NCBI GenBank assembly: GCA_003251635.1
Contig: QKEW01000008.1
Coordinates: 110,860 to 174,859 of the forward strand
From: a bacterium
Lineage (GTDB): Bacteria; Patescibacteriota; Minisyncoccia; Moranbacterales; GWC2-37-73
DNA length: 64,000 nucleotides
Reading direction: 5' to 3'
Shown here: in pieces, positions 1 through 64,000 of the stretch
Layout of the letters: every line of letters starts with the position of its first letter
Position numbering within the stretch: position 1 is the stretch's first letter
Notes under the pieces: model-generated
What the model was told of the DNA's origin: nothing
What the model saw: the letters and a program-made list of their open reading frames with translations, nothing else
Databases searched by the model: none
Made by a program: the position numbers and the translations under genes

Positions 1-171
1 CAATTGTGTGCAAGATTTTATTCCTTTTTTGGGTAATATCTTTTTTTTCAACCTAGCTGATGTTTATTTATTCACAGGTTTTTTCTTCTTAGCTCTTAAA
101 CAAATAATTAGGCATCGATAACTTGTGCATAAGTAGTGTTTTTTTGTGATTACCTGTTGATAATTCGGAAT

Positions 172-180
172 TTATCCACA
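172..180. promoter_or_regulatory. Isolated consensus DnaA box (TTATCCACA) in AT-rich leader upstream of first gene
   Basis: Exact 9-mer TTATCCACA read directly; single copy, about 11.7 kb from the oriC boxes. Confidence 0.25.
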
Positions 181-519
181 TCTTTATTCTGCTCGCTGTG
201 AACAATTTGGCCATTTTTTTCCAAACTTTTGTTTTTTAAAAATTATCCCCTTTAAATTCCAGTGGCTTTTCTTACTAATATCAACAGTTTCCAATTGCCA
301 GTCGTTGGCTCAAAAATAAGATTATTTCAAGTTATACACTTTTTTTAAATTACTAATATTAATAATAAATTTAATATTCTTTATATATAATTTAATTAAT
401 ACATATGAATTCCATTCTTTAATTTAGGATTGTTCACTCTTAAATTTAAAGGGGCATCTCTGTAAAATATTAATTTTGAAATATATCATATTTATTGTAT
501 AGTTAAATAAAATTAATAT

Positions 520-1164
520 TTGGATATGTCAAAAAATAAATTAGTGGTTTTGGGTATAACTATTATTTTTGTTTTATTGGATTTGATAGTTTTTAAATTA
601 TTTGAAACTCAGAAATATTATCAAGATATTGCCGTTTTAGTAACTTTTTTTGTATTGGTGCCTTTTTTATATAATAAAATTATTTTAAAAAGAAAACTAA
701 ACTCAATAGGACTTACGGTTGGTAATTGGAAGCAGGGCCTTATTTGGTCAATTTTTTTATTAGTTGTTTCCTTTTTGGTTTTTTACGTTATTGCCAAATA
801 CACTCCTTTTTTGAATAAATATAATCTAAATGTTCAGGTTTCTCGAGATTTTTTTAAGTTTCTTTTTTATGAATTTGGTTTAGTTCTGTTTTTAAGTTTT
901 GTGTATGAATTTTTCTTTCGAGGTTTTTTAATGCTTTATTTGAAGGAAAATTTTGGTCGTGGTTCGATTTTAATTCAGTGGGTAGTTTTTCTGGGTCTGG
1001 TTTTTTTAGGTGGGGAATTTAGTTGGAATTTTTTGCCTTATATGGTTTTTTCTTTTTTGGCCGGCATTATTACTTATAAGAGTAATTCTATTTGGTATGC
1101 TTGGATAAGCCAATTTATTCTTATTTTTACAATGGATGTTTTTTTTATAAAATTTTTGCTATAA
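520..1164 (+). CDS. CPBP-family (CAAX/Abi-like) intramembrane protease-like membrane protein
   Basis: Multi-TM 214-aa protein with ExxxR-like motif (YEFFFRGFL) typical of CPBP glutamic intramembrane proteases. Confidence 0.45.
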   Translation: MDMSKNKLVVLGITIIFVLLDLIVFKLFETQKYYQDIAVLVTFFVLVPFLYNKIILKRKLNSIGLTVGNWKQGLIWSIFLLVVSFLVFYVIAKYTPFLNKYNLNVQVSRDFFKFLFYEFGLVLFLSFVYEFFFRGFLMLYLKENFGRGSILIQWVVFLGLVFLGGEFSWNFLPYMVFSFLAGIITYKSNSIWYAWISQFILIFTMDVFFIKFLL

Positions 1165-1179
1165 TATAAATACAAAAAA

Positions 1180-3843
1180 ATGAAATTCAAAAAAATACCA
1201 AAAAGAAAAAATTTTGTAATAGCTTTAAATGTGTTTTTGGCTCTTTTTTTGGTTTTAGAGAGAACAGATTTAGTCTATGGTGCGGATTTGGTCCCTGATG
1301 ATTATGCAGATGAGGTTTCGATAATGCCTGATGTTGGTTATTCTGGCATTGATGGTCCTGAAGTGGATGTTGTTTTTGATGACTCAGAAGGAGATGGAAC
1401 TATGACGGCCAAGGCTATATCAACTGGATTTAATGGCGGGGATGAAGATTTGTATTTTACTTGGTATTTGAAAAGATCTGGTTGCGGACTGGATAAGGAT
1501 CCTTCTTCTGATAAAAAAGAAAAATGCGATGAAGATAATGATGGAAAAATAACGGAAAATGATTGGAAAGTTAAAGCTGCGAAAATAATTGCAACCAACG
1601 GTTATACTGACGAAAGTAATGGAAGCTCTTCAAATGACGGAAATGATGACGGTTATCAAGCTTATCCGGAGTGGACTGGTGATAATGATGAGCCTAACTG
1701 TTATGTTCAGGATTTTGAAGACGGGGGTATCTATGAACTCAAGGAAACGGAAGAAGTTTTTACTTGTGCTAATCCGGTTTGTGTTGCAACCAAATCACTT
1801 TCTTGTAGCGGGGACAGTAAGCAGATTTGTCAGAGGCAAGCTGAACCTGATTGCCAGGTTACTGATGCGGAAACTTTTGTATCAGCTGGACAGTGTGACG
1901 GAGGAACTTTACTGTGTTTGTCTGGATCTTTTTCAAGTTCTCTGACCGACTTGGAAATTTGTTCGGCTTTGGGTAGCAGTTCCGGAGATAGTTGCGAGTC
2001 GTTAAGTGAGACTGTGCCGGGATGCAGTTTTGTGGAGAAAACGGATGGAAATATTTGTCAGCACTTATTTGCTCAGCCGGATGATGATTTGGATGAGGAG
2101 ACGGGCGATGATGAGTTTGATGACGATGAAGAGGAATTTTGGGGAACTGATCCGAATAATAAATTTACGGCTGGCAATTCCAACGTGGATGAGGCCAATG
2201 TTGTTGGATTGGGCGTAGATGAATTTACCTGGAACTATTTAGATGGAGACAAAGTTGGCTTGGTGGTTGAAGGTGAAAGTATTATTGATACCAAGCACAA
2301 TGATGGAACGAAGATGATTATGTGGGCATTTTCAAAAAACACTTGTTCGGCCATCAGTGACGCGATTGAAGAAAGAAGTTTCTATATAGACGACTTGTAT
2401 GGTCTGGAATTTGGAATTTTGACTGTCAAAGATTTGGATTTGAATGATTGTTTGGAAGAGAACTTGTTGGATCCATCTGGTGAATCAGCTGACGGCTATT
2501 TGAGTGTTGATTTGTCAGTTTCTCCCACTGAACCAAAAAATGATCCTTTGACGGATGGTCCGGACAATCGAGGCAGCGTGGTTACTGCAATTGCTTCTGT
2601 TTTGCAATATGACAGTCCGGAAAATCTACTTTATGATTGGAATGTCGAGGTTAGCAGTGACGGAACTAACGATCCGCCGCTTTGGAAAGATATTACAGAT
2701 GAGCTCACGGAACACAGTGTGTTATCAGGACTTGGAAATAGCAAGTTGACTTTCAAATTGAATCTTCTTTATGAGGATGATATTTTCCCTAACCAAAACG
2801 TGGAGCAATATCTGAAAATAAAAGTAAGAGCGTCGGAGGGCGGGGATGCTGCCGCCAGCGGAAAGGATGAATATATTTTAAAAATAAAGCAACTTGGACC
2901 GGATGTGATGGCCTATGATGCTGCTTATTCCGAAACTACCCAGAAATTATCTTTAGGCGGAGAGCTTTGTGGCGGAGATGATGAAATTGGCGCAGATTGT
3001 TTGGTTACAGTTAATCAGATAATTGGCTTAAGTGTTCCAAATGAAGATGGAAATCTGAGTGCATTTTCATGGAAAAAAGACGGGGAAAGTTTGACCTGTA
3101 GCAGTTCCATATCTAGTGGCTGTTCCAATGGGTCATCTTCGAATTTAGCTTTTTTCCCGGTGGTGGGCTCAATTGGCGATGAAATTGAAATAACAGCCAG
3201 TGCTATGAATCAGTCAACCGGGATTACCGAAACCTTTAGTAAAAAGTTTAAGATAATTCAGCCCTACGTTAAAATCGTTTCAGCCGATTCAGATTTAGTT
3301 TGGCCAAAGCAGTTGGGATATTATAAAAATCTTGACGGCACAGTGGCCTTGGATCTGAGCGATAAAATTTTCCAAGTGGTTGAAGATACTAAGGTTAGCT
3401 TGAAGGCAACTTTTTATCCCAATTCAATAGCTGAAACAGAAGGAGTGGAGGTTGTTTGGAAAGTATTAGGTGAAAGTTATAAGGGCGAAGATGAAATTTC
3501 TTTTACGGCCAGTAAAAATGCCGGCGGTTCCTATAATATAGAAGTTTTATCCACTTATTCACAGCCTGTTTCCACTAGGATGGCTCTAGCTAATATCTGG
3601 GGTATATCGCAAGTACAAACCGATGACGAACAATTGAGCTATGAAATACAAGTTGAAGTTTTGAAAAGTGAATATGATGAAGTTGCCCTTTTGAAAAATA
3701 CTAAGAAATTTCTGGCCAATATAATTTCAAATACTCCTGAGCAAGTCGTCTTTTTCTTGAAAATAATATTAAGTGTCGTTTTATTAATTGGAATTTCTGG
3801 ATTAGGTTTTCGTTTTATTCCAGGAGCTAACAATAATGAATAA
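1180..3843 (+). CDS. Large (887 aa) acidic, Cys-rich cell-surface protein with N-terminal signal/TM and C-terminal TM anchor
   Basis: Long ORF. N-terminal hydrophobic segment, Asp/Gly/Cys-rich low-complexity body and C-terminal hydrophobic tail (VVLLIGISGLGF). Stop overlaps start of next gene (ATGA). Confidence 0.55.
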   Translation: MKFKKIPKRKNFVIALNVFLALFLVLERTDLVYGADLVPDDYADEVSIMPDVGYSGIDGPEVDVVFDDSEGDGTMTAKAISTGFNGGDEDLYFTWYLKRSGCGLDKDPSSDKKEKCDEDNDGKITENDWKVKAAKIIATNGYTDESNGSSSNDGNDDGYQAYPEWTGDNDEPNCYVQDFEDGGIYELKETEEVFTCANPVCVATKSLSCSGDSKQICQRQAEPDCQVTDAETFVSAGQCDGGTLLCLSGSFSSSLTDLEICSALGSSSGDSCESLSETVPGCSFVEKTDGNICQHLFAQPDDDLDEETGDDEFDDDEEEFWGTDPNNKFTAGNSNVDEANVVGLGVDEFTWNYLDGDKVGLVVEGESIIDTKHNDGTKMIMWAFSKNTCSAISDAIEERSFYIDDLYGLEFGILTVKDLDLNDCLEENLLDPSGESADGYLSVDLSVSPTEPKNDPLTDGPDNRGSVVTAIASVLQYDSPENLLYDWNVEVSSDGTNDPPLWKDITDELTEHSVLSGLGNSKLTFKLNLLYEDDIFPNQNVEQYLKIKVRASEGGDAAASGKDEYILKIKQLGPDVMAYDAAYSETTQKLSLGGELCGGDDEIGADCLVTVNQIIGLSVPNEDGNLSAFSWKKDGESLTCSSSISSGCSNGSSSNLAFFPVVGSIGDEIEITASAMNQSTGITETFSKKFKIIQPYVKIVSADSDLVWPKQLGYYKNLDGTVALDLSDKIFQVVEDTKVSLKATFYPNSIAETEGVEVVWKVLGESYKGEDEISFTASKNAGGSYNIEVLSTYSQPVSTRMALANIWGISQVQTDDEQLSYEIQVEVLKSEYDEVALLKNTKKFLANIISNTPEQVVFFLKIILSVVLLIGISGLGFRFIPGANNNE

Positions 3844-4807
3844 AAAAAATATAAAAAAAAATAAGAAAAAACTGTTTCTGATGATAGCTTTGTGCTGCCT
3901 CATCTTTTTGTTGGCTGGAAAAACCCAAGCTCAGGAATACAAGATTATGGAAGCTATCCCGGGATTTTTTCAAGCAGGATCGGTCTTGGGACTGGCTGAG
4001 TTAATCTCGGCTATTTATAAGATGGCTATCTGGATTGTTGGAATAGCGGCTCTCTTCATGATTACGATTGGAGGTTTTTTGTATGCAACTAGCGCCGGAA
4101 ACACAGCCACAGCCGGAAATGGTAAGCGGTTTATTAAGGATGCTTTGCTTGGCTTGGTTGTGGCACTGGGAGCTTATTTTATTTTAAACTTTTTTAATCC
4201 GGACCTGGTTAATACGAACAATATTACAACGGACTCTTTAACTAAAACAAGCGGGCAGATATCTTCAGTCGAGGTTTCAGCTGAAACTGCCACCTTGATT
4301 GAAAATTTGGAATTGGATGATTTGGCTCAAGAAATTTTGGATAGTTCCAATATAAAGCTGCAAGGAGCAGATAGGGCCGATTGTGCCAATTCTTCAGGAG
4401 AAAGGGTTAGTCCTCAAAAAAATATGCAAGAGTTAGCGGGTAGCACACCGATGACTGTTTGTAACGCTGCTTGTGAAACTGGCGGGGTGCCCTGTGGAGC
4501 ATATCAGACCGCTTCAAAGAAAATGTTGGAGGCCCTTGTGATTTTGGGCCAAAGCAAAAGTTTTGAGGTTACCAGCTTTAGTGGCGGTCAGCACGGAAGT
4601 AATTCCTCGACTCACTATAAGGGTCAAGCTGTTGATATTGTGCCCCCAACCAGCGCTAATTGGAATACTTATGTCGAAGCCTTGGTGAGTTTGGGTGCTA
4701 ATCCGGATCAAACTTTCTGTGAAGATCCTAAGGCAACAGGCGGAAGTATTAAGAGTTTAGATTGCAAGGTAAAGCATCATATTCACGCTTCGTTTCTTAA
4801 CTCTTGA
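3836..4807 (+). CDS. Membrane protein: signal peptide plus two-TM pilin-like N-domain fused to M15/LAS-type zinc peptidase-like C-domain
   Basis: Translationally coupled to upstream gene. C-terminal motif SSTHYKGQAVDIV resembles the SxHxxGxAxD zinc-binding motif of peptidase M15 (VanY/D,D-carboxypeptidase-like cell-wall hydrolases). Confidence 0.4.
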   Translation: MNKKNIKKNKKKLFLMIALCCLIFLLAGKTQAQEYKIMEAIPGFFQAGSVLGLAELISAIYKMAIWIVGIAALFMITIGGFLYATSAGNTATAGNGKRFIKDALLGLVVALGAYFILNFFNPDLVNTNNITTDSLTKTSGQISSVEVSAETATLIENLELDDLAQEILDSSNIKLQGADRADCANSSGERVSPQKNMQELAGSTPMTVCNAACETGGVPCGAYQTASKKMLEALVILGQSKSFEVTSFSGGQHGSNSSTHYKGQAVDIVPPTSANWNTYVEALVSLGANPDQTFCEDPKATGGSIKSLDCKVKHHIHASFLNS

Positions 4808-4865
4808 AAAGGAAGGGTGTTTTGATTAAAAAATGATAGGCGCAAGACTAATTGTCTAAAAATCA

Positions 4866-6002
4866 ATGAAAAAGATTTTTATCGTATTGAGCATTCTGTT
4901 GCTTTTGAGTTTAATTTTGCTTTTTGTATATAATTTTGCCTTTGATGGTTCTATTGGAATTGAGTCCAAGGGGCTTAGCTTTAATAAAAACGATCTGTTT
5001 TCAACCCAAAACAGCGATGAAGCTGAATCTGGTAAAATTTCATCTTTAGTCAATGATGAAATTGACAGTATTTTTTTAGACCGAGATAATCAGAAGATCA
5101 TCTATTATTCAAAGACTGATGGTCAATTTTGGCAGTTTGATTTGGAAAAAAAGAAAAAAAGTAATTTCTCTCAAAAATCTTTCCAGAATGTATCCAAAAT
5201 CAATTGGTCAAATGATGGAAAAGGGGTAGTTGTTGAACGGGTTGACAATGGTCAGAAAGTTTTTTCTTTGTATGAATTTGAAACTGGTTTCGAAAACGAG
5301 TTTCGCCAAGGAATGGATGAGATTGTTTGGGATTATTTGGGAGACAAGATAATCTATAAGTATTTTAATCAGGACGACGGAAAAAGGAGTATTAATGTAG
5401 CTGGGAAGGACGGGGGCAATTGGAAAAAAATCACGGATGTTGATTTTCGAGATATTTCAATTGAGCCAATTCCTAAAACGTCTTTGATTTCTTTTTGGAA
5501 TCAAGGTGTTTTTGCCGAGGAAACCAGTTTGTCAATCTCCAGTTTAAATGGCGGACAGCTGCGTCAAATTTTTTCCGGAAAGTTCGGTGCTGACTATAAA
5601 TGGTCTCCGGATGGCAAAAAAGTTTTTGTCAGCTATCTAAAAGATAGTCAGAAGGATTTATTGGCAGGTGGCGTGATCGATATTGATGGAAATTTTGTAG
5701 CGCTTGATTTGCCGACCTTAGCCTCTAAGATAGTGTGGTCTTTGGATAACAAGCATATCTTCTATGCTTTGCCAGTGATTCCGGATGGTTTTGTTTTGCC
5801 GGATGATTATAAAAACGGAAATTTTCAGACGGCTGATAGCTTTTGGAAAATAAACATCGAGACCGGTGAGAAAAAACGCTTAGTGGAGCTGGAGGATATT
5901 GGCGGAGTTTATGACGCGAAGAATTTAACTTTATCTCCCAATGAAGATTCGTTGTTTTTTATAAACAGAATTGACAATAAACTTTACTCTTTTGAATTAT
6001 AG
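4866..6002 (+). CDS. Secreted PD40/TolB-like beta-propeller repeat protein
   Basis: Signal peptide; repeated WSxDGK motifs (WSNDGKGVVV, WSPDGKKVFVSY) typical of WD40-like beta propeller (PD40) repeats. Confidence 0.5.
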   Translation: MKKIFIVLSILLLLSLILLFVYNFAFDGSIGIESKGLSFNKNDLFSTQNSDEAESGKISSLVNDEIDSIFLDRDNQKIIYYSKTDGQFWQFDLEKKKKSNFSQKSFQNVSKINWSNDGKGVVVERVDNGQKVFSLYEFETGFENEFRQGMDEIVWDYLGDKIIYKYFNQDDGKRSINVAGKDGGNWKKITDVDFRDISIEPIPKTSLISFWNQGVFAEETSLSISSLNGGQLRQIFSGKFGADYKWSPDGKKVFVSYLKDSQKDLLAGGVIDIDGNFVALDLPTLASKIVWSLDNKHIFYALPVIPDGFVLPDDYKNGNFQTADSFWKINIETGEKKRLVELEDIGGVYDAKNLTLSPNEDSLFFINRIDNKLYSFEL

Positions 6003-7180
6003 TTTTTAGTTTGACTGATTGATAATAGAAGAAATATCCAAAAATAAAAAGAAAGGTCATTTTTCCAAAAAGGAGTGTCGATTAGTCCGTAAATCAAAGT
6101 ATACAAAATAAAAGCTAGAAAAAAGCCAGCGAATCGTTTTTTTTGATTTTTCCAGGCTTGATTTAGCCAAACTAGACTGAGCCAGATAAAACCAATCAGA
6201 CCAAAAATCGAGGTTTGTAAATAAAAGGCTAAAAATAAATTATGAGGCTGTGGGACCGCCCACTCAAGATATGGTGGAAAATATTTTTGATATTGAAGAT
6301 ACGTGTCCTGAAAATTGCCCGGTCCGATACCCAAAATTGGGTAATCTTGGATTATTTTTAAACTGGATTGCCAAATCATCAGGCGCGAATTGAATGATGA
6401 TCGAGAACCGAACATGTGAACAATTCTTTCTTGAACATTTTCACTTGGAAAAATAAAAAATAGACAGATAAATAGGAAAAACAGCCAGAGAAGGCGGGAA
6501 ATTTTTTTAGGCGTAAATATTATAAACAAGGTTATTGTCAGAGCAATCCAATTGCCAAGAGAAAAGGTGAAGTAGAGGGCAGTCAGAATCAAAATCAGAC
6601 CTGGTAATAAATAATTTTTTATTCGAACCGAATTATTTTCTGCGATAAGGAAAATTCCGGCTAAAAGCCCAATTACCAAAAGCATGGCCAGATAATTAGG
6701 CGAGGCATAAAAAGACGCTAGCCGATTATCATAGGTTACCAGAAATAAGCTTTTATAAATCAAAGCTATGGCGGCAACCAAGGTTAAAGAGCCAAAAATT
6801 GTTATTAGAATTTTTTGAGTTGAAAGCGTGCTGGAAGCGGAACGGGTTTTTGCTAAACAAAACGCAAAAATCAATGGAATAATAAACCAACTTTTTATTA
6901 TGCCAAGTCCGGATAGGGTAGGCTGATTAAAAATATAAGATAAAGCCAGTCCGATTAGTATGAGGCCGACTGGCCATCGCAAGTTTTTAATAGCTGATTG
7001 GTTAAATAGACTTGTTTCTTTATTGCTTAAATTCCAAATTAAAAAAAATAAAATTGATAAGATCGCCAAAAATTCCGGGATATTGGTTGGAATTTGGCAA
7101 AGGGAAAATCTAACCCAGTAGAAGGGAATAAGAAAGAGGGTAAGCAGAAAAAAAATATTAGTCGTTTTTGGTAACTTCAT
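5984..7180 (-). CDS. O-antigen ligase (Wzy_C) family membrane protein
   Basis: Polytopic membrane protein with GPGNF and HNLFL motifs characteristic of the O-antigen polymerase/ligase family. Confidence 0.5.
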   Translation of the reverse strand: MKLPKTTNIFFLLTLFLIPFYWVRFSLCQIPTNIPEFLAILSILFFLIWNLSNKETSLFNQSAIKNLRWPVGLILIGLALSYIFNQPTLSGLGIIKSWFIIPLIFAFCLAKTRSASSTLSTQKILITIFGSLTLVAAIALIYKSLFLVTYDNRLASFYASPNYLAMLLVIGLLAGIFLIAENNSVRIKNYLLPGLILILTALYFTFSLGNWIALTITLFIIFTPKKISRLLWLFFLFICLFFIFPSENVQERIVHMFGSRSSFNSRLMIWQSSLKIIQDYPILGIGPGNFQDTYLQYQKYFPPYLEWAVPQPHNLFLAFYLQTSIFGLIGFIWLSLVWLNQAWKNQKKRFAGFFLAFILYTLIYGLIDTPFWKNDLSFYFWIFLLLSISQTKNYNSKE

Positions 7181-8420
7181 TATTTTGAGCTAAGGCCAGG
7201 AGAATAAAAAATATGCTCAGGACATGAACCGAATAGAGGGGAGTTTCAACTAAAGAGTAGCTTGAAAAGAAAATTAGAGAGGAGAATATTCCCAGATAAA
7301 ACCAATCATGTCTTCTTTTGAACAGGAAAACTAATGTTGAAATAATGGTTAATAGGTAAAAAATTAGACCGAAAAACCCGCTTTCGGTTAGGATGTCTAA
7401 ATATAAATTGTGGGCATAGATAGGATCTCGATAATTGGTAGTCGGCTCAATAGCCAGGGGTAAGTTGCCAAGTCCCACTCCCAAAGGATGTTGTTTGAAT
7501 ATTTGCCAGGATTTTTTCCAAAGTTCTATTCGGCCGAGATTTGATCCTTCTTGAAAATCAAAAGTGTCCAAAAAGCGTTGTCTGACTGGAGATAGGGTTG
7601 CCAAAATGGTAATAAACAGGAAAATCGTGAAGGCTATTCGGGCTGCTTTTCTAAAATTTATTGTTGAATTTTTTTTGATAAAGTAGCTTAAAAAAGCAAA
7701 AGAAGCAAAAATTATACCCAAATATCCTCCTCGTGAAAAAGTTAGTAAATTAACAATAAAAATTAAAAGAAAAACTAAAAGAAATTTTTTATTTTTTGTT
7801 TTAAGATAGTAGGCTAAAGCTAGTGGGGCAGTCAATCCCAGGTAAAAAGAAAACATATGGGGATCTGGAAAAATTGAAACTGCTCGGAAAATCGTTTTTC
7901 CTCCAACATTAACTAGCCAACTGGAATGTTCCCAGACAGCTGCTGAAAAGGATGGTCCCAGAAATATCGGGGATATGATCTTGCCCCAAAAGTTTTGTAA
8001 ATTGTTGATAGCGAAAATAAATTGACTCAGAAATTGACCCAGGCCAATTAGAGCCAAGAAAAAACTCCCCAGTGCTAGGAATTTAAAAGTCTGCCAATAA
8101 AATTTTTGTTGAAATTTCTGGCTAAAGAGCCAAAATAATGGAAAAATTGAAAGAACGAAAAGGATTTTGCGCAAGCCCCAAAAAGGATTTTGAGCCCAAA
8201 AAAGAGAAAAACTCAGGAAAAATATAAAGCTGTAGAGAAAGAGGGCGGATGCAGAGCTTGGAATCAAAAGCCTTTTTCTCTTGAGGCTTTGGATGAGCCA
8301 AAAAATAAAAAGTAGCGGAATGAAAATCCTGACGGAAGCCAGATCAATGTCAGTTGCGGGCCTTAGCGCTAATTGAAAGGGTAGATATAGGCAAAAGAGT
8401 AACAAGAGTTTTTCTAGCAT
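7158..8420 (-). CDS. O-antigen ligase (Wzy_C) family membrane protein
   Basis: Polytopic; SRGGYLG and IYAHNLYLDILTESGFFG motifs (R..G / HN.yL..E.G..G) of Wzy_C. Confidence 0.6.
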   Translation of the reverse strand: MLEKLLLLFCLYLPFQLALRPATDIDLASVRIFIPLLFIFWLIQSLKRKRLLIPSSASALFLYSFIFFLSFSLFWAQNPFWGLRKILFVLSIFPLFWLFSQKFQQKFYWQTFKFLALGSFFLALIGLGQFLSQFIFAINNLQNFWGKIISPIFLGPSFSAAVWEHSSWLVNVGGKTIFRAVSIFPDPHMFSFYLGLTAPLALAYYLKTKNKKFLLVFLLIFIVNLLTFSRGGYLGIIFASFAFLSYFIKKNSTINFRKAARIAFTIFLFITILATLSPVRQRFLDTFDFQEGSNLGRIELWKKSWQIFKQHPLGVGLGNLPLAIEPTTNYRDPIYAHNLYLDILTESGFFGLIFYLLTIISTLVFLFKRRHDWFYLGIFSSLIFFSSYSLVETPLYSVHVLSIFFILLALAQNNEVTKND

Positions 8421-8503
8421 GATGGTTCGACGCCTAAATCTTTATAGTTTATGAAAATAAACCATAAAGACACACAAAATGATTCTGTCTGAAAATTAAA
8501 TGG

Positions 8504-9943
8504 CTATTCTTTTATATCTGGGGTAGCAACTTTACTGGAAAAAATACTAAGAATCTCATGGGTCTTTATTGTCTTGGTTGCGAAAAGAGAAGCAAAGTAT
8601 ATCCCGGCTGAGCCAATAATTAGTAGAAACAAATTAATTTGGGAAAAGAAGAAGAGGAAAAGTGACATGAAGACACAAGATATGATTGATCCGCCAAAAC
8701 CCTGAAATTTTGGAGTGTAGTTTAAATATTTTTTTACCAAATAAAAAGTGGCAAAAGCTACGAATAATTCAGTCAAAACCGAAATAGCAGCGGCTCCGAA
8801 ATAGGAAAAAAGAGGAATAAGGATTAAGTTGGAGGCAATGTTGAAAATGGCAGCTCCTGAAAGCACCACCATTAGTTTCTTTTGCAAGTTGCCGGCAATA
8901 AGGATGTTGTTGAAAAAATTTCCAAAAAAAATGAAAATCAAAGCGAAAATCAAAACCCTTAGCACATTGGCTGATTGATGGAACTCGGGTCCGGCGATTA
9001 GGGTTATTATTTGTTCGGACAAAAACAGGGTTCCGATTGCCAACGGCAAAACCAAAATGACAAAAATTTTGAAAGTTTCATTAGAAATATATCGAAACCT
9101 TTTGCTATCGGTAAAAATATAACGCGACATTAAGGGTAAAATAAGGCCGATAATCATGGCGGGGAAGAAAGTGAAATTCTCGATAACTTTATAGGCGGCG
9201 TTGTAGATTCCCACTTGAGAACTGTTTTGGAGAATTGAGAGCAAGATGGTGTCTAATTTAAAATAAAGAAAAGTAACCAAAACCGAAACCCCCATAGGCA
9301 GAGATTCTTTTAAAAAACTTTTCCAGTAACTGAAATCAAAGCGAAGTTTTAGCGGAACATATTTTCTGGCTAAAAATAATACAAAAGTTAAATTAAAGAT
9401 CATGTAAACCAAAAGAGAGGAGATTATGATAAGAAAACCCCAGTCTCGGACAACTGCTAAAATTATGATTGAGGTTTGCAGCGCTTTTCCTAAAAATTCA
9501 ACCAAGGCAATTTTGTCCATGGCTACATTTTTTTGAAAAACTCCGTTAAGAACCGAATAGCCTGAAGAAAAAACAAAAGCCAAAGCTGAAAGAATAATCC
9601 CAAGCTTTACTTCGAATGAATAAGGCAAAAAGTAGGCAATCAGAGGTGAAACCAATAAGACTCCTAAAGAAGTGACTAATCTTAGCGCTAAAACATTGCC
9701 AACGATAATTTCTTCGTCGGCATTTTCACGGGAAATGTTGCGAGCAGTTATTGAATAAAGGCCAAGGTCAGCTATGGCTCCAAAAAAAGCAAAAAAAGCT
9801 AAGACCACGGAATAATCTCCAAAGCCTTGAGTTCCCAAATAGCGGGTAATAAAACCGATTCCAACCAACGCTAAAAATGTCGACAAAACCTTAGCGGTTG
9901 CCACAAAAACTACGTTATAGGCTATTTTTCGTGCAATGGCCAT
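8504..9943 (-). CDS. Polysaccharide biosynthesis protein / Wzx-like oligosaccharide flippase (MOP superfamily)
   Basis: 479 aa, about 12-14 TM segments, N-terminal region typical of Wzx/polysaccharide biosynthesis proteins. Adjacent to two O-antigen ligase-like genes. Confidence 0.6.
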   Translation of the reverse strand: MAIARKIAYNVVFVATAKVLSTFLALVGIGFITRYLGTQGFGDYSVVLAFFAFFGAIADLGLYSITARNISRENADEEIIVGNVLALRLVTSLGVLLVSPLIAYFLPYSFEVKLGIILSALAFVFSSGYSVLNGVFQKNVAMDKIALVEFLGKALQTSIIILAVVRDWGFLIIISSLLVYMIFNLTFVLFLARKYVPLKLRFDFSYWKSFLKESLPMGVSVLVTFLYFKLDTILLSILQNSSQVGIYNAAYKVIENFTFFPAMIIGLILPLMSRYIFTDSKRFRYISNETFKIFVILVLPLAIGTLFLSEQIITLIAGPEFHQSANVLRVLIFALIFIFFGNFFNNILIAGNLQKKLMVVLSGAAIFNIASNLILIPLFSYFGAAAISVLTELFVAFATFYLVKKYLNYTPKFQGFGGSIISCVFMSLFLFFFSQINLFLLIIGSAGIYFASLFATKTIKTHEILSIFSSKVATPDIKE

Positions 9944-9996
9944 GTAACTAAGCCTTAAAAAGTGAATTTTAAATTTTGTGAAAAAATCAGAGACAA

Positions 9997-10506
9997 TTAA
10001 ATGAAATCACTCGGTTTTACCACGATTTTTCTTTCTTCACCCTCTCCGATACTTTCAGTAACTACGGCTTCATTCTTGGATAATTCCAAGTGTACCAAGC
10101 GACGCTCATAGTTCGACATGGGTTTCATGATGATGGAGCGTTTTTCTTGCAGAGCCTTGGAGGCTGCCTCCTTAGCCAATTCGATTAGGTTGTCATTTTT
10201 TTCTCTGCGGTAGGAATTTATGTCTATTACGAATTTTATTTTTTCCTCAGTTTTTTTTCTGGTTAAAAGACGGGCTAAATGTTGGATAGCTTGCAGATTT
10301 TGTCCGTGTTGTCCGATTAGGAAGTTAGAATCTTCATTGGTGGAAATGTTGCAAACAACTTCTGTTTCATTTTCTGATGAATTCGATGACTCAATTTTAA
10401 TTTCAGGATCAAATCCCATTTTAAGCAAAAGTTCTTTAACTGTTTCTTCGATCAACTGATTGATTTCTTTTGGATTCTTCATATCTTTAAAATTAATGTT
10501 TGGCAA
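9997..10506 (-). CDS. jag: Jag/KhpB RNA-binding protein (KH + R3H domains)
   Basis: C-terminal R3H-like segment (ERRLVHLELS...IGEGEERKIVVKP). Conserved position downstream of yidC. Confidence 0.75.
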   Translation of the reverse strand: MPNINFKDMKNPKEINQLIEETVKELLLKMGFDPEIKIESSNSSENETEVVCNISTNEDSNFLIGQHGQNLQAIQHLARLLTRKKTEEKIKFVIDINSYRREKNDNLIELAKEAASKALQEKRSIIMKPMSNYERRLVHLELSKNEAVVTESIGEGEERKIVVKPSDFI

Positions 10507-11218
10507 CTTTTTTTTGTATGTAAATCTGCTGGATCAGCATGAATAAGGTTGAGGTCAACCAGTAAAGTGATAGGCCGGCGGCAAATTTTATTCCAATAAA
10601 GAAAGTCAGGGCTGGTCCTAAAAATAACATTTGCTTGTTCATCATCTGAGCGATATCAGGTTCATTATTGGCCTGTTTTTTGGTTGTTGAGGATTTGGCC
10701 ATAAGCATTTTGGTTTGAAAAAACTGGGCGGCCGCAGCCAAAAAGGCTATGAAAACATTGGGTTTTGTTAAATCAACGAAGTAAATGAAGAATTGATTGA
10801 TATTTCCAGGATCAGAAACGAATGAATATAATTGTTGGCTGTCAACCGTGAGTCCGCTCGAGGATATGTTAAATAGGATTCTGTAAATCGCAATCAAAAA
10901 CACTAATTGAATCACGAGAGGCAAACAGCCGGAAAAGGGGTTAGTTTTTTCAGTTTTGTAGAGTTCCATCAACTCTTTGGCCTGCTGCTCTTTGTTGCCG
11001 GCAGTTTTTTTCTGGATCTCTTTGATCTTTGGTTGAATTTCTTGCAACTTTCTTTGAGAATCTATTTGTTTACGGTAAATCGGAATAAGCAAAGAACGCA
11101 AAAACAAAGTTATGAGAATTATAGAAACACCAAAATCGCCACCAGGAATTATGTCGTAAAGGAAAATCAGAATGTTGTATAGAGGTTGATAGATGAAAGC
11201 ATGAAAAATTCCGCCCAT
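10493..11218 (-). CDS. yidC: Membrane protein insertase YidC/Oxa1 family (short form)
   Basis: Characteristic YidC core (PFSGCLPLVIQLVFLIAIYR) and synteny rpmH-rnpA-yidC-jag. Confidence 0.85.
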   Translation of the reverse strand: MGGIFHAFIYQPLYNILIFLYDIIPGGDFGVSIILITLFLRSLLIPIYRKQIDSQRKLQEIQPKIKEIQKKTAGNKEQQAKELMELYKTEKTNPFSGCLPLVIQLVFLIAIYRILFNISSSGLTVDSQQLYSFVSDPGNINQFFIYFVDLTKPNVFIAFLAAAAQFFQTKMLMAKSSTTKKQANNEPDIAQMMNKQMLFLGPALTFFIGIKFAAGLSLYWLTSTLFMLIQQIYIQKKVAKH

Positions 11219-11222
11219 TTTT

Positions 11223-11570
11223 TTATTTTAGTAAATTATTTTTCTTTAAAGCTGTTTCTAAATCCCTGGATATTTCCTCGGTTTTTAGGTTTTTAGCTGA
11301 AAATCCTTTTTTTAAACCAATAATCAGATTTAACTGGGGTTTGATCTTGAATTGTATTTGATAAACGGCGGCTCTCAATTTTCTCTTTATCTGATTTCTT
11401 TCAACGGCTTTCTTGAAGCTGTTTTTTCCAACAACAAATCCAAATTTAGTTTCCGGGCAGTTATTTTCTTTAACCTTGATAATCAAAAATTTGGAAGAAA
11501 AAAAGCTGCCATAGCGGAAAGTCTTTTCAAATTCTTGTTTATTTTTTAATCGATTTTTTTGCTTTAGCAT
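11223..11570 (-). CDS. rnpA: Ribonuclease P protein component
   Basis: Basic 115-aa protein directly downstream of rpmH; RnpA-like sequence (KNRLKNKQEFEKTFRYG). Confidence 0.8.
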   Translation of the reverse strand: MLKQKNRLKNKQEFEKTFRYGSFFSSKFLIIKVKENNCPETKFGFVVGKNSFKKAVERNQIKRKLRAAVYQIQFKIKPQLNLIIGLKKGFSAKNLKTEEISRDLETALKKNNLLK

Positions 11571-11594
11571 GACTAAAAATCATTTCTATCTAAG

Positions 11595-11729
11595 CTAGAC
11601 GGATAATTTCTTCCTTCCTTTCTGGCGTCTCTTCTTGATTACAGCTCTTCCGGTGGAGGTGCTCATTCTTTGAAGGAATCCATGTCTTTTTTTTCTCTTC
11701 CCTTTTTTTGGTTGATAGGTTCTTTTCAT
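11595..11729 (-). CDS. rpmH: 50S ribosomal protein L34 (44 aa; below ORF-track cutoff, found by hand translation)
   Basis: Reverse-strand translation gives [44 protein letters not shown], a canonical L34 sequence. Confidence 0.85.
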
Positions 11730-11969
11730 ATCGTTACATTATTTAATTATGTTGATAACTAAATTGAGTGTACATTTTTGAAGTGAAAAAGTCAATGTTT
11801 TGTGTTTAAAAAAGCCAAAAAAGACTAGGGGAACGGATGAGTTTGAAAATTAAGTAAAAACCAAAAATGTTGGCAGTTATTAACAAGTTATCCACATGGT
11901 TAATAACATTAGTAACTGGTGTGGATAACTCTGGCGTGATATAATTTTTCCAACGGTAAAGAAGTTTCT
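11730..11969. promoter_or_regulatory. Probable chromosomal replication origin (oriC) between rpmH and dnaA
   Basis: Two perfect TTATCCACA DnaA boxes in inverted orientation (11888-11896 and 11930-11938) plus a weaker box (TTGATAACT, about 11752) in an AT-rich intergenic region. Classic rnpA-rpmH | dnaA-dnaN arrangement. Confidence 0.65.
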
Positions 11970-13385
11970 ATGAAAAATGAAGAACTTTGGCAAGCGGCAC
12001 TGGGGGATATAGAGCTTTCCATATCAAAAGCTAATTTTATTACTTGGTTTAAAAATACCTCGATCATTTCAAATGAAAATGGCCGGGTGGTTATTGGTGT
12101 ACCAAACGGTTTTGCTAAAGAATGGCTGGAAAATAAATATAATACTTACATTTATAAGGCCTTGCGCAGTTTCCAGGAGGATGTTCGGGAAATAAGTTGT
12201 GTCATTCATAATCCTCAAAATAATTCATCCGGGGAGAAAGCTGCCGAAAGAAGCCAGGCCAGTTCTTTTAATAGAGACAAGGCAGTTGAAAGCAATTTGT
12301 CTGCCAGTGAGCCCAGCCAAGTTCAGGCGGGAACCCAGCAAAGCTTCGATTATATTTCTGAATCCAACATAAATCCCCGTTATACTTTTGATAATTTTAT
12401 AGTGGGTGAAAATAATGAGTTGGCTAGAGCGGCTTGCTATGCAGTTTCGCAGAATTTGGGCAGGATTTATAATCCGCTTTTTATTTATGGCGGAGTTGGT
12501 TTAGGCAAAACTCATTTGCTTCAATCAATCGGAAATGAAATTTTGCGTAAAGATCCAAAAAAAAGAATAAAATATATGACTTCTGAGCGGTTTGCCAATG
12601 AATTGATTGATTCGATCAGAAACCAAACTATAAATGAATTTAAATCAAGCTATCAGCAAATCGATCTTTTAATTATTGATGATATTCAATTTTTGGCTGG
12701 CAAAGAGAAAACCCAAAATGAATTTTTTCACATTTTCAATGCTCTTTATCAGATCAATAAGCAAATTGTTTTGAGTAGTGACCGACCGCCTCGAGCCATT
12801 GCAACATTGGAGGAACGTTTACGGTCGCGTTTCGAGGGTGGCATGATTGCGGATGTCAGCAGTCCGGATTTGGAAACCCGAATGGCGATCTTAAAAGCCA
12901 AATTGGCTGAGAAAAGCTTTTATTTAGAAGAGGATGTGGTGAAATTCATCGCTGAAAATATTAAAAACAATATTCGTGAATTGGAAGGATCGCTTAATCG
13001 GATCATGGCCGCTTGTGAATTTGGGCAAAAAGCTCCGGATATGGAATTGGTTAAGAGGACCTTATCAGATTTGATTTCTTCTGGAAAAAAGAAAGGTGTC
13101 CAGCAAAATCACGTAGTTGAAGCTGTGGCTAATTTTTTTGGCATAGATAAAAAAGATTTGATTAATAAAGGCCGAAAAAAGGAGATTTCTCGAGCTAGGC
13201 AAATAGCCATGTATTTGATGAGGAAAGAGCTGAACGCTTCCTATCCGGGAATCGGTAGTGTTTTTGGTGGACGTGATCATACGACGGCTTTGCACGCCTA
13301 CGAAAAAATAAATCGGGAACTGGAAACGGATAGTAAACTAAGGGAAGATGTTGAGGTTTTGACAGAAAAGATATACGAAATATAA
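11970..13385 (+). CDS. dnaA: Chromosomal replication initiator protein DnaA
   Basis: AAA+ Walker A GGVGLGKTHLL, sensor motifs and C-terminal DnaA DNA-binding domain. Confidence 0.95.
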   Translation: MKNEELWQAALGDIELSISKANFITWFKNTSIISNENGRVVIGVPNGFAKEWLENKYNTYIYKALRSFQEDVREISCVIHNPQNNSSGEKAAERSQASSFNRDKAVESNLSASEPSQVQAGTQQSFDYISESNINPRYTFDNFIVGENNELARAACYAVSQNLGRIYNPLFIYGGVGLGKTHLLQSIGNEILRKDPKKRIKYMTSERFANELIDSIRNQTINEFKSSYQQIDLLIIDDIQFLAGKEKTQNEFFHIFNALYQINKQIVLSSDRPPRAIATLEERLRSRFEGGMIADVSSPDLETRMAILKAKLAEKSFYLEEDVVKFIAENIKNNIRELEGSLNRIMAACEFGQKAPDMELVKRTLSDLISSGKKKGVQQNHVVEAVANFFGIDKKDLINKGRKKEISRARQIAMYLMRKELNASYPGIGSVFGGRDHTTALHAYEKINRELETDSKLREDVEVLTEKIYEI

Positions 13386-13490
13386 AAGTGGATAAGCTGT
13401 GACTAACTGTTGGTTTATTTTTTTAAAAATTCTTGTAAAATGGCTAAATAGCTGAAAATGGCAACTTAAACATTATTTGTCGGAAAAAAT

Positions 13491-14639
13491 ATGAAAGTAG
13501 TTTGTACTCAAGAAAAATTTAAAAAAGCTATTTATAGCACTGAAAGAGTGGTGGGTAAGCAAATAACCTTGCCTATTTTGGAAAATATTTTATTGGAAAC
13601 AGAAGGCGGAATGTTGAAATTCTCGGCTACTAATTTGGAAATCGGAGTTTTTTTGAAAATCGGGGCCAAAGTTGAAAAGGAAGGTCAAATAACTGTCCCA
13701 GCTAAATTGCTTAGCAGTTTTGTGAATAATTTGCCAACTGATAGCACGATTTCTTTGGAAGCTGAAAACCAGGTTTTGAAAGTTTCAAGTGGAAGTGTGG
13801 AGGGGTCTATAAAAGGTTTGTTGGCTCAAGATTTTCCGATAATTCCAGAAATGGAAGGAAATTTTCTGTTTTCTCTGAATGCTCAAAAAATGAAAGAGTC
13901 GATCAATCGATTGATTCCATGTGCTTCTTTGGATGCGACGCGACCGGAGCTTTCAGGAATAAGCTGGATTTTTTCTGATAGTAAGGTTTTTTTGGCAGCC
14001 ACTGATAGTTTTCGGTTGGCTCAACAGATAATTCCGATTAAAAAAGAGCAAGAGCAAGAATACAATCTCTTTGTGGAAAAGAACAATTCTTTAGTTGTTC
14101 CGGCCAACACATTGGCGGAAGTTTTTCGGGTTGTTGGACCAGAAACTAAGGAAATCAAAGTCTCCATAGAGGAAAGTCAAATATTTTTTCAAATTGATAA
14201 TATTCGGATTGTTTCGCGCTTGATTAATGGAAAATATCCTGAATATAAACAGATTATTCCGAAACAATTTGCCACTCGAGCAATTGTTTCCAAGGATGAA
14301 CTTTTGCGGGCGGTAAAAATTGCTGGAATTTTTGCTAAAAATAAAACAGGCGAGGTTCGTTTTGAAATTGATTCGGATGGCGGGCAGATCATGGTTTATT
14401 CCAAGGCTGAGGAGGTTGGTGACAATAAAACGGTTTTACAATCTCAAATTTCTGGACCCAAGCAAGAAATCATCTTCAATCCGCGTTATATTGTAGACGG
14501 AGTTCAGACGATTCCGACTGAAAGAGTGGTAATTTTGGTTAATGACAACGCCTCACCGGCTGTTTTGCGGATGATTGAGGGCAGTGAAAATAAGGAAAAT
14601 CTGGACTATACTTACGTGGTGATGCCAATCAAGGCCTAG
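13491..14639 (+). CDS. dnaN: DNA polymerase III beta sliding clamp
   Basis: 382 aa, three-domain clamp-like sequence directly downstream of dnaA. Confidence 0.9.
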   Translation: MKVVCTQEKFKKAIYSTERVVGKQITLPILENILLETEGGMLKFSATNLEIGVFLKIGAKVEKEGQITVPAKLLSSFVNNLPTDSTISLEAENQVLKVSSGSVEGSIKGLLAQDFPIIPEMEGNFLFSLNAQKMKESINRLIPCASLDATRPELSGISWIFSDSKVFLAATDSFRLAQQIIPIKKEQEQEYNLFVEKNNSLVVPANTLAEVFRVVGPETKEIKVSIEESQIFFQIDNIRIVSRLINGKYPEYKQIIPKQFATRAIVSKDELLRAVKIAGIFAKNKTGEVRFEIDSDGGQIMVYSKAEEVGDNKTVLQSQISGPKQEIIFNPRYIVDGVQTIPTERVVILVNDNASPAVLRMIEGSENKENLDYTYVVMPIKA

Positions 14640-14644
14640 TCTTT

Positions 14645-14923
14645 ATGAAAAAAATCGGTTATTTTTTACAAAAAAAGCAGTTAACCAAAAAAGCAGCTTT
14701 AGATGACAAAAGCATTTTCTATGTTTTTGATAAGATCATAAAACAGGAATATGGAAATCGGGGGCTGGAAAATGTGAAGCCAAGTTATTTTAAGGGTAAA
14801 AAACTTTTTCTCAAAGCGGAAAATTCCAATTGGGCTAGTGAAATTTGGCTTAATCGTCAGAATTTGATCGACAAAATCAACGCAGAATTGGGTTTTGACG
14901 AAATTGAAGAAATTTCAATTTAA
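14645..14923 (+). CDS. DUF721 / DciA-like small protein
   Basis: 92 aa; C-terminal segment (FKGKKLFLKAENSNWASEIWLNRQNLIDKINAELGFDEIEEI) matches the DUF721 pattern. Located right after dnaN, as DciA-family genes often are. Confidence 0.5.
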   Translation: MKKIGYFLQKKQLTKKAALDDKSIFYVFDKIIKQEYGNRGLENVKPSYFKGKKLFLKAENSNWASEIWLNRQNLIDKINAELGFDEIEEISI

Positions 14924-15013
14924 GGTCCTTGCCAAATGAAAAAGTTTGTGGTAACATCTTGGAAGTGTTTCAGTCGCAAATAATTTATATCTATTTAATT
15001 TTGGGAAAAATCT

Positions 15014-15283
15014 ATGCCAATTAAGAAATCGGCCAAAAAGTATATGCGAGTAACCGAAAGGAAAACTTTGCAAAACAAGGAGGTTAAGGGAGTTTTTCGC
15101 AGCGCTATCAAGAAAACTCGCGAGGCTGTTAGCAGCAATAAAATTGAAGAGGCGCAAAAATGGTTAAAAGTAGCCACTAAAGCCTTGGATAAAGCAGCTC
15201 AAAAGAAAGTTATCAAGAAAAATACAGCTGCTCGCAAGAAATCAAGACTTAATAAGGCTGTTAAGGCAGTAGCTGCAAAATAA
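15014..15283 (+). CDS. rpsT: 30S ribosomal protein S20
   Basis: N-terminus MPIKKSAKKYMRV...RSAIKK matches S20. Confidence 0.85.
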   Translation: MPIKKSAKKYMRVTERKTLQNKEVKGVFRSAIKKTREAVSSNKIEEAQKWLKVATKALDKAAQKKVIKKNTAARKKSRLNKAVKAVAAK

Positions 15284-15392
15284 GCTCATTGGTTTGCTTG
15301 TAAAAAAACGGCTCCTTTGGAGCTGTTTTCGGTTGACAAATGATGCTTGTTTGATAGATTTTTGAGTCGCAACAAAACTGAGGAGGTGTAAA

Positions 15393-15623
15393 TTGGAATC
15401 AACAGAAGTGGGGCAAGTGAGGGGTCACTTAAGGATAGCAAGTTTACTGATTTTGCTATCCATTATCTTTCTCGCAGCGGAAGACAATTCTTTGTCTTTT
15501 ATGTTGTCAATAAGCGGAGTGGTAGTAATTGTTGCCATTCTTAAATGCAACCTAGGTAAATCTGAAAAAGTCTGCATTTTTTTTGGTGTAGCGGGATTTT
15601 TATCTCTGGAATTTTTGCGGTGA
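15393..15623 (+). CDS. Small two-TM hypothetical protein
   Basis: ORF only; hydrophobic segments; weak support. Confidence 0.2.
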   Translation: MESTEVGQVRGHLRIASLLILLSIIFLAAEDNSLSFMLSISGVVVIVAILKCNLGKSEKVCIFFGVAGFLSLEFLR

Positions 15624-15897
15624 TTCCAGTGATAATAGCAATGGTTGCGTCGATTCTAAAATAATTCATTCGTAGAAAAATTTAAAGGCACGCCCCAAAT
15701 GGGAAACGGCCTTTTTTAATCAAAAAAATTCAAATGATAATAAAACATCAGGGGTAAAATTATTTTTTGTTAATAATATAGATAAAATATGAATATTTGT
15801 ATAGGTTATTGACATAAATCCTATTATTATATATAATTCATATATAAACTATATATATAATATATATCTAATTTATATATAAATATCTTTTATTTTT

Positions 15898-17262
15898 ATG
15901 AGCAAAAACACTAAAAATCAATATTTTTATGAATTGGAAAAGCCAGAATTGAAAAAAATAGGATTAAAGGCTTTGGAGCATGTTTTTGGTGAGAAATCCG
16001 TGCAACTGAAAATCCTTGAATTGCTAAAAAAAGCTTCTTTTCCAAAGTATTTGTATTGGGATAAGGTTAAATATTTTGAATTGCCAACTGAAATTGGGAG
16101 TCCGGAATTGTTTTGGAAAGTTGTAAAAATTTCCAGAAACTTGGAGTCTATCAGGACCCCAATTAAAACTGAAAAAGGAGATTATTTTAGTTGGGTGAAA
16201 ATTTTGAAATTGGATGAATTTTTGCACAGACTTGATTTGAATACGGGGGGTCATTTATCGATGTTTGCAGAAGATTTGGATGAAAAAAAACGTTTAAGAT
16301 TTATCTCAAATGGGATAATTGAAGAATCCATTGCTTCTTCACAATTGGAGGGAGCGAATACTACTCGAAAAATGGCTAAGCAATTTTTACTTGAAGGAAG
16401 AAAACCTAAAAATAACAGTGAGCAAATGATCCTGAATAATTATGAGGCCATGCTGTACATTGAAGAAGATTTGAAAAAAATGAGCCTGGATACAAGTTCA
16501 CTATTTAACTTACATGCCATTTTAACCAAAAACACTTTGTCCACTAAAGATATTGCCAGGTTCAGACGGGATGTGGACGAAATTGTGGTGAGTGATAATG
16601 ATGGGATGGTTTATCACATTCCGCCCAGAGAAAGTTTTCTCTTAAGGGAAATGGAGAATTTTTTAGATTTTTGTAATGACAAAAATGATGAAGAAAACTT
16701 CCTGCACCCAGTGATCAAGGCCATCATGATTCATTTTTGGGTGGGTTATTTACATCCGTTCGTGGACGGCAATGGAAGGATGGCTAGAGCATTGTTTTAT
16801 TGGTATTTGTTGAAAAAAGGTTACTGGGCTTTTGCTTATCTGCCAATTTCGATGACAATCCGGAAATCGCCGCAGCAATACAAAATGGCTTACCTGTACA
16901 GCGAACAAGATGATAACGATCTGACTTATTTTATTGATTACAATATTAATAAAATTAAATTATCACTGAAGGATTTTGAGGAATATATCGTTAAAAAAGA
17001 AAAAGAAGCCAAAATTTTCAGGGAAAGTGCAATTAAAAAATTCCAACTTAACGAAAGGCAATTGAAATTGTTGCAATATTTTCAAAAAAATCCAGAGGGT
17101 AAAACTTTTGCCAGAATGCATGCGAATATTTATCAAATTTCCTGGTTGACGGCGGCCAATGATTTGAAAGAAATGGAAAAGGACGGATTGCTTGAGTCTG
17201 AAAAAATGGGAAAGAATAAATTTTACCGCCCAACTACTAAGATAGACGAGTTTTTTGAGTGA
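15898..17262 (+). CDS. Fic-family protein (class II, N-terminal inhibitory S-x-x-x-E-G motif) with C-terminal wHTH
   Basis: Canonical Fic motif HPFVDGNGRMARAL. Upstream SSQLEGA matches the (S/T)xxxE(G/N) inhibitory helix motif. Preceded by AT-rich (TATATA-rich) leader. Confidence 0.85.
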   Translation: MSKNTKNQYFYELEKPELKKIGLKALEHVFGEKSVQLKILELLKKASFPKYLYWDKVKYFELPTEIGSPELFWKVVKISRNLESIRTPIKTEKGDYFSWVKILKLDEFLHRLDLNTGGHLSMFAEDLDEKKRLRFISNGIIEESIASSQLEGANTTRKMAKQFLLEGRKPKNNSEQMILNNYEAMLYIEEDLKKMSLDTSSLFNLHAILTKNTLSTKDIARFRRDVDEIVVSDNDGMVYHIPPRESFLLREMENFLDFCNDKNDEENFLHPVIKAIMIHFWVGYLHPFVDGNGRMARALFYWYLLKKGYWAFAYLPISMTIRKSPQQYKMAYLYSEQDDNDLTYFIDYNINKIKLSLKDFEEYIVKKEKEAKIFRESAIKKFQLNERQLKLLQYFQKNPEGKTFARMHANIYQISWLTAANDLKEMEKDGLLESEKMGKNKFYRPTTKIDEFFE

Positions 17263-17267
17263 ACCGT

Positions 17268-18230
17268 TTAAACCCCCACGATAAACCGATCCAGGGCTAG
17301 GACCAGATCGGTTTGGCCAGTTTTGACTTGTTGGTCAATTTTTTCCAGGTCTTGATAGATTTTTTTCAATTTTTCTAGGGAGGTTTGGCGGATTTGGGAC
17401 AACGATTTTTGAACCACAAACGGATGAAGCTTGGTCTGGACAGCAATGGCGCGCGGATCCGGGTTGCCGTTTTGCCAGGCGTCGGCAATTTTGAGCAGGT
17501 TGCGAATTTGGTAGATATACATGGAAAAAACATAGAAGACATCTTCACCTTTTTCAATTTGTTGATGAAAAAGGTCCAGGGCAAGTTTTTTATTTTGACT
17601 CAAGAGCGCCTCAATTGTTTGAAAAATATTGGATTGAATTTGAGCTTTAACCATTTTTTCCAAATCAGTTTCGGTTAGGGTGCCTTCGGGTTTAAAAGTT
17701 ATCAATTTTTCCAGTTCATTTTTGAGTAAAAAAAGATCGTTACCCACAGTCGAAGCCAACAGGGAAACGGTTTTTGGATCAAAAGCTGTTTGAATTTTAT
17801 TTTTTTGAAGATAGTTTTGAATCCATTTTTCCAATTCAAAATTCTTAAGAAGATCAAATTGTTGTTTTTTGGCGTTTTTGTCTAAGAATTTATAGAAGGA
17901 CAGATTTTTACGAGGATTGGAATTTTCATGAAAAATTAGCGTTGAATCGGGATTTTTGTCCAAAGCAGCTTTTTTTAATTTTTCCAAAACTTCTTTTTGT
18001 TTTTCGCTGGAAACATTTTGAAGAAAATCCAAGGAGATTATCAATTTTTTTTGGGAAAAAAGCCCCTCATTTTGCCAAGAAGCTTCCAACTGGTCGGTTG
18101 AGGCTTCTTTTTGGGAAAAATCGATGATTATCAGGTTTCCATTAGGATTTTTTTGTTGGAAAAGTTGTTTCAGCTCGGAAAGTTTTTCCTCGGAACGGAA
18201 TAAGTCTTCTCCAAAAAGAAATATGAGCAT
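17268..18230 (-). CDS. holA: DNA polymerase III delta subunit
   Basis: 320 aa, N-terminal MLIFLFGEDLF...; delta-subunit-like domain organisation. Confidence 0.65.
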   Translation of the reverse strand: MLIFLFGEDLFRSEEKLSELKQLFQQKNPNGNLIIIDFSQKEASTDQLEASWQNEGLFSQKKLIISLDFLQNVSSEKQKEVLEKLKKAALDKNPDSTLIFHENSNPRKNLSFYKFLDKNAKKQQFDLLKNFELEKWIQNYLQKNKIQTAFDPKTVSLLASTVGNDLFLLKNELEKLITFKPEGTLTETDLEKMVKAQIQSNIFQTIEALLSQNKKLALDLFHQQIEKGEDVFYVFSMYIYQIRNLLKIADAWQNGNPDPRAIAVQTKLHPFVVQKSLSQIRQTSLEKLKKIYQDLEKIDQQVKTGQTDLVLALDRFIVGV

Positions 18231-18249
18231 AAATTTGGTTACAAATAAA

Positions 18250-18300
18250 AAACACTAAAACTAAAGGTGTATCTAAATACTAAACGTTTTAGTGTTTTTT
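18250..18300. terminator. Bidirectional intrinsic terminator (13-bp perfect stem AAAACACTAAAAC/GTTTTAGTGTTTT, flanked by A/T runs)
   Basis: Read directly; lies at 3' end of minus-strand gene 18316..19476. Confidence 0.6.
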
Positions 18301-18315
18301 GAAAAGTGGCTCAGC

Positions 18316-19476
18316 TTAGGCGGTTGGTTCCCATTTGAGGGATTGTCCAGGCTCCAGAATTTCAACCCAAACTTGGCCTGGTACAAACTTGATTTCTTGG
18401 CCGGAGCTGTTGTAAAAATAAAGTTTGCTATCCAGCTTGGAACGATCTTTCTTCCAGCTGCCTCGAGTTTCTTGCCCATTGAAGTAAAAATAAGCCTCGC
18501 CGCTATCGCTGTCGTCATACCAAGGATCGCCAATTTCAACATTGTTGTAGCGACCACTGACACTTTCAACTCCGGTACTTTTTATTTCCGGTACATCAGC
18601 CCAAGGATCCTGTAGCCCTTTGCCGGTATAGTCTTGGTCGATGGTTATTTGTTCGGATTTGGCAAACATAACTACCACATTTTTAGGGGCTAATCTTTGG
18701 TTATTGTTACGGTCGGTATCCGGTTGTCCATCCCAACTGCGTAAATAAGTGTTAGAAGCTTTATCGTAATCATATTCAACATCGTAAGGCTGGGCAAAAG
18801 CTACTCGTAAATTTCCACCATTCGGTCGTTGGCTTTCAGCTAATTCGCTTTGATGTGGGTAGCCGGAAAAACTATTTTCTTGTTCATAGCCAGAGTTGGC
18901 CAACATTTTCAAAACATTTTCCTGGGTGATGCGCCCGGTATCTTCCATGCGCATTTGTCCGGTAGCTTCGCGACGATCACAATAGGAGCTAGTTAAGCAA
19001 TTGACATTATCAATAACTCCTTTGCCGAGAAGGTTTTCGGCGAAAATTGAATAACCCCAGTGAACGTAAATAGCATCTAAGCCTTTGGCGAGGGGAATGT
19101 AGTCATGACGCCCGGAACGAATGGCACCAATTTCTTCAGGAATTTCGCAGCCATAAACGCCCATCAGACGAGTAACGGAAGCGGTATAGGCTGGCATTTC
19201 GAAAATCATGTCAGCTTGGGAGAAACCAGCGGCTGGACGAGCTTGAACATCGGCTGGTTGCATGACAGCTACCAATCGACGATTCCAGTTTTCGCAAGAA
19301 ATTCCGGTAATCGGATTGACTGGGCCTTCATTTTTTATTTCTTCAGTTTTTTGACCCTCAGGATTTAAATTAATCTGTTCGTGTTGATTTTTGTTGCTGT
19401 TGGAGGTTAAGCGAAAAATACCGTAGGCGATCGCCATAACAATGACAATCAGGATTAATTTTTGTTTTCCGTTCAT
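18316..19476 (-). CDS. Secreted/membrane-anchored protein, DUF3048 (YerB)-like
   Basis: N-terminal TM/signal. Segments (RPAAGFSQADMIFEMP...TRLMGVYG) resemble DUF3048 lipoproteins as remembered; not confirmed. Confidence 0.35.
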   Translation of the reverse strand: MNGKQKLILIVIVMAIAYGIFRLTSNSNKNQHEQINLNPEGQKTEEIKNEGPVNPITGISCENWNRRLVAVMQPADVQARPAAGFSQADMIFEMPAYTASVTRLMGVYGCEIPEEIGAIRSGRHDYIPLAKGLDAIYVHWGYSIFAENLLGKGVIDNVNCLTSSYCDRREATGQMRMEDTGRITQENVLKMLANSGYEQENSFSGYPHQSELAESQRPNGGNLRVAFAQPYDVEYDYDKASNTYLRSWDGQPDTDRNNNQRLAPKNVVVMFAKSEQITIDQDYTGKGLQDPWADVPEIKSTGVESVSGRYNNVEIGDPWYDDSDSGEAYFYFNGQETRGSWKKDRSKLDSKLYFYNSSGQEIKFVPGQVWVEILEPGQSLKWEPTA

Positions 19477-19498
19477 GGTTATTTTTTATGGATTAAAT

Positions 19499-20314
19499 TT
19501 ATTTTTGGCAATGCGGACAATAGAAAGTGCTTCTTTGTCCGATTGTTGATTTCTCGATTATTGTACCACAAATCGGGCACTTCTGACCATTTTTTCTGTA
19601 AACTTGCAAAACTTCTTGAAAATGACCTTTGTGTCCATATCCATCCAGATAATCGCTGTCGGAAGTGCCGCGCATTCTGACTGCTTTTCGGAGAATTTTT
19701 TTGATCGCTCGATGGAGTTGATTGATTTCGATCGCACTCAAACTTCCAGTTTGACGATGAGGATTAATTTTAGCCTCAAACAAAATTTCACTGGCGTAGA
19801 TGTTTCCGATGCCAGTGATTAAATTCTGTTCCAGTAATACGGATTTGAGATTTTTTGTTTTGTTTTTTTGCAAAATTTTGGTCAGTTTCTGAGTGGTGAA
19901 TTTTGGATTCAAAGCGTCAATGCCCAATTTTTCAAAATATTTTTCCAAATCGGCTTTTTTGACCAAATTTAGACTGCCAAATTTGCGGACATCGCGAAAT
20001 TCCAAAAATCCGCTTTCTAAAAAGAAATTGTGACGTAAGATTTTATTTTTACTGGGCTTGTTTTGAAAAATGAGTTGGCCGGTCATTTTCAGGTGAACCA
20101 AAATGACCCAGTCGTTTTCCAGAAAAATCAGGATATTTTTGCCTCTTCTTTGAATGTCGGTAATTTTTTGGCTAAGAATCGTTTTTTTAAATTCAGAAAG
20201 ACTTGTGTTTTTCAATGCTTTTTCCCAAGCAGTTTCAAAATTAACAATTTTTTGACCAATAATTGTTTGATGTAAATCGCTGACAATGGTTTGAACTTCA
20301 GGTAATTCGGGCAT
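19499..20314 (-). CDS. mutM: Formamidopyrimidine-DNA glycosylase (Fpg/MutM). True start is the internal Met of MPELPEV; the track ORF is 5'-extended
   Basis: Fpg requires N-terminal Met-Pro(catalytic)-Glu-Leu-Pro-Glu-Val. C-terminal zinc finger CPICG...CPHCQ. Start coordinate taken from the ORF-track frame, plus or minus 1 nt. Confidence 0.85.
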   Translation of the reverse strand: MPELPEVQTIVSDLHQTIIGQKIVNFETAWEKALKNTSLSEFKKTILSQKITDIQRRGKNILIFLENDWVILVHLKMTGQLIFQNKPSKNKILRHNFFLESGFLEFRDVRKFGSLNLVKKADLEKYFEKLGIDALNPKFTTQKLTKILQKNKTKNLKSVLLEQNLITGIGNIYASEILFEAKINPHRQTGSLSAIEINQLHRAIKKILRKAVRMRGTSDSDYLDGYGHKGHFQEVLQVYRKNGQKCPICGTIIEKSTIGQRSTFYCPHCQK

Positions 20315-20377
20315 GGGAAGTTTTATGTTATTATTTGAAAGTAATGCTATTTTAGCAATAATTTTTAAATCAGCAAG

Positions 20378-21580
20378 TTGATGCCACACAATTTTCACAC
20401 AACCTACAGCTTTTTGAAAAATAAAGAAATGAACTCTTTGTATATTTCCTATGCAATTTATCAGTTCGCTATGGGCTTGATTTCCATTTTTGTGCCGGTC
20501 TATCTTTATCAATCCGGCTATTGTGTGGTAGACATTCTGGTTTATTTCTTCTTGGTTTCAGTTTATTTTCTGGCTTTTGCTTTTTGGGGAGTGAAAATTG
20601 TGGAAAAAATCGGCGTTAAACACTCAATGCTTTTGGCGGTGCCGTTGAATATTATTTATTTTTTGGGTTTGAAATTCATTATTCAATTTCCGGTTTTGTT
20701 TTTTATCTTGCCGTTTTTTAAGGCGGTTAAGATGCAAATTTATAATTATGGATTTCATCTGAATTTTGTGGAACACTCTGATCGAAAAAAAGAGGGACGG
20801 GAGGTGGCTTTGATTCAAATGGGATCGCTTCTGGCCAGTGGGTTGGCGCCATTTTTTGGTGGTCTGATTATCAAATTTTCCAGTTACCCGATTCTTTTTA
20901 TTGTCGGGTCAATCTTGCTTTTTGTTTCAGCTTTTCCTCTTTTTCTGACTAAGGATAAACACGAAAAAGTTCAATTTAGCCGTCAAGACTTATTTGGAGA
21001 TATTTTCAAAAAGGAAAATCGGGGAGTTTTATTGAATTTTAGCGGTTATGCAGTTGAGTCCTGGATCGGATTTATTTTGTGGCCGCTTTTTCTGTTTATT
21101 ATTTTGAAAAGCAGTGAAGCGGTGGGAGCGGTGGCTTCTCTTTCAATGATCTTAACTCTGGTTGTTTTTTATTTCGTCGGTCGCAAAACGGATGGGAGTG
21201 ACAAAGAAAAAATGCTCAAAGTCAGCTCGGTTTTTTATTCGGTTGGTTGGATTTCGCGTCTTTTTGCCTATAACTTCACCTCAGTTTTTTTGGTGGACAC
21301 TTATAAGAATCTTTCCATGCGTTTCATTCAAATTCCTTGGAGTGCCAATTTTTATGAGCAAGCCAAAAAAAGAAATCATTTTTATTTTATTGTTGAGCGG
21401 GAGTTCATTTTTCATTTCGCCAGGATTATTTTAATGCCGCTGCTGATTGCAATTTTCTATTTCGATTGGCTGCCATTTCGAATTTCTTTTACCCTAGCTG
21501 CTTTCGCTTCACTTTTCTATGCCTTTTCAATCAAAAAAAATTCCCCAACGGAGAATTTAGCTACAAACAAATCTTTTTAA
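20378..21580 (+). CDS. Polytopic membrane protein, probable MFS-like transporter (start probably downstream of the track start)
   Basis: 400 aa with about 12 hydrophobic helices; divergent from fpg. Confidence 0.4.
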   Translation: MMPHNFHTTYSFLKNKEMNSLYISYAIYQFAMGLISIFVPVYLYQSGYCVVDILVYFFLVSVYFLAFAFWGVKIVEKIGVKHSMLLAVPLNIIYFLGLKFIIQFPVLFFILPFFKAVKMQIYNYGFHLNFVEHSDRKKEGREVALIQMGSLLASGLAPFFGGLIIKFSSYPILFIVGSILLFVSAFPLFLTKDKHEKVQFSRQDLFGDIFKKENRGVLLNFSGYAVESWIGFILWPLFLFIILKSSEAVGAVASLSMILTLVVFYFVGRKTDGSDKEKMLKVSSVFYSVGWISRLFAYNFTSVFLVDTYKNLSMRFIQIPWSANFYEQAKKRNHFYFIVEREFIFHFARIILMPLLIAIFYFDWLPFRISFTLAAFASLFYAFSIKKNSPTENLATNKSF

Positions 21581-21588
21581 AAGAGATT

Positions 21589-24303
21589 TTAGATTTCGCC
21601 CCAGTTGTCGCCAATTTTAACATCGACCTCCAAGGGAACTTTTAGGGTTAGAACATTTTCCATGACTTTTTTGATTTCTTGGGCAAAATTTTGGGAAATT
21701 TCCTTTTTGACTTCAAAAATTATTTCGTCGTGGACCTGCAAAATGGCTCGAGCCTGTTGAGAATATTTCTCTTCAATCAATCGTTCGGTCTTGATCATGG
21801 CTAACTTGACGATATCCGAAGCCAGACCTTGAATCGGCATATTGATAGCCATTCTCTCGGCGCCGGCGGCTACTTGAAAATTGGAAGAATTGATTTGGGG
21901 CAAATAGCGGCGCCGTCCCAAAATCGTTTCGACGTAACCATTTTTTTTGGCAAATTCTCGAGTTTTTTGCATGTAATTGGCCACGCCGGCAAATTTTTTC
22001 AAGTAGGTGTCGATAAATTCCTGAGCTTGATCACGGGAAATCTTGGCACTTTGAGAAAAGCCGTAAGCCCCGATTCCGTAGATGATGCCAAAGTTCAGCG
22101 CCTTGGCGTTTCGGCGCATGTTTTTGGTTACCTGAGAAAGTGGAACCTGGTTTATTTCAGCGGCGGTTAATTGATGAATGTCAGCTCCCTGATGAAAAGT
22201 TTCCATCATTTTAGGATCTTCGCTAACGTGAGCAATGGCTCGCAGATCAATTTGAGAATAGTCGGCACCGACTAAAACGCATTCGTCTTGAGCTTCAAAA
22301 GCGGTGCGCAAAAATCTGCCCAGCTCAGTTCGAATCGGAATGTTTTGTAAATTCGGATCACTGGAAGAAAGCCGACCGGTAGCAGTCACAGCTTGATTGA
22401 AAGAGGTGTGAATGCGTGACTCTTCATCCAAAAGAAGAGGAATGACATCCAAATAAGTATTTTTCAGCTTGAAGAGTTCGCGATATTGTTCGATTTTTTC
22501 AATGATTGGGTGGAGGTCTCGAAGCTTTTCCAATTCTCCCGAGGCGGTAGAAAACTTAGTCTTGGTTTTTTTGATCAGATTGGTAGGGAGCTTAAGTTTT
22601 TCAAACAGGATGTCGGAAAGTTGGGAAGGGGAATTGATGTTGAAATTTTGTCCAGCTAAGGAATAGATGGAGTCCTCCAAGTCTTGAAGTTGCTTGGCTA
22701 ATTTTTCAGATATTCCTTGAAAGATGACAGGATTAAGCTTGATTCCGGCCAGCTCCATGTCGGCTAAAATCTTGATCAAAGGCATTTCAAGTTTTGTCAA
22801 AATATTCTCAAGGTTGTTTTTTTCGCCCAACTCTTTTTTTTGCTGGCGGGAAATTTCTTGGATTTTTTCAAACAGGATTTTGTAAAGCTTGAAATAATAG
22901 TCGGCTTTTTGACAGGCGCGTCTGGCGATAATTCCTTCGTTTTGAGTTTGAAGCATGGAAAGTTGACCTTTGGATTTTTCACCGAAATCAACTTCTTCGC
23001 CTAAGTGTTCCAGGATCAATTTTTCCAGATCGATTTTTTCTCCCGGGTTTAGCAGGTAAGTTAACAAAGTCAGATCAAAATCTTGACTGTTGAAATTAAG
23101 TTGAATTTTTTCACGAAGCAATTGTTTGTAGTCTTTTTTTAAATCAAAGCCGATTTTTCCAATCCTGTCATCTTCAAGTAACTGTTTGATTAGGGGAAAT
23201 GATTTTGCTGAAAATGGAATGAAATTGGCACGACCGGTTTTGGTGCAAAAAGCTACCCCGCTGATTTTTTGGTCGGATTGAGCCAAGCAAAAAGCGATTG
23301 GGGAATTGCTGCGGATTTCTTCAAAGATTTTTTGCCAACCATTTTCGCCGACAATTTGATATTTAAAATCAGCTACTTCCTTTTGATTTGAATCGGATTT
23401 TTGTGGGGAATTTTCGCTATCCCTGCTTTGTTCGGGTAATCTTTTGATAAGTGAGAAAAAGTTCAACTCCCTAAAAAGAGCGGTAATTTTGTCCCGATCA
23501 AATTCGTGCAAGATTGCTGAAGGTAAATCTAGTTTAACATCAACTTGGCAGTCTATGGTGGCTAATTTTTTGCTCAAAATCGCTTGGGCCTTATCTTCTT
23601 GAAGTTTGTCATGAACCGAGCCTTTGACTTGATCCAAATTTTCATAGACTTTTTCCAAGGTGCCAAATTCTTTGAGTAGTCCAGTGGCAGTCTTTTCGCC
23701 AACACCCTTAACTCCCGGAATGTTGTCGGACGGATCGCCGCGAAGTCCCTTGAAATCGCGCAGTTGGTCCGGTGAAAAGCTGTATTTTTCCCAAACAGCT
23801 TTTTCGTCAAATAAAACTGAATCGGAAAGTCCGCGTCGCATGGTGAAAACCTTGGTTTTTTCATTAACCAATTGCAAGGCATCCATATCGCCAGTCACGA
23901 TGATGGTTTCAATATTTTCTTTTTGCTGTTGGGCTTGATTGGCTAAAGTGCCTATCACGTCATCCGCTTCAAAGCCGGCTTTTTCATAGATGGGAATATT
24001 GAAAGTTTCGACCACTTTTTTAACCAAGGGAATTTGGGCGTAGAGCTCGTCAGGGGCTTTTTGGCGATGGGCTTTGTAGTCGGCAAATTCTTCGTGGCGA
24101 AAAGTCGGTCCAGCCAAATCAAAAGAAGCCGCCACGTAGTCAGGCTGGAATTGTTCAACGACTGAAAGCAAGGTGGAAGAAAAACCGTAAACGGCGTTGA
24201 CCAGTTCGCCTTTTTTGGTGGTCAGCGGTGGTAAGGCATGAAAAGCGCGGTGAATGAGCGCATTGCCGTCGATCAGGATTAATTTTTTAGGTTTATTTGG
24301 CAT
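21589..24303 (-). CDS. polA: DNA polymerase I (5'-3' exonuclease + Klenow-like polymerase)
   Basis: N-terminal 5'-3' exonuclease motifs (LILIDGNALIHRAFHA), C-terminal family A polymerase motifs (DYSQIDLR, QVHDEI). Confidence 0.95.
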   Translation of the reverse strand: MPNKPKKLILIDGNALIHRAFHALPPLTTKKGELVNAVYGFSSTLLSVVEQFQPDYVAASFDLAGPTFRHEEFADYKAHRQKAPDELYAQIPLVKKVVETFNIPIYEKAGFEADDVIGTLANQAQQQKENIETIIVTGDMDALQLVNEKTKVFTMRRGLSDSVLFDEKAVWEKYSFSPDQLRDFKGLRGDPSDNIPGVKGVGEKTATGLLKEFGTLEKVYENLDQVKGSVHDKLQEDKAQAILSKKLATIDCQVDVKLDLPSAILHEFDRDKITALFRELNFFSLIKRLPEQSRDSENSPQKSDSNQKEVADFKYQIVGENGWQKIFEEIRSNSPIAFCLAQSDQKISGVAFCTKTGRANFIPFSAKSFPLIKQLLEDDRIGKIGFDLKKDYKQLLREKIQLNFNSQDFDLTLLTYLLNPGEKIDLEKLILEHLGEEVDFGEKSKGQLSMLQTQNEGIIARRACQKADYYFKLYKILFEKIQEISRQQKKELGEKNNLENILTKLEMPLIKILADMELAGIKLNPVIFQGISEKLAKQLQDLEDSIYSLAGQNFNINSPSQLSDILFEKLKLPTNLIKKTKTKFSTASGELEKLRDLHPIIEKIEQYRELFKLKNTYLDVIPLLLDEESRIHTSFNQAVTATGRLSSSDPNLQNIPIRTELGRFLRTAFEAQDECVLVGADYSQIDLRAIAHVSEDPKMMETFHQGADIHQLTAAEINQVPLSQVTKNMRRNAKALNFGIIYGIGAYGFSQSAKISRDQAQEFIDTYLKKFAGVANYMQKTREFAKKNGYVETILGRRRYLPQINSSNFQVAAGAERMAINMPIQGLASDIVKLAMIKTERLIEEKYSQQARAILQVHDEIIFEVKKEISQNFAQEIKKVMENVLTLKVPLEVDVKIGDNWGEI

Positions 24304-24531
24304 GGTTTAAGTATAAAATGTCCAGGGAAATATGACAATGATTTTTAAAAATAAAAAAACGTCTGGTTAATATTTACCGGTTGATGTTAGCCACCCACCA
24401 AAAATATAGGCTGATTGTTTTGGAAAGAAAAACGGGTTAAAATGGTAGTACAATTTGGACAACAGCTTTTGGGCTGGATTTTGACGGGGCTTTGGGGTCT
24501 TAACAAAATATCGTTGATATGCTTTTCCAAT

Positions 24532-24567
24532 AAAAAGCCCCCTAGCTTTAACAGCAGGGGGCTTTTT
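24532..24567. terminator. Bidirectional intrinsic terminator (AAAAAGCCCCCT...AGGGGGCTTTTT)
   Basis: 11-bp GC-rich stem with flanking A and T runs, downstream of the minus-strand cyclophilin gene. Confidence 0.7.
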
Positions 24568-24678
24568 CTATGTCTCATTTTTTATTTTTAGAGAGTTTAA
24601 GTTTCCAATTTTCCAGCGCTGAAAAAATTTCCAAAAACAATATTAAAAAAATCCTGATTTTAGCTGAAAGATAAATTT

Positions 24679-25398
24679 TTATTTTTCAATCAATTCAACT
24701 GAATCAATCGTGATTTTTTCCAAAGGTTGATCTTGCGAATTGGTGGCGGATTTTTCAATCTGGTCAATCACTTCCATTCCGGAAATCACTTGGCCAAAGT
24801 TGGTGTGATGACCATCAAGCCAAGGAGTCGCCTCAGCGGTGACAATGAAAAACTGTGAGCCATTGGTGTTGGGTCCCGAGTTGGCCATAGCCAGTGAACC
24901 GCGAACCAATTTTTCATCGTTGATCTCGTCGTTAAATTTATAGCCTGGGTCGCCGGTTCCGACTGCCACTTTGGTCCAGTCTGCTTGCTTGGAAAGCGGA
25001 TCGCCGCCTTGAATCATGAAATCTTTGATGACTCGGTGAAAAGCGGTGTCGTCATAGAAATTTTCTTGAGCCAATTTGAGAAAATTTTCAACGGTTTGGG
25101 GTGATTTATCGGCGAAAAATTTCACTTCAATGTCACCCAAGGAAGTTTTCAAAATTGCCCGGTCATATTTTTGGATCAACTCCAAATTTTCATTTTCCAT
25201 AGAATTTTCGTTAATTTTATTATTTTCTTGTTGGACTGCTTGATTGATTTTCTCTTCGGCTGTCTTTTTGGTTTCCAATAAATCGGAAACGTAGTTGGAA
25301 GATTCTTTTTGAGCGGATTTTTCTTGAGGATTGGTATTTATTTTGTAATAGGCAAAGGCAGCTAGGACAATAAGAACAAAAAGGATGATTTTTTTCAT
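24679..25398 (-). CDS. Peptidyl-prolyl cis-trans isomerase, cyclophilin type, with N-terminal signal/anchor
   Basis: Cyclophilin motifs FHRVIKDFMIQGGDP and ANSGPNTNGSQFFI. Confidence 0.85.
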   Translation of the reverse strand: MKKIILFVLIVLAAFAYYKINTNPQEKSAQKESSNYVSDLLETKKTAEEKINQAVQQENNKINENSMENENLELIQKYDRAILKTSLGDIEVKFFADKSPQTVENFLKLAQENFYDDTAFHRVIKDFMIQGGDPLSKQADWTKVAVGTGDPGYKFNDEINDEKLVRGSLAMANSGPNTNGSQFFIVTAEATPWLDGHHTNFGQVISGMEVIDQIEKSATNSQDQPLEKITIDSVELIEK

Positions 25399-25405
25399 AA
25401 ATTTT

Positions 25406-25873
25406 TTATTTTAAAATTATTTCTCGTCTATTTCCATCCAGATGACGAAAGTTCAGCCAAATGGAATTTTCCGGCAAAAGCTCAAGAATTTTTTCCGGCC
25501 ACTCCACAATAATAACGCAATTTTTCTTTTGGAGGAAATCTGGCCAACCTAGATCTAACAAATCTTGGGAACTGATGCGATAGGCGTCAATGTGGATGGC
25601 TTCCACAATCGATGAATAATTGTTGTTTGTTTTTAGTTGTGAGTTGTCAGTTTTTCGGTTATCAGTTTTTCGGTAGTTTTTCAAAATGGCAAAAGTCGGA
25701 CTGGTAAAAGGGCCTTCGAAGCCTAATTCATTCAAGAGTCCCTGGGTAAAAGTTGTTTTGCCTCCACCCAAATCTCCCTCCAAGCACAAAACTTGGCCAC
25801 CGGAAAGTTTTTGAGCCATTTTCCGAGCCAAATCTTGAGTCTCAAGTGGATTTTGGGTGATGAATTTTTCCAT
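25406..25873 (-). CDS. tsaE: tRNA threonylcarbamoyladenosine biosynthesis ATPase TsaE (YjeE)
   Basis: P-loop GDLGGGKTTFTQGL and TsaE-size protein. Contains an in-frame 15-nt tandem duplication (NRKTD x2). Confidence 0.75.
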   Translation of the reverse strand: MEKFITQNPLETQDLARKMAQKLSGGQVLCLEGDLGGGKTTFTQGLLNELGFEGPFTSPTFAILKNYRKTDNRKTDNSQLKTNNNYSSIVEAIHIDAYRISSQDLLDLGWPDFLQKKNCVIIVEWPEKILELLPENSIWLNFRHLDGNRREIILK

Positions 25874-25923
25874 ACCTAAAGCTTAGATTATTTTGGGCAA
25901 AAAGAAAATACCCGCCTCGGAAA

Positions 25924-26181
25924 CTAGTTTCCAAAGCGGGCATTGATTGATCTGCCATTATAACGGATGCGAGCATTATCCGTTTTGATGGAGAATTCGA
26001 ATTTTTGCATAACAATACCGGAGGGTTCTTCTTTGCGGTATTGTTCTTTCGGTGGCCGGCTGGCATCCAGTGCTGACCAGGTTTGGCTACTTGGGTCATA
26101 GACCCGAATAGTGTTCCTTGGGGCGGCGCAACCGCCGAGAAACAGCCCCAGCAACAGCGTCATAACCAACATTTTTTTCAT
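25924..26181 (-). CDS. Small lipoprotein (signal peptide + lipobox Cys)
   Basis: MKKMLVMTLLLGLFLGGCAAP lipobox; GGAGG SD 7 nt upstream. Preferred over the overlapping alternative-frame ORF 25842..26099. Confidence 0.45.
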   Translation of the reverse strand: MKKMLVMTLLLGLFLGGCAAPRNTIRVYDPSSQTWSALDASRPPKEQYRKEEPSGIVMQKFEFSIKTDNARIRYNGRSINARFGN

Positions 26182-26450
26182 AAAACCTCCTCGGACGCTC
26201 GGCGTCCTTTTTTTGAATAAGGAACTAATCTAAGCTAACAATATAGCATAGCATATTTTTCCAATTTTGTCAAGTCGGAAAAAGGCGCCAATTGACACGC
26301 CGAAAAAAGCCTGATAAATTGGAAGACTGGCCGAAGGCGTGTGGCGCGTAGCTCATAGCGCCAAGCACGAAATGCGCAATGAATTAACTCAAAATCAAAA
26401 GCTATTAACCTAAAACCTAACCGCCTAAAAACTAAAAACTGCTAACCAAT

Positions 26451-27584
26451 ATGGTTTTAGATCAGGAGAAACAATTTGAAAAAATCATTACTGAATCTGA
26501 GGAAATTTTGATTTTGTTGCCAAGAAATCCCAGTGGAGATTCAATCGGTTCGGCTTGGGCGCTGAGCTTTTTTTTGCAGAAAAAAGATAAAAAGGCCACG
26601 ATTGTTTTTGAAGATGGATCAGTTGGGGATAAATATGATTTTTTGCCTAAACCGGAGAAGGTTTTGCATGAACTTTCCGGTACGCAGGATTTTATTTTGT
26701 CTTTCAATACCAAGTTCAATAAAATCGTTGATATCAAAACGGAAAAATTGGACGAAGAGCTTCGAGTCTATATCACGCCGGAAAAGGGCTCCATTGATCC
26801 GCGTGATTTTTCCTTTATTCCTTCGCGCTTTAAATATGACGCCCTGATTGTTTTGGGCAGTCCCGATCGGGAGTCTTTGGGAAAAATTTTTGAGGATAAT
26901 CCGGATATTTTCTATGAAGTGCCGGTGATTAATATTGATTTTCATCCGGAAAATGATCGTTTTGGACAAATGAATGTTTTGGATATGGCCGCTTCTTCAG
27001 TGGCAGAGATTTTGTTTGATATGTTGGAGAAAATTGATGAAAATTCTTTGGATGAAAAAATTTCCTTGTGTTTGCTAACGGCTATTATTGAAGCGACTAA
27101 CAGTTTTCAAAATCAAAAAACTACGCCGAAATCCTTGTTGATGTCAGCCACTTTGATGAATAAGGGAGCGGACCAGCAAAAGATTATTCGCTATCTGTAC
27201 AAAACCCAGCCTTTTTCAGTTTTAAAGCTTTGGGGTCGGGTGATGGCGCGACTGCGCTGGGTGGAAGATTGCGCTTTAGTTTGGGCGCCGGTTCTTTTGG
27301 AAGATTTTGTGCAAAGTCGTTCCAATCCGAAAGAAGTCGGGTTGATTTTGGATAAAATCATGGAAAATTATTCTCAGGGCAAGATTTTTATGGTTGTTTA
27401 CGCTAAAGACAATGAAAAAACCCAGGTAATAATAAAATCCAGCGAATTGCAGGTCATTAAAAAATTGGCAGCTATTTTTGATGGAAAAATAAGCGCCGGT
27501 GTGGTGGAATTTTCTCAAGATGAAAATAATCTTCAAGCAGTTGGAGAAAAAATCAGCGAGAAAATAAGCGAAATCCTGACTTAA
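26451..27584 (+). CDS. DHH-family phosphoesterase (NrnA-like oligoribonuclease/pAp phosphatase), DHH motif variant DFH
   Basis: NrnA-like N-terminus (PSGDSIGSAWAL), GSPDRE, and INIDFHPEN in place of the DHH motif. Confidence 0.6.
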   Translation: MVLDQEKQFEKIITESEEILILLPRNPSGDSIGSAWALSFFLQKKDKKATIVFEDGSVGDKYDFLPKPEKVLHELSGTQDFILSFNTKFNKIVDIKTEKLDEELRVYITPEKGSIDPRDFSFIPSRFKYDALIVLGSPDRESLGKIFEDNPDIFYEVPVINIDFHPENDRFGQMNVLDMAASSVAEILFDMLEKIDENSLDEKISLCLLTAIIEATNSFQNQKTTPKSLLMSATLMNKGADQQKIIRYLYKTQPFSVLKLWGRVMARLRWVEDCALVWAPVLLEDFVQSRSNPKEVGLILDKIMENYSQGKIFMVVYAKDNEKTQVIIKSSELQVIKKLAAIFDGKISAGVVEFSQDENNLQAVGEKISEKISEILT

Positions 27585-27744
27585 TTTTTGAAAGAAATCG
27601 AACTGGGTTTTTGGTAAAAATTTTTTGGCAGACCTCTGCAGTCTGTTTTTTGTTTGGGTATAAATCAGGTATGTATGTCAACTTGCTCTTGGGTTGATAC
27701 CGTTTTATAATTAAAATCAGAAGAAATAAAAAAGAAACAAAAAA

Positions 27745-30700
27745 ATGGTTAAGGTTGATAAAAATAATTCAAGCGGTTTTGCTCAAAGCGACGATACTGA
27801 CAAATTGCTCAGAAAAATGCGCGATGAATCTGAGGAGCAACAAGCGGCTAGAATTGCTGATGAAAACAAACTTACTTATATAGATTTGAATATTTTTCCG
27901 GTCAGCATTGAAGATGTGCGAACAGTTTCTTTTGAAGATTCAAAAAAATATCAGATAACTGTTTTTCAAAAAACCGGAAGAGAGGTTCATGTGGCTTTGA
28001 TTGATCCGAAAAATAAAGAAACTTTGGATTTTATCGAGTCGCTTAAAAATGACAACGGTTGGAACATGCACATCTACGTGATTTCCTTGTCTTCTTTGAA
28101 GAAAATCTGGAAGCGCTACGAAGAAGCTCCTTTCATGGCCAGCTTGGAGAAAATGCAAATTTCTTTGACGGGTAGTGATTTGGAAAAATTCGAACAAGAC
28201 TTTGGCGGTCTTTTGGAACTTAAGAAAAAAATTCGGGACATTCCAACTACTCAGGTAGTGACGATCATTATGGCTGGAGCGGTTAAAATGAAAGCCAGTG
28301 ACGTTCATTTTGAACCGCAGAAAGAACAGGTGCGTTTACGTTTTCGTATCGACGGTGTTTTGCAAGAAATTGGAGATTTGCCGCCGGATATTTATCGATT
28401 CATTCTTTCGCGCATCAAGATGATGGGCAAGATGAAAATCAACGTGCGCGATATGGCTCAGGACGGACATTTTTCGATTGATTTGGAAAATGGCGGATTT
28501 AATGTGCGGGTCAACACTATCCCGGGAAATCATGGCGAATCTATTGTGATGCGTCTTTTGAATCAATCGGACATCATGCTTTCAGTTGAAGATTTGGGGC
28601 TTCGCGGTTTGGCCTATGAGCAACTTCAAAAACAAATTGAGCAACCCAACGGAATGATTCTAACTACCGGTCCAACTGGCAGCGGAAAGACTACCACGCT
28701 TTATGCGATTATCAACAAGCTCAATACGCCAGATATTAAGATCATTACGATTGAAGATCCGATCGAATATGAGGTTAAGGGTATTTCCCAAACTCAAATT
28801 GAAAAAGACCGTAATTATACTTTTGCCGAGGGCCTTAGGGCGATCGTGCGTCAAGATCCGGATGTGATTTTGGTGGGTGAAATTCGTGATGAGGAAACTT
28901 CGGACATTTCAGTCAACGCGGCTTTGACTGGTCACTTGGTGCTTTCAACTTTGCATACCAATAACGCGCCGGCTTCAATTCCGCGTTTTATTGAATTGGG
29001 GGTTAAGCCGAATTTGATCGCGCCTTCAGTCAATGCTTTTATTGCCCAACGTTTAGTCCGAAAACTTTGTGAACATTGCAAAGAGGCCTACACGCCGGCT
29101 CAAGAAACAATTTCTTCAATTAAGAAAATTCTTTCAATCATTTCACCCAAAGCCAAAGTTGAAATTCCTAAAAATATCGAAAAATTGTATCGCCCAGTTG
29201 GTTGTCCGAAATGTCATAATCTGGGCTATAAGGGTCGAATTGGAATTTTTGAAGTTTTGACCATCAATGAAGAAATTGAAAAATTGATTTTGGAAATGGG
29301 CGGCGAAAGGGAAATTGCTCAAGCGGCTATGGAAGATGGAATGATAACGATGGCTCAAGACGGAATTCTCAAGGCGGTTAGCGGGGAAACTTCCATGGAA
29401 GAAGTTTGGCGGGCGACTGGGCAAAGTGAGTTTTTAGAAACGATCTATGAAAAATTGATGGAGCAATCCTTGTCGCGATCAATCACGGTTTCTGAAAATG
29501 ATTTGCAGAAAGTTTCGCAAAATCTGGATTCGATTGAAAAATTGGGAGAGCTGATCAAGGGGGCTAACCAAAAGGCTATTGCTAAATATATTTTTGCCAG
29601 CAGTTTGCTTTTGGGAGTGGGTGACATTCATATTGAGCCCGAAGAAAAAGATGTGAAGATTCGTTATCGAATTGATGGGATTTTACAAACCATCGCAACT
29701 ATTCCTTTGGATGAATATCCAAGTTTTTTGGGTGAAATAAAATTTCTAAGCGGATTTAAGGCGGACGTGCGAGACGGAGTTAAGGATAGCCGTTTTGCAA
29801 TTGAGCTGGAAAAACCTTTTGAAAAATTGACAGAAACCAAAGTGGATGTGCGCGTCTCGATTATTTTGGGTGGTTTTGGAGAAACGGTGGTTATGCGACT
29901 CCTTAGCAAATCAGCAGTGGCTTTGGATTTGACCAAGTTGGGAATTCGACAGCAAACACTGGATAAGATCATGCATGTCATCAAAAAACCCAATGGTATT
30001 TTTCTTAACACCGGACCGACCGGTAGTGGAAAGACTACCACGCTGTATAGTATTTTGGGAATTTTGAATCAGCCGGAAGTTAAGATCATAACAGTGGAAG
30101 ATCCGATTGAATATCAAATGGAAGGTGTTTTGCAAACTCAAGTTAATGAGGAAGCCAATTACACTTTTTCCACGGCCCTTAGATCGCTTTTGCGTCAAAA
30201 TCCGGACATCATGATGATTGGAGAAATTCGCGACAATGAAACGGCTAATATCGCAGTTCAAGCCGCTTTGACTGGTCATGCTATCTTTTCGACGCTGCAC
30301 ACTAATGATGCGGCCGCTTCGATTCATCGTTTGCTTAATATGGAAGTGGAAAGCGATGATTTAGCCACGGCTATCAATGCTCTAATGGCGCAAAGATTGG
30401 GACGCAAGCTTTGTGAGTGCAAAGAAAAAGTCATGCCGACTGCCGAGGAGAAAAAACACATTGAAGAAGTTTTAGCGACGATTTCTCAAAAGGCTGGAGT
30501 GGAGATTCCAAAAGTGGAATTTATCTATAAGCCCAAGGGCTGTGAAAAATGTAATCACATTGGGTATAGGGGTCGTACAACCATCACGGAAGTTTTGGTG
30601 GTCGATCGGGATGTGCAGGAATTGATTTCGACTCATGCGCTTTCTTCGCAAATCAAAGACAAGGCGGTCGAAAACGGCATGATCACCATGCTCCAAGACG

Positions 30701-30765
30701 GAATTTTGAAAGTTATGGAAGGCGAAACGACCTTGGAAGAAGTGGGCAGGATGGTTGGGGAATAA
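27745..30765 (+). CDS. Tandem-fused double PilB/GspE-type secretion ATPase (two complete ATPase modules in one 1006-aa protein)
   Basis: Two Walker A motifs (TGPTGSGKTTTLYAII; TGPTGSGKTTTLYSIL). Two Walker B/Asp boxes, two His boxes (GHLVLSTLHTNNA; GHAIFSTLHTNDA) and two Cys4 zinc clusters (CEHC..CPKC; CECK..CEKC). N-terminal GSPII_E_N-like domain. Confidence 0.85.
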   Translation: MVKVDKNNSSGFAQSDDTDKLLRKMRDESEEQQAARIADENKLTYIDLNIFPVSIEDVRTVSFEDSKKYQITVFQKTGREVHVALIDPKNKETLDFIESLKNDNGWNMHIYVISLSSLKKIWKRYEEAPFMASLEKMQISLTGSDLEKFEQDFGGLLELKKKIRDIPTTQVVTIIMAGAVKMKASDVHFEPQKEQVRLRFRIDGVLQEIGDLPPDIYRFILSRIKMMGKMKINVRDMAQDGHFSIDLENGGFNVRVNTIPGNHGESIVMRLLNQSDIMLSVEDLGLRGLAYEQLQKQIEQPNGMILTTGPTGSGKTTTLYAIINKLNTPDIKIITIEDPIEYEVKGISQTQIEKDRNYTFAEGLRAIVRQDPDVILVGEIRDEETSDISVNAALTGHLVLSTLHTNNAPASIPRFIELGVKPNLIAPSVNAFIAQRLVRKLCEHCKEAYTPAQETISSIKKILSIISPKAKVEIPKNIEKLYRPVGCPKCHNLGYKGRIGIFEVLTINEEIEKLILEMGGEREIAQAAMEDGMITMAQDGILKAVSGETSMEEVWRATGQSEFLETIYEKLMEQSLSRSITVSENDLQKVSQNLDSIEKLGELIKGANQKAIAKYIFASSLLLGVGDIHIEPEEKDVKIRYRIDGILQTIATIPLDEYPSFLGEIKFLSGFKADVRDGVKDSRFAIELEKPFEKLTETKVDVRVSIILGGFGETVVMRLLSKSAVALDLTKLGIRQQTLDKIMHVIKKPNGIFLNTGPTGSGKTTTLYSILGILNQPEVKIITVEDPIEYQMEGVLQTQVNEEANYTFSTALRSLLRQNPDIMMIGEIRDNETANIAVQAALTGHAIFSTLHTNDAAASIHRLLNMEVESDDLATAINALMAQRLGRKLCECKEKVMPTAEEKKHIEEVLATISQKAGVEIPKVEFIYKPKGCEKCNHIGYRGRTTITEVLVVDRDVQELISTHALSSQIKDKAVENGMITMLQDGILKVMEGETTLEEVGRMVGE

Positions 30766-30855
30766 GCGATATTTTTTAGTATTAGGGATATTTATATCCC
30801 ACAGTTTAGTTGATAATCTTTTGACTTTTTAATCCATCTCTTTGTTTTTTTATCT

Positions 30856-30881
30856 AACTTTTCTTGGCGCCAAGAAAAGTT
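30856..30881. promoter_or_regulatory. 26-bp perfect palindrome AACTTTTCTTGGCGCCAAGAAAAGTT (candidate operator)
   Basis: Read directly; perfect dyad in 350-bp intergenic region. Confidence 0.4.
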
Positions 30882-31061
30882 ACAAAAGAAGCGCGAACAT
30901 GACTCGCGCTGTTGAAATTTCTAACTCTGCTCGCTAAAATTTTAAACATGGGTTATTCAAACCACGAAAAATTTTGGCCGCTCACAGAGTTGAAATTTCC
31001 AAACGCGCTTCGTAATATTCGAAGAAATTCATTTTAAATGCAAGTTAATTTGAATTTTTGA

Positions 31062-31103
31062 ATAAAAAAACGCCCCCTGACTCTTTGCGAGCGCAGGGGG
31101 GTG
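31062..31103 (-). terminator. Intrinsic terminator for the minus-strand small-secreted-protein genes (CGCCCCCTG...CAGGGGGG + T-run on minus strand)
   Basis: GC stem and poly-T (minus-strand sense) immediately downstream of the gene ending at 31113. Confidence 0.6.
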
Positions 31104-31112
31104 TGTAAAACT

Positions 31113-31436
31113 TTATCGGTGCGGGTAGTATTCCAATTTCTTGGAATATCTTCCAGGACCGGATAAATCCGAGGAAGGGAATGCCTCGATTTTTATTATT
31201 ACTCCATTTTTATCTCTAAAGTGCCTGAAGTAGACACTTTCTGGATATATGGTGCGCCACTCCTCATCAGGGTAAAAACCTTCTTCTTTGATTTCTTGAT
31301 CAATATTGTGAAGAAAGTTTTTAATAGATGTGGGTATTTGCTTGGGATGGTCGGTACTTTTATCCCTGAATGAAAATGCAACAAGAAGTAGAATAATTAT
31401 TAGCACAAATGCAGTTTTTTTTATTGATATTTTCAT
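31113..31436 (-). CDS. Small secreted protein (signal peptide), possible distant paralog of the next two genes
   Basis: N-terminal hydrophobic signal; tandem with paralogs. Confidence 0.4.
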   Translation of the reverse strand: MKISIKKTAFVLIIILLLVAFSFRDKSTDHPKQIPTSIKNFLHNIDQEIKEEGFYPDEEWRTIYPESVYFRHFRDKNGVIIKIEAFPSSDLSGPGRYSKKLEYYPHR

Positions 31437-31448
31437 GAGTATTTCCCT

Positions 31449-31823
31449 TTAGTATTTTTCTGGTTCAAATCTAGTGTCTGTCCACCAGCCGATGTTAATT
31501 TCGGCCCCATTGTAATAGACAACGTCAACGTATCCATTGGGAGTTATTTCCAAGACGGACAGTTCATCATTCAGTTTTATCATAACTCCGCCTTCGGGCG
31601 TGTTGACCCATTTTCCGTAAAATGGAATCTGAGGAAATCTCAGATCCTTTAGATCAGCCAGACACTCCTCGGCTTGCTGAATGATTTCCGGAGAAATATT
31701 CAATTTTTCTTGGCAATCGGGGCAATATAGTTGTATGCTTGCCTCAAAGCCTAGGGCGTTTACCGCGGAAAAAGAAATAAAAAGCAAAAAACAAAAAGAA
31801 GTTGTTAAGAAACTTTTAAACAT
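31449..31823 (-). CDS. Small secreted Cys-containing protein, paralog family member 2
   Basis: Signal peptide; aligns with next gene (CPDC/PCEV, FPQIPFYGKW/FPPAPAFEKW, NGYVDVVYYNG/NGQVFYYSNN). AGGAG SD and conserved GGGCTATG start context. Confidence 0.55.
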   Translation of the reverse strand: MFKSFLTTSFCFLLFISFSAVNALGFEASIQLYCPDCQEKLNISPEIIQQAEECLADLKDLRFPQIPFYGKWVNTPEGGVMIKLNDELSVLEITPNGYVDVVYYNGAEINIGWWTDTRFEPEKY

Positions 31824-31892
31824 AGCCCGCTCCTTTCATTGAAAAATCGCTGGTTGAGTTACATGGAAAGGTAATTAACAAAAAAACGATTT

Positions 31893-32339
31893 TTACTGAT
31901 ATGCAGGCAAATCCCAGAAATCTGGATCCGGAGGTTCGTCTTTCTTGGGTTCGGTAGGAAATGAACACCGGAATCCATTTTGCCTAAATTTTATCAATAG
32001 GTCATCCTGTTCCTGCTCTATGGGAATGAATCCTAATTTATTCCAGGAACCAATTTTCATATTATTCTTGTTGTTTGAATAATAGAAAACCTGCCCGTTT
32101 GACTCTACCATAATGAATGATAGGTCGCAGAGAACCAGGATGGCCCCTGAATCCTGGGTGCCCCGCCATTTTTCAAAAGCTGGAGCTGGCGGGAAGCAAT
32201 TTTCATCAAGCCAAATTTCAATTTCCTTTAAAACCTCACAAGGAACCCTTAAGGGTTCCTCGTGTTGGTTCATGAACTGCCCAAAAACTGAAGTGGAACA
32301 CAAAACAATTGTAATTGTCAAAAAGCCTTTCTTGAGCAT
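31893..32339 (-). CDS. Small secreted Cys-containing protein, paralog family member 3 (true start at internal MLKKGF; track ORF is 5'-extended through a repeat)
   Basis: Signal peptide after internal Met with AGGAG SD. The upstream extension is a duplicated copy of the gene family 3' end, not coding. Confidence 0.55.
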   Translation of the reverse strand: MLKKGFLTITIVLCSTSVFGQFMNQHEEPLRVPCEVLKEIEIWLDENCFPPAPAFEKWRGTQDSGAILVLCDLSFIMVESNGQVFYYSNNKNNMKIGSWNKLGFIPIEQEQDDLLIKFRQNGFRCSFPTEPKKDEPPDPDFWDLPAYQ

Positions 32340-32403
32340 AGCCCCTCTTCTCCTTTTCGATAAAATCGCCTGTTTTAATTTAAAATAAAAAAAACGACTT
32401 CTA

Positions 32404-32550
32404 ATGATTTGCAGGCAAATCCCAGAAATTTGGATCCCCGGGGAAGCGTCAGTGTCGAGGAACAGCGCAGCCGAAACCACAGTGCCCGTGTCTTGGCAAA
32501 AAGACACCATTTGAGGACAAAAGATAGAAATCCCCAAACTGCCTGCAAAT
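32404..32550 (+). other. GC-rich about 147-bp element bounded by 13-bp inverted repeat TGATTTGCAGGCA/TGCCTGCAAATCA. Gene-3'-end remnant and/or candidate small structured RNA
   Basis: Terminal IR read directly. First 40 nt duplicates the 3' end of the gene at 31893. Internal hairpin GTGTCTT-GGCAAA-AAGACAC. Weak resemblance of GUCAGUGUCGAGGAACAGCGCAGCC to the SRP-RNA domain IV consensus. Confidence 0.2.
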
Positions 32551-32739
32551 CACTAAAAACCGTTTGATTTTTCTTTATTTAGTTGTGAACTTAACCACGA
32601 AGGTTCAGTCTAGCACAGCTTTATTTTTTTGTCAAGCGGTGTTATAATTGGTTACAAACCATTTGAGCTTATTTTTGGTTTACTAATCTTAGTACGTTTT
32701 TGGGTAGATTTTTATTTTAGATTAAAAAATATTTTTTCT

Positions 32740-33750
32740 ATGATTACCAGCAGTCAAGAAAATTCGGAGGATGTGGTTTTGGACAGCACTCTGCGGCCGC
32801 AAAAATTCGAGGAATATGTTGGCCAAGAGAAGGTTAAGGATAACCTGAGGGTTTTTATTGAGGCTGCCAAAAAAAGAGGAGATGTGATTGAACATGTGCT
32901 TCTCTATGGACCAGCCGGCCTTGGCAAAACCACTTTGGCTAATATCATTGCTAAAGAGACCGGAGTTAACATTCGGGTAACTTCCGGTCCAGCTATCGAA
33001 AGGGTTGGAGATTTGGGCTCAATCCTGACCAATCTTTCAGACGGAGATATTCTTTTCATTGACGAAATCCATCGTCTCAATAAAACCGTTGAAGAGGTGC
33101 TCTATCCGGCCATGGAGGACTACAAGTTGGATGTGATCATTGGCAAAGGCCCTTCGGCTCGAACTTTGCAATTGGATTTGCCTAAGTTCACTTTGATCGG
33201 GGCGACGACCCGTTTGGGTTCGCTTTCCAATCCGCTGCGAAGCCGCTTTGGCGCCATTCATCGTTTGGAGTTCTATACTCAAAATGAAATGGAAGAAATC
33301 ATTCGACGCAGCGGCAAGATTTTGCAGGTGCAAATGGATAGTGCCGGTTGTAGTCAAATTGCTCGTTGTTCGCGTCAAACACCACGGGTGGCCAATCGAA
33401 TTCTCAAAAGAGTGCGGGACTATTCCCAGATTTATGGAGACAATTTGATTGAAGAAAAAATTGCCAAAAAAGCTCTGGAAATGCTGGAGGTTGATCATTT
33501 TGGTTTGGAACCGACCGATCGTAATATCTTAATGACCATCATTGAAAAATTCGCTGGCGGACCGGTTGGGATTGGCACGATTGCGGCAGCCACTTCTGAG
33601 GAAGTTGAAACGATCGAAGATGTCTATGAGCCCTATCTGATTCAACTGGGATTTTTAGCTCGCACTCCACGTGGACGAGTGGTAACTGAAAATGCCTATC
33701 GACATTTGGGAAAAGATTTTCCGGTGGAAAAACAAAAAAATCTGCTATAA
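32740..33750 (+). CDS. ruvB: Holliday junction DNA helicase RuvB (start at internal MITSSQ; track ORF 5'-extended)
   Basis: AAA+ motifs [20 protein letters not shown], RuvB C-terminal winged helix. Confidence 0.9.
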
Positions 33751-33759
33751 TAAAAATAG

Positions 33760-33996
33760 TTGAAAACAAAAAATGTTATGATTGCAATTTTTCAAATACT
33801 CTATGCGGTGGTGATTCTGGTTTTTCTGCTTTTAAGCCTGTTTATAGTCTATCACTTGCTCAAATATTCCTATGATAAGAAAGTCACTTCTTTGATGGTG
33901 ACAATTTTTGTGGTTTTTACTGGACTTTTGATTTTTTCCAACATTATTTTGTTTCTTAATTTGCCGCTGGAGGATTTGTTCTACAATTTTCTCTAA
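33760..33996 (+). CDS. Small two-TM membrane protein
   Basis: ORF with two hydrophobic helices; weak. Confidence 0.3.
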   Translation: MKTKNVMIAIFQILYAVVILVFLLLSLFIVYHLLKYSYDKKVTSLMVTIFVVFTGLLIFSNIILFLNLPLEDLFYNFL

Positions 33997-34002
33997 AATT
34001 TC

Positions 34003-34581
34003 ATGTATAAGCTTAAGGATTTTAAATTTCAAAGCATTGGCCAATCCGAAGAAGAGGTGATTAAGGTCGTGCATCGCAATTGGTTTGACATCGCCAGTCA
34101 ATATTTTTTGGTTTTTTTGGCGACCATTATTTTTTTTGCGGGAATTTTTGTTTATCCTTGGATTTTTCCGCAATTCGATGATCCAAGTTATCGAATTTTG
34201 TTTTTGTTTGTGGAAAATGTTTTCCTATTGGCTATTTGGGTTTATTCTTTTTTGATCTGGGTGGATTATTATCTGGATATTTGGGTGGTGACCAGTGAAA
34301 GAATCATTAATATTGAACAGAAAGGCCTGTTTATTCGCCGAGTCAGTACGGCTGAATATGAAAAAATTCAGGATATCACCGTTGAAGTTAAGGGTTTTTT
34401 GCAAACGGTCATCAACTATGGAGATGTGCGGATTCAAACGGCCGGTGAATTGGAAAACATTATTTTTCGTCATGTCAGCAATCCCTATCAATTGAAAAAT
34501 CTTCTGGTAAAGCTGCAAAAAGATAAGGAGCTTCAAGAGAAGCAGGCCTTTGGGGCAATGATTCGGGGTGAGAATAAATAA
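34003..34581 (+). CDS. Membrane protein with bacterial PH-like (bPH_2/YdbT-like) domain
   Basis: Two N-terminal TM helices followed by a YdbS/YdbT-like PH-fold segment. Confidence 0.45.
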   Translation: MYKLKDFKFQSIGQSEEEVIKVVHRNWFDIASQYFLVFLATIIFFAGIFVYPWIFPQFDDPSYRILFLFVENVFLLAIWVYSFLIWVDYYLDIWVVTSERIINIEQKGLFIRRVSTAEYEKIQDITVEVKGFLQTVINYGDVRIQTAGELENIIFRHVSNPYQLKNLLVKLQKDKELQEKQAFGAMIRGENK

Positions 34582-34611
34582 AATAAAAAAACGCAGGGGG
34601 TAAAAGTTTGA

Positions 34612-36261
34612 GTGGGTTTTTGCTCAAGAAATAAAACGAAATATTTTTGGATGACGCTACTTTCAGTTTTGGGAGTAGGTTTTTTATTGAATAAAAATCA
34701 TATTTGTCTGGCTCAAAATGATGAAGGTGAGGAGGTGGCAGTTTGTGAAAGCGGCATTATTATTAATGAAATATATCCTTTTACAACGGAATTTGTGGAA
34801 TTAAAAAATATCGGTGAAGAGAAATGCGATTTATCGGGCTGGAGCATTACGGATGAATTGGGTTTTGATCCGGAAGATGTCACATTGAAAGAAAAAAGCT
34901 GGAGTTATCATCGAATATTTGCCGCCGAGAATACCTTGATTGATTCAGGCGGATATTTTGCATTTGAGGGAAATTTAAATTTGAACGATCCTGATGATAG
35001 TGTCAAACTTTTTAATTCACAAAAAGAGAAAGTTGATCAGCTTATTTATGGCAATTCGGTTAAGGGAAAATCATACAGTTTTTTCGGAGAAAAGTGGGAT
35101 TGGGTGAATCCAAGCTTAGGATTGGAAAACAGTCAGCCCCAAGTTGAAGAAGAACTAGCTTCAAGTTTGCAAATTGCCATCAAAATCGACAAAGACATCT
35201 ATCGGGACATCTATGCCGATTTTGAAGTTACGGCTAACGAAAAAGATTTTGGAGTAACTTGGGATTTTGGCGATGGACACAAGAGTTATAAGGCCGAGAC
35301 CACTCATAAATATGAAAAGATTGGAGAATATGAAGTTAGCGTGAAAGTTTCCGGTCAAGATGAAACTGTTTCCAAGCAAATGGAAATCGAAGTGGAAAAA
35401 TTTCCGGATTTGAAAGTGCGAATTGTGGCGGTTAATCCCAATCCAATTGGCGATGACAGCGAAGAAACCATAGTCATTAAAAACAAAAGTAAAAAGAAAA
35501 TCAATCTCAAAGGCTGGAGCTTGGCCACTGGAACTTCCGAAGAGGAACTGACCAATCATCCAATTCACGAAGATTTGAAAATTAGGGCCGGCAAAGAGGC
35601 GACGATCGATCGAAATGACAGCGCTTTTTCTTTAGGCAATCAAAAATCTTATATCGAGCTGCGCTATCCGGATGGACGAGTTTGCGACGATGTCGAATAC
35701 GAAAGTGAAAAAACAGTTGCCGAAGGTGCGATTTATCGAAAGGATAAAAATGGCCAATGGATTTGGGATTTGAGCGGTTTGGATGAGACTTCGGCGCTTA
35801 AGGAAAATGACTTTGGCGACGGCGAGGTCGAAACCATTTTCGGTTTTGCTCAGGAAGAAGATGCGCTGGAAACAATCAGTTTGCTTTTGGATGAATTTGA
35901 AAGGGAATGGGTTGGGATTTATGGTGAGAATGACTTAGTCCAAAACCCTGCTGATGAAGTTGCCGCGGCTTTGAAAAGTGACGCTGAAATTGAAATCGGA
36001 CAAATTTCTCCAGTTGAATTGGAAAACATGTTGGAAAAAATTTGGAAAGATTCAGCCGATAATTTTTCAGCGCCAAAGAAGTTGTCAAAAATTTCTTTGG
36101 ATAAAAATGGAATGAAAATTGAAAATAATCAAATAAAATTTACACATTCAATCAAATCGGATCCGCATTGGGTAGTCAGTTTTTGGCAGAGCTTTTCTAA
36201 TCAGGCCAACGCGAAGATAAATTCGATGCTCAACAAGCGCGAATATGAAAGTTGGGAGTGA
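34612..36261 (+). CDS. Secreted LTD-PKD-LTD protein (two lamin-tail domains flanking a PKD domain)
   Basis: LTD signatures (IINEIYPF...ELKN..C.LSGW.I; VAVNPNPIGDD...IKNKS...NLKGWSL) and PKD signature (WDFGDGHKSYKAETTHKYEKIGEYEV). Confidence 0.7.
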   Translation: MGFCSRNKTKYFWMTLLSVLGVGFLLNKNHICLAQNDEGEEVAVCESGIIINEIYPFTTEFVELKNIGEEKCDLSGWSITDELGFDPEDVTLKEKSWSYHRIFAAENTLIDSGGYFAFEGNLNLNDPDDSVKLFNSQKEKVDQLIYGNSVKGKSYSFFGEKWDWVNPSLGLENSQPQVEEELASSLQIAIKIDKDIYRDIYADFEVTANEKDFGVTWDFGDGHKSYKAETTHKYEKIGEYEVSVKVSGQDETVSKQMEIEVEKFPDLKVRIVAVNPNPIGDDSEETIVIKNKSKKKINLKGWSLATGTSEEELTNHPIHEDLKIRAGKEATIDRNDSAFSLGNQKSYIELRYPDGRVCDDVEYESEKTVAEGAIYRKDKNGQWIWDLSGLDETSALKENDFGDGEVETIFGFAQEEDALETISLLLDEFEREWVGIYGENDLVQNPADEVAAALKSDAEIEIGQISPVELENMLEKIWKDSADNFSAPKKLSKISLDKNGMKIENNQIKFTHSIKSDPHWVVSFWQSFSNQANAKINSMLNKREYESWE

Positions 36262-36270
36262 TTTGTAATT

Positions 36271-36389
36271 AACCTCCCCTCGGTCCCCTCCGCATCCCCC
36301 TCCCTTTCAAGGAGAGGGTCTGGGTGAGGTAAATTCTTGGCAAAAAGAAAATCCCCCAACAGGCGAGGCTGTCGGGGGGATAGTTTTTG
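36271..36389 (+). repeat. Island-boundary repeat copy 1: short R1 (5' box + hairpin-2 + SD region) followed by R2 terminator hairpin
   Basis: AACCTCCCCTCGGTCCCCTCC...CCCTTTCAAGGAGAGGGTCTGGGTGAGGTAAA + TTCTTGGCAAAAAGAAAATCCCCCAACAGGCGAGGCTGTCGGGGGGATAG. Near-identical to 42033-42195 apart from the R1 middle. Confidence 0.75.
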
Positions 36390-36393
36390 GGAA

Positions 36394-36606
36394 TCACTTG
36401 TAGATATAGGGAAGAATTTTTTCCCCATATCCGCGTTTTATTTGCTCAAGGCGGATGGATTTCAGTCCGTCTTTGCCGATCCAGTAGAGCTTTTTCAATC
36501 CAGTGTCAGTCATTTCCAGAAGGTCTTCAATTTTCTCAAACCCAAGCCGTTTAAGAGCGTTGATGGTTCTGTTATTCAAATTTCCCCAGGCATCTTTTTC
36601 GTTCAT
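36394..36606 (-). CDS. Stand-alone RNA polymerase alpha-CTD-like helix-hairpin-helix protein (70 aa)
   Basis: NRTINALKRLGFEKIEDLLEMTDTGLKKLYWIGKDGLKSI resembles the RpoA C-terminal HhH domain. GGAGG SD 7 nt upstream. Confidence 0.5.
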   Translation of the reverse strand: MNEKDAWGNLNNRTINALKRLGFEKIEDLLEMTDTGLKKLYWIGKDGLKSIRLEQIKRGYGEKILPYIYK

Positions 36607-36642
36607 GACAACCTCCTCGAGCTAGCAGTGATTTCGGAATTA

Positions 36643-37413
36643 TCAAAGTTCAGTTATTTTTTTTGCATCTATGATTGTGAATTTTATTTCGCACTTAACA
36701 TTTAGATTGTTTTTGAAATAATCTTCAAGCTGTTTTTGCAAAATATTCTCAAGTTCAGTTTTTGAAATGAAGTGACTGCTTGGAATTTTTCCAAGTCTTT
36801 TTTGAATTATTTTATCAATCTTATTTTTCCATGGCTGAGAAGGATCATAGAACCATCTTTCTTTCATGAAATAGGATTTTAGAACCTGAGTTAGTGAATT
36901 TAACAAATTTGGAAGTTCCTCATCCAGAATGGATATGTGAAATTTATAGATGAGATTCCAATTTTTATTTATCAATTTATGATTAAAATTTTTGTCAATT
37001 TGAATTATTTTTTCATGATGGTATTTGAGAAAATAAATATTTTTTTCTGGCAAGTATGTTATTTTTTTGGAATTGTAGATAAAAACTCGGGCATTATGGT
37101 CAAAATTTGTCTTGATAAGGTCGATGGGAATTATTAGTAAGAACAAAAATAAAAATATCAAACAAGTCACTGTCCATTTATCCTTCTTTATTTTCACTTT
37201 TGGGAAAATGCGATCCATTACCAATAAAAAAAGCAAAACTGGCAAAAGAATCAAAATTGTCGTCAAAAAAATTGGCCACTGAGTTTCTATGGCTAATAAG
37301 GAGGAAATAAAATGACCTGTTTCTATAAATGTCTTTACGGGTATCAAAATCAGAGAGAAAAAAAATAGAAAAAACACTGCAATGGTACTAAAAATTGAAC
37401 GGATTATAGTCAT
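36643..37413 (-). CDS. Membrane protein, hypothetical (N-terminal TM helices)
   Basis: ORF with GGAGG SD. Leader about 35 nt conserved with that of 36394..36606. Confidence 0.45.
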   Translation of the reverse strand: MTIIRSIFSTIAVFFLFFFSLILIPVKTFIETGHFISSLLAIETQWPIFLTTILILLPVLLFLLVMDRIFPKVKIKKDKWTVTCLIFLFLFLLIIPIDLIKTNFDHNARVFIYNSKKITYLPEKNIYFLKYHHEKIIQIDKNFNHKLINKNWNLIYKFHISILDEELPNLLNSLTQVLKSYFMKERWFYDPSQPWKNKIDKIIQKRLGKIPSSHFISKTELENILQKQLEDYFKNNLNVKCEIKFTIIDAKKITEL

Positions 37414-37428
37414 GACAACCTCCCTTGG

Positions 37429-37836
37429 CTAGCAGTGATTTCGGAATTTTTCGTAGTGGGGATATTTTTCAAAGAAAATTTTCTTTTCTTTTTTGAACAC
37501 AAAATATCTTCCCAAAAATAAAAACAAAATTAACAAAATTGCTAACAAATTACATGTGGCAATAAAATTGATGCTGTATTTATTAAAAAGTAAAAAAATA
37601 AACAGTGTTCCTGCTGCTGCATAGTAATAAAACACTATTCGTGCAAATTTTTTTAACCGTTTTTCACTTCCTGCTTCACTCCAGTCTTTCCAAAATTTCT
37701 CGCGTTCTTTATTGCAAAATTTTCTGTCAATCAGTTCCATTTGTCCACATTCGGGACATTTTTCCCAGAGGGCGGTTCCGCAATGTCCGCAAAAATTCGG
37801 ACCGGCGGTTTCTTTTTGGCACTTTGAGCAAATCAT
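37429..37836 (-). CDS. Zinc-ribbon membrane protein (CxxC x4 N-terminal, two C-terminal TM helices)
   Basis: CSKC...CGHC...CPEC...C motif then hydrophobic helices; related leader/SD. Confidence 0.5.
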   Translation of the reverse strand: MICSKCQKETAGPNFCGHCGTALWEKCPECGQMELIDRKFCNKEREKFWKDWSEAGSEKRLKKFARIVFYYYAAAGTLFIFLLFNKYSINFIATCNLLAILLILFLFLGRYFVFKKEKKIFFEKYPHYEKFRNHC

Positions 37837-38191
37837 GGCAATCTCCCTTGGTTAGTCTAGCCATATTCTTTTTATTTTGATTAAAACCGTGGCGCAGATG
37901 GAAGAATAAACTAAAATGAGAATTCCTATTGCAATTATTGTTTGCCAGTCCCAATTAAATTCCAGGGACGTTTCAAAAATAGAAATGACAAAAAGAAAAT
38001 AACTTTCTTTGATTATGCTTAAACTTATGGCAATCAATAATCCTGGCAGCGCGAAGGTGGTGATTTTAATCCAGGGTTTTAATTCCTTAGTATCTTTAAT
38101 GAGGCATGATGGTATTTGCTAACAGCCAACATTATAAATAATAAAATAAAACCGGCAGTTGCAAGCAGGGTCGACATAGTAAAGCAAAAAA

Positions 38192-38467
38192 TTAACTCCA
38201 TGATTCTTCTCCTTTCAAATTTCTTTGATTAATTTTTTTATTCAGATAAACTGTTAGCCAAACAAAAAATACATCGATAGAAGTTCTGATTACTAGTGAA
38301 ATCGTTGGGTGTGATATTAGATAGGGTTGGATCAAAAAACTTATTTGCAAGCCATTGGTTATAAGGAAAATACTGAATAATATTCGCATATAACGCCTGC
38401 CTGGATCCCAAAAACTTCCCAGACCCAAAAAAGCAGTAACAGCCATGTTTAAAAGTAATTCTCCCAT
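38192..38467 (-). CDS. Small membrane protein, hypothetical
   Basis: ORF with three hydrophobic segments; weak. Confidence 0.3.
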   Translation of the reverse strand: MGELLLNMAVTAFLGLGSFWDPGRRYMRILFSIFLITNGLQISFLIQPYLISHPTISLVIRTSIDVFFVWLTVYLNKKINQRNLKGEESWS

Positions 38468-38668
38468 GTGACACCTCCCGTGGTTAAATTGTCAAAGAAA
38501 ATGTTTCTTGATCTACAAGGAAACAGGTAATTTTCCCTAAAAATTAACAAATTGTCAACGAAAAATTGTAAAATATGGTCTAAAATCAGCCAAAATAAGG
38601 AAAAATAATAAAATTTCATCAATAATATTGACAAAAATGGGGAATTGGAGTATGATGATTTTATAATT

Positions 38669-38773
38669 AACCTCCCCTCGGTCCCCTCCTTGAAAAGGAG
38701 GGGAAGTGACGTGAGTTGAAACTAAAACGCGATTACCCCCTCCTTTTCAATGAGAGAGTCTGGGTGAGGTAAA
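38669..38773 (+). repeat. R1 full-length repeat copy (5' box, hairpin CCCCTCC-TTGAAAA-GGAGGGG, middle, hairpin CCCCCTCC-TTTTCAA-TGAGAGAG, GGGTGAGGTAAA) immediately upstream of the TrmB gene start
   Basis: About 95% identical to 42033-42137; supplies the SD-like GGTGAGG 8 nt before the ATG at 38779. Confidence 0.75.
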
Positions 38774-38778
38774 AAAAT

Positions 38779-39534
38779 ATGGACCAAGATTTAATCAAAC
38801 TTTTGGAAAATTCCGGTTTTACTCAAAAAGAAGCGCAAGTTTATTTGGCGCTTTTAGAGCTTTCCGAAGGAACCGTCAGTCAAATCGCCAAAACAACCAA
38901 GCTTAAACGGCCGATCATCTACGTGGTTTTGGAAGGTTTGATAAAAAGAGGTTTTGCCAATGAGCTGCCGGAAAGAAAAGTCAATGTCTATCAACCAATC
39001 AATCCAACTGTGATTTTGGGACAACTCAAAATGTCGGCCAAAAACTTTGCCCAAATGCTGCCAATCCTGCAAACCTTGGGAAATGACAGAAAAAAGAAAC
39101 CCAAGATTAGGTTTTATGACAACAAGGAAGATATTTTGAAAATTTGGGACGGCGAGATGAACATTGCCCAGGAAGCTTTTTTCATTTCTTCCTATCAAAA
39201 AATCGAAGAACACTTTCCGGGAAAAATTGCCGAGTGGATTGACAAGGCTCAAAAAGGTTTGACGGGCAAAGGCTTTCGTCATTTGATAGCTGACGATCCT
39301 TTGGAACTCGAGTTGGCACCCAAATTTTTGAAGGTTGATCAAAATGTCAGGATCTTATCCGAGCTGCGCGGTTTGAAAATGGATTTTACGATCTATGACA
39401 ACAAATTGGCCATAACTTCTTTGGAAGAAAACCCCTTTATTGTAGTGATTGAGTCGCCGGAACTGGTCGCTTCCATGCAGATGATTTTTGAATTGGCTTG
39501 GGAGAAGGGGAAGCGCGTAGCGCGTAGTGCTTAA
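38779..39534 (+). CDS. TrmB-family transcriptional regulator
   Basis: N-terminal TrmB wHTH (SGFTQKEAQVYLALLELSEGTVSQIAKTTKLKRPIIYVVLEGL). Confidence 0.8.
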   Translation: MDQDLIKLLENSGFTQKEAQVYLALLELSEGTVSQIAKTTKLKRPIIYVVLEGLIKRGFANELPERKVNVYQPINPTVILGQLKMSAKNFAQMLPILQTLGNDRKKKPKIRFYDNKEDILKIWDGEMNIAQEAFFISSYQKIEEHFPGKIAEWIDKAQKGLTGKGFRHLIADDPLELELAPKFLKVDQNVRILSELRGLKMDFTIYDNKLAITSLEENPFIVVIESPELVASMQMIFELAWEKGKRVARSA

Positions 39535-39618
39535 CGTATAACGTATAACGTAGAACGTAAAACGTGGAACCTGTAACCTGAAGCGTGGAGCGCGAAACGT
39601 GAAATATTGAACGTGAAG
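39511..39618 (+). repeat. Degenerate heptanucleotide tandem repeat ([A/G/T]A[A/G]CGT[A/G] x about 15) spanning the stop codon and 3' flank of the TrmB gene
   Basis: 7-nt periodicity read directly: aagcgcg tagcgcg tagtgct taacgta taacgta taacgta gaacgta aaacgtg gaacctg taacctg aagcgtg gagcgcg aaacgtg ... Confidence 0.6.
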
Positions 39619-39629
39619 TTAAAAAGAAA

Positions 39630-39670
39630 ATCCCCCAACAGGCGAGGCTGTCGGGGGGATAGTATTTTTT
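39630..39670 (+). terminator. R2 repeat copy = intrinsic terminator (ATCCCCCAACA-GGCGAGGC-TGTCGGGGGGAT + T-run)
   Basis: 11-bp stem with one mismatch, 8-nt loop, followed by TAGTATTTTTT. Confidence 0.65.
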
Positions 39671-39998
39671 AGTTTTGACTTAGGAAGGCAAAAACCGTCT
39701 TCCCGCTGACTTCATTTTCAAGCCAGCCATTAACTGAGCAGTAATCAGTTGCATCAGTGTCAGCTATTGCACGCCTTAGCTTGTACTGGCCGTCAGCGCC
39801 GAGGCACGGATTGTCAGCCAGAACGCAGCTTTCAAATTGACTTTTTGAAAGTTGCTCGCGCATTTTTTCAAAGGAGACTATCCTTGCCGGCCAATAATTC
39901 CTTGCATAACCGGCAGCTAACACGGCTGCAATGCAAAACCACTCATCTTCTTTTCCGCCACACAACTCAGCGGCTGTCTCGAATATAATTTCTCTCAT
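39669..39998 (-). CDS. Hypothetical protein, locally GC-rich (109 aa, 7 Cys)
   Basis: ORF in a conspicuously GC-richer patch than the surrounding genome; no recognisable family. Confidence 0.4.
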   Translation of the reverse strand: MREIIFETAAELCGGKEDEWFCIAAVLAAGYARNYWPARIVSFEKMREQLSKSQFESCVLADNPCLGADGQYKLRRAIADTDATDYCSVNGWLENEVSGKTVFAFLSQN

Positions 39999-40073
39999 TT
40001 TAAACCCCTTTCTTTTTTATTGGCTAAGTTGTTGAAAACTTTTTTTCTGTTTTTTGAGTTATACTATTAGGAA

Positions 40074-40631
40074 TTACATTACAAGCTTTTTGCTAAGGAG
40101 TCTTTTGAGGATATCCCCCCAGTTTTTACCTTGAAAAGGAATGACACCATTCTGGCAATATCTGCATGTATTACCCTGGGCATCTACACCTGTTCCTTCG
40201 CAGTCGTAGCAATGGATTGGTTTTCTTTTAATATCTATTTTCTGCACTTTAGATGTAAAAAGAATTTTTGTATCATCAATATTAAATACATACTCATAAA
40301 AATCAGGAGGGTTGCATTGTAAGCAATATTCTGGAAAATTCCATGGATCTTCACGTATAACAGCTATGAACTTAACTTTCATTTTTATGCCAATAAGGGC
40401 GAGACGCCACCCCAATAAATCCCTGGCAGGATCAGGAAGCCCACCTTCATATGAAATTTCCCACCCAAAGCCGGGTTTGATATGCAGGTTTGTTAGCAGA
40501 ACTTCAAATCCTTTTTTGTATAAAGGATTCACTGCTTCAAAATATGAGGAGACTATCGAGACATTATGGCCTTTGAGTGTATCAAGGGCTGATTGTGTTT
40601 TTTCGGGATGTTCAACGATAAGAATTTTCAC
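40074..40631 (-). CDS. Hypothetical protein with C-terminal DnaJ-type CxxCxGxG zinc-finger-like motif
   Basis: CYDCEGTGVDAQGNTCRYCQNG near C-terminus; N-terminal MKILIVEHPEKT resembles a small alpha/beta domain. Confidence 0.4.
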   Translation of the reverse strand: MKILIVEHPEKTQSALDTLKGHNVSIVSSYFEAVNPLYKKGFEVLLTNLHIKPGFGWEISYEGGLPDPARDLLGWRLALIGIKMKVKFIAVIREDPWNFPEYCLQCNPPDFYEYVFNIDDTKILFTSKVQKIDIKRKPIHCYDCEGTGVDAQGNTCRYCQNGVIPFQGKNWGDILKRLLSKKLVM

Positions 40632-40770
40632 AGCGTCCTCCTTTAATATTTTTAAGTTACTGTGTTACCTGGGCAAATTCTCAGCGTAACAGGCGATTAT
40701 ACCTTATTTTTACCAATACGTCAATAATTATGTCAATATATTAAATATAATCAAAATAATACAGAAAATA

Positions 40771-41586
40771 TTGACTAAAACAAGCCAAATATGTTATAAT
40801 AAGAATGTTGTCAGAATTGATAACAAAATTATGAATTTACTCCAAAAAGACCTAAAATCAATTGGATTGAGCGAAAACGAAGCAGTGGCCTATTTGGCCT
40901 TGCTTGAGTTAGGTGAGGCTTCTGTCGGAGAAATCGCTAAAAAAGCCGAGCTTAAAAGGCCAACGACTTATTTGATCATGGAATCTCTGAAGGAAAAGGC
41001 CTTGATAAGTATGGTAAAGCGAAAGAAAAAAACTTTATTTTTGGCTGAAGATCCCAGAAAAATCAATGAAATTTTGGAGGAGCGCAAACGAAAAATAGAT
41101 AAAATAATGCCACAACTTCTTTCAATTACTAATTCTCTGGAGGTTAAACCTAAGATTCAATATTTTGAAGGAGAAGAAGGGATTAAGAATGTTTATCGCG
41201 ATACTTTGAGATATCCAAATCAAGAAATGCTGGCCTTTTTTTCCGACTCGTATGCCAGGGGTTTTGAAGAGGATTTTTTTGAGAATTATTATTTTCAAAA
41301 AAGAGTTGAGAAAAAAATTTGGGTCCGAGCCATTTTGCCAAATCAAAAAATGACTAGAAGTTTAATGGTTCGCGACAGGGAGCATTTAAGGAAAACAAAA
41401 TTGGTCAGCAGTGAACTTTATCGGATTGAAGTGGAGGTTAATATATATGGAAAAAATCGAATTGGAATCATTTCTTTTGAAGAAAAATTTGCTTTGATCG
41501 TGGAAAGTCAAAAAATATCTCAGAGCTTGAAAAGTATTTTTGAATTGCTTTGGAGTTTGTTGCCGGAACATAAGCATAACGCATAA
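40771..41586 (+). CDS. TrmB-family transcriptional regulator (paralog of 38779..39534)
   Basis: N-terminal TrmB wHTH (LSENEAVAYLALLELGEASVGEIAKKAELKRPTTYLIMESL). Gene 3' end runs into a heptamer-repeat tract (41574-41615). Confidence 0.8.
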   Translation: MTKTSQICYNKNVVRIDNKIMNLLQKDLKSIGLSENEAVAYLALLELGEASVGEIAKKAELKRPTTYLIMESLKEKALISMVKRKKKTLFLAEDPRKINEILEERKRKIDKIMPQLLSITNSLEVKPKIQYFEGEEGIKNVYRDTLRYPNQEMLAFFSDSYARGFEEDFFENYYFQKRVEKKIWVRAILPNQKMTRSLMVRDREHLRKTKLVSSELYRIEVEVNIYGKNRIGIISFEEKFALIVESQKISQSLKSIFELLWSLLPEHKHNA

Positions 41587-41621
41587 CGTGAAGCGTGGAG
41601 CGTGAAATGTGAAAAATATCT

Positions 41622-41663
41622 TCCCCCCCCCTCCTTTTCAAGGAGGGGGTCTGGGTGAGGTAA
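41622..41663 (+). repeat. Partial R1 repeat (hairpin-2 CCCCCCCTCC-TTTTCAA-GGAGGGGG + GGGTGAGGTAAA) supplying the SD for the DUF559 gene
   Basis: Matches 3' portion of R1; ATG of the next gene 8 nt downstream. Confidence 0.7.
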
Positions 41664-41667
41664 AAAA

Positions 41668-42021
41668 ATGCAAAAAATTCACAACAGAAAAGAAAAACTA
41701 GAAAGCAGAAAATTATTGCGTAAAAATGCGACACCGCAAGAGATAATTCTTTGGTCTCGATTAAAAAGTAAGCAACTTGGCTGCAAGTTCAGAAGACAAC
41801 ATTCAATCGGTAGATATATTGTCGATTTTTATTGCCCAGAACATAAATTGATTATTGAAATTGATGGATCCCAACACAAATCTGAAGAAGCTTGTAAATA
41901 CGACAAAGAAAGAACCGAATATTTAGAAAAATTAGGCTTACAGGTCATAAGGTTTTGGAACAATGAGATTAATAATAATTTAGAAGGAACTATCCTGAAG
42001 ATTTTGGGATATTTAAAATGA
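41668..42021 (+). CDS. DUF559 endonuclease-domain protein (Vsr/PD-(D/E)xK-like)
   Basis: Typical DUF559 sequence (ATPQEIILWSRLKSKQLGCKFRRQHSIGRYIVDFYCPEHKLIIEIDGSQH). Confidence 0.75.
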   Translation: MQKIHNRKEKLESRKLLRKNATPQEIILWSRLKSKQLGCKFRRQHSIGRYIVDFYCPEHKLIIEIDGSQHKSEEACKYDKERTEYLEKLGLQVIRFWNNEINNNLEGTILKILGYLK

Positions 42022-42032
42022 TCTTAATCCAT

Positions 42033-42195
42033 AACCTCCCCTCGGTCCCCTCCTTGAAAAGGAGGGGAAGCGATGTGAGTTGAAGCTAAAACGCGATTGC
42101 CCCCCCTCCTTTTCAAGGAGATGGTCTGGGTGAGGTAAATTCTTGGCAAAAAGAAAATCCCCCAACAGGCGAGGCTGTTGGGGGGGATTTTATTG
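42033..42195 (+). repeat. Island-boundary repeat copy 5: full R1 followed by R2 terminator hairpin
   Basis: Direct repeat of 38669-38773 (R1) and of 36334-36389 / 39620-39670 (R2). Same orientation as all other copies. Confidence 0.75.
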
Positions 42196-42217
42196 ATGCG
42201 AGATGGGGCAAACGAAT

Positions 42218-42532
42218 TTAACGAAAAAGTGAAAGATAGGCCTCGCTGATTGAATGTTCTTGCGAATATTTCTCAGTCAGCCTTTTCTTTGCGATAGATC
42301 TGGTTAAATCTATCCAAATAAAAATTCCCAGGCACAGGAGAAACCCAAAGGCTAGCCCTGTTGTGAAACCCCACAGATCTTCTTCAAAAATCCCCAGGCC
42401 TGCAAAAAGCAAACCGAGCATGAAAGGAAGGGTAAAAGTGAGAACCGCGCATCCAACTAAAGGTGGGTCCCCCATTTCTTTCAGGATGATTGATTTTTGA
42501 TAATCTGGGTTGTTGCGACAGTGAGTTCGCAT
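42218..42532 (-). CDS. Small membrane protein, hypothetical
   Basis: ORF with two hydrophobic helices. Confidence 0.35.
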   Translation of the reverse strand: MRTHCRNNPDYQKSIILKEMGDPPLVGCAVLTFTLPFMLGLLFAGLGIFEEDLWGFTTGLAFGFLLCLGIFIWIDLTRSIAKKRLTEKYSQEHSISEAYLSLFR

Positions 42533-42789
42533 CTCGTTTTCTCCTTGCGCTACGACGTTTATGTTAAATTACTCTGCGAAAAAAACATGAATGTTAAAAC
42601 CTAACATGCGAAAAAGTGGTTGTCAATTTTGAATTTTTTCTTGAAAAGCTTGTTTTTGGATGTTACATTGTATTAAAGATATAAACCTTAAGAAAGGTTT
42701 CCAGCTGGAAGTCGAATATTTTAGGGCTCGTGATCTGACGACTTATAACCTAAAAGCTATTAGCTGCCAGTTAGAAACCTGCTAAAAAT

Positions 42790-43506
42790 ATGTCTGGACA
42801 CAACAAATGGTCGGGAATCAAACATCGCAAAGGTGCGCAAGATGCCAAGCGAGCCAATATTTTCACCAAGTTGGCGCGTTTGATCACGATTGCTGCCAAA
42901 GAAGGGGGTGGCAATCCGGAATCCAATGTTAAGTTGAAATTTGTGATGGAACAGGCTCGCAAAGCTAATATGCCCAAGGACAATGTGGAACGAGCTATCA
43001 AAAAAGGCACCGGCGAACTCAACGACGGGTCTCAAATCGAAGAGGTACTCTATGAAGCTTATGGTCCGGGTAATATTGCCATGCTGATTAAATGTGCGAC
43101 TGATAATAAGAATCGAACAGTTGGAGAAATCAAGACGGTTCTAAACAAATTGGGTGGCAAGATGGTGCCGGAGGGCAGCGTCAGTTTTTCGTTTCGTCAA
43201 TTGGGTGAAATTGAAATAGCAGTCAATGAAGACAATTTTGAACAAGTTGAATTGGAGGCGATTGAAGCTGGAGCCGAAGATACGATTTATAGTGGTGATT
43301 TTTTGACAATTTATACTAAGCCTGAAAATCTTTGGCAGGTCAAAGCTGAATTGGAGAAAGGTGCAAGAGAAGTTGAGGGAGCAGGATTGTCCTTTGTGCC
43401 AAGTCAGAAAATTGAAATCGATCAAGACACTAAATTAGACTACGAAAACCTTTTGGAAAAATTAGATGAACTCGATGACGTCCAAGAAATTTATGACAAT
43501 TTATAA
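42790..43506 (+). CDS. yebC: YebC/PmpR-family DNA-binding transcriptional regulator
   Basis: N-terminus MSGHNKWSGIKHRKGAQDAKRANIFTKL is the YebC signature. Confidence 0.9.
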   Translation: MSGHNKWSGIKHRKGAQDAKRANIFTKLARLITIAAKEGGGNPESNVKLKFVMEQARKANMPKDNVERAIKKGTGELNDGSQIEEVLYEAYGPGNIAMLIKCATDNKNRTVGEIKTVLNKLGGKMVPEGSVSFSFRQLGEIEIAVNEDNFEQVELEAIEAGAEDTIYSGDFLTIYTKPENLWQVKAELEKGAREVEGAGLSFVPSQKIEIDQDTKLDYENLLEKLDELDDVQEIYDNL

Positions 43507-44005
43507 GGGGCTACGGGTTTTAGGTATTGATCCAGGCACGGCCACAGTTGGTTGGGCGGTTTTGGAGCAGCTTCAAAATGGTCAGGTTCAAGCGGTTGAT
43601 TATGGGCACATCAGTACCGACAAGGATGATCCAACAGCTCAAAGGCTTTTGGAAGTGGCAGATGATTTGAGGGAAATAATAAAAAAATATGAACCACAAG
43701 AGGCGGCAGTGGAAGATCTTTTCTATTTTAAAAATGCCAAGACGGTTATCAAGGTGGCTCAGGCACGCGGGGCGATTCTTTTGACTTTAGAGCGCTTAAA
43801 TGTTATAATAGGGGAGTACACACCCCTTCAGGTCAAGCAGTCGATTACCGGATATGGACGGGCGGAGAAAAAACAAATTCAGTTGATGGTAAAAAATATT
43901 TTGAAACTTCGGGAAATTCCCCGACCGGACGACACGGCTGACGCCATTGCAGTCGCGCTTTGTCATTTAAATAGCCGCAAAATGCAAAACATGCTACAGG
44001 CTTGA
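43466..44005 (+). CDS. ruvC: Crossover junction endodeoxyribonuclease RuvC (start possibly at internal MTIYKG)
   Basis: LGIDPGTATVGWAVLE N-terminal RNase H-like motif; conserved yebC-ruvC order. Confidence 0.85.
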   Translation: MNSMTSKKFMTIYKGLRVLGIDPGTATVGWAVLEQLQNGQVQAVDYGHISTDKDDPTAQRLLEVADDLREIIKKYEPQEAAVEDLFYFKNAKTVIKVAQARGAILLTLERLNVIIGEYTPLQVKQSITGYGRAEKKQIQLMVKNILKLREIPRPDDTADAIAVALCHLNSRKMQNMLQA

Positions 44006-44066
44006 TTGGAAAACAAAAACCTTTTGATAGAGATAGAAAAGATAAACTTATAATTTTAACGCTTTT

Positions 44067-44720
44067 ATGGAAAATATCAATCCGGTTTTGGCTTATTTGG
44101 TGGCTCGGGGTTTGCCTTTGGATACGGTAATCATGCTTTTCATGTTGCCGATCATTGTGACTTTGATCGCTTTTTTTCGTCAGGTAGTTGGAATTAAGGC
44201 TTTTGGAATTTATACTCCGGCTATTGTGACTTTTGCTTTTTTGACCATACCCAAGTTGCGCTACGGAGTGGTGGTTTTTGTAGCGGTTATTGTTGTGGGA
44301 ATGTTGATGCGCTATGCCTTGAAAAAGTTGAGACTGCTCTATTTGCCGCGGATGGCCATTACTTTGAGCGTGGTGGCATTTTCAATGTTGATACTTTTGG
44401 CCTTGGGCGGTTCTTTTCAGCGAACCGGTTTGGCTTCGGTCAAAATCTTTCCGATTTTGATCATGATCACTTTGGTGGAAAAATTTGTGGGAACGCAAAT
44501 TGAAAAAGGTAATCGAACAGCTTTGATTTTAGCCTTGGAGACTTTGGTAATTTCTATTATCGGATTTTATTTGGCTAGCTGGAATGGTTTAATTGAATTT
44601 ATCATCGCTTATCCCTGGGCGGTTTTATTTACCATTCCGATCAATGTCTTTTTGGGTAAGTGGGATGGTTTGCGTTTGTCGGAATATGTTCGCTTTCGCA
44701 ATGTCTTAAAGAATATGTAG
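44067..44720 (+). CDS. 7TM membrane protein of the type associated with ATP-grasp ligases (7TM_transglut-like, no transglutaminase domain)
   Basis: 217 aa, 6-7 TM helices. Family assignment from remembered family pattern and from immediate adjacency to ATP-grasp ligase genes. Confidence 0.45.
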   Translation: MENINPVLAYLVARGLPLDTVIMLFMLPIIVTLIAFFRQVVGIKAFGIYTPAIVTFAFLTIPKLRYGVVVFVAVIVVGMLMRYALKKLRLLYLPRMAITLSVVAFSMLILLALGGSFQRTGLASVKIFPILIMITLVEKFVGTQIEKGNRTALILALETLVISIIGFYLASWNGLIEFIIAYPWAVLFTIPINVFLGKWDGLRLSEYVRFRNVLKNM

Positions 44721-44761
44721 CTCGGGCCTTTGGGTTTTTCACTATTAGTCGGACTTAAACT

Positions 44762-46168
44762 ATGGAGGGAGTTTTGAAAATGTTAAAAAATGGTAGGAAA
44801 ATTCTGGGAATGAATGCTCGCAATATTGATTACGTTCGGCCTTTGAATTTGAAAAAATCCAAAAAATTGGCGGATGACAAGATTTATAGTAAAAAAGTTT
44901 TGCAAAAAGCCGGTCTGCCAGTGCCTGATCTGATTGCTAAAATTCGAACCATTGAAGAGTTGGAAAAATTTGATTGGAGCTCGCTGCCAAACAGCTTTGC
45001 TCTCAAGCCTAATCGTGGTTTTGGCGGGGAGGGTATCGTTGTGGTTTATGGCAAGAAAAAAAGTCGAGATGAATGGATCAAGGCCAATGGCGATATTTTG
45101 ACGGTGGATGATTTGAAAAATCACATTCGCAACATTATTGATGGAACTTATTCGCTTTCCAACACGCCAGACGTAGCTTTTTTTGAACAGCGCCTGACGT
45201 TGCTCAAACTTTTCAAGCCCTATTCTTTCAAAGGCATTCCGGATATTCGCGTGATTGTTTTCAACAAGGTTCCGGTCATGGCCATGCTCCGGCTGCCCAC
45301 TCAAGAATCTGGCGGTAAGGCCAATTTGCAGCAGGGCGCGATCGGAGTTGGAATTGATTTGGCAACTGGCACCACTACTACAGCCGTTTTAGGCAAGGGC
45401 CGCTATATTGAATATGTTCCCGGAAGTCGCTTGCTGCTTTCGGGTATTAAGATTCCTTATTGGCAAAGTATTTTGAAATTTTCAGTCCAAGCCCAAGAAG
45501 TTTCGGGCTTGGGATTTTTAGGTGCGGACATTGCGATTGATAAAGAGCGCGGGCCGGTTTTTTTGGAACTCAATGCACGGCCGGGGCTTTCCATTCAAAT
45601 TGCTAATCTGGGTGGCCTCAAAGAAAGACTGGAAAGAGTTAGGGGAATCAAAATCAAAACAGTTGAGCGCGGCATTCGAGTTGGTATGGATCTTTTTGGA
45701 GGTGAGATTGAAGAAGAATTGGAAGAAATTTCCGGCAAGAAGGTGATTGGTTCGATTGAGAAAATAAAGTTGATCGGCAAGGAAGGACAAGAAATTGAAG
45801 TCGAGGCTAAGATTGATACGGGGGCCATGTCGACTTCGATTGATGTTGAGTTGGCGAGGGAATTGGGATTTGGTGATTTAACTGAGTTTTTTGACAAGAT
45901 TGAATTGCCAACCGGGTTTGTCAGGGAAGAAGCTCAAAAAATTATGAAAGATTTGAAACAGAAACATCAACACCCGGATTTAATTGATATTGATATAATA
46001 TTTTCATCTAATGGTGTGTCGATTCGTCCAAAGGTTAAAATAGAATTTATAATGGATCAATTGAGAATAGCCGCTAATGTCAATATAACTCAAAGAGCGG
46101 ATTTGAAATTCCAAACCATTATAGGCAAGAGGAATCTGAGCCGGTTTTTGGTGGATGTCAATAAATAA
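44762..46168 (+). CDS. ATP-grasp ligase (alpha-L-glutamate-ligase-related / RimK-like) fused to C-terminal retropepsin-like RimB/DUF785 domain
   Basis: ATP-grasp motifs (ALKPNRGFGGEGIVV; DIRVIVFN...RLP...GGKANLQQGA; FLELNARPGL). C-terminal domain with aspartyl-protease DTGA motif (KIDTGAMSTSID) and IGKRNLSRFLVDVNK tail as in RimK-associated zinc-protease-annotated proteins. Confidence 0.7.
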   Translation: MEGVLKMLKNGRKILGMNARNIDYVRPLNLKKSKKLADDKIYSKKVLQKAGLPVPDLIAKIRTIEELEKFDWSSLPNSFALKPNRGFGGEGIVVVYGKKKSRDEWIKANGDILTVDDLKNHIRNIIDGTYSLSNTPDVAFFEQRLTLLKLFKPYSFKGIPDIRVIVFNKVPVMAMLRLPTQESGGKANLQQGAIGVGIDLATGTTTTAVLGKGRYIEYVPGSRLLLSGIKIPYWQSILKFSVQAQEVSGLGFLGADIAIDKERGPVFLELNARPGLSIQIANLGGLKERLERVRGIKIKTVERGIRVGMDLFGGEIEEELEEISGKKVIGSIEKIKLIGKEGQEIEVEAKIDTGAMSTSIDVELARELGFGDLTEFFDKIELPTGFVREEAQKIMKDLKQKHQHPDLIDIDIIFSSNGVSIRPKVKIEFIMDQLRIAANVNITQRADLKFQTIIGKRNLSRFLVDVNK

Positions 46169-47102
46169 AATAGGCATGAAAAAAAGAGTACTAATACTTT
46201 TCAACAAGAAAGATTCTGAAAAATCTATAGGATCCAAACAATATGAAGATCTTTATTTGTATGCATCTGAAAAAGGTATTGAATTTTGTCGGGCATCTAT
46301 TGATGACTATGATTTGAAGAATAATTTTTTTAGAGAAGTTCAATTTTTTGATGGGGCGAAGTGGTTTATTGAAAAAAATGTCAAGCCCGATTTGGTTTTG
46401 GACAAATCACCATATGAAATCGGCGAAGAAAGAAAAAAAATCAGAGAATATATTTCGGCTAAATACGTTTTTGTTAACGATTTGAAAATTAGCAGAGTAT
46501 TAAGTGACAAATGGGAAACCTATAAAGAATTCGAAAATTTTTCGCCCAAAACAATTTTGATAGAAAATGATCATGATTTTGAAAATATTAATTTATTAAA
46601 AACTGAAGAAATAGTCCTAAAACCTAGGAGTGGGTCTGGCGGCAAAGATGTTAAAATAATCAAAAAAATAGATTTTTCTGGGAATAAATTACAATTTCCA
46701 TTTATAGCGCAAGAAATGGTGAATGCGGAAAAAGGAATAGCGGGTTTGGTTGATGGCCCGCATGATTTGCGAATTATTTTTAAAAACAGTACTCCTTTCT
46801 ATGCTTTTCTGAGAATACCTCCAAAGGGTAAATTAATAGCTAATGTTTCAAAAGGCGGAAAAGTCAAAGTTGTTCCGATAAACAAAATTCCAGAAAATAT
46901 TTTGGATCAAGCACGATTCATATCAGAAAAAATGAGTGAATTTCAAAGCAAATTTTTTTCTATAGATTTTATTGTGGATAATGAACAAAAACCTTGGATG
47001 CTTGAAATGAATTCTCGTCCCGGACTTATTTTGGAAGACGAGGAGTTGGAATATAAAGAATATTTTTACGATAATCTTTTGGATTTTTTGCTAAGCATAT
47101 AA
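46155..47102 (+). CDS. ATP-grasp ligase, paralog A
   Basis: LKPRSGSGGKDV, DLRIIF...ANVSKGGK, WMLEMNSRPGL motifs; ends FFYDNLLDFL like the next gene. Confidence 0.6.
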   Translation: MSINKIGMKKRVLILFNKKDSEKSIGSKQYEDLYLYASEKGIEFCRASIDDYDLKNNFFREVQFFDGAKWFIEKNVKPDLVLDKSPYEIGEERKKIREYISAKYVFVNDLKISRVLSDKWETYKEFENFSPKTILIENDHDFENINLLKTEEIVLKPRSGSGGKDVKIIKKIDFSGNKLQFPFIAQEMVNAEKGIAGLVDGPHDLRIIFKNSTPFYAFLRIPPKGKLIANVSKGGKVKVVPINKIPENILDQARFISEKMSEFQSKFFSIDFIVDNEQKPWMLEMNSRPGLILEDEELEYKEYFYDNLLDFLLSI

Positions 47103-47107
47103 TATTT

Positions 47108-48070
47108 ATGAAAAAAATATTAGTTTTATTTAAAAAAAGTGATTGGAAAAAAGACTATATTCCTGATGAAAAATATAGATTTTCATACGAATATTTTTAT
47201 AATAAATGCGCCGAAAAAGGAATTGAAATATATAGAGCTTCTTTTGGTTGGTATGATTTCAGAAAAAAAATATTTAGACATGCTTGGAAGTTTAATATTG
47301 ACAATCAAAATTGGGAAAGAGTTGCTGATATTGTCCCGGATTTGATATTTGATAAGGTTAAGCATAATGCTGAATCTTATAGTAAGACTGAGTTGATAAA
47401 TTCTAAATATAAATTTTTTAATTCGTTAGAGTTTACGAAAATTATTGACAATAAAATTGTAACGTCAATGTTGTTTTCGGAGTGGTCAAAAAAATGCATC
47501 GTTATTAATAGCCAAGAGGAACTTAAAGCATCGCTAGAACAGATTCAGACTGAAATGGCTGTTCTAAAGCCTACAAACGAAAGTGGTGGCAACGGTGTTA
47601 TTATAGGGAAAAAAGAGGAAATATTGAATGTTGTTGGCAGAAACAAAAAAATGTTGAATAATTTTATATTACAAGAATTTATCGACTCGTCAGCTGGAAT
47701 ACCAGGCATAACAATCGGAATACATGATCTTAGGCTGGTTCTTATAAATAAAAAAATTGTTTATTCTTACATAAGAAAACCAGCGAAAGGAAGTTATTTA
47801 GCCAATCTTGCTCAGGGAGGAACTAAGGATATAATTGATATAAGAAAACTGCCAAGGTCCTTGGATGAGATAGTCAAAAGGGCCCATGATATTTTCTCAT
47901 CTTTTAAATCGAAGATTTATACGATAGATGTTATGTTTGATCAAAGCGAAAGGCCTTTTGTGATCGAATTGAATTCTATGCCTGGGGCGCATTTCGAGGC
48001 TGGTCAAGAGTCTGCCAGAAAATTTTTTTATGACAATCTCCTTGAAGTTTTTTTAGATGAATTAAATTGA
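47108..48070 (+). CDS. ATP-grasp ligase, paralog B (tandem duplicate of 46155..47102)
   Basis: LKPTNESGGNGV, DLRLVLIN...ANLAQGGT, FVIELNSMPGA motifs; ends FFYDNLLEVFL. Confidence 0.6.
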   Translation: MKKILVLFKKSDWKKDYIPDEKYRFSYEYFYNKCAEKGIEIYRASFGWYDFRKKIFRHAWKFNIDNQNWERVADIVPDLIFDKVKHNAESYSKTELINSKYKFFNSLEFTKIIDNKIVTSMLFSEWSKKCIVINSQEELKASLEQIQTEMAVLKPTNESGGNGVIIGKKEEILNVVGRNKKMLNNFILQEFIDSSAGIPGITIGIHDLRLVLINKKIVYSYIRKPAKGSYLANLAQGGTKDIIDIRKLPRSLDEIVKRAHDIFSSFKSKIYTIDVMFDQSERPFVIELNSMPGAHFEAGQESARKFFYDNLLEVFLDELN

Positions 48071-48268
48071 TGATTTGTTTACTTTGAGATTAGAAAATTT
48101 AAATCAATTTTTACATGGTAAACCCTAAGTTTTTTAATTAAACGACCAAGTAGGTTTTTCTAATGAAAGTTGGATGGTTATGAATTGATTGGCTGATTTA
48201 TAGATTCTATAAAATCTTTGGCCTAACTATAATTTGTTTAAAATTTCGGGAAAACTAAGTAATATTTT

Positions 48269-49177
48269 ATGGAGAATTTAAGTCAGCCAAAATTTTTGAT
48301 AATAGGAAGAGAAGATAATGAGAATGTGAAAGATTTGAAGTGGGAAATTCGGCGGCGGGGTTGTAGAGTTGCGTGTGCCCAAATGAAAAATTTGACAATG
48401 AAAATAGATAAGAGCGACGGTTTTTTTGAATTTGTTGATACTAAGAATATTTTAAAGGTAGCGGATATTTTTATTTTCAGAATGTATAAAGATAGTATTC
48501 TTGAGGCTAAAATGCTTGCTAAGTGGCTGCTTAGTCATGATAAAGTCGTTATTGATAAATTCTTATTTAGCAAAGTGGCTTCAACTAAGCAATTTGATGC
48601 AAATTTGTTAGTTATTAACAAAATTCCCCAAATTAAAACCGTGTATTCTTTGAATGAGCGTGGTTGGGCTGATGCGCTTTCATCCTTGCGTAGCCCAATA
48701 ATAGTTAAGCCAGATAATGGCTCAAAAGGCCAGGGAATAATAAAATTTGAATCTTGTGGCGAGGCTCTGGATTTTTTGAAAAAAAATGTAAATGGTTTTA
48801 TAGCACAAGAATATATTTCAATTAAAAGTGATATTCGAATTTTTGTGGTTGGCGGAAGTGTTTTAGGCGGGATTGAAAGGCGTGTTGTTGAAAATGACTT
48901 TCGTTCCAATGTTTCCTTGGGGGCTGATGTTATTCCGGTTGAAGTTACAAAAGAAATGAGAAAAATATCATTAATGGCAGTTTCTGCTTTAAAGCTCGAT
49001 ATTGCCGGGGTTGATCTTATAAAACACGAAAATAGATGGCATGTCCTAGAGGTTAATGCTGCTCCGCAATGGCAAGGATTTAAAAAAGCTACCGGAATCA
49101 ATCCAGCAGAGCAAATTGTGAATTTGGCAATGAAAAGGTACAAGAAAAAGAATAAAAAATTTTTTGGTTTATTTTGA
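48269..49177 (+). CDS. RimK/LysX-family ATP-grasp alpha-L-glutamate ligase-like protein
   Basis: IVKPDNGSKGQGI, DIRIFVVGGSVLGGIERR...FRSNVSLGA, GVDLIK...WHVLEVNAAPQWQGF match the RimK-family pattern. Confidence 0.7.
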   Translation: MENLSQPKFLIIGREDNENVKDLKWEIRRRGCRVACAQMKNLTMKIDKSDGFFEFVDTKNILKVADIFIFRMYKDSILEAKMLAKWLLSHDKVVIDKFLFSKVASTKQFDANLLVINKIPQIKTVYSLNERGWADALSSLRSPIIVKPDNGSKGQGIIKFESCGEALDFLKKNVNGFIAQEYISIKSDIRIFVVGGSVLGGIERRVVENDFRSNVSLGADVIPVEVTKEMRKISLMAVSALKLDIAGVDLIKHENRWHVLEVNAAPQWQGFKKATGINPAEQIVNLAMKRYKKKNKKFFGLF

Positions 49178-49555
49178 TGTTTAAATGTCCATAATCTTTT
49201 GCGGAATGCGCTGTTGAATGTATTTTGTAGTTTTTTGCTGAACAAGATTTTTGAGAGAAATAAAATTTCTATTAAATAAATAATCATGTTTAAACACAAG
49301 AAAGAAAATTATTTATATCCCGAAAGAGTCTCTTTGGGTCTTGAAAAATCCTTAAAAAGACTGGTGAAATAGCTAAAAGTGGAGACGTTGTTTTGGTAAT
49401 TAAGGGTAATGAGACAAAAAGAACAATTAAATATTTAAAGAATTTTTTAAATATAAAAAACAGTTGATTTGAAATTAGGTTTCTGCATTGCCTTTCCCCC
49501 TTTCTCGTGCTATGATGGGGCGTGATAAGTTTGATAAGTTATTTTTTTAACTTTT

Positions 49556-52120
49556 ATGCGAAATTTTTTTTCCAAACGAAAATTACAACGAGACTCGTCT
49601 CAAAAATCTGAAAACAGGCGTAATTGGTGGAAAATAATCTGGAGAACTGGACTGATCTTGGCTCTGGTCGGCTTTTTAGCGGTGGCTGGAGTTTTTATTT
49701 ATTTTGCCAAGGATTTGCCGGACCCGGGCAAAGTTAATAGTCGCAACGTAGCTGAGTCGACCAAGATTTATGATCGAACCGGCAACAATTTACTCTATGA
49801 AATTCACGGCGAAGAAAAAAGAACGCTAGTAGCTTTTGAAGATATTCCGGATGCGGTCAAATATGCCACGATCGCTTTGGAGGATCAAGATTTCTATTCC
49901 CATCATGGAATCAAGGTCACCTCAATTATTCGGGCGGCAGTAAAGGATGTTTTGAATCGGGGAGCGGTCCAAGGAGCTTCAACCATCACGCAGCAATTTG
50001 TGAAAAATTCTTTGCTGACTTCCGAGAAAGCTTTGACTCGTAAAATTAAGGAGGCAATCTTATCGCTGGAAATCGAACAGAAATTTTCCAAAGATGAAAT
50101 TTTAGGCATGTATTTGAACGAGATTCCCTACGGATCCAATGCTTACGGAGTTGAGGCGGCGGCTCAAACTTTTTTTGCCAAATCGGCGCGCGATCTGACC
50201 TTGGATGAGGCAGCTATATTGGCTTCTTTGCCGCAAGCCCCTTCACGCTATTCGCCGTATGGATCCAAGACGGACGTTTTGAAAGCCAGGCAGGAAATTG
50301 CTTTGGATAAAATGGCTTCTTTTGGTTATATAACTCAGCAACAAGCAGATGAGGCTAAGGCGGTGGATGTGCTATCGAAAATTGTGGCTAAGAAAGAGGA
50401 TATCAAAGCCCCGCATTTTGTGATGTATGTTAAAGAATATTTGGAAGAAACTTATGGACAAGATGTTTTGGAGCAAGGTGGTTTGAAAGTTTATACCACT
50501 TTGGATTGGGACAAGCAACAGATTGCTGAAAAGGCGGTGGCGGAAGGAGCCGAGAAGAATTTAGCTAATTGGAATGCGGCTAATGCCTCAATGGTGGCAA
50601 TTGATCCGAAAACCGGACAAATTTTGGTTATGGTGGGTTCCAAAGATTATTTTGGTGCCAGTTATCCGGAAGGTTGTACTCCCGGTAAAAATTGTCTTTT
50701 TGAGCCGAATGTTAATGTTTCAATTCGGGATCGACAGCCTGGATCATCTTTCAAGCCCTATGTTTATCTGACGGCTTTCACTAAAGGCTATTCGCCGGAA
50801 ACTATGATTTTTGATGTTGAGACTAACTTTAGTACCAATGAAGACAAAGATTACACTCCGCAAAATTATGATGGTCAGTTCCGCGGACCTTTGAAGATGA
50901 AGGAGGCTTTGGCGCAGTCTTTGAACATTCCAGCAGTTAAAACTTTATATTTAGCTGGAGTTAAGGATTCCATTGCTACGGCTAAAAGTTTAGGAAACAG
51001 TGGACTGAATGAGCCTGATCGCTACGGACTTTCTTTGGTGTTGGGTGGCGGCGAAGTTAAACTGCTTGAACACGTTGGTGCTTTTTCGGTTTTGGCCAAT
51101 GATGGGGTTAAGCAAAACAGAACTGCTATTTTGCGAGTAGAGGATGCCAATGGAGATATCTTGGAGGAATATAAAGACAAAGAAGGGGAGCAAGTGGTGG
51201 AAGAAAAATATGTGGCCATGTTGGATCACGTTCTTTCAACTAACGATTATCGGGCACCAGTATTTGGAAACAACAATTTACTTAAGTTTGATGATCGGCA
51301 AGTAGCAGCTAAAACTGGAACAACCAATGAATTTCGTGATGGTTGGGTGATGGGCTACACTCCCTCTTTGGCGGTTGGCGTTTGGGTGGGAAATAATGAC
51401 AACACGGCTATGAAACCAGGAGCGGACGGTTCAATTGTGGCAGCTCCGATTTGGCGCAGCTTTTTGAACCAAGTCTTGGGAAACTATACAAAGGAAGAAT
51501 TTCCAAAATATGAAAAACCTGACAAGGACAGTGAAGATTACGTTGACAAGCCGATGCTTAATGGCGAATTGGATATCGAAAAGGATGTGAAGGTTTGCAA
51601 GATAAAGGACGGCGAATATTGTTTGGCTAATAAATATTGCACCTCTGATCAAGAGAAGAAGCGGGATTTTGCCAATGTGCATAACATTTTGTATTACGTG
51701 AAACTGGATGATCCGCGTGGTGACTATCCGGATAAGCCGAAAAGTGATATTCAGTATAAGAATTGGGAAAAAGGCGTGGAAGCTTGGTATGAAAAAGAAG
51801 AGAAAAATAATAAGGATGTTGTCTTAGGCCAAAAACCGGAAGATGACTGTAAGCAAGATGATTTTAAGGATAATTTGCCCAGCGTTTCTTTGTCCGTTTC
51901 TAAATCAGATGGCAAAGTTACCTTGACGGCTGATATTGATGCTCCGTATGGAACTGACAGTGTGAAATTTTCAGTTGATGGCAGTGAGATTTCTTCGGAC
52001 GGCAAAAAAGCAACCTATGAAATTCCAGACGATAAGGTTGGTGAAAAAGTTGAATGCAAAGTCGTCTTAAAAGATGAAAATGGCAATGAGGATAGTGATA
52101 GTAAAGAAGTTGAATTGTAG
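49556..52120 (+). CDS. Class A penicillin-binding protein (PBP1A: glycosyltransferase + transpeptidase) with C-terminal extension
   Basis: GT51 motifs (EDQDFYSHHGI, RQQGASTITQQ) and transpeptidase SxxK/KTG (KTGTTNEF); N-terminal TM anchor. Confidence 0.85.
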   Translation: MRNFFSKRKLQRDSSQKSENRRNWWKIIWRTGLILALVGFLAVAGVFIYFAKDLPDPGKVNSRNVAESTKIYDRTGNNLLYEIHGEEKRTLVAFEDIPDAVKYATIALEDQDFYSHHGIKVTSIIRAAVKDVLNRGAVQGASTITQQFVKNSLLTSEKALTRKIKEAILSLEIEQKFSKDEILGMYLNEIPYGSNAYGVEAAAQTFFAKSARDLTLDEAAILASLPQAPSRYSPYGSKTDVLKARQEIALDKMASFGYITQQQADEAKAVDVLSKIVAKKEDIKAPHFVMYVKEYLEETYGQDVLEQGGLKVYTTLDWDKQQIAEKAVAEGAEKNLANWNAANASMVAIDPKTGQILVMVGSKDYFGASYPEGCTPGKNCLFEPNVNVSIRDRQPGSSFKPYVYLTAFTKGYSPETMIFDVETNFSTNEDKDYTPQNYDGQFRGPLKMKEALAQSLNIPAVKTLYLAGVKDSIATAKSLGNSGLNEPDRYGLSLVLGGGEVKLLEHVGAFSVLANDGVKQNRTAILRVEDANGDILEEYKDKEGEQVVEEKYVAMLDHVLSTNDYRAPVFGNNNLLKFDDRQVAAKTGTTNEFRDGWVMGYTPSLAVGVWVGNNDNTAMKPGADGSIVAAPIWRSFLNQVLGNYTKEEFPKYEKPDKDSEDYVDKPMLNGELDIEKDVKVCKIKDGEYCLANKYCTSDQEKKRDFANVHNILYYVKLDDPRGDYPDKPKSDIQYKNWEKGVEAWYEKEEKNNKDVVLGQKPEDDCKQDDFKDNLPSVSLSVSKSDGKVTLTADIDAPYGTDSVKFSVDGSEISSDGKKATYEIPDDKVGEKVECKVVLKDENGNEDSDSKEVEL

Positions 52121-52147
52121 CAACTTATAATTGATTAAATTTTTTTC

Positions 52148-52720
52148 ATGATAGCTAAAATCAAAGGCAAAGTTGATCTGGTGGGAGATTCTTTTTTAGT
52201 GGTGATGGTAGGCGATTTGGGCTACAAAGTTTTTGTGGGTGCTTATACTTTAGGCAAAGTTGCTGGTCAAGGCGAAGTTGAATTTTTTGTTCATACTCAC
52301 GTTCGTGAGGATGTTTTGGCTCTTTATGGTTTTTTAACTTTGGATGAATTGGAGATGTTTGAGCTTTTGATTTCAATTTCCGGAATTGGTCCCAAAGCGG
52401 CTTTGGGAATTTTGGCAATTGCTGATCCGGCAGCTATTCAAACCGCAGTGGCCAGCGGGGATGATTCAATTTTGACTCGGGTTTCCGGAGTTGGCAAAAA
52501 GACGGCTGGTCGGGTCATTTTGGAATTGAAAAATAAAATTAAAAATCTTTCAACTGTTCACAAAATTGAAAACTCGGCAGACACCGATTCCTTGGAAGCT
52601 TTGGTGGCAATGGGTTATTCAATTGCTCAGGCTCGCGATGCTTTAAAAGATGTTGATAAAGACATTAAGGATGTAGGCGAGAGAGTTAAAACTGCTTTAA
52701 AAAAATTAGGAAATAAATAA
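52148..52720 (+). CDS. ruvA: Holliday junction DNA helicase RuvA
   Basis: MIAKIKGKV...VGDLGYKVFV N-terminal OB domain, HhH motifs (ISGIGPKAAL, VSGVGKKTAGR). Confidence 0.85.
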   Translation: MIAKIKGKVDLVGDSFLVVMVGDLGYKVFVGAYTLGKVAGQGEVEFFVHTHVREDVLALYGFLTLDELEMFELLISISGIGPKAALGILAIADPAAIQTAVASGDDSILTRVSGVGKKTAGRVILELKNKIKNLSTVHKIENSADTDSLEALVAMGYSIAQARDALKDVDKDIKDVGERVKTALKKLGNK

Positions 52721-52817
52721 AAATTCTTCAAAATTATTTTTGTGTGATATACTTAAAAAATAAAAATACTTTTAAGTTTTCTAAGAATGAGAACATAAAA
52801 TTAAATACAAAAACAAA

Positions 52818-53798
52818 ATGAAAAACGTTACAAAGAAAAATTTTTCAGTTAAAAAACTTATTGTTATTGTTGCAATATCGTTTATTTTATTATGTGTGGG
52901 GATTTTGTTGGGGACGAAAGGTAATAATTTGACTTCAAGCGGATTGCAAGCAAATCTGCCAAGCCTTTCATATAGTCGCAGTGCTACGGATAATTTGGAA
53001 ACTTCTGAATCAATTGTTGGCGGTAGTGTCAATGCCCCCACTAAATCGTCAATGATTGCCTATGATTCCTTATCGACTGAAGATGGTGGATTGGATTCAA
53101 CTTCAACTGAAAAGAAAATTATAAAAAGCGGAAACCTGACGCTCAAAGTTGAAGAGACTGAAAAGGCTATCGAAGAAGTTGCAAGCATAGTAAAAAATCA
53201 TCAGGGTCAAATTTTTTCTTCCAACATCAGCGAAGCGGTTAAAAATCAAAAAAGCGGATATTTGGTAGTCAAAGTTCCTTTCCTTGAGTTTGAAAGTTCT
53301 TTGGAAGATATAAAAAAAATTGCCACTCAAGTGGTTAATGAAAACACCAGCGGCCAAGATGTGAGTGAACAATATGTTGATTTGGCGGCTCAATTGAAGA
53401 ATAAGCAAGCGGAAGAAGAGTCATTTTTGAAAATATTGGAGCAGTCCGGAGAGATTGCGGATGTTTTGGCGGTAACTAAGGAGCTTTCTCGAGTTCGCGG
53501 TGAAATCGAAAGATTACAAGGCAAGATTCGTTATTTGGATTCCCGAACTGATTTGGCGACCATTACCATTTACCTAAGTGAGGATGTGCAAATTATTTCT
53601 GATCAGTGGAGGCCATTGCAGGTTTTGAAACAGTCAGTTGATGGACTGATTGAAAGACTGCAGAATTTGGCAGATGGTTTGATAAGATTTTTCGTGATTG
53701 GTCTGCCTTTGATTCTGATTTTCCTAGTATTTTTTTATCTGATCTTTATTCTAATTAGGAAAATCGTAGTTAAACATAGAATCAAAAATAAAAAATAA
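52818..53798 (+). CDS. DUF4349-domain membrane-anchored protein
   Basis: N-terminal TM, coiled-coil middle and C-terminal TM; sequence pattern of DUF4349. Confidence 0.55.
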   Translation: MKNVTKKNFSVKKLIVIVAISFILLCVGILLGTKGNNLTSSGLQANLPSLSYSRSATDNLETSESIVGGSVNAPTKSSMIAYDSLSTEDGGLDSTSTEKKIIKSGNLTLKVEETEKAIEEVASIVKNHQGQIFSSNISEAVKNQKSGYLVVKVPFLEFESSLEDIKKIATQVVNENTSGQDVSEQYVDLAAQLKNKQAEEESFLKILEQSGEIADVLAVTKELSRVRGEIERLQGKIRYLDSRTDLATITIYLSEDVQIISDQWRPLQVLKQSVDGLIERLQNLADGLIRFFVIGLPLILIFLVFFYLIFILIRKIVVKHRIKNKK

Positions 53799-53805
53799 TT
53801 TTTTC

Positions 53806-54246
53806 ATGAACAAAATAAACACAAAAAAAAGAGGATCGGCTTTGGTTTTTTCATTGATTTTACTTTCTCTCATGTTGGTGGTGGCAGTTGGATCATATTT
53901 AGCTTCAACTGGTGGCACCAAAACAAGCAATGATTCAATCAACTCAGTATCAGCCTTTCAAGCGGCTGACGCCGGAGTCGAGGAAGTCTTTAGAATTATC
54001 AATGAAAAGATTACCACTAGAGGCCCCCTGACTAGTTTGGAGGATGCCAGACTTTGTAATGATGACTTTCGATTCGTGGATGAGGATTCTTTGCGTTCCA
54101 GGAAAATTGTGGTAACTTTTTATGATAAGGACGGTGATTTGATTGATGACTGCAACGGTGCTACCTTGGGTGAAATCGGCTCAATAAAGTCGGTGGGTGA
54201 ATTTGCTGGAACGGCTCGGGCTGTTGTGGTTGAAGTTGAAGAGTAA
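53806..54246 (+). CDS. Small membrane-anchored secreted protein, hypothetical (not a canonical prepilin: lacks G/F(M)TLIE)
   Basis: N-terminal hydrophobic anchor; no class III signal peptide motif. Confidence 0.35.
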   Translation: MNKINTKKRGSALVFSLILLSLMLVVAVGSYLASTGGTKTSNDSINSVSAFQAADAGVEEVFRIINEKITTRGPLTSLEDARLCNDDFRFVDEDSLRSRKIVVTFYDKDGDLIDDCNGATLGEIGSIKSVGEFAGTARAVVVEVEE

Positions 54247-54278
54247 TTTGAACAGAAGTTGGGTTTGTAAAACCAGTC

Positions 54279-55445
54279 TTGTTTATGGAAAAGAGCAGTC
54301 AACTTACATTGGAAAACTTTTTGGAAACTTTTAGGAACGAGGCTTTTTTGCAATCAGAGGATTGGCGCAAATTTCAGGAGGCAGAAGGCCATAAAACGTT
54401 TCATTTCGAGAATGTTCTGAGATCTGAAAATCAGAAGATTCTCTTTTGTGTTTGGGCTAATATGATTGAACATAAATTGTCGATTGTCGGCAAATACTTC
54501 TATAGTCCCCGCGGGCCAATCATTCAAAGAGGCACGAATAATGGTTCAATTGAAGTGGCAGATTTTGAAAAAAGTCTGAATAGTTTGATTCAGGTGGCCA
54601 AAGAAAATCGTGCCGGTTGGATCCGTTTTGATGTGCAAAGCGAAGATGATCTGGTTTTGATCAAAAAAACTGCTCAGCGGATTTTTGCCAGCAAAACAAG
54701 TTGTCTAAAAAAATCACCTCATGACATGCAGCCAGCTCAAATTCTGGTGATTGATATTGACGAATCGCAGGAGAAATTGTTGGGTCAAATGAAAAGCAAG
54801 ACCCGATATAATATTCGCTTAGCTCAAAAGAAGGGAGTGGAGATATGCTCAGACAATGGAACCGAAGACGAAAGAAAAAAATATTTGGAAGTCTTTTTGA
54901 ATTTATCCAGCCAAACAGCTGAGAGAAAAAAAATTTCTTTCCATGAGGAAAATCACTATCGAAAAATGTTGGAAGTTTTTCCCAAAGATGTTTTTAAAAT
55001 TTATGTGGCTAAGTATGAAAATGAAATCATTGCAGCTAATCTGATGATTTTTTTTGGAGATACGGCCATCTATTTGCATGGAGCTTCAGCTGATAAATAT
55101 CGGGAAGTGATGGCGCCATTTTTTTTGCAATGGCAACAAATTCTGGATGCCAAGAAAAAAGGTTGCCGCTTTTATGATTTTGGCGGGGTGAAGATTGATA
55201 AGATTGAGTCCAAAAAAACAAATGATTTTCACGTTCCACACTCCACGTTTTGCGCTCAGGATTCTAGGCAGGGAATAACACGTTTTAAGGTCGGGTTTGC
55301 GCCTGAAGTTCAGCCGATTGTTTTTTCAGGAAGCTATGATGTAGTACTTAATTTTAAAAAATATCATATATATCGTTTTTTGGAGAAAATCAGAAGTTGG
55401 CAAACTAAGATAAAAAAGCTACATAAAAATTTATGCAAAAGATAA
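54279..55445 (+). CDS. FemAB-family peptidoglycan interpeptide-bridge aminoacyltransferase-like protein
   Basis: FemAB-like core (IYVAKYENEIIAANLMIFFGDTAIYLHGASADKYREVMAPFFLQWQ). Confidence 0.7.
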   Translation: MFMEKSSQLTLENFLETFRNEAFLQSEDWRKFQEAEGHKTFHFENVLRSENQKILFCVWANMIEHKLSIVGKYFYSPRGPIIQRGTNNGSIEVADFEKSLNSLIQVAKENRAGWIRFDVQSEDDLVLIKKTAQRIFASKTSCLKKSPHDMQPAQILVIDIDESQEKLLGQMKSKTRYNIRLAQKKGVEICSDNGTEDERKKYLEVFLNLSSQTAERKKISFHEENHYRKMLEVFPKDVFKIYVAKYENEIIAANLMIFFGDTAIYLHGASADKYREVMAPFFLQWQQILDAKKKGCRFYDFGGVKIDKIESKKTNDFHVPHSTFCAQDSRQGITRFKVGFAPEVQPIVFSGSYDVVLNFKKYHIYRFLEKIRSWQTKIKKLHKNLCKR

Positions 55446-56746
55446 AATCAAAAACACCTCAATTTTTAAAAAACTGGTTTCATTTGTTTCAAGCTATGTT
55501 AGCTAATCTTGTTTGGGGATTTCCATCGCGAAAAATAAAAGTAGTTGGAATTACTGGTACCAATGGAAAAACAACCACTGTTCAAATGTTGGCTAAAATT
55601 TTTGAAGAGGCGGAAAAAAAAGTAGCCTTGGCTTCAACCATCAATTTTCAAGTGGGAGAAAAAAAATGGGTTAATAAAACCAAGTTTACAACCCTTTCAG
55701 CTTGGTCAGTTCAAAAATTTATTCACCAAGCAGTTAGAGAAAATTGCGAATATCTTTTTTTGGAAACGTCTTCGCATGCTTTGGATCAGTTTCGAGTTTG
55801 GGGTGTGAAATATAAAACGGCTTTGATTACCAATGCTACTCGGGAGCATTTGGATTACCATAAGGACATGGAAAGATATCGAAAGGCTAAAAAGAGGTTA
55901 TTTAAAATGACCGCTAAAAATCGAGGCTGTTTGATTGTTAATTTGGATATGGAAAATCCAATTGAATTTTTGGACTTTCAAAAAGCCACCCGGATAGGCT
56001 ATACAGCCAATGAGGAAAAATTAAAATTGTTGATGCAAGACGATAAATTGCAAGTTTTGAAGGCTCAAGAAATTGACTTTGGAAAGATGGAAACTCGTTT
56101 TCAGATTAACGGCATAAATTTTTTGATTCATTTTCCAGGCCGTTACAATGTTGAAAATGCTTTGGCGGCAATCAGTGTGGCAGCGTCTGAAGGCATTGAG
56201 CTTGAAATTATCAGTAAAGCTTTGGATAAAATCAAGGGAGTCACTGGTCGCATGGAAAGAATCAGTGCTGCCGGTGGAGTGGAGATAGTAATCGATTATG
56301 CGGTCACTCCTGATTCCCTGGAAAAGCTTTATGAAATTATTTTCAATATGAAAAAAAAAGTTGATTCGAAAATCATTGCAGTTTTTGGATCTTGTGGTGA
56401 TCGAGATCGGGGCAAGCGGCCAATCATGGGAAAAATTGTGGCCAAAACAGCTGACTATATTATTTTGACCAACGAGGATCCATATTTTGAGGATCCACAG
56501 CGGATCTTGGATGAGATTGAAAGAGGAGTTTTGGAAGTTGGTGGGAAATTTCAAAAAGATCAGAATTTTTGGCAGATTATGGATCGGCGCGAAGCCATCC
56601 AAAGAGCTTTGAAATTAGCTAAATCAGGTGATATTGTGGTTTTGACTGGCAAGGGCGCTGAGGAAATGATGGCTATCGGAAGCAAGAGAATTCCTTGGAA
56701 TGATCGAAAAGTTGTTTTGGAAGAATTGGAGAAAACCAAGGCCTAG
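55433..56746 (+). CDS. Mur ligase family protein (MurE/MurT-like, very short N-terminal domain)
   Basis: GITGTNGKTTT P-loop about 35 aa from N-terminus, central REHLDYHKDMERYRKAK, C-terminal GSCGDRDRGKRPIMG...ILTNEDPYFEDPQRIL. Confidence 0.75.
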   Translation: MQKIKSKTPQFLKNWFHLFQAMLANLVWGFPSRKIKVVGITGTNGKTTTVQMLAKIFEEAEKKVALASTINFQVGEKKWVNKTKFTTLSAWSVQKFIHQAVRENCEYLFLETSSHALDQFRVWGVKYKTALITNATREHLDYHKDMERYRKAKKRLFKMTAKNRGCLIVNLDMENPIEFLDFQKATRIGYTANEEKLKLLMQDDKLQVLKAQEIDFGKMETRFQINGINFLIHFPGRYNVENALAAISVAASEGIELEIISKALDKIKGVTGRMERISAAGGVEIVIDYAVTPDSLEKLYEIIFNMKKKVDSKIIAVFGSCGDRDRGKRPIMGKIVAKTADYIILTNEDPYFEDPQRILDEIERGVLEVGGKFQKDQNFWQIMDRREAIQRALKLAKSGDIVVLTGKGAEEMMAIGSKRIPWNDRKVVLEELEKTKA

Positions 56747-56824
56747 CTAAAAAATCTGATTCAAGTTAAATAGTGCAAATAAAAAACGCCGGTTTCCTCG
56801 CAGTGTTTTTATTTGTATTTGTTT

Positions 56825-57262
56825 TTAGGCTAGAAAATAAATCAACAAGAAAGTTAGAAGCAGGCCGTAGATTCCACCGACAAAAACTTCGCTGATGCGA
56901 TGGCCCATTCTTTCTTTGAGTCGGGGAAATTTCTCTTCGATGTTTAGTTGACGTACTAGCATGTTAAGATAGCGTCCTTGGTCTCCCATGTAGACTCGCA
57001 GACGGGCAGCGTCATCAATTACGATAATAGCCAAAGCAACAGCTACTGCGAAAGCTCCTGAGGTCATTCCTTCGAAATAGCCCACGGAAGCAACCAGGGA
57101 AATTATGAAAGCGGTGTGCGCTGAAGGCATGTGACCATGGGTCATGGCATAGCGAATGTCCCAACCGTTTCGAACACTGTAAAAAATGTATTTGGTTAAC
57201 TGGGTCAAAAATCCAACCAGAATTGGAACCAGAAAAACAAGATAGGGTTTGAAAAAATCCAT
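56825..57262 (-). CDS. Divergent PAP2 (DUF212) family membrane protein
   Basis: THGHMPSAHTAFIISL motif typical of DUF212/acid phosphatase-vanadium haloperoxidase-related proteins. Confidence 0.6.
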   Translation of the reverse strand: MDFFKPYLVFLVPILVGFLTQLTKYIFYSVRNGWDIRYAMTHGHMPSAHTAFIISLVASVGYFEGMTSGAFAVAVALAIIVIDDAARLRVYMGDQGRYLNMLVRQLNIEEKFPRLKERMGHRISEVFVGGIYGLLLTFLLIYFLA

Positions 57263-57396
57263 AAGATATTTTTTATTTACACTTGAATTTTAGCATGTTT
57301 TTGGAAATATAAAAAGTTTTGAAATAAGTTCAAGGTTATATTATAATTGGTTTGGTTGTATAATTTATAGTAAGTTAATTAATTTATCAAAAAAAT

Positions 57397-57948
57397 ATGA
57401 ACATCGGATTAATTTTGGTCATTGTTTTGGTCTTGGTGGGCGTTTGGTTGGTGGCGGTTTATAACGGTTTGATTCGCCTGAAAAATCGAGTGGATGAGGC
57501 TTGGAGCGACATTGATGTGCAACTTAAGCGTCGCTATGATTTGATTCCGAATCTGGTCAATACGGTTAAGGGTTACGCTGCTCACGAAAGTCAGGTTTTT
57601 GAAAAGGTTACCGAGGCTCGTGCCAAGGCTTTAAGTGCTGGAACTGTTGGCGAAAAGCAACAAGCCGAGAACATGCTGACAGGAGCTTTGAAGTCAGTTT
57701 TTGCGGTGGCGGAAAATTATCCGGAATTGAAAGCCAATCAAAATTTCTTGGAATTACAAAGAGAACTTTCCGATACTGAAAACAAAATTCAAGCTGCGCG
57801 TAGATTCTATAATGGTAACGTGCGGGATTTCAATACCAAAATTCAAGTTTTTCCTAATAACTTGATTGCTGGAAGTTTGAATTTCAAGTCCCGAGAGTTT
57901 TTTGAGGCCGAGAGCGGGGAGAAAGAAAACGTGAAAGTTCAATTTTAA
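57397..57948 (+). CDS. lemA: LemA family protein
   Basis: N-terminal TM plus YNGLIRLKNRVDEAWSDIDVQLKRRYDLIPNLV LemA signature. Confidence 0.85.
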   Translation: MNIGLILVIVLVLVGVWLVAVYNGLIRLKNRVDEAWSDIDVQLKRRYDLIPNLVNTVKGYAAHESQVFEKVTEARAKALSAGTVGEKQQAENMLTGALKSVFAVAENYPELKANQNFLELQRELSDTENKIQAARRFYNGNVRDFNTKIQVFPNNLIAGSLNFKSREFFEAESGEKENVKVQF

Positions 57949-57968
57949 TTTTTAGTTAACTGGTTGAT

Positions 57969-58862
57969 ATGCCGACGATTTATAATCAAGCGGATAGAAA
58001 TACGACTTTGACGTGGATTTATATCAGCGGCTTTTTGGTGTTCGTGATTGGCGCGGGATTTGTTTTTTCCGAGGCCATGGGTAATCGAGCCATTCTTTTC
58101 GGGGCGGTCATTTTTTCAATTCTGATGAGCTTCGTGTCTTATTGGTGGAGCGACAAGATTGTCTTGGCTATGAGCGATGCCAAAGAGGTAACTCACGAAG
58201 ATGGGCGAGAAATTTATCATTTGGTGGAAAATCTTTGCATCACGGCCGGTTTGCCGGTTCCTAAGATCTATACTATTCAAGACAGCGCCATGAATGCTTT
58301 TGCCACCGGACGTAATCCGGAGCATGGAGTTATTTGTTTAACTAGCGGAATAATTAATCGATTGGAAAAAAGCGAATTGGAAGGCGTGATTGCTCATGAG
58401 CTTTCACATATTGGTAATCGAGACATCTTGCTTTCGACGGTCATTGTGGTTTTGGTTGGTTTTGTGACTCTGTTGGCGGACTGGTTTCGTCACTGGGCTT
58501 TTTGGGGCGGCAAAAGTGATGATCGAGATCGCGGACAACTACAAGTCATTTTGATGGTAGCAGCGATTGTGCTTTCAATTTTGGCGCCGATCGCGGCGGT
58601 TTTGATGCAGCTGGCGATTTCGCGAAAACGGGAATTTTTGGCGGATGCAGATGGGGCGCTTTTGACTCGCTATCCGGAAGGACTAGCTAGGGCTTTGGAA
58701 AAAATTTCAAATGACAGTGAAAAACTGGAAGTAGCCAATCGGGCCACGGCTCATCTTTTCATCGCCAATCCTTTTAAAGGTAAAAAAGTTTCATCACTGT
58801 TTTTAACTCACCCGCCGATTGAAGAGCGCATCGCGGCGCTGCGGGGAATTGAAAATAAGTAA
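57969..58862 (+). CDS. htpX: Zinc metalloprotease HtpX homolog (M48)
   Basis: HELSHIGNRD (HExxH), four TM helices, M48 topology. Confidence 0.85.
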   Translation: MPTIYNQADRNTTLTWIYISGFLVFVIGAGFVFSEAMGNRAILFGAVIFSILMSFVSYWWSDKIVLAMSDAKEVTHEDGREIYHLVENLCITAGLPVPKIYTIQDSAMNAFATGRNPEHGVICLTSGIINRLEKSELEGVIAHELSHIGNRDILLSTVIVVLVGFVTLLADWFRHWAFWGGKSDDRDRGQLQVILMVAAIVLSILAPIAAVLMQLAISRKREFLADADGALLTRYPEGLARALEKISNDSEKLEVANRATAHLFIANPFKGKKVSSLFLTHPPIEERIAALRGIENK

Positions 58863-58940
58863 TCTTCTTTTTTTAGAAAACGAAAAAACCGCCGGACGAT
58901 TTGCTGTCTCGGCGGTTTTTAATGTCACTTAGTTGACTAA

Positions 58941-59459
58941 TTATTCCATTAATTTCATTTTGAAATATTCCAGTTTCGCCCTTTTTTCATTTCCAAAAGC
59001 GATTGCATATAGCAGATTTTTATCTTTAGAGTCTGTCTCGAAATATTGAGACAGAGTTTTTTTTATATCGTCCAACTTTCTTGTGTAATAAAGGTGGAGC
59101 AATGACCCCCCATGTATTCCAAGCAGTAATACTATTACAGGTGTAAATTCTGCTTTAATTCCAAGGAAAGCAATGTTTATCGAGATTAGCATGAAAAACG
59201 CTAGCTCGATAATTATTGTTAGCCAGCCTGGCATCCAGCCGAACGGTCTGGACCTTTTTCGTGATTTTTTGAGATATTTTGGAACTTTTTGGCGAATTTC
59301 CAAAATATCTTTCCAGGTTCCTTCAATTGCTTTTATTCTTTGTTCAATTTCTTCTTCTGAATATAAAATTTCTCCTATCAATATATAGGGCTGCTTTCCA
59401 AATTCGACTTGGCATCTTTTAACAACCCCAGCTTTCAGTAGTTCTTGCAGTGTAGACAT
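58941..59459 (-). CDS. Hypothetical membrane protein
   Basis: ORF with two central TM helices. Confidence 0.4.
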   Translation of the reverse strand: MSTLQELLKAGVVKRCQVEFGKQPYILIGEILYSEEEIEQRIKAIEGTWKDILEIRQKVPKYLKKSRKRSRPFGWMPGWLTIIIELAFFMLISINIAFLGIKAEFTPVIVLLLGIHGGSLLHLYYTRKLDDIKKTLSQYFETDSKDKNLLYAIAFGNEKRAKLEYFKMKLME

Positions 59460-59582
59460 GGCACGACTCCTTTCTTGAAAACAAGCTTAAAAAGGTGATA
59501 CTATGGAATTATCCAAATGACTTTTGTTAATGAGCTGAGTTAATCATTTTGACTCATTTTTTTAAAAAACGCAAGTGGAATT

Positions 59583-60047
59583 TTGAATTATAAACTTATG
59601 TGGCCGGCGAAAAAAATCAAAAACGATGGGAAATATGAATGGACGGATCATTCGAAATTCAAGATGCAGTTTTATGGTCTCAGTCCCCAACGGGTGACGC
59701 GGGTGATCAAAAGTCCGCTGCGAGTGGAAAATGGAATTGTGGAAAACACAGTGGCCGTCATGCAGCCAGTCAGCACTAAAAGAGGCGAGGATGGTAAGAA
59801 GACTTGGTCGCAGGAGATTTGGGTAATGTATCAGGTAAAAACGCAAAACGCGAAACGCAAAACGCGAAACGTTATGAATCAAAAGCAAAATAAAAATGAC
59901 AAGCTAGTGGAGTTGCGACAGCAGATTAGTGGGAGTTTGAACAAGAAAATCGTTATTATTTCAGCCTGGCGCTATCCTGGCAAAACCGAAGAGGGCGAGG
60001 GTTTGCCGGCCGAAATTTTGCAGGAAATCGAAAGTGCGCTAAACTGA
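59583..60047 (+). CDS. Hypothetical protein containing an in-frame heptamer-repeat-encoded basic linker (KTQNAKRKTRN)
   Basis: ORF; internal tract AAAACGC AAAACGC GAAACGC AAAACGC GAAACGT at 59837-59872. Confidence 0.35.
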   Translation: MNYKLMWPAKKIKNDGKYEWTDHSKFKMQFYGLSPQRVTRVIKSPLRVENGIVENTVAVMQPVSTKRGEDGKKTWSQEIWVMYQVKTQNAKRKTRNVMNQKQNKNDKLVELRQQISGSLNKKIVIISAWRYPGKTEEGEGLPAEILQEIESALN

Positions 60048-60123
60048 AATCAATAGGGCGCAAGAAAGAAATTTCTTGCCAAAAGGTATTAACTAAACAG
60101 GCTAATTAAATTATTTTAAATTT

Positions 60124-60492
60124 ATGGAACAAGAAAACAAAGATCAACAAGTTGTTGAAAATGGTACCGTGGAGCAAAAAGCGCCAGAAACAGAAACTGT
60201 TTCAAAAGAGGCGGTTTCCGGTCAGGACAAGTTTTGGGCTTTTCTGAGTTATTTGGGAGTGTTGTTTTTGATCCCATTGCTCCTTAAGAGAGATTCAAAG
60301 TTTATTCAGCACCATGCTAAGCAGGGATTGGTAATGTTTATCGCAGAGTTCTTCTTCTGGATCCCACTTTTTGGCTGGATTTTGGCTCTGATTATTTTCA
60401 TCTTTTGGATTATGGCGATCATTCAGGTTGTTTCCGGTGAAATGAAACCGTTGCCGATCGTGGGTGATTTGGCTAAGAAATTAGACATCTAG
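60124..60492 (+). CDS. DUF4870-like small membrane protein
   Basis: FWAFLSYLGVLFLIPLLLKRDSKFIQHHAKQGLVMFI pattern; three TM helices. Confidence 0.5.
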   Translation: MEQENKDQQVVENGTVEQKAPETETVSKEAVSGQDKFWAFLSYLGVLFLIPLLLKRDSKFIQHHAKQGLVMFIAEFFFWIPLFGWILALIIFIFWIMAIIQVVSGEMKPLPIVGDLAKKLDI

Positions 60493-60571
60493 TTTTGCTT
60501 TCCATTGCAGGCGGCCTTCAAAGGTCGCCTGTTTTGCGTTATTATGGAGATATAAGTAATAAAAAAACTTT

Positions 60572-61996
60572 ATGGACAAAAAAACCAAAATTGTGGCGAC
60601 AATTGGATTGGCTAGTGAATCGGAAGAAATCTTGCGTCAGATGATTGAAAACGGGATGAATGTGGCGCGATTGAATTTTTCGCATGGAACACACGAATGG
60701 CATGGCAATGTGATTGGAATCATCCGAAAGTTGGCAGCTGAGATGGGAGTCAATGTCGGAATTTTGGCAGATTTGCAAGGGCCGCGCATTCGGACCTTAA
60801 CCGAGAAAGAATTTGAAATTGCCAAGGGAGAAATTGTTGAAGTGGGTGATGTTTCTGGATCTTCAGAAGCTAAATCAGAGAGCAAATTTTTTCAACTGGA
60901 TGTGTCCGGCATTGTTCAGGACATTGAAATTGGTCATGAAATTTTGGTGGAGGATGGCTTGATGAAATTGGCGGTTAGGGAAAAAAAGAACGGAATTTTG
61001 AGTTGCGAAGTTGTTGATGGCGGAATAATCAAAAATCACAAGGGAGTCAACATTCCGGATGCTCAGCTGAAAATCAGTCCGATCACGGAAAAAGATGAAA
61101 AAGATCTGGTCTTTTCTTTGGATCAAGATGTCGATTTTGTGGCCATGTCTTTTGTGAGCACATCTGAGGATATTGAAAATTTGCGATCAAAAATTAAAAA
61201 TCATTTGGGACGAGAAAATGATTTACCGCAAATTGTGGCCAAGATTGAAAGAAAAGAAGCGATCAAAAACTTAGATGAAGTTATCGAAGCAACTGACGCG
61301 GTGATGGTGGCGCGCGGCGATTTGGGCATTGAAATTGAAACATCCAAAGTGGCGGTCCTGCAAAAAGAAATTATTCACAAAAGTTTGGAACGAGTTAAGC
61401 CAGTGATTGTGGCCACTCAAATGCTCAACTCTATGATTGAAAATCCACGGCCAACCAGAGCGGAGGTTAGTGATGTTTCCAATGCGGTTATTGATCATGC
61501 CGACGCGGTGATGCTCAGTGGCGAATCAGCTAGTGGTAAATATCCAGTCGAGAGCGTTCGAATCATGGCGGATATTATCAGAAACACCGAAGTTTCGCCA
61601 TTTGATGATGTGATAGGCAAACTAAAAATCAAGGACGAGCAGAATTATAATGAAATCGTTTCGGGAGCTTATGAATTGGCCAAGTCTTCCGGAGTCAAAG
61701 CAATTTTACTTGGTAGCTATTCCGGATTTACTGCGCGGCTCATTTCACATTTTCGACCAGCTCAACCAATTTTGACAGTGACTAGTAATCCAAAAACCTT
61801 CAATCAACTGGCTTTGGTTTGGGGGGTTAGGGCGCGATTTTTTGAAAAAGGCGGCGTTTTTCGTGAGGATATTGATTGGTTGGTTGATCAGTCCAAGCAA
61901 GCAGGAGATTTGCAAATTGATGACAAAACAGTTTTGATTATGGGTCGAATGGAAAATGAAAAAATTCGTTTGATTGGTTTGAAGGAGATTGAGTAG
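60572..61996 (+). CDS. pyk: Pyruvate kinase
   Basis: KIVATIGLAS...ENGMNVARLNFSHG, MVARGDLGIEI motifs. Confidence 0.9.
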   Translation: MDKKTKIVATIGLASESEEILRQMIENGMNVARLNFSHGTHEWHGNVIGIIRKLAAEMGVNVGILADLQGPRIRTLTEKEFEIAKGEIVEVGDVSGSSEAKSESKFFQLDVSGIVQDIEIGHEILVEDGLMKLAVREKKNGILSCEVVDGGIIKNHKGVNIPDAQLKISPITEKDEKDLVFSLDQDVDFVAMSFVSTSEDIENLRSKIKNHLGRENDLPQIVAKIERKEAIKNLDEVIEATDAVMVARGDLGIEIETSKVAVLQKEIIHKSLERVKPVIVATQMLNSMIENPRPTRAEVSDVSNAVIDHADAVMLSGESASGKYPVESVRIMADIIRNTEVSPFDDVIGKLKIKDEQNYNEIVSGAYELAKSSGVKAILLGSYSGFTARLISHFRPAQPILTVTSNPKTFNQLALVWGVRARFFEKGGVFREDIDWLVDQSKQAGDLQIDDKTVLIMGRMENEKIRLIGLKEIE

Positions 61997-62166
61997 ACGT
62001 GGAACGTGGAACGCGGAGCCTGCTTCTGGCTTGCGGTTTTGGTTAAAATCGGGTAGGATAGCTTCTAGCTGTTAGTTGTTGGGCGTTCAGCTAATTAGTT
62101 TTTGTTATTTGTTTTGGGTTGTAAGTTTTTAGTCATTAGTCGTGGGTTGTTAGTTATAAGTTATTT

Positions 62167-62226
62167 GGAGAGGTCGCATATCATCGCGTAGCGAGACCCC
62201 GCTTCGCGGTGGGTGGTCGAGTGCAC
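62167..62226 (+). pseudogene. Partial duplicate of the tRNA-Ser 5' half (acceptor + D-arm) interrupted by a 32-nt insertion
   Basis: GGAGAGGTCGCATA [32 nt] GTGGTCGAGTGCAC reproduces the first about 30 nt of the intact tRNA 30 bp downstream. Confidence 0.4.
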
Positions 62227-62256
62227 ATGCTTGTTAACAATTTGTCAAAATTTTTT

Positions 62257-62346
62257 GGAGAGGTCGCATAGTGGTCGAGTGCACCGCCTTGGAAAGGCGG
62301 CATACTGTCAAAGGTATCGGGAGTTCGAATCTCCCCCTCTCCGCCA
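62257..62346 (+). tRNA. tRNA-Ser (anticodon GGA), 90 nt with long variable arm and encoded CCA
   Basis: GGAGAGG...CCTCTCC acceptor stem, D-arm GTCGCATAGTGGTCGAGTGCAC, anticodon stem-loop CCGCC-TTGGAAA-GGCGG, variable arm, T-arm GGGAGTTCGAATCTCCC, CCA. Confidence 0.85.
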
Positions 62347-62363
62347 AGGTATAAAAACTAAAT

Positions 62364-62768
62364 GTGTCACAAGACGCTGAAAACTTGAATCTTTTTGTTG
62401 CCGTCAATTATAATATGAGCATTTCTAAATGGCTTGAAAAATTTAAAAATTGTTGGCAAAGCCATGATGTTGATGGAATTTTGAGTTTGTTTTATGAAAG
62501 GGTGGCTTATTATGAAACACCTTTTTTAAAACTGGAAAAAAAGTCTCTGACTGAGGAATGGCAGAATATTGTTGATCAAAAAAACATAAATTTGAATCTT
62601 GAAATATTTTCTAGTTTTAAAGATAAACATTCAGTCATTTGGGAACTTTCATATTTTGACAAAGAAAATGTTAAACAGAAGATGGCCGGAATTTATCTGA
62701 TCGAGTTGGATGGGAATGGCAAGTGTATTTATTTTTATCAAGTTGGTGAGGTGCTAGCGGAGGCTTAA
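62364..62768 (+). CDS. Hypothetical protein (possibly NTF2/SnoaL-like fold)
   Basis: ORF only. Confidence 0.35.
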   Translation: MSQDAENLNLFVAVNYNMSISKWLEKFKNCWQSHDVDGILSLFYERVAYYETPFLKLEKKSLTEEWQNIVDQKNINLNLEIFSSFKDKHSVIWELSYFDKENVKQKMAGIYLIELDGNGKCIYFYQVGEVLAEA

Positions 62769-62845
62769 TCAGATAAATTTTTGCACTTTTTTCCAAACCG
62801 CCTATACTCTGGTATATTAGCGGTTTTTGATTGTAGTAAGGTCAT

Positions 62846-64000
62846 ATGAATTCAGCAGTGGATGACATCAAGTCCCGAATCAATATCGTAGATTTGGTCG
62901 GGGAATATGTGAAATTGCAAAAGGCAGGCGCCAACTGGAAAGCCTGTTGTCCTTTTCATAATGAAAAAAGCCCCTCGTTCATGGTTAATGAAGAAAAGCA
63001 GATTTTTCACTGTTTTGGTTGTGGCAAAGGCGGGGACATGTTCACTTTCTTGATGGAAATTGAGAGTTTAGAGTTTCGCGAAGCTTTGAAGATTTTGGCT
63101 GAAAAGTCTGGTGTGCAGTTGGAAAACTTCAATCCCGAAGCTCAAAAGGGCAAGAATCGAGTCCTGGAAGCTCTGGAGTGGGCCACTAAGTTTTGGGAAA
63201 AGCAGCTCTGGGAAGGATCCGGCAAGGATAAAATTTTGAAATATCTGAGCGAGCGGGGATTGACTTCGGACAGCATCCGCCAGTTTCGAATAGGTTACGC
63301 ACCGGAGGGTTGGAACAACTTGTTTAATTTTCTCTTGCAAAAAGGTTTTGCGGTTGAGGATATTTTGGGTGCCGGATTGATTATTGATAAGGAAATCGGC
63401 GCCAACCGTTATTATGACCGTTTTCGAGACCGGATCATGTTTCCAATTGAAGATGCGATGGGCAAGGTGATAGGTTTCAGCGCGCGAGTGGCCCCGGGCG
63501 GCGATGAGAGTCAGGCTAAATATATCAACACGCCAGAAACGACAGTTTATCACAAGAGCAAAGTTCTCTATGGAATATCAAAAGCCAAACAGGCTATCAA
63601 GGAGAAGGATTTTGTTTTGTTAGTGGAAGGCAATATGGATGTGATTGCGGCTCATCAAGCCGGGCTTAGAAATACGGTAGCGGCCTCAGGCACAGCTTTG
63701 ACTGTTGAACAATTGGCAATTTTGCGGCGTTACACCAATTCCAAAAACATCAAGATGCTTTTTGATATGGATAGTGCCGGTCAAAATGCGGCCAAAAAGA
63801 GTCTGGAACTTTATCTGTTGAACTTTTTTGGCAGTGGAATCATTCCGTCGGTAGTTTTTTTGGAAAACGGCAAGGATGCGGCCGATGCAGTCAAGGATGA
63901 TCCGGCGAGCTTGCTCCGGGCAGTGGAAAATTCTCAAAGCGCCCTGGACTACTTCTGGCGCCAGCTCTTGAAAAAATATGACCAGAAAAATCCTCAGCAG
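62846..64000 (+). CDS. dnaG: DNA primase DnaG (5' partial; continues beyond window)
   Basis: Zinc-binding domain CCPFHNEKSPSFMVNEEKQIFHCFGCGKGGD; TOPRIM motifs (LVEGNMDVIAAHQAG). Confidence 0.85.
   Translation, partial: MNSAVDDIKSRINIVDLVGEYVKLQKAGANWKACCPFHNEKSPSFMVNEEKQIFHCFGCGKGGDMFTFLMEIESLEFREALKILAEKSGVQLENFNPEAQKGKNRVLEALEWATKFWEKQLWEGSGKDKILKYLSERGLTSDSIRQFRIGYAPEGWNNLFNFLLQKGFAVEDILGAGLIIDKEIGANRYYDRFRDRIMFPIEDAMGKVIGFSARVAPGGDESQAKYINTPETTVYHKSKVLYGISKAKQAIKEKDFVLLVEGNMDVIAAHQAGLRNTVAASGTALTVEQLAILRRYTNSKNIKMLFDMDSAGQNAAKKSLELYLLNFFGSGIIPSVVFLENGKDAADAVKDDPASLLRAVENSQSALDYFWRQLLKKYDQKNPQQ

Follow-up and report, generated by a model that had tools for sequence, protein, structure and literature searches.

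One polypeptide with two PilB/GspE-type ATPase modules: a conserved tandem motor protein of Moranbacteria and Paceibacterota

Introduction

What kind of motor is built when a single chain carries two motor units? Motors of the PilB family are normally made of six identical chains, and how their six sites are coordinated is debated. How this sixfold motor is coupled to its platform is known mostly from models, in which the platform is a trimer and each of its chains has two unlike cytoplasmic domains. In Patescibacteria, pili are believed to play a central part in attachment and in the uptake of DNA. Here, we describe a gene of an ultra-small bacterium (Moranbacteria/Patescibacteria) that encodes two PilB/GspE-type ATPase modules in one reading frame. 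It lies in a stretch of DNA of 64 kb, which was analysed at its full length and is referred to as the window.

A natural chain with two non-identical and apparently competent motor units offers several handles on these questions. Every second site of the motor could be mutated (Walker A or Walker B, in module A or module B), the stoichiometry can be counted directly (a trimer of about 340 kDa against about 680 kDa), and a further question that can be put is whether PilC presents different faces to the alternating N2 domains. The tandem ATPase would also be a lineage-specific form of the pilus motor in Patescibacteria. No description of a tandem PilB/GspE was found in full-text literature searches or in a 2024 review of PilB, while the wider literature may hold one.

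Results and discussion

Two modules in one chain

Positions 27745-30765 of the window (+ strand) form a single uninterrupted open reading frame with an ATG start, which codes for 1006 amino acids plus a stop and has no internal stop codons. An earlier note, made from the DNA alone, had described it as two complete PilB/GspE modules in one polypeptide, and this is borne out. Two stretches of the protein match the Pfam family T2SSE (PF00437), with E 7.8e-231 and 765.6 bits (cut-off 24.9), and two modules of full length are recovered by a module HMM, at approximately residues 167-558 (module A) and 607-1004 (module B). When the two halves are compared by BLASTP, residues 118-556 align with residues 564-1002 at 44% identity (E 3e-137); the identity between modules A and B is 44-47%. 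The order of the domains is N1D, then connector, N2D and CTD of module A, and then connector, N2D and CTD of module B.

All the features described here are on the + strand. At the N-terminus (27745..28125) a disordered tail (residues 1-14) and an N1 domain of the T2SSE_N/MshEN type (about residues 41-127) are found, and there is one such domain per tandem chain, not one per module. The Pfam MshEN match (residues 43-100) is borderline, as its 23.1 bits are exactly at the cut-off of 23.1. The domain is supported by an alignment to the PilB N1D of PDB chains from residue 43, and by an alpha/beta fold in the AF2 model of the region (pLDDT 79-91). The earlier note was right that a GSPII_E N-terminal domain is present, but it does not precede the protein as a separate element; it is inside the same chain. 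No c-di-GMP motif of the type RLGxx... was seen when the sequence of the N1 domain was inspected.

The N1D-N2D connector of module A (residues 118-165, 28096..28239) was delimited from the BLASTP alignment of the halves, which starts at residues 118 and 564. It is followed by the N2 domain of module A (residues 166-272, 28240..28560), assigned from AF2, conservation and a mapping to GmPilB. This domain contains R255 and R270, as well as R223, K231 and Q239, which are invariant in module A and variable in module B. The C-terminal ATPase domain of module A (residues 281-558, 28585..29418) is identified by its motifs and by Foldseek, with a TM(target) of 0.89-0.93 to PilB/PilF. The inter-module linker (residues 559-606, 29419..29562), delimited from AF2 and the linker lengths, is predicted to fold as helix-strand-helix-helix. 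In the N2 domain of module B (residues 607-720, 29563..29904) the two arginines are kept as R703 and R718, and judged from conservation and regional identities this domain has diverged from module A more than any other region. The C-terminal ATPase domain of module B, defined by its motifs, covers residues 729-1006 (29929..30762). In the AF2 model the secondary-structure elements of connector A and of the inter-module linker run parallel. The connector of module A is homologous to the linker, and is therefore part of the duplicated unit.

Relation to extension ATPases

By sequence, both modules are far nearer to the extension ATPases (PilB/GspE/PilF) than to PilT. The earlier note had proposed a comparison of the halves with PilB, PilT and GspE, and it gives the same picture for both: in phmmer searches of the PDB, half 1 scores 377.5 bits to PilB and 126 bits to PilT, while half 2 scores 299 bits to GspE, 296.5 to PilB and 115 to PilT. 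With the NCBIfam models, the GspE/PilB scores are about 490 for half 1 and about 407-422 for half 2, against 199.5 and 167 for pilT_fam. Foldseek finds PilB/PilF with a TM(target) of up to 0.93 and an rmsd of 2.1-2.6 Å. A fusion of an extension and a retraction ATPase (PilB-PilT) was considered and rejected, as both halves are PilB/GspE-like and both have the cysteine motif.

Both modules have the Walker A, Asp box, atypical Walker B and His box that characterise the T2SSE superfamily, and the bilobed N2D + CTD fold is seen in the AF2 model and in its Foldseek match to PilB/PilF. From the extension class come a four-cysteine insertion in each CTD, which is a predicted Zn site, and the N1 domain, once per chain. 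Half 1 scores below the NCBIfam equivalog cut-offs for PilB (TIGR02538, 488.7 against 675.65), GspE (TIGR02533, 490.1 against 630.25) and ComGA (NF041000, 243.8 against 300), and half 2 is lower still on all three models. Because neither half reaches these cut-offs, only the generic label "GspE/PulE family" is justified.

With PilB of Geobacter metallireducens and sulfurreducens (PDB 5TSG, 5TSH, 5ZFR, 6OLJ) the tandem protein shares the N1D-N2D-CTD order and all motifs. Half 1 aligns from the N1D to the C-terminus with 373-378 bits, the folds agree (TM(target) 0.89-0.93), and the residues of the mechanism are all present. The tandem differs from PilB in having two N2D-CTD units per chain with one N1D per two motor units, in scoring below the PilB cut-off (489 against 676), and in being encoded outside any pil operon. 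Another extension ATPase that is elaborated by domain repetition is PilF of Thermus thermophilus (PDB 5IT5, 5OIU, 6F8L; TM(target) 0.92-0.93). In PilF the repeated parts are the N-terminal GSPII domains, next to a single ATPase unit, in agreement with the PDB chain lengths, whereas in the tandem protein the ATPase unit itself is repeated. GspE/EpsE (PDB 4PHT, 1P9R, 4KSR/4KSS) includes the best PDB match of half 2 (299 bits) and has the tetracysteine Zn motif in common with it; its N1D, which anchors it to a GspL/PilM-like partner (PMC10790770), can be counted as a further likeness. In contrast to GspE/EpsE the protein is not single-module, and its host is a Patescibacterium. Since Patescibacteria are reported to have neither the secretin PilQ nor an outer membrane (PMC6744442), a type II secretion system is unlikely in this host.

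Catalytic residues in both modules

The Walker A motif GPTGSGKT is found at residue 309 in module A and 757 in module B (lysines K315 and K763), the Asp box at 336 and 784 (glutamates E341 and E789), the Walker B motif GEIRD at 378 and 826 (glutamates E379 and E827), and the His box TGH..STLH at 395 and 843 (H397/H404 and H845/H852). The pore-loop glutamate is E384 in module A and E832 in module B. The putative Zn cysteines of module A are C442, C445, C487 and C490 (CxxC...CxxC), and those of module B are C890-x-C892...C933-xx-C936 (CxC...CxxC). Each half thus has its own Walker A, Asp box, Walker B, His box and four cysteines, as the earlier note had it, with the correction that the second tetracysteine starts with CxC, not CxxC.

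The N2D arginines R255 and R270 of module A were assigned by mapping to R271 and R286 of GmPilB (PMC5424180). Equivalents of GmPilB T327, E357, R271, R286, T411, H413, H420, R455 and E400 are present in both modules. In the main tandem family (176 proteins), the Walker A lysine, the Asp-box glutamate, the Walker B glutamate, both histidines and both N2D arginines are conserved in module A as well as in module B. Further, in 72 alignment columns, with all the motifs among them, modules A and B share one residue that is at least 90% conserved. A degenerate pseudo-ATPase half is therefore rejected for this family. The alignments show that both modules retain all residues predicted to serve in binding and hydrolysing ATP, in sensing phosphate between subunits and in the pore loop, and both ATPase copies are apparently active.

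The CxC variant, one residue shorter, appears sporadically in either module of relatives.

Assembly of the motor

Because each chain contains two copies of the motor, the motor ring would probably need three chains instead of the usual six. Three chains would then form one planar ring with six alternating modules (A-B-A-B-A-B), equivalent to the normal PilB hexamer. This corresponds to the trimer-of-dimers that the earlier note had named as one of two possible motors, and it is a plausible arrangement. We prefer this reading, in which the protein is a PilB/GspE-type extension motor that was duplicated in-frame and whose three chains make an A-B-A-B-A-B pseudo-hexamer, and consider it somewhat better than even.

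There are precedents for the concept. Engineered single-chain ClpX, A3B3 of the V/F-ATPases and D1-D2 of NSF/p97 are covalently linked or tandem ring ATPases, and have in common with the tandem protein either fewer chains per six-site ring or alternating related modules. They belong to other ATPase families, however; A3B3 has one non-catalytic subunit type while in the tandem both types appear intact, and the rings of NSF/p97 are stacked. A looser analogy is the internally duplicated PilC/PulF platform (a modelled trimer), where duplication turns a threefold into a pseudo-sixfold assembly, although its fold is that of an unrelated membrane protein and no PilC/PulF was found in the 64-kb window.

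For PilB, the N2D of one chain has been described as forming a packing unit with the CTD of the next, and a C2 rotary cycle has been proposed (PMC5424180). In an alternating ring, three of the six packing units between an N2D and a neighbouring CTD would be intramolecular, and the ring would contain three N1 anchoring domains, not six. Such halving of the anchors per motor would constrain models that have one PilM/GspL partner per ATPase subunit. In a C2 rotary cycle opposite protomers act together, and here B would stand opposite A. Both module types would therefore have to stay catalytically competent, in agreement with the intact motifs. The AF2 model of the full chain has a pTM of only 0.47 and a pLDDT of 82.5; for the fragment of CTD-A, linker and N2D-B the pTM is 0.66, a value that the large domain alone could reach, and the pLDDT is 89.1.

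In the PulE6:PulF3 model every Cyto1 and Cyto2 domain binds one N2D (PMC10790770; review PMC11656802). By extension, a trimeric PilC-type platform, whose two cytoplasmic domains are not identical, could offer one of them to each of the alternating N2 domains, with three chains on each side. Tentatively, the protein may be an obligate trimer whose co-evolved alternating N2 domains recognise separate cytoplasmic domains of PilC in a 3:3 motor-platform complex. If so, evolution itself would have supplied evidence for the 6:3 ATPase:platform geometry that is still only modelled.

Six chains might instead form a stacked double ring of 12 modules, an A-module hexamer with a coaxial B-module hexamer, as in the tandem ATPases NSF/p97/ClpB. 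We regard this as unlikely. The structured 48-residue linker could in principle join two tiers, but the platform is engaged by the N2D face (PMC10790770) and a second tier would be out of reach, yet the N2D of module B has a within-type identity of 0.58. Module B also keeps the N2D arginines and the pore-loop glutamate, and no stacked ring is reported among the retrieved solved PilB/GspE/PilF/PilT entries.

Genomic neighbourhood

The conserved upstream neighbour is a DHH-family phosphoesterase of 377 residues (26451..27584, + strand), identified by Pfam DHH and synteny. A terminator-like hairpin follows it at 27627-27647. With a TATAAT box at 27706-27711, the ATPase gene is probably transcribed from a promoter of its own. 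As an orphan, it occupies a place in the conserved housekeeping order TsaE-DHH-gene-RuvB. The conserved neighbours are TsaE, DHH phosphoesterase, PolA, Fpg, RuvB, RuvC and RuvA, and the region is near dnaA. To infer a function from the DHH neighbour was considered and set aside, as synteny extends over all of this housekeeping region.

The earlier note had seen no pilM/N/O/C genes next to the ATPase gene, and this extends to the entire window: Pfam scans of 57 ORFs in it (the ATPase included) found no T2SSF, PilM/N/O, prepilin peptidase or pilin, the co-encoded components that would mark type IV pilus machinery. Within the same 64 kb there is no pilC, pilM, pilT or major pilin gene, no other T2SSE gene by tblastn, and no credible class III signal peptide in a pilin motif search of all six frames. 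As the window holds no gene for a platform, a pilin, PilM or PilT, the link to pili is one of homology alone, and the partner genes of the tandem ATPase would be located elsewhere in the genome.

Could the enzyme then power something other than pilus extension, such as a different type IV filament-like system or a process related to DNA (for instance a ComGA-like competence machine)? Its position among replication and repair genes, apart from any pil genes, and its scores under the PilB and GspE equivalog cut-offs are in favour of this. Still, we find it improbable, to about the same degree as the stacked ring: adjacency carries little functional signal in broadly syntenic housekeeping DNA near dnaA, the ComGA model gives 244 bits against 489-490 for the PilB/GspE models, and CPR genomes generally encode type IV pilus components (PMC6744442).

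A single pilus-related match is present in the window, a weak PilX_N-like protein at 53806-54246, 23 kb from the ATPase gene.

Divergence between the modules

It is in the N2 domain and the hinge that modules A and B have diverged most. Within the same protein, the A-B identity is 0.38 in the N2D, 0.26 in the hinge and 0.57 in the RecA core, while the identity within one module type is 0.58-0.61, 0.48 and 0.70-0.74, respectively. The N2D is in general the less conserved domain, so a part of this contrast may reflect relaxed constraint and not specialisation. The earlier suggestion of a functional specialisation of alternating subunits is weakly supported: the divergence of N2 domain and hinge speaks for it, but neither module is catalytically degenerate.

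A stronger form of asymmetry would be that one module hydrolyses ATP productively while the other is structural or regulatory (nucleotide-sensing), as in F1 alpha/beta or V1 A/B. Module B does evolve somewhat faster, with a mean column conservation of 0.707 against 0.752 in module A and 100 against 117 columns that are at least 90% conserved. Further, GPTSAGK variants occur in module B of some distant relatives, and in an unrelated tandem (P0138) the first module has lost the lysine of Walker A. In the main family, however, all catalytic residues are conserved in both modules of the 176 proteins, and such a division of labour is slightly less probable still than a stacked ring or a role outside pili.

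Conservation and origin of the tandem

We collected 179 complete two-module homologues from NCBI, JGI, ENA and Logan. The source names of the homologues are Moranbacteria, Parcubacteria group and Paceibacterota, and the tandem set is mostly from Moranbacteria/Paceibacterota. Of the best 120 homologues, 119 are two-module proteins and the remaining one contains three modules. The linker is exactly 48 residues long in 169 of the 179 tandem homologues, and its sequence is conserved. An artefact of assembly or frameshift that joined two adjacent pilB-like genes, which the earlier note had wanted excluded by read mapping, is practically dismissed by comparative evidence, i.e. the identical ORF and protein in an independent Logan assembly from another run, the 179 complete tandem ORFs, the constant linker and the synteny. 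These data show that the fusion is genuine and conserved across Moranbacteria/Paceibacterota, where the tandem architecture is a clade-wide trait, and that purifying selection acts on both modules. One tandem locus (L001, Moraniibacteriota) is among the 80 loci listed from a scan of GTDB species genomes, a count that gives no estimate of prevalence.

In a related lineage, a single-module orthologue (P0342) is found at the same DHH|PilB|RuvB locus. This locus counts in favour of an origin in situ, in which the tandem gene would have arisen between DHH and RuvB by in-frame duplication of the N2D+CTD motor unit, with the upstream connector included. By the neighbour-joining tree of the modules, a similar tandem duplication arose independently at least three further times. 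Only the shallow clades of this tree and three A/B sister pairs, each independent of the others, are trustworthy. Deep nodes have bootstrap values below 50%; a single ancient origin of the main-family B modules is suggested but lacks support, with a bootstrap of 17%. If the 3:3 reading holds, the repeated duplications and the three-module variant would point to selection for covalently pre-assembled motors in the reduced genomes of Patescibacteria.

Three proteins (P0136, P0139 and P0216) seem to have a single module and to be the closest relatives of the A or B modules. They were rejected as such, since they are on contigs of 1.9-2.6 kb and are probably truncated tandems.

Domain organisation and class of the two modules

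The gene at 27745-30765 (+) is one uninterrupted reading frame of 1006 codons, with an ATG start and without internal stops, and its product has two matches to Pfam T2SSE (E 7.8e-231). This bears out an earlier note's proposal of a single polypeptide with two complete PilB/GspE modules. The N-terminal domain, which that note placed in front of the protein, lies inside the 1006 aa, as an MshEN/T2SSE_N match at residues 43-100 that scores at the Pfam threshold. When the halves are aligned to each other, residues 118-556 match residues 564-1002 with 44% identity (E 3e-137), which puts the repeated unit at about 445 aa. This unit consists of the N1D-N2D connector, the N2 domain (N2D) and the C-terminal ATPase domain (CTD), and is below called module A and module B.

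Each module has a Walker A lysine (K315 in A, K763 in B), an Asp-box glutamate (E341, E789), a Walker B glutamate (E379, E827), a His box (H397 and H404; H845 and H852) and four cysteines (C442, C445, C487, C490; C890, C892, C933, C936). The claim of full motif sets in both halves stands, with the small correction that the spacing in the second cysteine set is CxC, not CxxC.

Against PDB sequences, half 1 scores 373-378 bits with PilB and about 330 with GspE, and half 2 scores 290-299 bits with GspE, PilB and PilF. A PilB-PilT fusion is excluded, since both halves score far lower against PilT (126 and 115 bits). Superposed on PilB and PilF chains, the AF2 model (mean pLDDT 82.5) reaches a TM(target) of up to 0.93, at an rmsd of 2.1-2.6 Å. 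By these scores and this superposition, both modules are extension-class. In NCBIfam the halves are nearest to the GspE and PilB equivalogs, but fall below those cut-offs and below that of ComGA. Only family membership is justified for both halves, and an assignment to the PilB, GspE or ComGA equivalog is not possible. The protein belongs to the T2SSE superfamily and, within it, to the extension class; its place in a type IV pilus system is putative.

Among proteins of solved structure, its nearest relatives are Geobacter PilB, Vibrio GspE and Thermus PilF. In Thermus PilF the N-terminal domains are present in multiple copies, while in the tandem ATPase it is the motor unit that is multiplied.

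Spread of the architecture

The best 120 homologues in the database search are 66-85% identical over full coverage and, fragments excepted, about 1005-1020 aa long. Those with names come from Candidatus Moranbacteria, the Parcubacteria group and Patescibacteria, and are annotated as GspE/PulE or PilB; public sequences of tandem ATPases carry such generic names. By a module HMM, 119 of the 120 have two complete modules and the remaining one has three. A second search brought the set of complete two-module proteins to 179. In 169 of these, exactly 48 aa separate the modules, even where identity to the query is only about 40%. Further, an independently assembled contig (run SRR7216773) encodes the identical 1006-aa protein. 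The homologues, the constant spacing and this second copy exclude a frameshift or gene merger in the assembly, which the earlier note had considered.

Among 1.84 billion representatives at 50% identity there are 57,127 T2SSE relatives, 15,662 of them at E<=1e-30. The best 150 representatives include 14 full-length tandems of the main family (two-module homologues, mostly from Moranbacteria/Paceibacterota) and one unrelated tandem, P0138. Judged from these sequences, the architecture is rare across the T2SSE family overall, yet a stable feature of one clade. Full-text literature searches, including a dedicated 2024 PilB review, returned no description of tandem PilB/GspE ATPases. The protein is useful as a natural "linked-subunit" motor, and would come as a moderate surprise to specialists.

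Catalytic integrity and divergence of the modules

Across 176 main-family tandems, 72 module columns share one residue between A and B at a conservation of at least 90%, and these include every catalytic motif. A single column is conserved yet differs between modules (G363 / A811). No degenerate catalytic residues were found in either half, and neither appears to be a pseudo-enzyme. McCallum et al. described residues of Geobacter PilB for nucleotide binding and coupling of packing units, and a pore-loop glutamate (PMC5424180). Mapped with a constant offset, all have equivalents in both modules: T327 (T311 in A, T759 in B), E357 (E341, E789), R271 (R255, R703), R286 (R270, R718), T411 (T395, T843), H413 (H397, H845), H420 (H404, H852), R455 (R439, R887) and pore-loop E400 (E384, E832).

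Module B evolves slightly faster, with a mean column conservation of 0.707 against 0.752 in A. Six positions are at least 95% conserved in A and below 50% in B: R223, K231 and Q239 in N2D, and L398, Y449 and P468. The divergence between A and B is concentrated in N2D and the hinge. Identity between A and B of the same protein is 0.38 in N2D (0.58 for B-B, 0.61 for A-A), 0.26 in the N2D-CTD hinge (0.48 for both), 0.57 in the RecA core (0.70, 0.74) and 0.44 in the C-terminal/Zn subdomain (0.52, 0.62).

A proposed motor

Hexamers of the PilB family consist of six rigid packing units joined by hinges, each made of one chain's N2D packed against the CTD of the next chain, and ATP turnover is C2-symmetric, so that opposite units share a state (PMC5424180). 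Three tandem chains are proposed to form the same six-unit ring, in which three packing units would be intramolecular and a B module would stand opposite each A module. Because the protomer facing A would be B, both would have to be competent in a C2 cycle, in line with both motif sets being strictly kept. The ring would have only three N1 domains, implying half the usual number of PilM/GspL-type anchors. In published AF2-multimer models of PulE6:PulF3, each ATPase N2D pairs with one of two differing cytoplasmic domains per platform chain (PMC10790770; summary PMC11656802). With modules alternating as ABABAB, each type of N2D, A or B, would consistently meet a single kind of platform domain, which offers a reason for divergence focused on N2D. 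In AF2 the whole chain has a pTM of 0.47; a CTD-A/linker/N2D-B fragment has 0.66, a value reachable by the larger domain alone.

The enzyme may instead have a role outside pili. A stacked double ring (A6 and B6) is disfavoured: its second tier would be out of the platform's reach, yet keeps a conserved N2D and pore loop. A division of labour with one weak module is disfavoured by the motif conservation in both.

Repeated duplications and variants

In bootstrapped NJ module trees, A and B are mutually closest in three proteins. These are P0131 (74% identical modules, bootstrap 100%, linker 42 aa, on a 7 kb NCBI contig), P0129 (55%, 92%, 39 aa, 40 kb) and P0138 (bootstrap 96%); modules of the first two are only about 50-53% identical to anything else. 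All three are independent duplications. B modules from different main-family subgroups group together, apart from A modules (weak support), which suggests one older duplication.

The three-module orthologue P0002 (1460 aa; L088:8001-12383, at the same TsaE-DHH locus as the query gene) is known from a single contig of JGI metagenome 3300022698. Its modules are complete, with three each of Walker A, Walker B and His box. The middle one has a B-type-like N2D (64%) and an A-type-like C-terminus (64%), consistent with unequal crossing-over between modules. Two such chains would make one six-unit ring.

P0138 (1047 aa; L087:8001-11144, GCA_964384625.1) has a non-Patescibacterial setting of ECF sigma factor, sulfatase and BatA/MoxR genes. 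In its first module the Walker A lysine is gone (GPTGSGTTT) and the Asp box is degenerate, and the N-terminus of the protein has precomputed matches to T2SSF (platform cytoplasmic domain). P0138 may be a fusion of a platform domain with two ATPase modules, one of them dead.

Genomic setting

The immediate upstream neighbours of the tandem gene are PolA, a cyclophilin, TsaE and a DHH phosphoesterase. On its downstream side come three small ORFs, unannotated and on the opposite strand, and then RuvB, a bPH protein and an LTD/PKD surface protein. Other Moranbacteria share the order TsaE-DHH-tandem...RuvB-bPH-LTD/PKD, and a more distant 972-aa tandem adjoins TsaE-PolA-Fpg-HolA. In another genome the exact DHH|x|RuvB slot is filled by P0342, a 563-aa single-module relative from a family with about 55-58% identity to module A. 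The gene was therefore already an orphan when the duplication arose, or was undone, at this position. Its place beside repair genes is a poor guide to function. Given a terminator-like hairpin after the DHH gene and a TATAAT box 34 nt upstream of the ATG, the tandem gene is probably transcribed on its own.

That no pil genes are adjacent, as noted earlier, holds across the 64-kb window, which contains no second T2SSE gene and no T2SSF, PilM/N/O, prepilin peptidase or recognisable pilin. The sole pilus-related match is a PilX_N-like ORF at 53806-54246 (+, 146 aa; N-terminus MNKINTKKRGSALVFSLILL..., without Glu at +5 after Gly), flanked by genes for a DUF4349 protein and a FemAB-family protein.

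The three small ORFs (31113-32537, -; 107, 124 and 214 aa in the mechanical ORF list) have hydrophobic N-termini and lack Pfam matches, and two share the motif F.KW..T..GG.../...NG.V.YY....IG.W; they thus look like paralogous small exported proteins. This slot varies among relatives: locus L082 has a 91-aa ORF there, and L084 has small ORFs together with a GIY-YIG protein.

Other observations in the window

At 1180-4807 (+), an 887-aa protein without Pfam or NCBIfam match precedes a 323-aa protein with a T4SS_pilin domain (E 4.2e-7); both may be part of the type IV secretion/conjugation-like system of Patescibacteria (PMC12102498). At 44067-49177 (+), a 7TM_transglut membrane protein is followed by four ATP-grasp enzymes (RimK/YheCD/sugar-transfer type), one with a RimB-like Zn-protease domain; the cluster is kept beside ruvC in other Moranbacteria (L082-L084).

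Elsewhere lie rnpA-yidC-jag, dnaA (11970-13385) and dnaN, which mark the origin region, and holA, fpg, ruvC, ruvA, PBP1 and murein genes. GC skew (2-kb windows) is positive on either side of dnaA and throughout 1-64000, without sign change.

Two TrmB-family regulator genes (251 and 271 aa) around small unannotated ORFs, then a DUF559 endonuclease-like gene, occupy 38779-42021. As GC content falls to 0.34-0.35 near 36-38 kb and 40-42 kb, this region may be a variable island.

What the first reader, a model, noticed from the sequence alone, without database searches (positions are those of the whole stretch)
36266..42195. Six-kb accessory island bounded and punctuated by a family of direct repeats (R1 hairpin pair + R2 terminator)
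There are five same-orientation copies of a composite repeat, at 36271-36389, 38669-38773, 39620-39670, 41622-41663 and 42033-42195. The outermost copies (R1+R2, about 120-165 bp) directly flank a block between the LTD gene and yebC. That block holds an alpha-CTD-like HhH protein, small membrane and zinc-ribbon proteins, two TrmB regulators, a GC-rich two-gene module and a DUF559 endonuclease. Long direct repeats at both ends, paralogous regulators and a patchy GC signal are the signature of a cassette or integrated element assembled or mobilised by repeat-mediated recombination.
Basis: seen in the sequence. Interest (0 to 1): 0.75.

Follow-up and report, generated by a model that had tools for sequence, protein, structure and literature searches.

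The report
Triplex-hairpin repeats flanking a DUF559 nuclease
The repeats are real but do not bound a foreign island: they are a known triplex-forming hairpin repeat (BoxC/PIT type) plus ordinary terminators in a native gene neighbourhood, and the same hairpins flank a small DUF559 endonuclease gene across bacteria, a link I could not find reported.

Summary
**Observation:** confirmed. All five sites exist and match nothing else in the 64 kb window.

**What the repeats are:**
- **R1:** an inverted pair of purine-motif intrastrand-triplex motifs (the BoxC/PIT/TM class). Each pair folds into a ~105-nt hairpin.
- **R2:** a bidirectional terminator-like hairpin, always between convergent genes. 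A similar hairpin follows the LTD gene in two relatives.

**Island reading:** weak. Three Moranbacteria (YebC 74-82% identical) keep ruvB-bPH-LTD-[small genes]-TrmB...TrmB-yebC-ruvC. GC is normal, and there is no integrase or flanking tRNA. Extra here are the DUF559 gene, its triplex motifs (TMs) and some small ORFs. Module order differs from the nearest relative.

**New lead:** the window's DUF559 gene is bracketed by a B arm upstream and an A arm downstream.
- In 81 genome genes, a sense TM lies within 150 nt upstream of 52, against 18 of 828 control ORFs.
- In 77 metagenome genes the figures are 46/70 against 2/241.
- Orientation is fixed, and the third block mirrors its own purine arm.
- Two 87%-identical cassettes share homology exactly from TM to TM, in unrelated contexts.

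The searchable literature does not link DUF559/YcjD to BoxC. A REP/RAYT-like relationship is plausible but unproven.

The parts
36262..36333 (+). R1 copy 1: an internally deleted triplex-motif (TM) doublet. It keeps the 5' part of the A arm (36270-36291), then GCAT, then the B arm (36294-36333). It lies directly after the LTD stop codon.
   Evidence: TM detector hits 36274-36318(-) and 36296-36329(+)
36342..36388 (.). R2 copy 1: bidirectional terminator-like hairpin (stem-loop 36353-36378, A-run before it and T-run after it). It lies between the convergent LTD(+) and alpha-CTD-like(-) genes.
   Evidence: a similar hairpin follows LTD in relatives L085 (4338-4368) and L088 (5216)
38628..38656 (+). 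Sigma-70-like promoter TTGACA-17-TATGAT of TrmB-1. R1 copy 2 begins about 11 nt downstream of it.
   Evidence: 11/12 match; homologous promoter in relative L085
38660..38778 (+). R1 copy 2: a full TM doublet. A arm 38668-38704, loop, then B arm 38734-38773 (its hairpin is partly decayed). It appears to make up the whole 5'UTR of TrmB-1. Its third block GGGTGAGGT (38762-38770) serves as the Shine-Dalgarno sequence 8 nt before ATG 38779.
39512..39620 (+). Heptamer (7-nt period) array starting at the TrmB-1 stop codon.
39621..39667 (.). R2 copy 2: bidirectional terminator-like hairpin (39632-39657) between convergent TrmB-1(+) and the 109-aa ORF(-).
41569..41617 (+). Heptamer array at the TrmB-2 stop codon, 88% identical over 34 nt to part of the first array.
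   Evidence: (D5)
41623..41664 (+). Solo B arm, the left terminal triplex motif of the DUF559 cassette: CCCCCTCCTT/ttc/AAGGAGGGGG/tct/GGGTGAGGT. It supplies the Shine-Dalgarno sequence 7 nt before ATG 41668.
41668..42021 (+). DUF559 (YcjD-like, Vsr / PD-(D/E)XK fold) endonuclease gene, 117 aa. All family-invariant residues are present.
   Evidence: Pfam PF04480 E 1e-36; invariant columns; PDB 3HRL E 3e-21; AF2 pLDDT 87.8 and Foldseek hits to 3HRL, I-Bth0305I and Vsr
42024..42139 (+). R1 copy 3: a full TM doublet. The A arm (42032-42068) is the right terminal motif of the DUF559 cassette, a 34-nt inverted repeat 85% complementary to the upstream B arm. It is followed by the loop and a second B arm (42100-42139).
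   Evidence: (I5, D6)
42148..42194 (.). R2 copy 3: bidirectional terminator-like hairpin (42159-42184) between convergent DUF559(+) and the 104-aa ORF(-).
38779..39534 (+). TrmB-1 regulator. Its orthologue (57% identical) sits next to yebC in relative L085.
40831..41586 (+). TrmB-2 regulator (likely start ATG 40831, promoter 40771-40800). Its orthologue (57% identical) sits next to yebC in relative L088.

Best explanation
Shown:

1. [quoted passage not shown] Each has a pyrimidine arm, a loop, a complementary purine arm, a short loop, and a third G-rich block that mirrors the purine arm. This is the repeat class known in E. coli as BoxC, PIT elements or TM_ECO. Here the motifs are paired in inverted orientation, so each pair folds into a ~105-nt hairpin.

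2. They belong with the DUF559 (YcjD-like, Vsr-fold) endonuclease gene at 41668-42021. That gene has one motif upstream with the G block next to the ATG, and the mirror-image motif downstream. The same TM-ORF-TM architecture recurs around this gene family in many bacterial phyla.

3. R2 is a separate thing: a bidirectional terminator-like hairpin in convergent gene gaps. A similar hairpin follows the LTD gene in two relatives.

4. The genes between LTD and yebC are a native but plastic TrmB-module neighbourhood of Moranbacteria, not an island.

Inferred:

- The DUF559 cassette entered between TrmB-2 and yebC. Gene-less TM doublets were then seeded within 6 kb, one carried together with R2 as an 84-nt unit.
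- One doublet now forms the entire 5'UTR and ribosome-binding site of TrmB-1.
- The direct repeats at module borders give homology for duplication, deletion and order swaps.

Most speculative step (my estimate about 0.35): the DUF559 nuclease recognises or cuts the triplex/hairpin structure and so spreads or maintains these elements, as RAYT transposases do for REP/REPIN repeats.
For: Triplex geometry in the window:
- B arm: 8 of 9 triads.
- Reverse complement of the A arm: 9 of 9 triads (CCCCTCCTT/ttc/AAGGAGGGG/accga/GGGGAGGTT), read directly from the sequence.
- A strict three-block detector finds motifs only at the R1 sites in the whole 64 kb.

Known class:
- BoxC/PIT/TM_ECO has 23 copies in MG1655, is always intergenic, and occurs five times as inverted pairs (PMC4666352).
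- The E. coli orthologue of the window protein is ycjD, with a TM in its downstream spacer.

Association, genome set (81 DUF559 genes chosen by protein only, many phyla):
- A sense TM lies within 150 nt upstream in 52/81, against 18/828 control ORFs in the same loci (Fisher p 5e-48).
- An antisense TM lies downstream in 38/81, against 23/828 (p 9e-29).
- The proximal upstream motif is sense in 46/56 (p 1e-6). The proximal downstream motif is antisense in 35/43 (p 4e-5).
- Median gaps are 24 nt to the ATG and 5 nt after the stop codon.

Association, replication set (77 metagenome genes):
- 46/70 against 2/241, and 37/74 against 3/241.

Third block:
- It mirrors the purine arm rather than repeating it (85 cases against 12, p 1e-12).
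- It covaries with its own arm (0 of 500 permutations reach the observed score).

Cassette boundaries:
- L104 and L106 are 87% identical from exactly the first base of the upstream TM to just after the downstream TM. Their flanks are unrelated.
- Over that span the TMs have 2 mismatches in 86 nt, while the ORF is about 85% identical.
- The window's A arm recurs almost unchanged after the stop codon of DUF559 genes that are only 57-66% identical in protein (L103, L104, L106).

Native block.

R2.

TrmB-1 promoter conserved, with R1 as the 5'UTR.

Nuclease fold and relatives, including homing endonuclease I-Bth0305I and Vsr.

Outside hints:
- DUF559 genes are 14-fold enriched among predicted inversion targets (PMC9881135).
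- In a sample of 60 E. coli records, ycjD-positive ones have a median of 21 TM places against 4 in ycjD-negative ones.
- Named close YcjD homologues include Escherichia and Enterobacter but no Salmonella. This matches the reported presence and absence of TM_ECO.
Against: - No biochemical or genetic evidence links DUF559 to these motifs. The mobilisation step is analogy only.
- Copy number in the rest of this genome is unknown. The R1 pattern found nothing in the genome or metagenome collections, and the other 58 kb of the window has none.
- I looked at the R1 edges only in passing and noticed no target-site duplication.
- The gene-less doublets are A-loop-B whereas the cassette is B-ORF-A, so they are not simple ORF-deletion derivatives.
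- About a quarter of DUF559 genes have no detectable TM.
- In 13 of 59 related pairs the gene sits in conserved synteny, so it is often a stable resident. 'Cassette-only' homology at 70-75% identity is weak evidence.
- E. coli O157:H7 lacks ycjD yet keeps about 15 TMs. The E. coli contrast is also phylogenetically confounded.
- A DUF559 protein in Caulobacter behaves as a Vsr-like repair endonuclease tied to cytosine methylation, a different role (PMC12907096).
- Purine-motif triplexes have been shown in vitro only for the E. coli motif. In vivo footprinting there was inconclusive.
Confidence: 0.7

Rival explanations
1. One reading: the 5.9-kb block is an accessory cassette or integrated element delimited by long direct repeats, and was assembled or mobilised as a unit by repeat-mediated recombination.
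For: - 84-nt, 96%-identical direct repeats lie at both ends.
- The small ORFs, DUF559 and the 104-aa ORF have no counterpart in three relatives.
- Module order is swapped relative to L085, and content varies between relatives.
Against: - The backbone with LTD, DZR, both TrmB types and yebC/ruvC is syntenic in all three relatives.
- There is no integrase, transposase or tRNA.
- GC is normal.
- The left-end R2 has a similar hairpin at the same position after LTD in relatives.
- The TrmB paralogues are old.
Confidence: 0.08
2. The triplex motifs are cis-acting parts of DUF559 expression: 5' and 3' UTR hairpins that stabilise, insulate, terminate or translationally gate a potentially toxic nuclease. 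The other copies arise by local duplication or gene conversion. DUF559 itself is a Vsr-like repair enzyme with no role in spreading them.
For: - The motif's G block sits at Shine-Dalgarno distance in many loci, including both window genes.
- The long hairpin buries that Shine-Dalgarno sequence.
- Caulobacter DUF559 VsrA is a damage-inducible Vsr-like endonuclease.
- Many DUF559 genes are syntenic residents.
Against: - The same motifs occur far from any DUF559 gene: 23 copies in MG1655 at unrelated genes, arrays in L070, L077 and L019, and the window copies at LTD and TrmB-1.
- Selection for the mirror (triplex-type) third block is not explained by RNA hairpins. According to PMC4666352, purine-motif triplexes cannot form in RNA.
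- The distance to the ATG ranges from 5 to over 100 nt.
Confidence: 0.2
3. The association runs the other way. TM repeats are host or independent elements, and DUF559 is a selfish homing-type endonuclease gene that preferentially inserts into or next to them, so it ends up flanked by them.
For: - Among solved structures, the closest functionally characterised match is the catalytic domain of homing endonuclease I-Bth0305I.
- Related phage genes are annotated as homing endonucleases.
- The commonest full architecture is doublet-gene-doublet.
- The cassette is found in unrelated contexts.
Against: - The TMs travel with the ORF. The homology of L104 and L106 includes both motifs, and the A-arm sequence is conserved with the gene across genomes.
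- No uninterrupted 'empty' target with the expected arm order was identified.
- The gene is rare on phages and plasmids.
Confidence: 0.15
4. The inverted motifs flanking DUF559 are the arms of a programmed inversion switch that flips the nuclease gene on and off.
For: - A 34-nt, 85%-complementary inverted repeat brackets the gene (I5).
- DUF559 genes are 14-fold enriched among predicted inversion targets.
Against: - There is no invertase or recombinase nearby.
- The arms themselves carry the ribosome-binding site on both sides, so inversion would change little.
- This does not explain the gene-less copies.
Confidence: 0.05

Closest known systems
BoxC / PIT (potential intrastrand triplex) elements / TM_ECO of E. 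coli and other bacteria (Holder et al. 2015, PMC4666352; Bergler 1992, Bachellier 1999 and Hoyne/Maher 2000 are cited from memory or via that paper)
   Same: - Three-block architecture: pyrimidine arm, complementary purine arm, mirrored G-rich third block.
- G/C-rich and strictly intergenic.
- Occurs singly and as closely spaced inverted pairs.
- Small internal deletions that keep a hairpin, like the copy at 36270.
- Linked to local rearrangement.
   Different: - The arm sequence is CCCCTCCTT/AAGGAGGGG/GGGTGAGGT, not CCCTCNCCC/GGGNGAGGG/GGGNGAGGG.
- The second loop is 3-5 nt.
- The host is a CPR (Moranbacteria) genome of 38% GC.
- The published work found no associated gene and states that no mobility function was ever seen nearby. 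Here the motifs are the flanks of a DUF559 nuclease gene.
REP/REPIN repeats and their RAYT (REP-associated tyrosine transposase) genes
   Same: - Short palindromic intergenic repeats.
- Doublets that form long hairpins.
- A usually single-copy, often syntenic gene flanked by the repeats in inverted orientation.
- Repeat sequence differs between lineages while the architecture is kept.
   Different: - The associated protein is a Vsr-like PD-(D/E)XK nuclease, not an HUH Y1 transposase.
- The repeats carry a third, triplex-compatible block.
- No evidence of mobilisation exists.
EDxHD/Vsr-like nucleases: homing endonuclease I-Bth0305I (3R3P), Vsr (1VSR), NGO0050 (3HRL), Caulobacter VsrA
   Same: - Same fold by sequence and by predicted structure.
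- Conserved acidic and histidine residues.
   Different: - It is free-standing at 117 aa, with no intron or intein host and no adjacent methyltransferase.
- Its substrate is unknown.
MITEs and other bacterial miniature repeats (Correia/NEMIS, ERIC, RUP)
   Same: - About 100-nt hairpin-forming intergenic elements.
- They can supply promoters, ribosome-binding sites or terminators to neighbouring genes.
   Different: - No target-site duplication was noticed.
- No parent IS with a DDE transposase.
- The terminal repeats are triplex motifs.
Integron gene cassettes with attC hairpins
   Same: - Same-orientation imperfect hairpins punctuate an array of genes.
   Different: - No integrase is present.
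- The segments between repeats hold several genes on both strands, each with its own promoters.
- By eye, the arm ends do not resemble attC core sites.

Membership tests
BoxC / PIT / intrastrand triplex motif (class II, purine motif) | Three consecutive blocks on one strand: a pyrimidine arm, a complementary purine arm, and a third block antiparallel-matching the purine arm (G*G, A*A or T*A) | tested here: met
   B arm has 8/9 triads and the reverse complement of the A arm has 9/9 (sequence). The strict detector hits all R1 sites except the decayed B arm at 38737, and nothing else in 64 kb.
BoxC / PIT / intrastrand triplex motif (class II, purine motif) | Match to the published TM_ECO pattern CCCTCNCCC-N3-6-GGGNGAGGG-N3-GGGNGAGGG | tested here: not met
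   The window arms are CCCCTCCTT / AAGGAGGGG / GGGTGAGGT with second loops of 3-5 nt. They belong to the same class but not to the E. coli sequence family.
BoxC / PIT / intrastrand triplex motif (class II, purine motif) | Intergenic, multi-copy, often in closely spaced inverted pairs | tested here: met
   Seven arms lie at four intergenic sites, and three of those sites are inverted pairs. Genome-wide copy number is unknown.
BoxC / PIT / intrastrand triplex motif (class II, purine motif) | Actual triplex formation | not testable with these tools
   Supported only indirectly: across 150 informative arms the third block mirrors its own purine arm and covaries with it.
REP/REPIN-RAYT system | The associated gene is flanked by the repeat units in inverted orientation, and gene-less doublets form hairpins | tested here: met
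   Window: I5. Family-wide. Doublet folds.
REP/REPIN-RAYT system | The associated protein is an HUH/Y1 (IS200/IS605-like) transposase | tested here: not met
   The protein is DUF559 with a Vsr-like PD-(D/E)XK fold.
REP/REPIN-RAYT system | Repeat abundance depends on presence of the cognate gene | tested here: inconclusive
   E. coli: ycjD-positive median 21 places against 4 for ycjD-negative, but O157:H7 has 15 without ycjD and the sample is phylogenetically confounded. Genus-level hint.
Genomic island / integrated mobile element | Absent from related genomes at the same site | tested here: not met
   The backbone LTD-[small genes]-TrmB-DZR-TrmB-yebC is present in three relatives.
Genomic island / integrated mobile element | Integrase, recombinase or transposase, a tRNA or other attachment site, and deviant composition | tested here: not met
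   There are no such Pfam hits among the ORFs of 34-44 kb. The only tRNA is at 62257. GC is 0.366 against 0.381.
Intrinsic (bidirectional) terminator, for R2 | G+C-rich stem-loop followed by a T-run on each strand, located between convergent genes | tested here: met
   All three R2 copies score on the minus strand, and the 42158 copy also scores on the plus strand. The other two have weaker plus-strand tails. All three lie in convergent gaps. Termination itself is not testable here.
DUF559 / Vsr-like (EDxHD-related) endonuclease | Pfam PF04480 match above threshold and a Vsr-like fold | tested here: met
   E 1.2e-36 at 125 bits against a cutoff of 20.6. 3HRL E 3e-21. Foldseek matches 3HRL, 3R3P and 1VSR.
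DUF559 / Vsr-like (EDxHD-related) endonuclease | Catalytic residues intact and nuclease activity | tested here: inconclusive
   D53, E64, D66 and H70 are invariant in 40 homologues. They were not mapped residue by residue onto the Vsr or I-Bth0305I active sites. Activity is not testable here.
Integron cassette array | IntI integrase and attC core sites | tested here: not met
   No integrase is present in 34-44 kb. No attC model was run. The arm ends were compared only by eye.

The most novel reading that the evidence does not exclude
YcjD-type DUF559 endonucleases are the long-missing partner of the BoxC/PIT/TM repeat class. TM-ORF-TM would be a compact (about 450-bp) autonomous or domesticated unit. 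Its Vsr-fold nuclease would recognise the triplex/hairpin ends and spread or maintain gene-less TM doublets. This would be a REPIN/RAYT-like system built on a different enzyme and a non-B-DNA terminus, present from CPR bacteria to E. coli.
Probability: 0.35. Interest if true: 0.85.

Novelty: new variant of a known kind. Interest (0 to 1): 0.65.

Why it matters
BoxC/PIT/TM elements are, to my recollection, known since the early 1990s. They occur in hundreds of genomes and are linked to local genome instability. Yet the main study states that no mobility or partner gene was ever found near them (PMC4666352). YcjD/DUF559 is a widespread nuclease family with essentially no assigned function.

A tight, orientation-specific and replicated physical association between the two makes both problems directly testable with E. 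coli genetics and simple biochemistry.

For the window itself the result is more modest:
- A supposed island turns out to be a native regulatory neighbourhood into which these elements have spread.
- The spread has visible consequences. One doublet has apparently become the whole 5'UTR and ribosome-binding site of a TrmB regulator.
- Repeats at module borders coincide with a change of module order relative to the nearest relative.

Tried and rejected
- **Rfam:** no family matched in the window or in 12 classic loci. The weak miRNA/snoRNA-like hits only reflect the hairpin shape.
- **Degenerate R1 pattern in public collections:** zero hits in genome contigs and metagenome contigs. Genome-wide copy number and sister strains therefore could not be obtained. 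The window's own 178-kb contig was not retrievable, only Logan fragments.
- **Island reading:** rejected on synteny, composition, and the absence of integrase and tRNA.
- **Integron-like cassette array:** considered because same-orientation hairpins punctuate genes. Rejected because there is no integrase and the segments are multi-gene, two-strand and carry their own promoters.
- **Defence-system reading:** PADLOC gives only weak domain-level hits for DUF559 and the TrmB HTH.
- **Phage or plasmid carriage of the cassette:** 6 weak phage hits. The 45 plasmid records are mostly megaplasmids or mislabelled chromosomes.
- **Low-copy E. coli test:** in low-TM strains the surviving TM is at zntA-tusA, not at ycjD. 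That simple prediction failed.
- **Repeats in relatives:** relatives' loci have their own unrelated short repeats but no TMs.
- **Literature:** searches for DUF559, ycjD, boxC and intrastrand triplex found no paper linking the gene and the repeat. Only open-access text was searched.

Full report
**Observation.** They contain two unrelated components.

R1 is built from:
- an A arm (TAACCTCCCCTCGGTCCCCTCCTTGAAAAGGAGGGGA);
- a loop of about 33 nt;
- a B arm (CCCCTCCTTTTCAAGGAGnnnGTCTGGGTGAGGTAAA) that resembles the reverse complement of A.

The R1 copies are:
- full copies at 38668-38773 and 42032-42139;
- an internally deleted copy at 36270-36333;
- a solo B arm at 41623-41664.

R2 is a 47-nt hairpin unit at 36342, 39621 and 42148. 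B plus R2 form an 84-nt, 96%-identical direct repeat at the two ends of the block. None of the motifs is expected by chance, and none occurs elsewhere in the 64 kb. The full R1 copies fold into very stable hairpins as RNA (z -6 and -8) and as DNA on either strand. An independent assembly of the same organism breaks its contigs inside R2 and inside the A arm.

**Is the block an island?** The organism is a member of the Candidate Phyla Radiation close to Moranbacteria. No sister strain was retrievable. The nearest relatives have YebC 82, 81 and 74% identical. All three keep the same backbone: ruvB, a 72-aa gene, bPH, LTD, small minus-strand genes, TrmB, further small genes (a DZR gene only in L085), TrmB (only one TrmB in L086), yebC, ruvC, a 7TM protein, then ATP-grasp genes.
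- The block has normal GC (0.366 against 0.381).
- It has no integrase or transposase and no flanking tRNA.
- Each TrmB gene is half of a divergent promoter pair with minus-strand small genes.
- The TrmB-1 promoter is recognisably the same as in relative L085.

So the neighbourhood is native. It is also plastic. The number of small genes differs between relatives. Three TrmB paralogue types occupy the slot next to yebC in different genomes, and the order of the two modules is swapped relative to L085. Relative to all three, the extras in the window are DUF559, the 104-aa ORF, several small ORFs and the R1 copies. The relatives have their own unrelated short repeats but no R1-type motif.

**R2.** R2 scores as an intrinsic terminator on the minus strand at all three sites, and on the plus strand at 42158. 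It always lies between convergent genes. A similar hairpin (CCCCGACAG...CTGTCGGGG) sits right after the LTD gene in relatives L085 and L088, and after a TrmB gene in L085. R2 is therefore an ordinary terminator. Its near-identity between copies (98%) contrasts with the old divergence of the TrmB paralogues. That points to recent copying or conversion, in two cases together with the adjacent B arm.

**What R1 is.** Each arm has three blocks: a pyrimidine run, a loop and the complementary purine run, then 3-5 nt and a G-rich block.
- Read antiparallel to the purine arm, the third block gives G*G, A*A or T*A at 8 of 9 positions in B.
- It gives 9 of 9 positions in the reverse complement of A (sequence).

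This is the geometry of a class-II purine-motif intrastrand triplex. The E. coli orthologue of the window's DUF559 protein is ycjD. Its downstream spacer holds CCCCTCTGGGGAGAGGGTTAGGGTGAGGGG. A 49-nt probe around that motif hits a median of 19 places per genome in 5426 E. coli genomes.

The literature identifies this motif as BoxC, also called PIT element or TM_ECO (PMC4666352):
- 23 copies in MG1655, always intergenic;
- five times as closely spaced inverted pairs;
- forms a triplex in vitro;
- associated with rearrangement between strains.

R1 is thus an inverted pair of such motifs with lineage-specific arm sequences. It does not match the E. coli consensus itself. Rfam has no family for it.

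**The link to DUF559.** In the window the DUF559 gene has a B arm ending 4 nt before its ATG and an A arm starting 10 nt after its stop codon. Together these form a 34-nt, 85%-complementary inverted repeat. Mis-called N- and C-terminal extensions of database homologues read through similar hairpins, so I tested this systematically.

In 81 DUF559 genes from genomes of many phyla, selected by protein only:
- A strict three-block detector finds a sense-strand motif within 150 nt upstream of 52, against 18 of 828 other ORFs in the same loci.
- It finds an antisense motif within 150 nt downstream of 38, against 23 of 828 (Fisher p 5e-48 and 9e-29).
- The motif nearest the start codon is sense in 46 of 56 cases. 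The one nearest the stop codon is antisense in 35 of 43.
- Median gaps are 24 and 5 nt.
- The commonest complete layout is doublet-gene-doublet.

An independent set of 77 metagenome genes gives 46/70 against 2/241 and 37/74 against 3/241.

Using hairpins found without reference to a third block:
- The 3' flank matches the mirror of the purine arm better than a direct repeat in 85 cases against 12 (p 1e-12).
- It matches its own arm better than arms from other loci (0 of 500 permutations).

So the triplex-type geometry is itself conserved while the arm sequence changes between lineages.

**Is it a unit?** L104 and L106 carry cassettes 87% identical. The homology starts at the first base of the upstream motif and ends just after the downstream motif, and the flanks are unrelated. 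The motifs (2 mismatches in 86 nt) are better conserved than the ORF. The window's A arm recurs almost unchanged after DUF559 genes that share only 57-66% protein identity with it. Of 59 related pairs with enough flank, 46 share homology only within the cassette and 13 show extended synteny. At 70-75% identity the former is weak evidence, and the latter shows the gene is often a stable resident. The gene is rare on phages and plasmids.

**The protein.**
- It matches Pfam DUF559 (E 1e-36) and the structural-genomics entry 3HRL.
- All residues invariant in 40 homologues are present.
- A confident model (pLDDT 87.8) is closest to 3HRL, then to the catalytic domain of homing endonuclease I-Bth0305I, then to Vsr.

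Published hints point in different directions:
- A Caulobacter DUF559 protein behaves as a Vsr-like repair endonuclease (PMC12907096).
- A DUF559-containing gene is assigned to the EDxHD homing-endonuclease family (PMC9403480).
- DUF559 genes are 14-fold enriched among predicted inversion targets (PMC9881135). That is what inverted flanking repeats would produce.

**Co-occurrence tests.**
- ycjD is present in 3378 of 5426 E. coli genomes. Elsewhere eefRABCD occupies the site (PMC12817139).
- With a composite query, 37 sampled ycjD-positive records have 13-30 places (median 21).
- The 22 complete ycjD-negative records have 2-20 (median 4).
- B2 strains have 2-4, but O157:H7 has 15.
- In two low-copy strains the surviving motif is at zntA-tusA.

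This is suggestive but phylogenetically confounded, and it is not a strict dependence. At genus level, named close YcjD homologues include Escherichia, Shigella and Enterobacter but no Salmonella. That matches the reported abundance in Escherichia and Enterobacter and the absence of TM_ECO from Salmonella. The absence from a top-120 list is not proof.

**Most likely account of the window.**

Shown:
- R1 is a set of triplex-motif doublets tied to a DUF559 cassette.
- R2 is a terminator.
- The block is native.

Inferred:
- The cassette entered between TrmB-2 and yebC.
- Gene-less doublets were seeded nearby, one with R2 attached.
- One doublet replaced the 5'UTR of TrmB-1. The transcript should then begin with a -49 kcal/mol hairpin whose base pairs bury the Shine-Dalgarno sequence supplied by the motif's G block.
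- The repeats at module borders provide homology for duplication, deletion and order change.

Speculative (about 0.35): the nuclease acts on the motifs and spreads or maintains them, as RAYTs do for REPINs. Against this:
- the doublets are A-loop-B while the cassette is B-ORF-A;
- I noticed no target-site duplication, though I did not test for one systematically;
- there is no experimental link.

**Novelty.** The repeat class is known, and the window copies are a CPR version of it. I could not find the systematic DUF559-TM association in the searchable literature. The principal paper explicitly reports finding no associated mobility function. Only open-access text was searched, so prior description elsewhere cannot be excluded.

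Noticed in passing
window 39512-39620 and 41569-41617; L088 9914-9937; L086 9016-9050: Arrays of 7-nt-period repeats (TAACGTA, AACGTGA and CATAACG types) begin at the stop codons of both TrmB genes. Similar A/C-rich heptamers lie between TrmB and yebC in relatives. Their function is unknown; they could be operator arrays or slippage-prone tracts.
   Followed up: partly
L083 (E. coli K-12 NC_000913.3 1351190-1351410), minus strand: Downstream of ycjD lies a truncated second copy of the ycjD 3' end, followed by a decayed triplex motif and then an intact one. The ycjD ORF itself ends inside a decayed hairpin. This looks like the footprint of an earlier cassette copy or a partial duplication.
   Followed up: no
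L070 4100-9720; L077 5800-8130; L019 6350-7000: Long arrays (up to 26 hairpins in about 5.5 kb) of alternating triplex-type motifs sit next to DUF559 genes in Clostridia, Anaerolineae and Crenothrix MAGs. These arrays are read as long spurious ORFs.
   Followed up: no
L008 1583-1942 and 6001-6354; L013 1555-1902 and 5971-6366: Two CPR genomes each carry two DUF559 cassettes about 4.4 kb apart, each with its own flanking motifs.
   Followed up: no
window 36394-41586 compared with L085 4465-9905, L086 7152-8908 and L088 5256-9846: The LTD-yebC interval in Moranbacteria is a variable set of modules, each a TrmB regulator with divergently transcribed small membrane or zinc-ribbon proteins. Three TrmB paralogue types occupy the yebC-proximal slot in different genomes. 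The small proteins have no detectable homologues between relatives.
   Followed up: partly
window 38605-38656 and 40696-40800: Strong back-to-back sigma-70-like promoter pairs (10-11 of 12 consensus positions) lie between each TrmB gene and its minus-strand neighbours. The listed TTG start of TrmB-2 (40771) is actually the -35 box; the likely start is ATG 40831.
   Followed up: partly
window 42641-42669; L085 about 9930-9965; L086 about 8912-8945; L088 about 9868-9900: The yebC promoter (TTGAAA-17-TAnnnT) is conserved in the window and all three relatives, even though about 1.1 kb (the DUF559 cassette, R2 and the 104-aa ORF) has been inserted upstream of it in the window.
   Followed up: partly
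window 44067-49177; L084-L088 downstream of ruvC: A conserved cluster holds a 7TM protein (the family usually fused to an inactive transglutaminase) followed by three or four ATP-grasp (RimK/ATPgrasp_ST) genes. It lies between ruvC and a PBP1-type transglycosylase/transpeptidase, then ruvA.
   Followed up: no
(structure search with the window DUF559 model): The DUF559 fold also matches several large-subunit proteins of apicomplexan and ciliate mitochondrial ribosomes (9i05, 9g6k, 6z1p).
   Followed up: no

Follow-up and report, generated by a model that had tools for sequence, protein, structure and literature searches.

Intergenic repeats with a predicted DNA triplex design bracket a DUF559 endonuclease gene in a Moranbacterales genome and in other bacteria

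The window analysed here is a 64,000-nucleotide stretch from a bacterium of the Moranbacterales (contig QKEW01000008.1, positions 110,860 to 174,859), and the 6-kb stretch that it contains between ruvB (32629-33750) and yebC-ruvC (from 42790) is a mosaic of repeats. The repeat R1 occurs there in four copies, A to D, all on the plus strand and all inside 36271-42139 (Table 1); repeat finding and pattern searches recovered none elsewhere in the 64 kb. Together the copies comprise seven half-units, including two full doublets, and all are intergenic. The 16-mer GTCTGGGTGAGGTAAA occurs four times in the window against 0.00 expected. Copy B is the one described in an initial annotation of this DNA, from whose text copy D is absent. 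The same stretch contains a gene for a DUF559 endonuclease, two TrmB genes, each followed by tandem heptamer arrays, and three copies of the terminator-like repeat R2, each downstream of a minus-strand gene. The 20 large open reading frames (ORFs) scanned between 15.9 and 52.7 kb are ordinary housekeeping genes.

Table 1. R1 copies, their half-units and neighbouring features in the window (pairs, Watson-Crick pairs of the stem; triads, allowed base triads with the third block)
Feature	Position	Strand	Remarks
R1 copy A	36271-36333	+	Short form
Right half-unit of A	36296-36331	+	GGAGAGGG-TCT-GGGTGAGG; 7/9 pairs, 9/9 triads
R2, bidirectional terminator-like hairpin repeat	36342-36388		3' of copy A; associated module, outside R1
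Promoter-like site, TTGACA-17-TATGAT	38628-38656	+	11/12 matches; ends 12 nt before copy B; consensus match only
R1 copy B	38669-38773	+	Full form, the copy initially annotated; directly 5' of TrmB1; covariance model of other phyla E = 3e-14 / 7e-13
Left half-unit of B	38669-38704	-	Bottom strand CCCCTCCTT-TTC-AAGGAGGGG-ACCGA-GGGGAGGTT; 9/9 pairs, 9/9 triads
Right half-unit of B	38736-38773	+	CCCCCTCC-TTTTCAA-TGAGAGAG-TCT-GGGTGAGGTAAA; degenerate stem; missed by the triplex scan
TrmB1, TrmB-family regulator (PF01978)	38779-39534	+	Gene after copy B
R2, further copy	39621-39667		
R1 copy C	41625-41664	+	Single half-unit, hairpin 2 and tail only; left arm of the DUF559 cassette; 9/9 pairs, 8/9 triads
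DUF559 endonuclease gene	41668-42021	+	YcjD-family, Vsr-like PD-(D/E)XK, 117 aa; Pfam PF04480 E = 1e-36; PDB 3hrl E = 3e-21; NCBIfam PRK09767
R1 copy D	42032-42139	+	Full doublet, 95% identical to B
Left half of D	42033-42068	-	Bottom strand; right arm of the DUF559 cassette; 9/9 pairs, 9/9 triads
Right half of D	42102-42137	+	Followed by terminator repeat R2, no gene; 7/9 pairs, 8/9 triads
R2, further copy	42148-42194		

As annotated initially, copy B reads in order as a 5' box, hairpin 1, a 32-nt core, hairpin 2 and a tail; the core recurs in D with four mismatches and at no other place. Hairpin 1 and the canonical hairpin 2 are exact reverse complements of each other, which makes R1 an inverted doublet; the 5' box is complementary to the tail, and the ends of the element are imperfect inverted repeats of about 36 nt. 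The minimum-energy fold (-49 kcal/mol, z = -6.0) pairs hairpin 1 with hairpin 2 and the 5' box with the tail, so that an architecture largely correctly described as two hairpins folds as one long imperfect hairpin; hairpin 2 of copy B is itself degenerate (CCCCCTCC / TGAGAGAG, 5/8 pairs).

Copies B and D lie in unrelated flanks, and their identity ends exactly at TAACC...GGTAAA. Copy A retains just one arm of hairpin 1, the first, which GCAT joins to an intact hairpin 2; the left flank of this copy is common to B and the right flank to D. At the level of sequence, the sharing of flanks and the identity of B and D indicate copying and recombination of a discrete unit. The product seen in A misfits the simple crossover between the two hairpins by which the initial annotation had explained this short copy. 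TrmB1 and TrmB2 are only 28% identical, whereas the non-coding repeats around both genes are 88-98% identical, and the repeats are therefore not passive leftovers of gene duplication. A Logan contig carrying TrmB1 (974 nt) is broken inside R1 and R2.

Each half of R1 combines a pyrimidine stem (CCCCTCCTT) and a purine stem (AAGGAGGGG), separated by a 3-nt loop, with a G-rich third block, the mirror of the purine stem, which follows after a linker of 3-5 nt. What had been annotated as the 5' box is the third block of the left half-unit of B, and the supposed Shine-Dalgarno (SD) sequence GGGTGAGGT is likewise the third block, with E. coli TMECO, a repeat introduced below, having the same GGGTGAGG. 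Beyond being a mere complement of its partner box, the outer box is the mirror image of the adjacent purine arm: AAGGAGGGG read backwards is GGGGAGGAA, and the box is GGGGTGGTT elsewhere and GGGGAGGTT and GGGTGAGGTA in the window. Mirror positions all set G against G, or T/A against A, giving G.G-C, A.A-T and T.A-T triads, and this symmetry fits the definition of a purine-motif intrastrand triplex. When the 64-kb window was scanned for such 9/9/9 motifs, with 7/9 stem pairs allowed, R1 half-units were the sole matches; 30 block-shuffles as a control gave one match in total. The left half-units of B and D and copy C lie within the ITxF limit (stem of 8-9 nt, at most one mismatch) with a 3-nt loop, and the right half-units of A and D exceed it at 7/9; in all of these the third block has at most one mismatched triad.

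Repeats of this design were found in E. coli in the 1990s as BoxC, renamed PIT elements in 2000 by Maher's group and TMECO in 2015 (Holder 2015, PMC4666352). The TMECO pattern, CCCTCNCCC-N3-6-GGGNGAGGG-N3-GGGNGAGGG, was counted 3610 times across 262 proteobacterial genomes; cyanobacteria and further groups have other G/C-rich triplex motifs (PMC4666352). An isolated TMECO strand forms a stable triplex in vitro, none has been seen in vivo, and earlier work quoted in the same paper found no promoter or terminator activity (PMC4666352). TMECO loci are unusually rearranged between strains, and 5 of the 18 in E. coli are inverted doublets (PMC4666352). Compared by eye, the R1 copies depart from the strict TMECO consensus, the best of them (the right half-unit of A, CCCCCTCCC / AGGAGAGGG / GGGTGAGGT) being off by one base per block; judged by its blocks, R1 is of the same class as TMECO and is not TMECO in the strict sense. 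The triplex itself is known from E. coli oligonucleotides and is predicted for the sequences of the window.

Relatives of R1 are widespread. The exact hairpin 21-mer CCCCTCCTTTTCAAGGAGGGG is present at at least 120 genome loci in many phyla, against about 0.3 expected by our own estimate; the matches listed come from Proteobacteria, Bacteroidota, Acidobacteriota, Patescibacteria, Ignavibacteria/Kapaibacteria, Armatimonadota, Nitrospinota and Verrucomicrobiota, cultured isolates among them, and two viral contigs carry it as well. The flanks have a common architecture, in which the order is AACCACCCC, then a few bases or an additional GC hairpin, then the hairpin itself, a core of 10-60 nt, the hairpin in the opposite orientation and GGGGTGGTT; among the loci listed, 25 doublets have their boxes outside and 31 have them inside, around a spacer of 15-40 nt. 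A covariance model trained on 12 doublets from other phyla, with the window sequence excluded, recovered all four copies in the window (D, 6e-15; B, 3e-14; A, 9e-7; C, 4e-6), while the remainder of the 64 kb gave nothing better than 0.035.

These distant relatives bear on the possibility that R1 is immobile, having arisen locally, by duplication and gene conversion within an island prone to recombination, and that the likeness across phyla is convergence on homopurine/homopyrimidine hairpins resembling the SD and the 16S tail. The copies do all lie within 6 kb, beside other local repeats (R2 and the heptamer arrays), the flanks of A are recombinant, and CCCCTCCTT resembles the 16S 3' end. Convergence leaves unexplained the third block, the linker lengths, an identical 21-mer across phyla and the constant bracketing of one gene family described below, and we regard this account as highly improbable.

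The third block is kept well beyond the window. Among the matches listed, GGGGTGG lies at most 70 nt downstream in 115 of 142 exact hairpins elsewhere and upstream in one. Of 106 half-units elsewhere, 42 lack a complementary CCACCCC in the 200 nt to each side yet keep the third block, so Watson-Crick pairing with a partner box is not what maintains it. Since purine-motif triplexes cannot form in RNA (PMC4666352), the conserved constraint points to DNA.

This constraint, and the place of mirror symmetry, which has no role in an RNA hairpin, weigh against a reading of the initial annotation, namely that R1 serves in the first place as a cis-regulatory RNA, with a structured 5' leader providing the ribosome-binding site and anti-SD/SD pairing controlling translation. 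A search for promoter motifs, as the annotation had proposed, found the promoter-like site just 5' of copy B, a match to consensus, which would make that copy the 5' UTR of TrmB1, folding over the SD-like tail. The strong fold buries GGTGAGG, and homologous blocks lie 5' of the DUF559 start in relatives. Covariation was also seen: in an RNAalifold alignment of eight upstream hairpins from DUF559 cassettes, pairing is kept with compensatory changes in 4/8 pairs. The distance from tail to ATG, given initially as 8 nt in both cases, is 9 nt at TrmB1 (38779) and 7 nt at the DUF559 gene (41668), where the third block of copy C reads GGGTGAGGTA.

A start codon follows the tail in just these two of the four copies, however; after A and D comes a terminator repeat. 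Elsewhere the hairpins are mostly intergenic (36% fall within ORFs of at least 120 aa, against 87% of random positions), and most members of the family, which occurs in both orientations, are located at 3' ends or between convergent genes, with surrounding gene pairs that are tandem in 37 cases, convergent in 19 and divergent in 4. Real ATGs follow the hairpin at 6-25 nt at loci of CPR bacteria; the corresponding count at high GC is swamped by spurious GTG ORFs that start in GGGGTGG. Searches of Rfam 15 at gathering and permissive thresholds returned only sub-threshold, chance-level matches of R1 to miRNA- or snoRNA-like families, and the pattern of hairpin 2 plus tail gave 0 matches in the genome collection and one in metagenomes, a purine-rich chance match. 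An SD-like motif precedes only 5 of the 43 long ORFs of the window; the SD is thus no general requirement in this genome, and the G-rich block is explained without it. The anti-SD-like CCTCC beside the SD, taken as a sign of translational control, follows in turn from the homopyrimidine/homopurine design. We consider a dedicated regulatory RNA unlikely as the primary identity of R1. The donation of an SD to downstream genes may hold for TrmB1 and DUF559, where, on the modelled fold and spacing, effects of R1 as ribosome-binding site or leader are plausible as secondary ones.

The gene downstream of copy C gives a different view of the repeat. DUF559 proteins are very widespread and of unknown function, and YcjD of E. 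coli is one of them. The nearest solved structure to the protein of the window, PDB 3hrl, is an uncharacterised Neisseria protein. Copy D begins 10 nt past the DUF559 stop codon, and copy C, the gene and the left half of D together form a complete cassette. In a reverse test that took the protein as its point of departure, DUF559 homologues from CPR lineages, 60-74% identical to the protein of the window, were traced to their contigs, giving seven independent loci (L125, L132, L142, L143, L145, L148 and L151) with 32.5 kb in total. All 17 triplex-motif matches in them lie at most 105 nt from the gene and none farther, and at 7/7 loci, as in the window and at E. coli ycjD, motifs flank the gene in inverted orientation. 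Upstream motifs are on the plus strand; their third block precedes the true ATG by 4-11 nt at six of the seven loci and by about 55 nt at L143. Of the nine downstream motifs, seven are on the minus strand and have the third block no more than about 30 nt from the stop codon; L132 and L151 each have in addition one plus-strand motif just past the stop. The stems vary among these loci (for example CTCTCTCC/GGAGAGAG/GAGAGAGG and TTTCCCCT/AGGGGAAA/AAAGGGGA), with purine stem and third block co-varying as mirror images; in CPR variants the third block reads GAGG(T).

Loci ascertained by the hairpin agree with this arrangement in part. About 120 of them, as listed, contain eight DUF559 ORFs, six of which have a hairpin no more than 125 nt away; several of the genes sit between a pair of copies, like the one in the window, and at two loci (L102 and L121) the gene occupies the other slot, between the sides of the hairpin. 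Most hairpin loci listed have no DUF559 within 8 kb. The only genes found bracketed by both arms are those for DUF559, bar two of ordinary size, which probably just lie between separate elements. One further nuclease gene, for a PDDEXK_3 protein (L137), was considered as another selfish gene with the same arms; it has heptamer repeats upstream and is without triplex modules. The sample of DUF559 genes is mostly from CPR bacteria, besides E. coli and the hairpin-ascertained loci.

In E. coli K-12, a truncated inverted motif contains the stop codon of ycjD, itself a DUF559 gene; next comes a duplicate of the 17-aa YcjD tail, and TMECO no. 9 (1351204-1351239) is found 170 nt downstream. It was at this fabI (envM) locus that BoxC was first noticed. 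Motifs outnumber DUF559 genes 23 to 1 in E. coli. Strains that lack ycjD were considered as natural empty sites and set aside: 38% of genomes diverge there, through a larger replacement beginning about 35 nt before the motif, and the site is not cleanly empty. A 99%-identical DUF559 protein (P0001) is encoded on a loxP-linked chimeric contig, which is uninformative on mobility. The TMECO paper mentions neither ycjD nor DUF559 (PMC4666352), and searches of the open-access literature turned up no report that connects DUF559 or ycjD to BoxC, to triplex repeats or to elements of the REP or MITE kind, which does not prove novelty.

Two loci suggest how doublets with and without the gene may be related. 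In a Bacteroidetes locus (L064), the long spacers of two doublets encode N-terminal (E = 2e-6) and C-terminal (E = 8e-7) fragments of DUF559; because these fragments remain, the sequences suggest that gene-less doublets can arise from a DUF559 cassette by internal deletion. In L143 the order is DUF559, two modules, a TrmB1 orthologue (61% identity) and YebC, and in light of this order copy B of the window is best read as the remnant of a cassette upstream of TrmB1.

The initial annotation had also likened R1 to a mobile, MITE-like leader module. The likeness in form holds, R1 being discrete, structured, copied and sharply bounded; mobility itself was not observed, the copies of the window all lie within 6 kb, and no strain with an empty site was found. 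A classical MITE would be an internally deleted insertion sequence whose inverted ends a transposase from another locus moves in trans, with DUF559 a mere passenger or neighbour. Small size and terminal inverted repeats are present as such an origin would have them, and some genomes hold many copies on different contigs. Neither a target-site duplication, which is not readable at A, B or D, nor a transposase-encoding parent with the same ends was found, and there is no transposase or integrase among the genes of 36-42.6 kb or the 20 large ORFs. Mobility genes or transposases have likewise never been found beside TMECO loci (Holder et al., PMC4666352). The sole gene found with R1-type ends is that for DUF559, a nuclease, and fragments of it persist inside doublets. 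A classical MITE with DUF559 as bystander thus appears very unlikely.

The comparisons above show, as far as sequence can, that R1 belongs to the triplex-motif class, that its relatives are spread across phyla and that they bracket DUF559. We think it likely that R1 is an inverted doublet of BoxC/PIT/TM triplex-motif repeats which acts at the DNA level and has been propagated together with a DUF559 cassette. R1 would then be a selfish or structural repeat whose folded single strand, as hairpin or triplex, is recognised, and which is propagated and rearranged together with the DUF559 nuclease, probably by it, in a manner like that of REP and RAYT or in a homing-like cycle of invasion and decay. 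Copies A and B and the core and right half of D may be viewed as gene-less derivatives or relics of the cassette, the gene-less doublets having formed by internal deletion. Effects on expression would be secondary: since the third block reads GGGTGAGGT, it can serve the DUF559 and TrmB1 genes as a Shine-Dalgarno sequence at a distance of 7-9 nt from their start codons, and if the doublet upstream of TrmB1 is transcribed, its long hairpin may mask this SD-like site.

A broader and distinctly more tentative proposal, on which we would not yet rely, is that the standalone DUF559 protein of the YcjD family is the missing partner enzyme of the BoxC/PIT/triplex repeats, recognising the folded motif and moving, copying or maintaining the repeats. 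The unit would be the gene with two inverted motifs, decaying into gene-less doublets such as R1. BoxC/PIT/TMECO repeats have been catalogued for three decades, in thousands of copies and hundreds of genomes, and linked to local genome instability, and to our knowledge no function, origin or mobility enzyme is known for them. If the proposal is true, they would be part of a cross-phylum nuclease-repeat system, an analogue of RAYT/REPIN, and repeats of unknown origin since 1992 would be explained. The motif design extends to CPR bacteria and many other phyla and brackets DUF559 from E. coli to CPR; two unknowns, the repeats and DUF559, are thereby brought into one testable hypothesis, with E. 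coli as a ready model. The repeat class is already known; what seems new, and the part worth following, is the constant association with DUF559. For annotation, we suggest that this triplex repeat family be excluded before SD-like or hairpin leaders of the kind are called dedicated riboregulators.

Among known systems, the Correia elements of Neisseria (CREE) resemble R1 in size (about 100-150 bp) and in their inverted ends; they are co-transcribed with neighbouring genes, and their long RNA hairpins can alter expression. Their ends are unrelated in sequence to R1 and come with TA duplications and IHF or promoter boxes, and unlike R1 they have no triplex-type mirror block and no link to DUF559. 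Integron attC sites were also considered and rejected: the ends of R1 misfit RYYYAAC...GTTRRRY (B has ...ATTAAC / GTAAAAA and D has GTAAATT), and the ORFs scanned include no IntI or tyrosine recombinase.

The DUF559 cassette has much in common with free-standing homing endonuclease genes, which likewise can be small nuclease genes of the Vsr/DUF559 clan lying between host genes, with conserved sequence on both sides and degenerate gene remnants left behind. The clan includes the homing endonuclease family EDxHD, with I-Bth0305I (PMC3424549). The cassette differs in having no intron or intein context and no defined target site, and its flanks are structured repeats and not a conserved host gene.

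REP/REPIN elements and their RAYTs offer another parallel. As with R1, the short palindromic units can stand alone or pair up as inverted doublets folding into long hairpins, the units far outnumber one associated nuclease gene that is itself flanked by inverted units, and the units are presumed to act as folded single-stranded DNA. RAYT, however, is a Y1 (HUH) transposase, whereas the protein associated with R1 is a Vsr-like PD-(D/E)XK protein of DUF559; REPs carry a GTAG or CGTC tag, whereas R1 ends in TAACC...GGTAA; and REPs are simple, lineage-specific hairpins, whereas R1 is made of triplex-type units with sequences common across phyla. With the wrong enzyme class (PF04480 DUF559) and no tag, membership of R1 in RAYT/REP was rejected.

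The closest likeness is to BoxC/PIT/TMECO (Bergler 1992; Hoyne and Maher 2000; Holder 2015), which share with R1 a 9-nt pyrimidine stem, a loop of 3-6 nt, a 9-nt purine stem, a linker of about 3 nt and a mirror G-rich block. Purine stem and third block are alike in TMECO (GGAGAGGG-TTA-GGGTGAGG) and in copy A of R1 (GGAGAGGG-TCT-GGGTGAGG), and overall the R1 stems (CCCCTCCTT/AAGGAGGGG) are about one base off per block from those of TMECO (CCCTCNCCC/GGGNGAGGG). The strict TMECO pattern is proteobacterial, whereas the host of R1 is a low-GC, CPR-type bacterium. Both are intergenic, multi-copy repeats with frequent inverted doublets; four doublet pairs of E. coli have their third blocks inward, and one (nos. 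17 and 18) has them outward, like R1. Finally, BoxC/TMECO repeats show partial deletions that keep a hairpin, and in this too they resemble copy A of R1.

We compared the window with two ENA metagenome contigs from a related CPR genome (L143 and L144), in which the gene order runs from a membrane protein gene on the minus strand through a DUF559 endonuclease gene, two triplex modules (half-units like those of the R1 repeat) and an orthologue of the TrmB-family regulator TrmB1 to YebC. This genome is without the ~3.2 kb that in the window lies between TrmB1 and yebC and comprises two minus-strand genes, the TrmB paralogue TrmB2, the DUF559 cassette and a 104-aa minus-strand gene. The absence of the segment marks the ruvB-yebC interval as a variable island.

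The window also contains a second repeat family, R2 (AAAAAGAAAATCCCCCAACAGGCGAGGCTGTCGGGGGGAT), whose copies are 87-98% identical. Every copy sits immediately past the 3' end of a minus-strand gene and faces a plus-strand unit, and the copies behind R1-A and R1-D, two of the R1 repeats, share an extra linker, TTCTTGGC. Tandem heptamer arrays of the unit type (T/A/G)AACG(T/C)(A/G), up to ~15 units long, were found at gene ends (see table). An ACGAA-type array resembling them was observed upstream of a PDDEXK_3 gene in comparison loci L132/L137. A pair of direct repeats overlaps an unannotated minus-strand ORF of 214 aa (31896-32537), downstream of the gene for a 1006-aa double T2SSE/PilB-like ATPase; a Pfam search with this ORF gave no match.

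Repeats and related features of the window and of E. coli ycjD
Feature	Coordinates	Remarks
R2 copies	36342-36388, 39621-39667, 42148-42194	bidirectional terminator-like hairpin
Heptamer arrays at both TrmB genes	39512-39620, 41569-41617	onset within or immediately past stop codons
Heptamer arrays at further gene ends	55231-55249, 59840-59872, 61996-62014	
Direct repeats, ~50 nt	31880-31929 and 32388-32437 (also 29497-29529)	90% identical, 508 nt apart
ycjD locus (L153)	E. coli K-12 NC_000913.3, 1351204-1351830	ycjD leader hairpin and downstream BoxC/TMECO motifs

Shine-Dalgarno sites seem to be rarely used by this organism: of the 43 long window ORFs (all those of at least 180 aa), only 5, TrmB1 among them, have a plausible ATG preceded within 18 nt by a GGAG/GAGG/AGGA-type motif. 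The DUF559 gene, at 117 aa below the cut-off and outside this count, has the same SD-like motif as TrmB1.

One contig (L152; ENA ERZ926216, k127_434971) carries four loxP sites (ATAACTTCGTATAGCATACATTATACGAAGTTAT) joining segments that match window 41696-42101, 46804-46925 and 52222-52500 at 98-100% identity; the contig is a library or assembly chimera and no natural rearrangement. Complete inverted doublets of R1-type triplex modules occur on two IMG/VR viral contigs (L123 and L124), lacking a DUF559 gene, and phages are thus possible vehicles for the spread of triplex modules between phyla.

In E. coli, the K-12 arrangement of the fabI-ycjD-sapF region is found in 3346 of 5426 complete genomes. 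In the remainder, similarity ends ~35 nt before the BoxC motif, and the sole such strain inspected, MCJCHV-1, has fabI followed by a TetR/RND efflux island. The stop codon of ycjD, the K-12 DUF559 gene, is overlapped by a truncated inverted BoxC, and downstream there is also a 17-aa duplicate of the YcjD tail as well as TMECO no. 9. In the ycjD leader lies a 16-bp hairpin (CACCTCATTCTGACAA...TTGTCAGAATGAGGTG), with an extended SD, GAGGTGAT, as its 3' arm and a mimic of the tail of 16S rRNA as its 5' arm.
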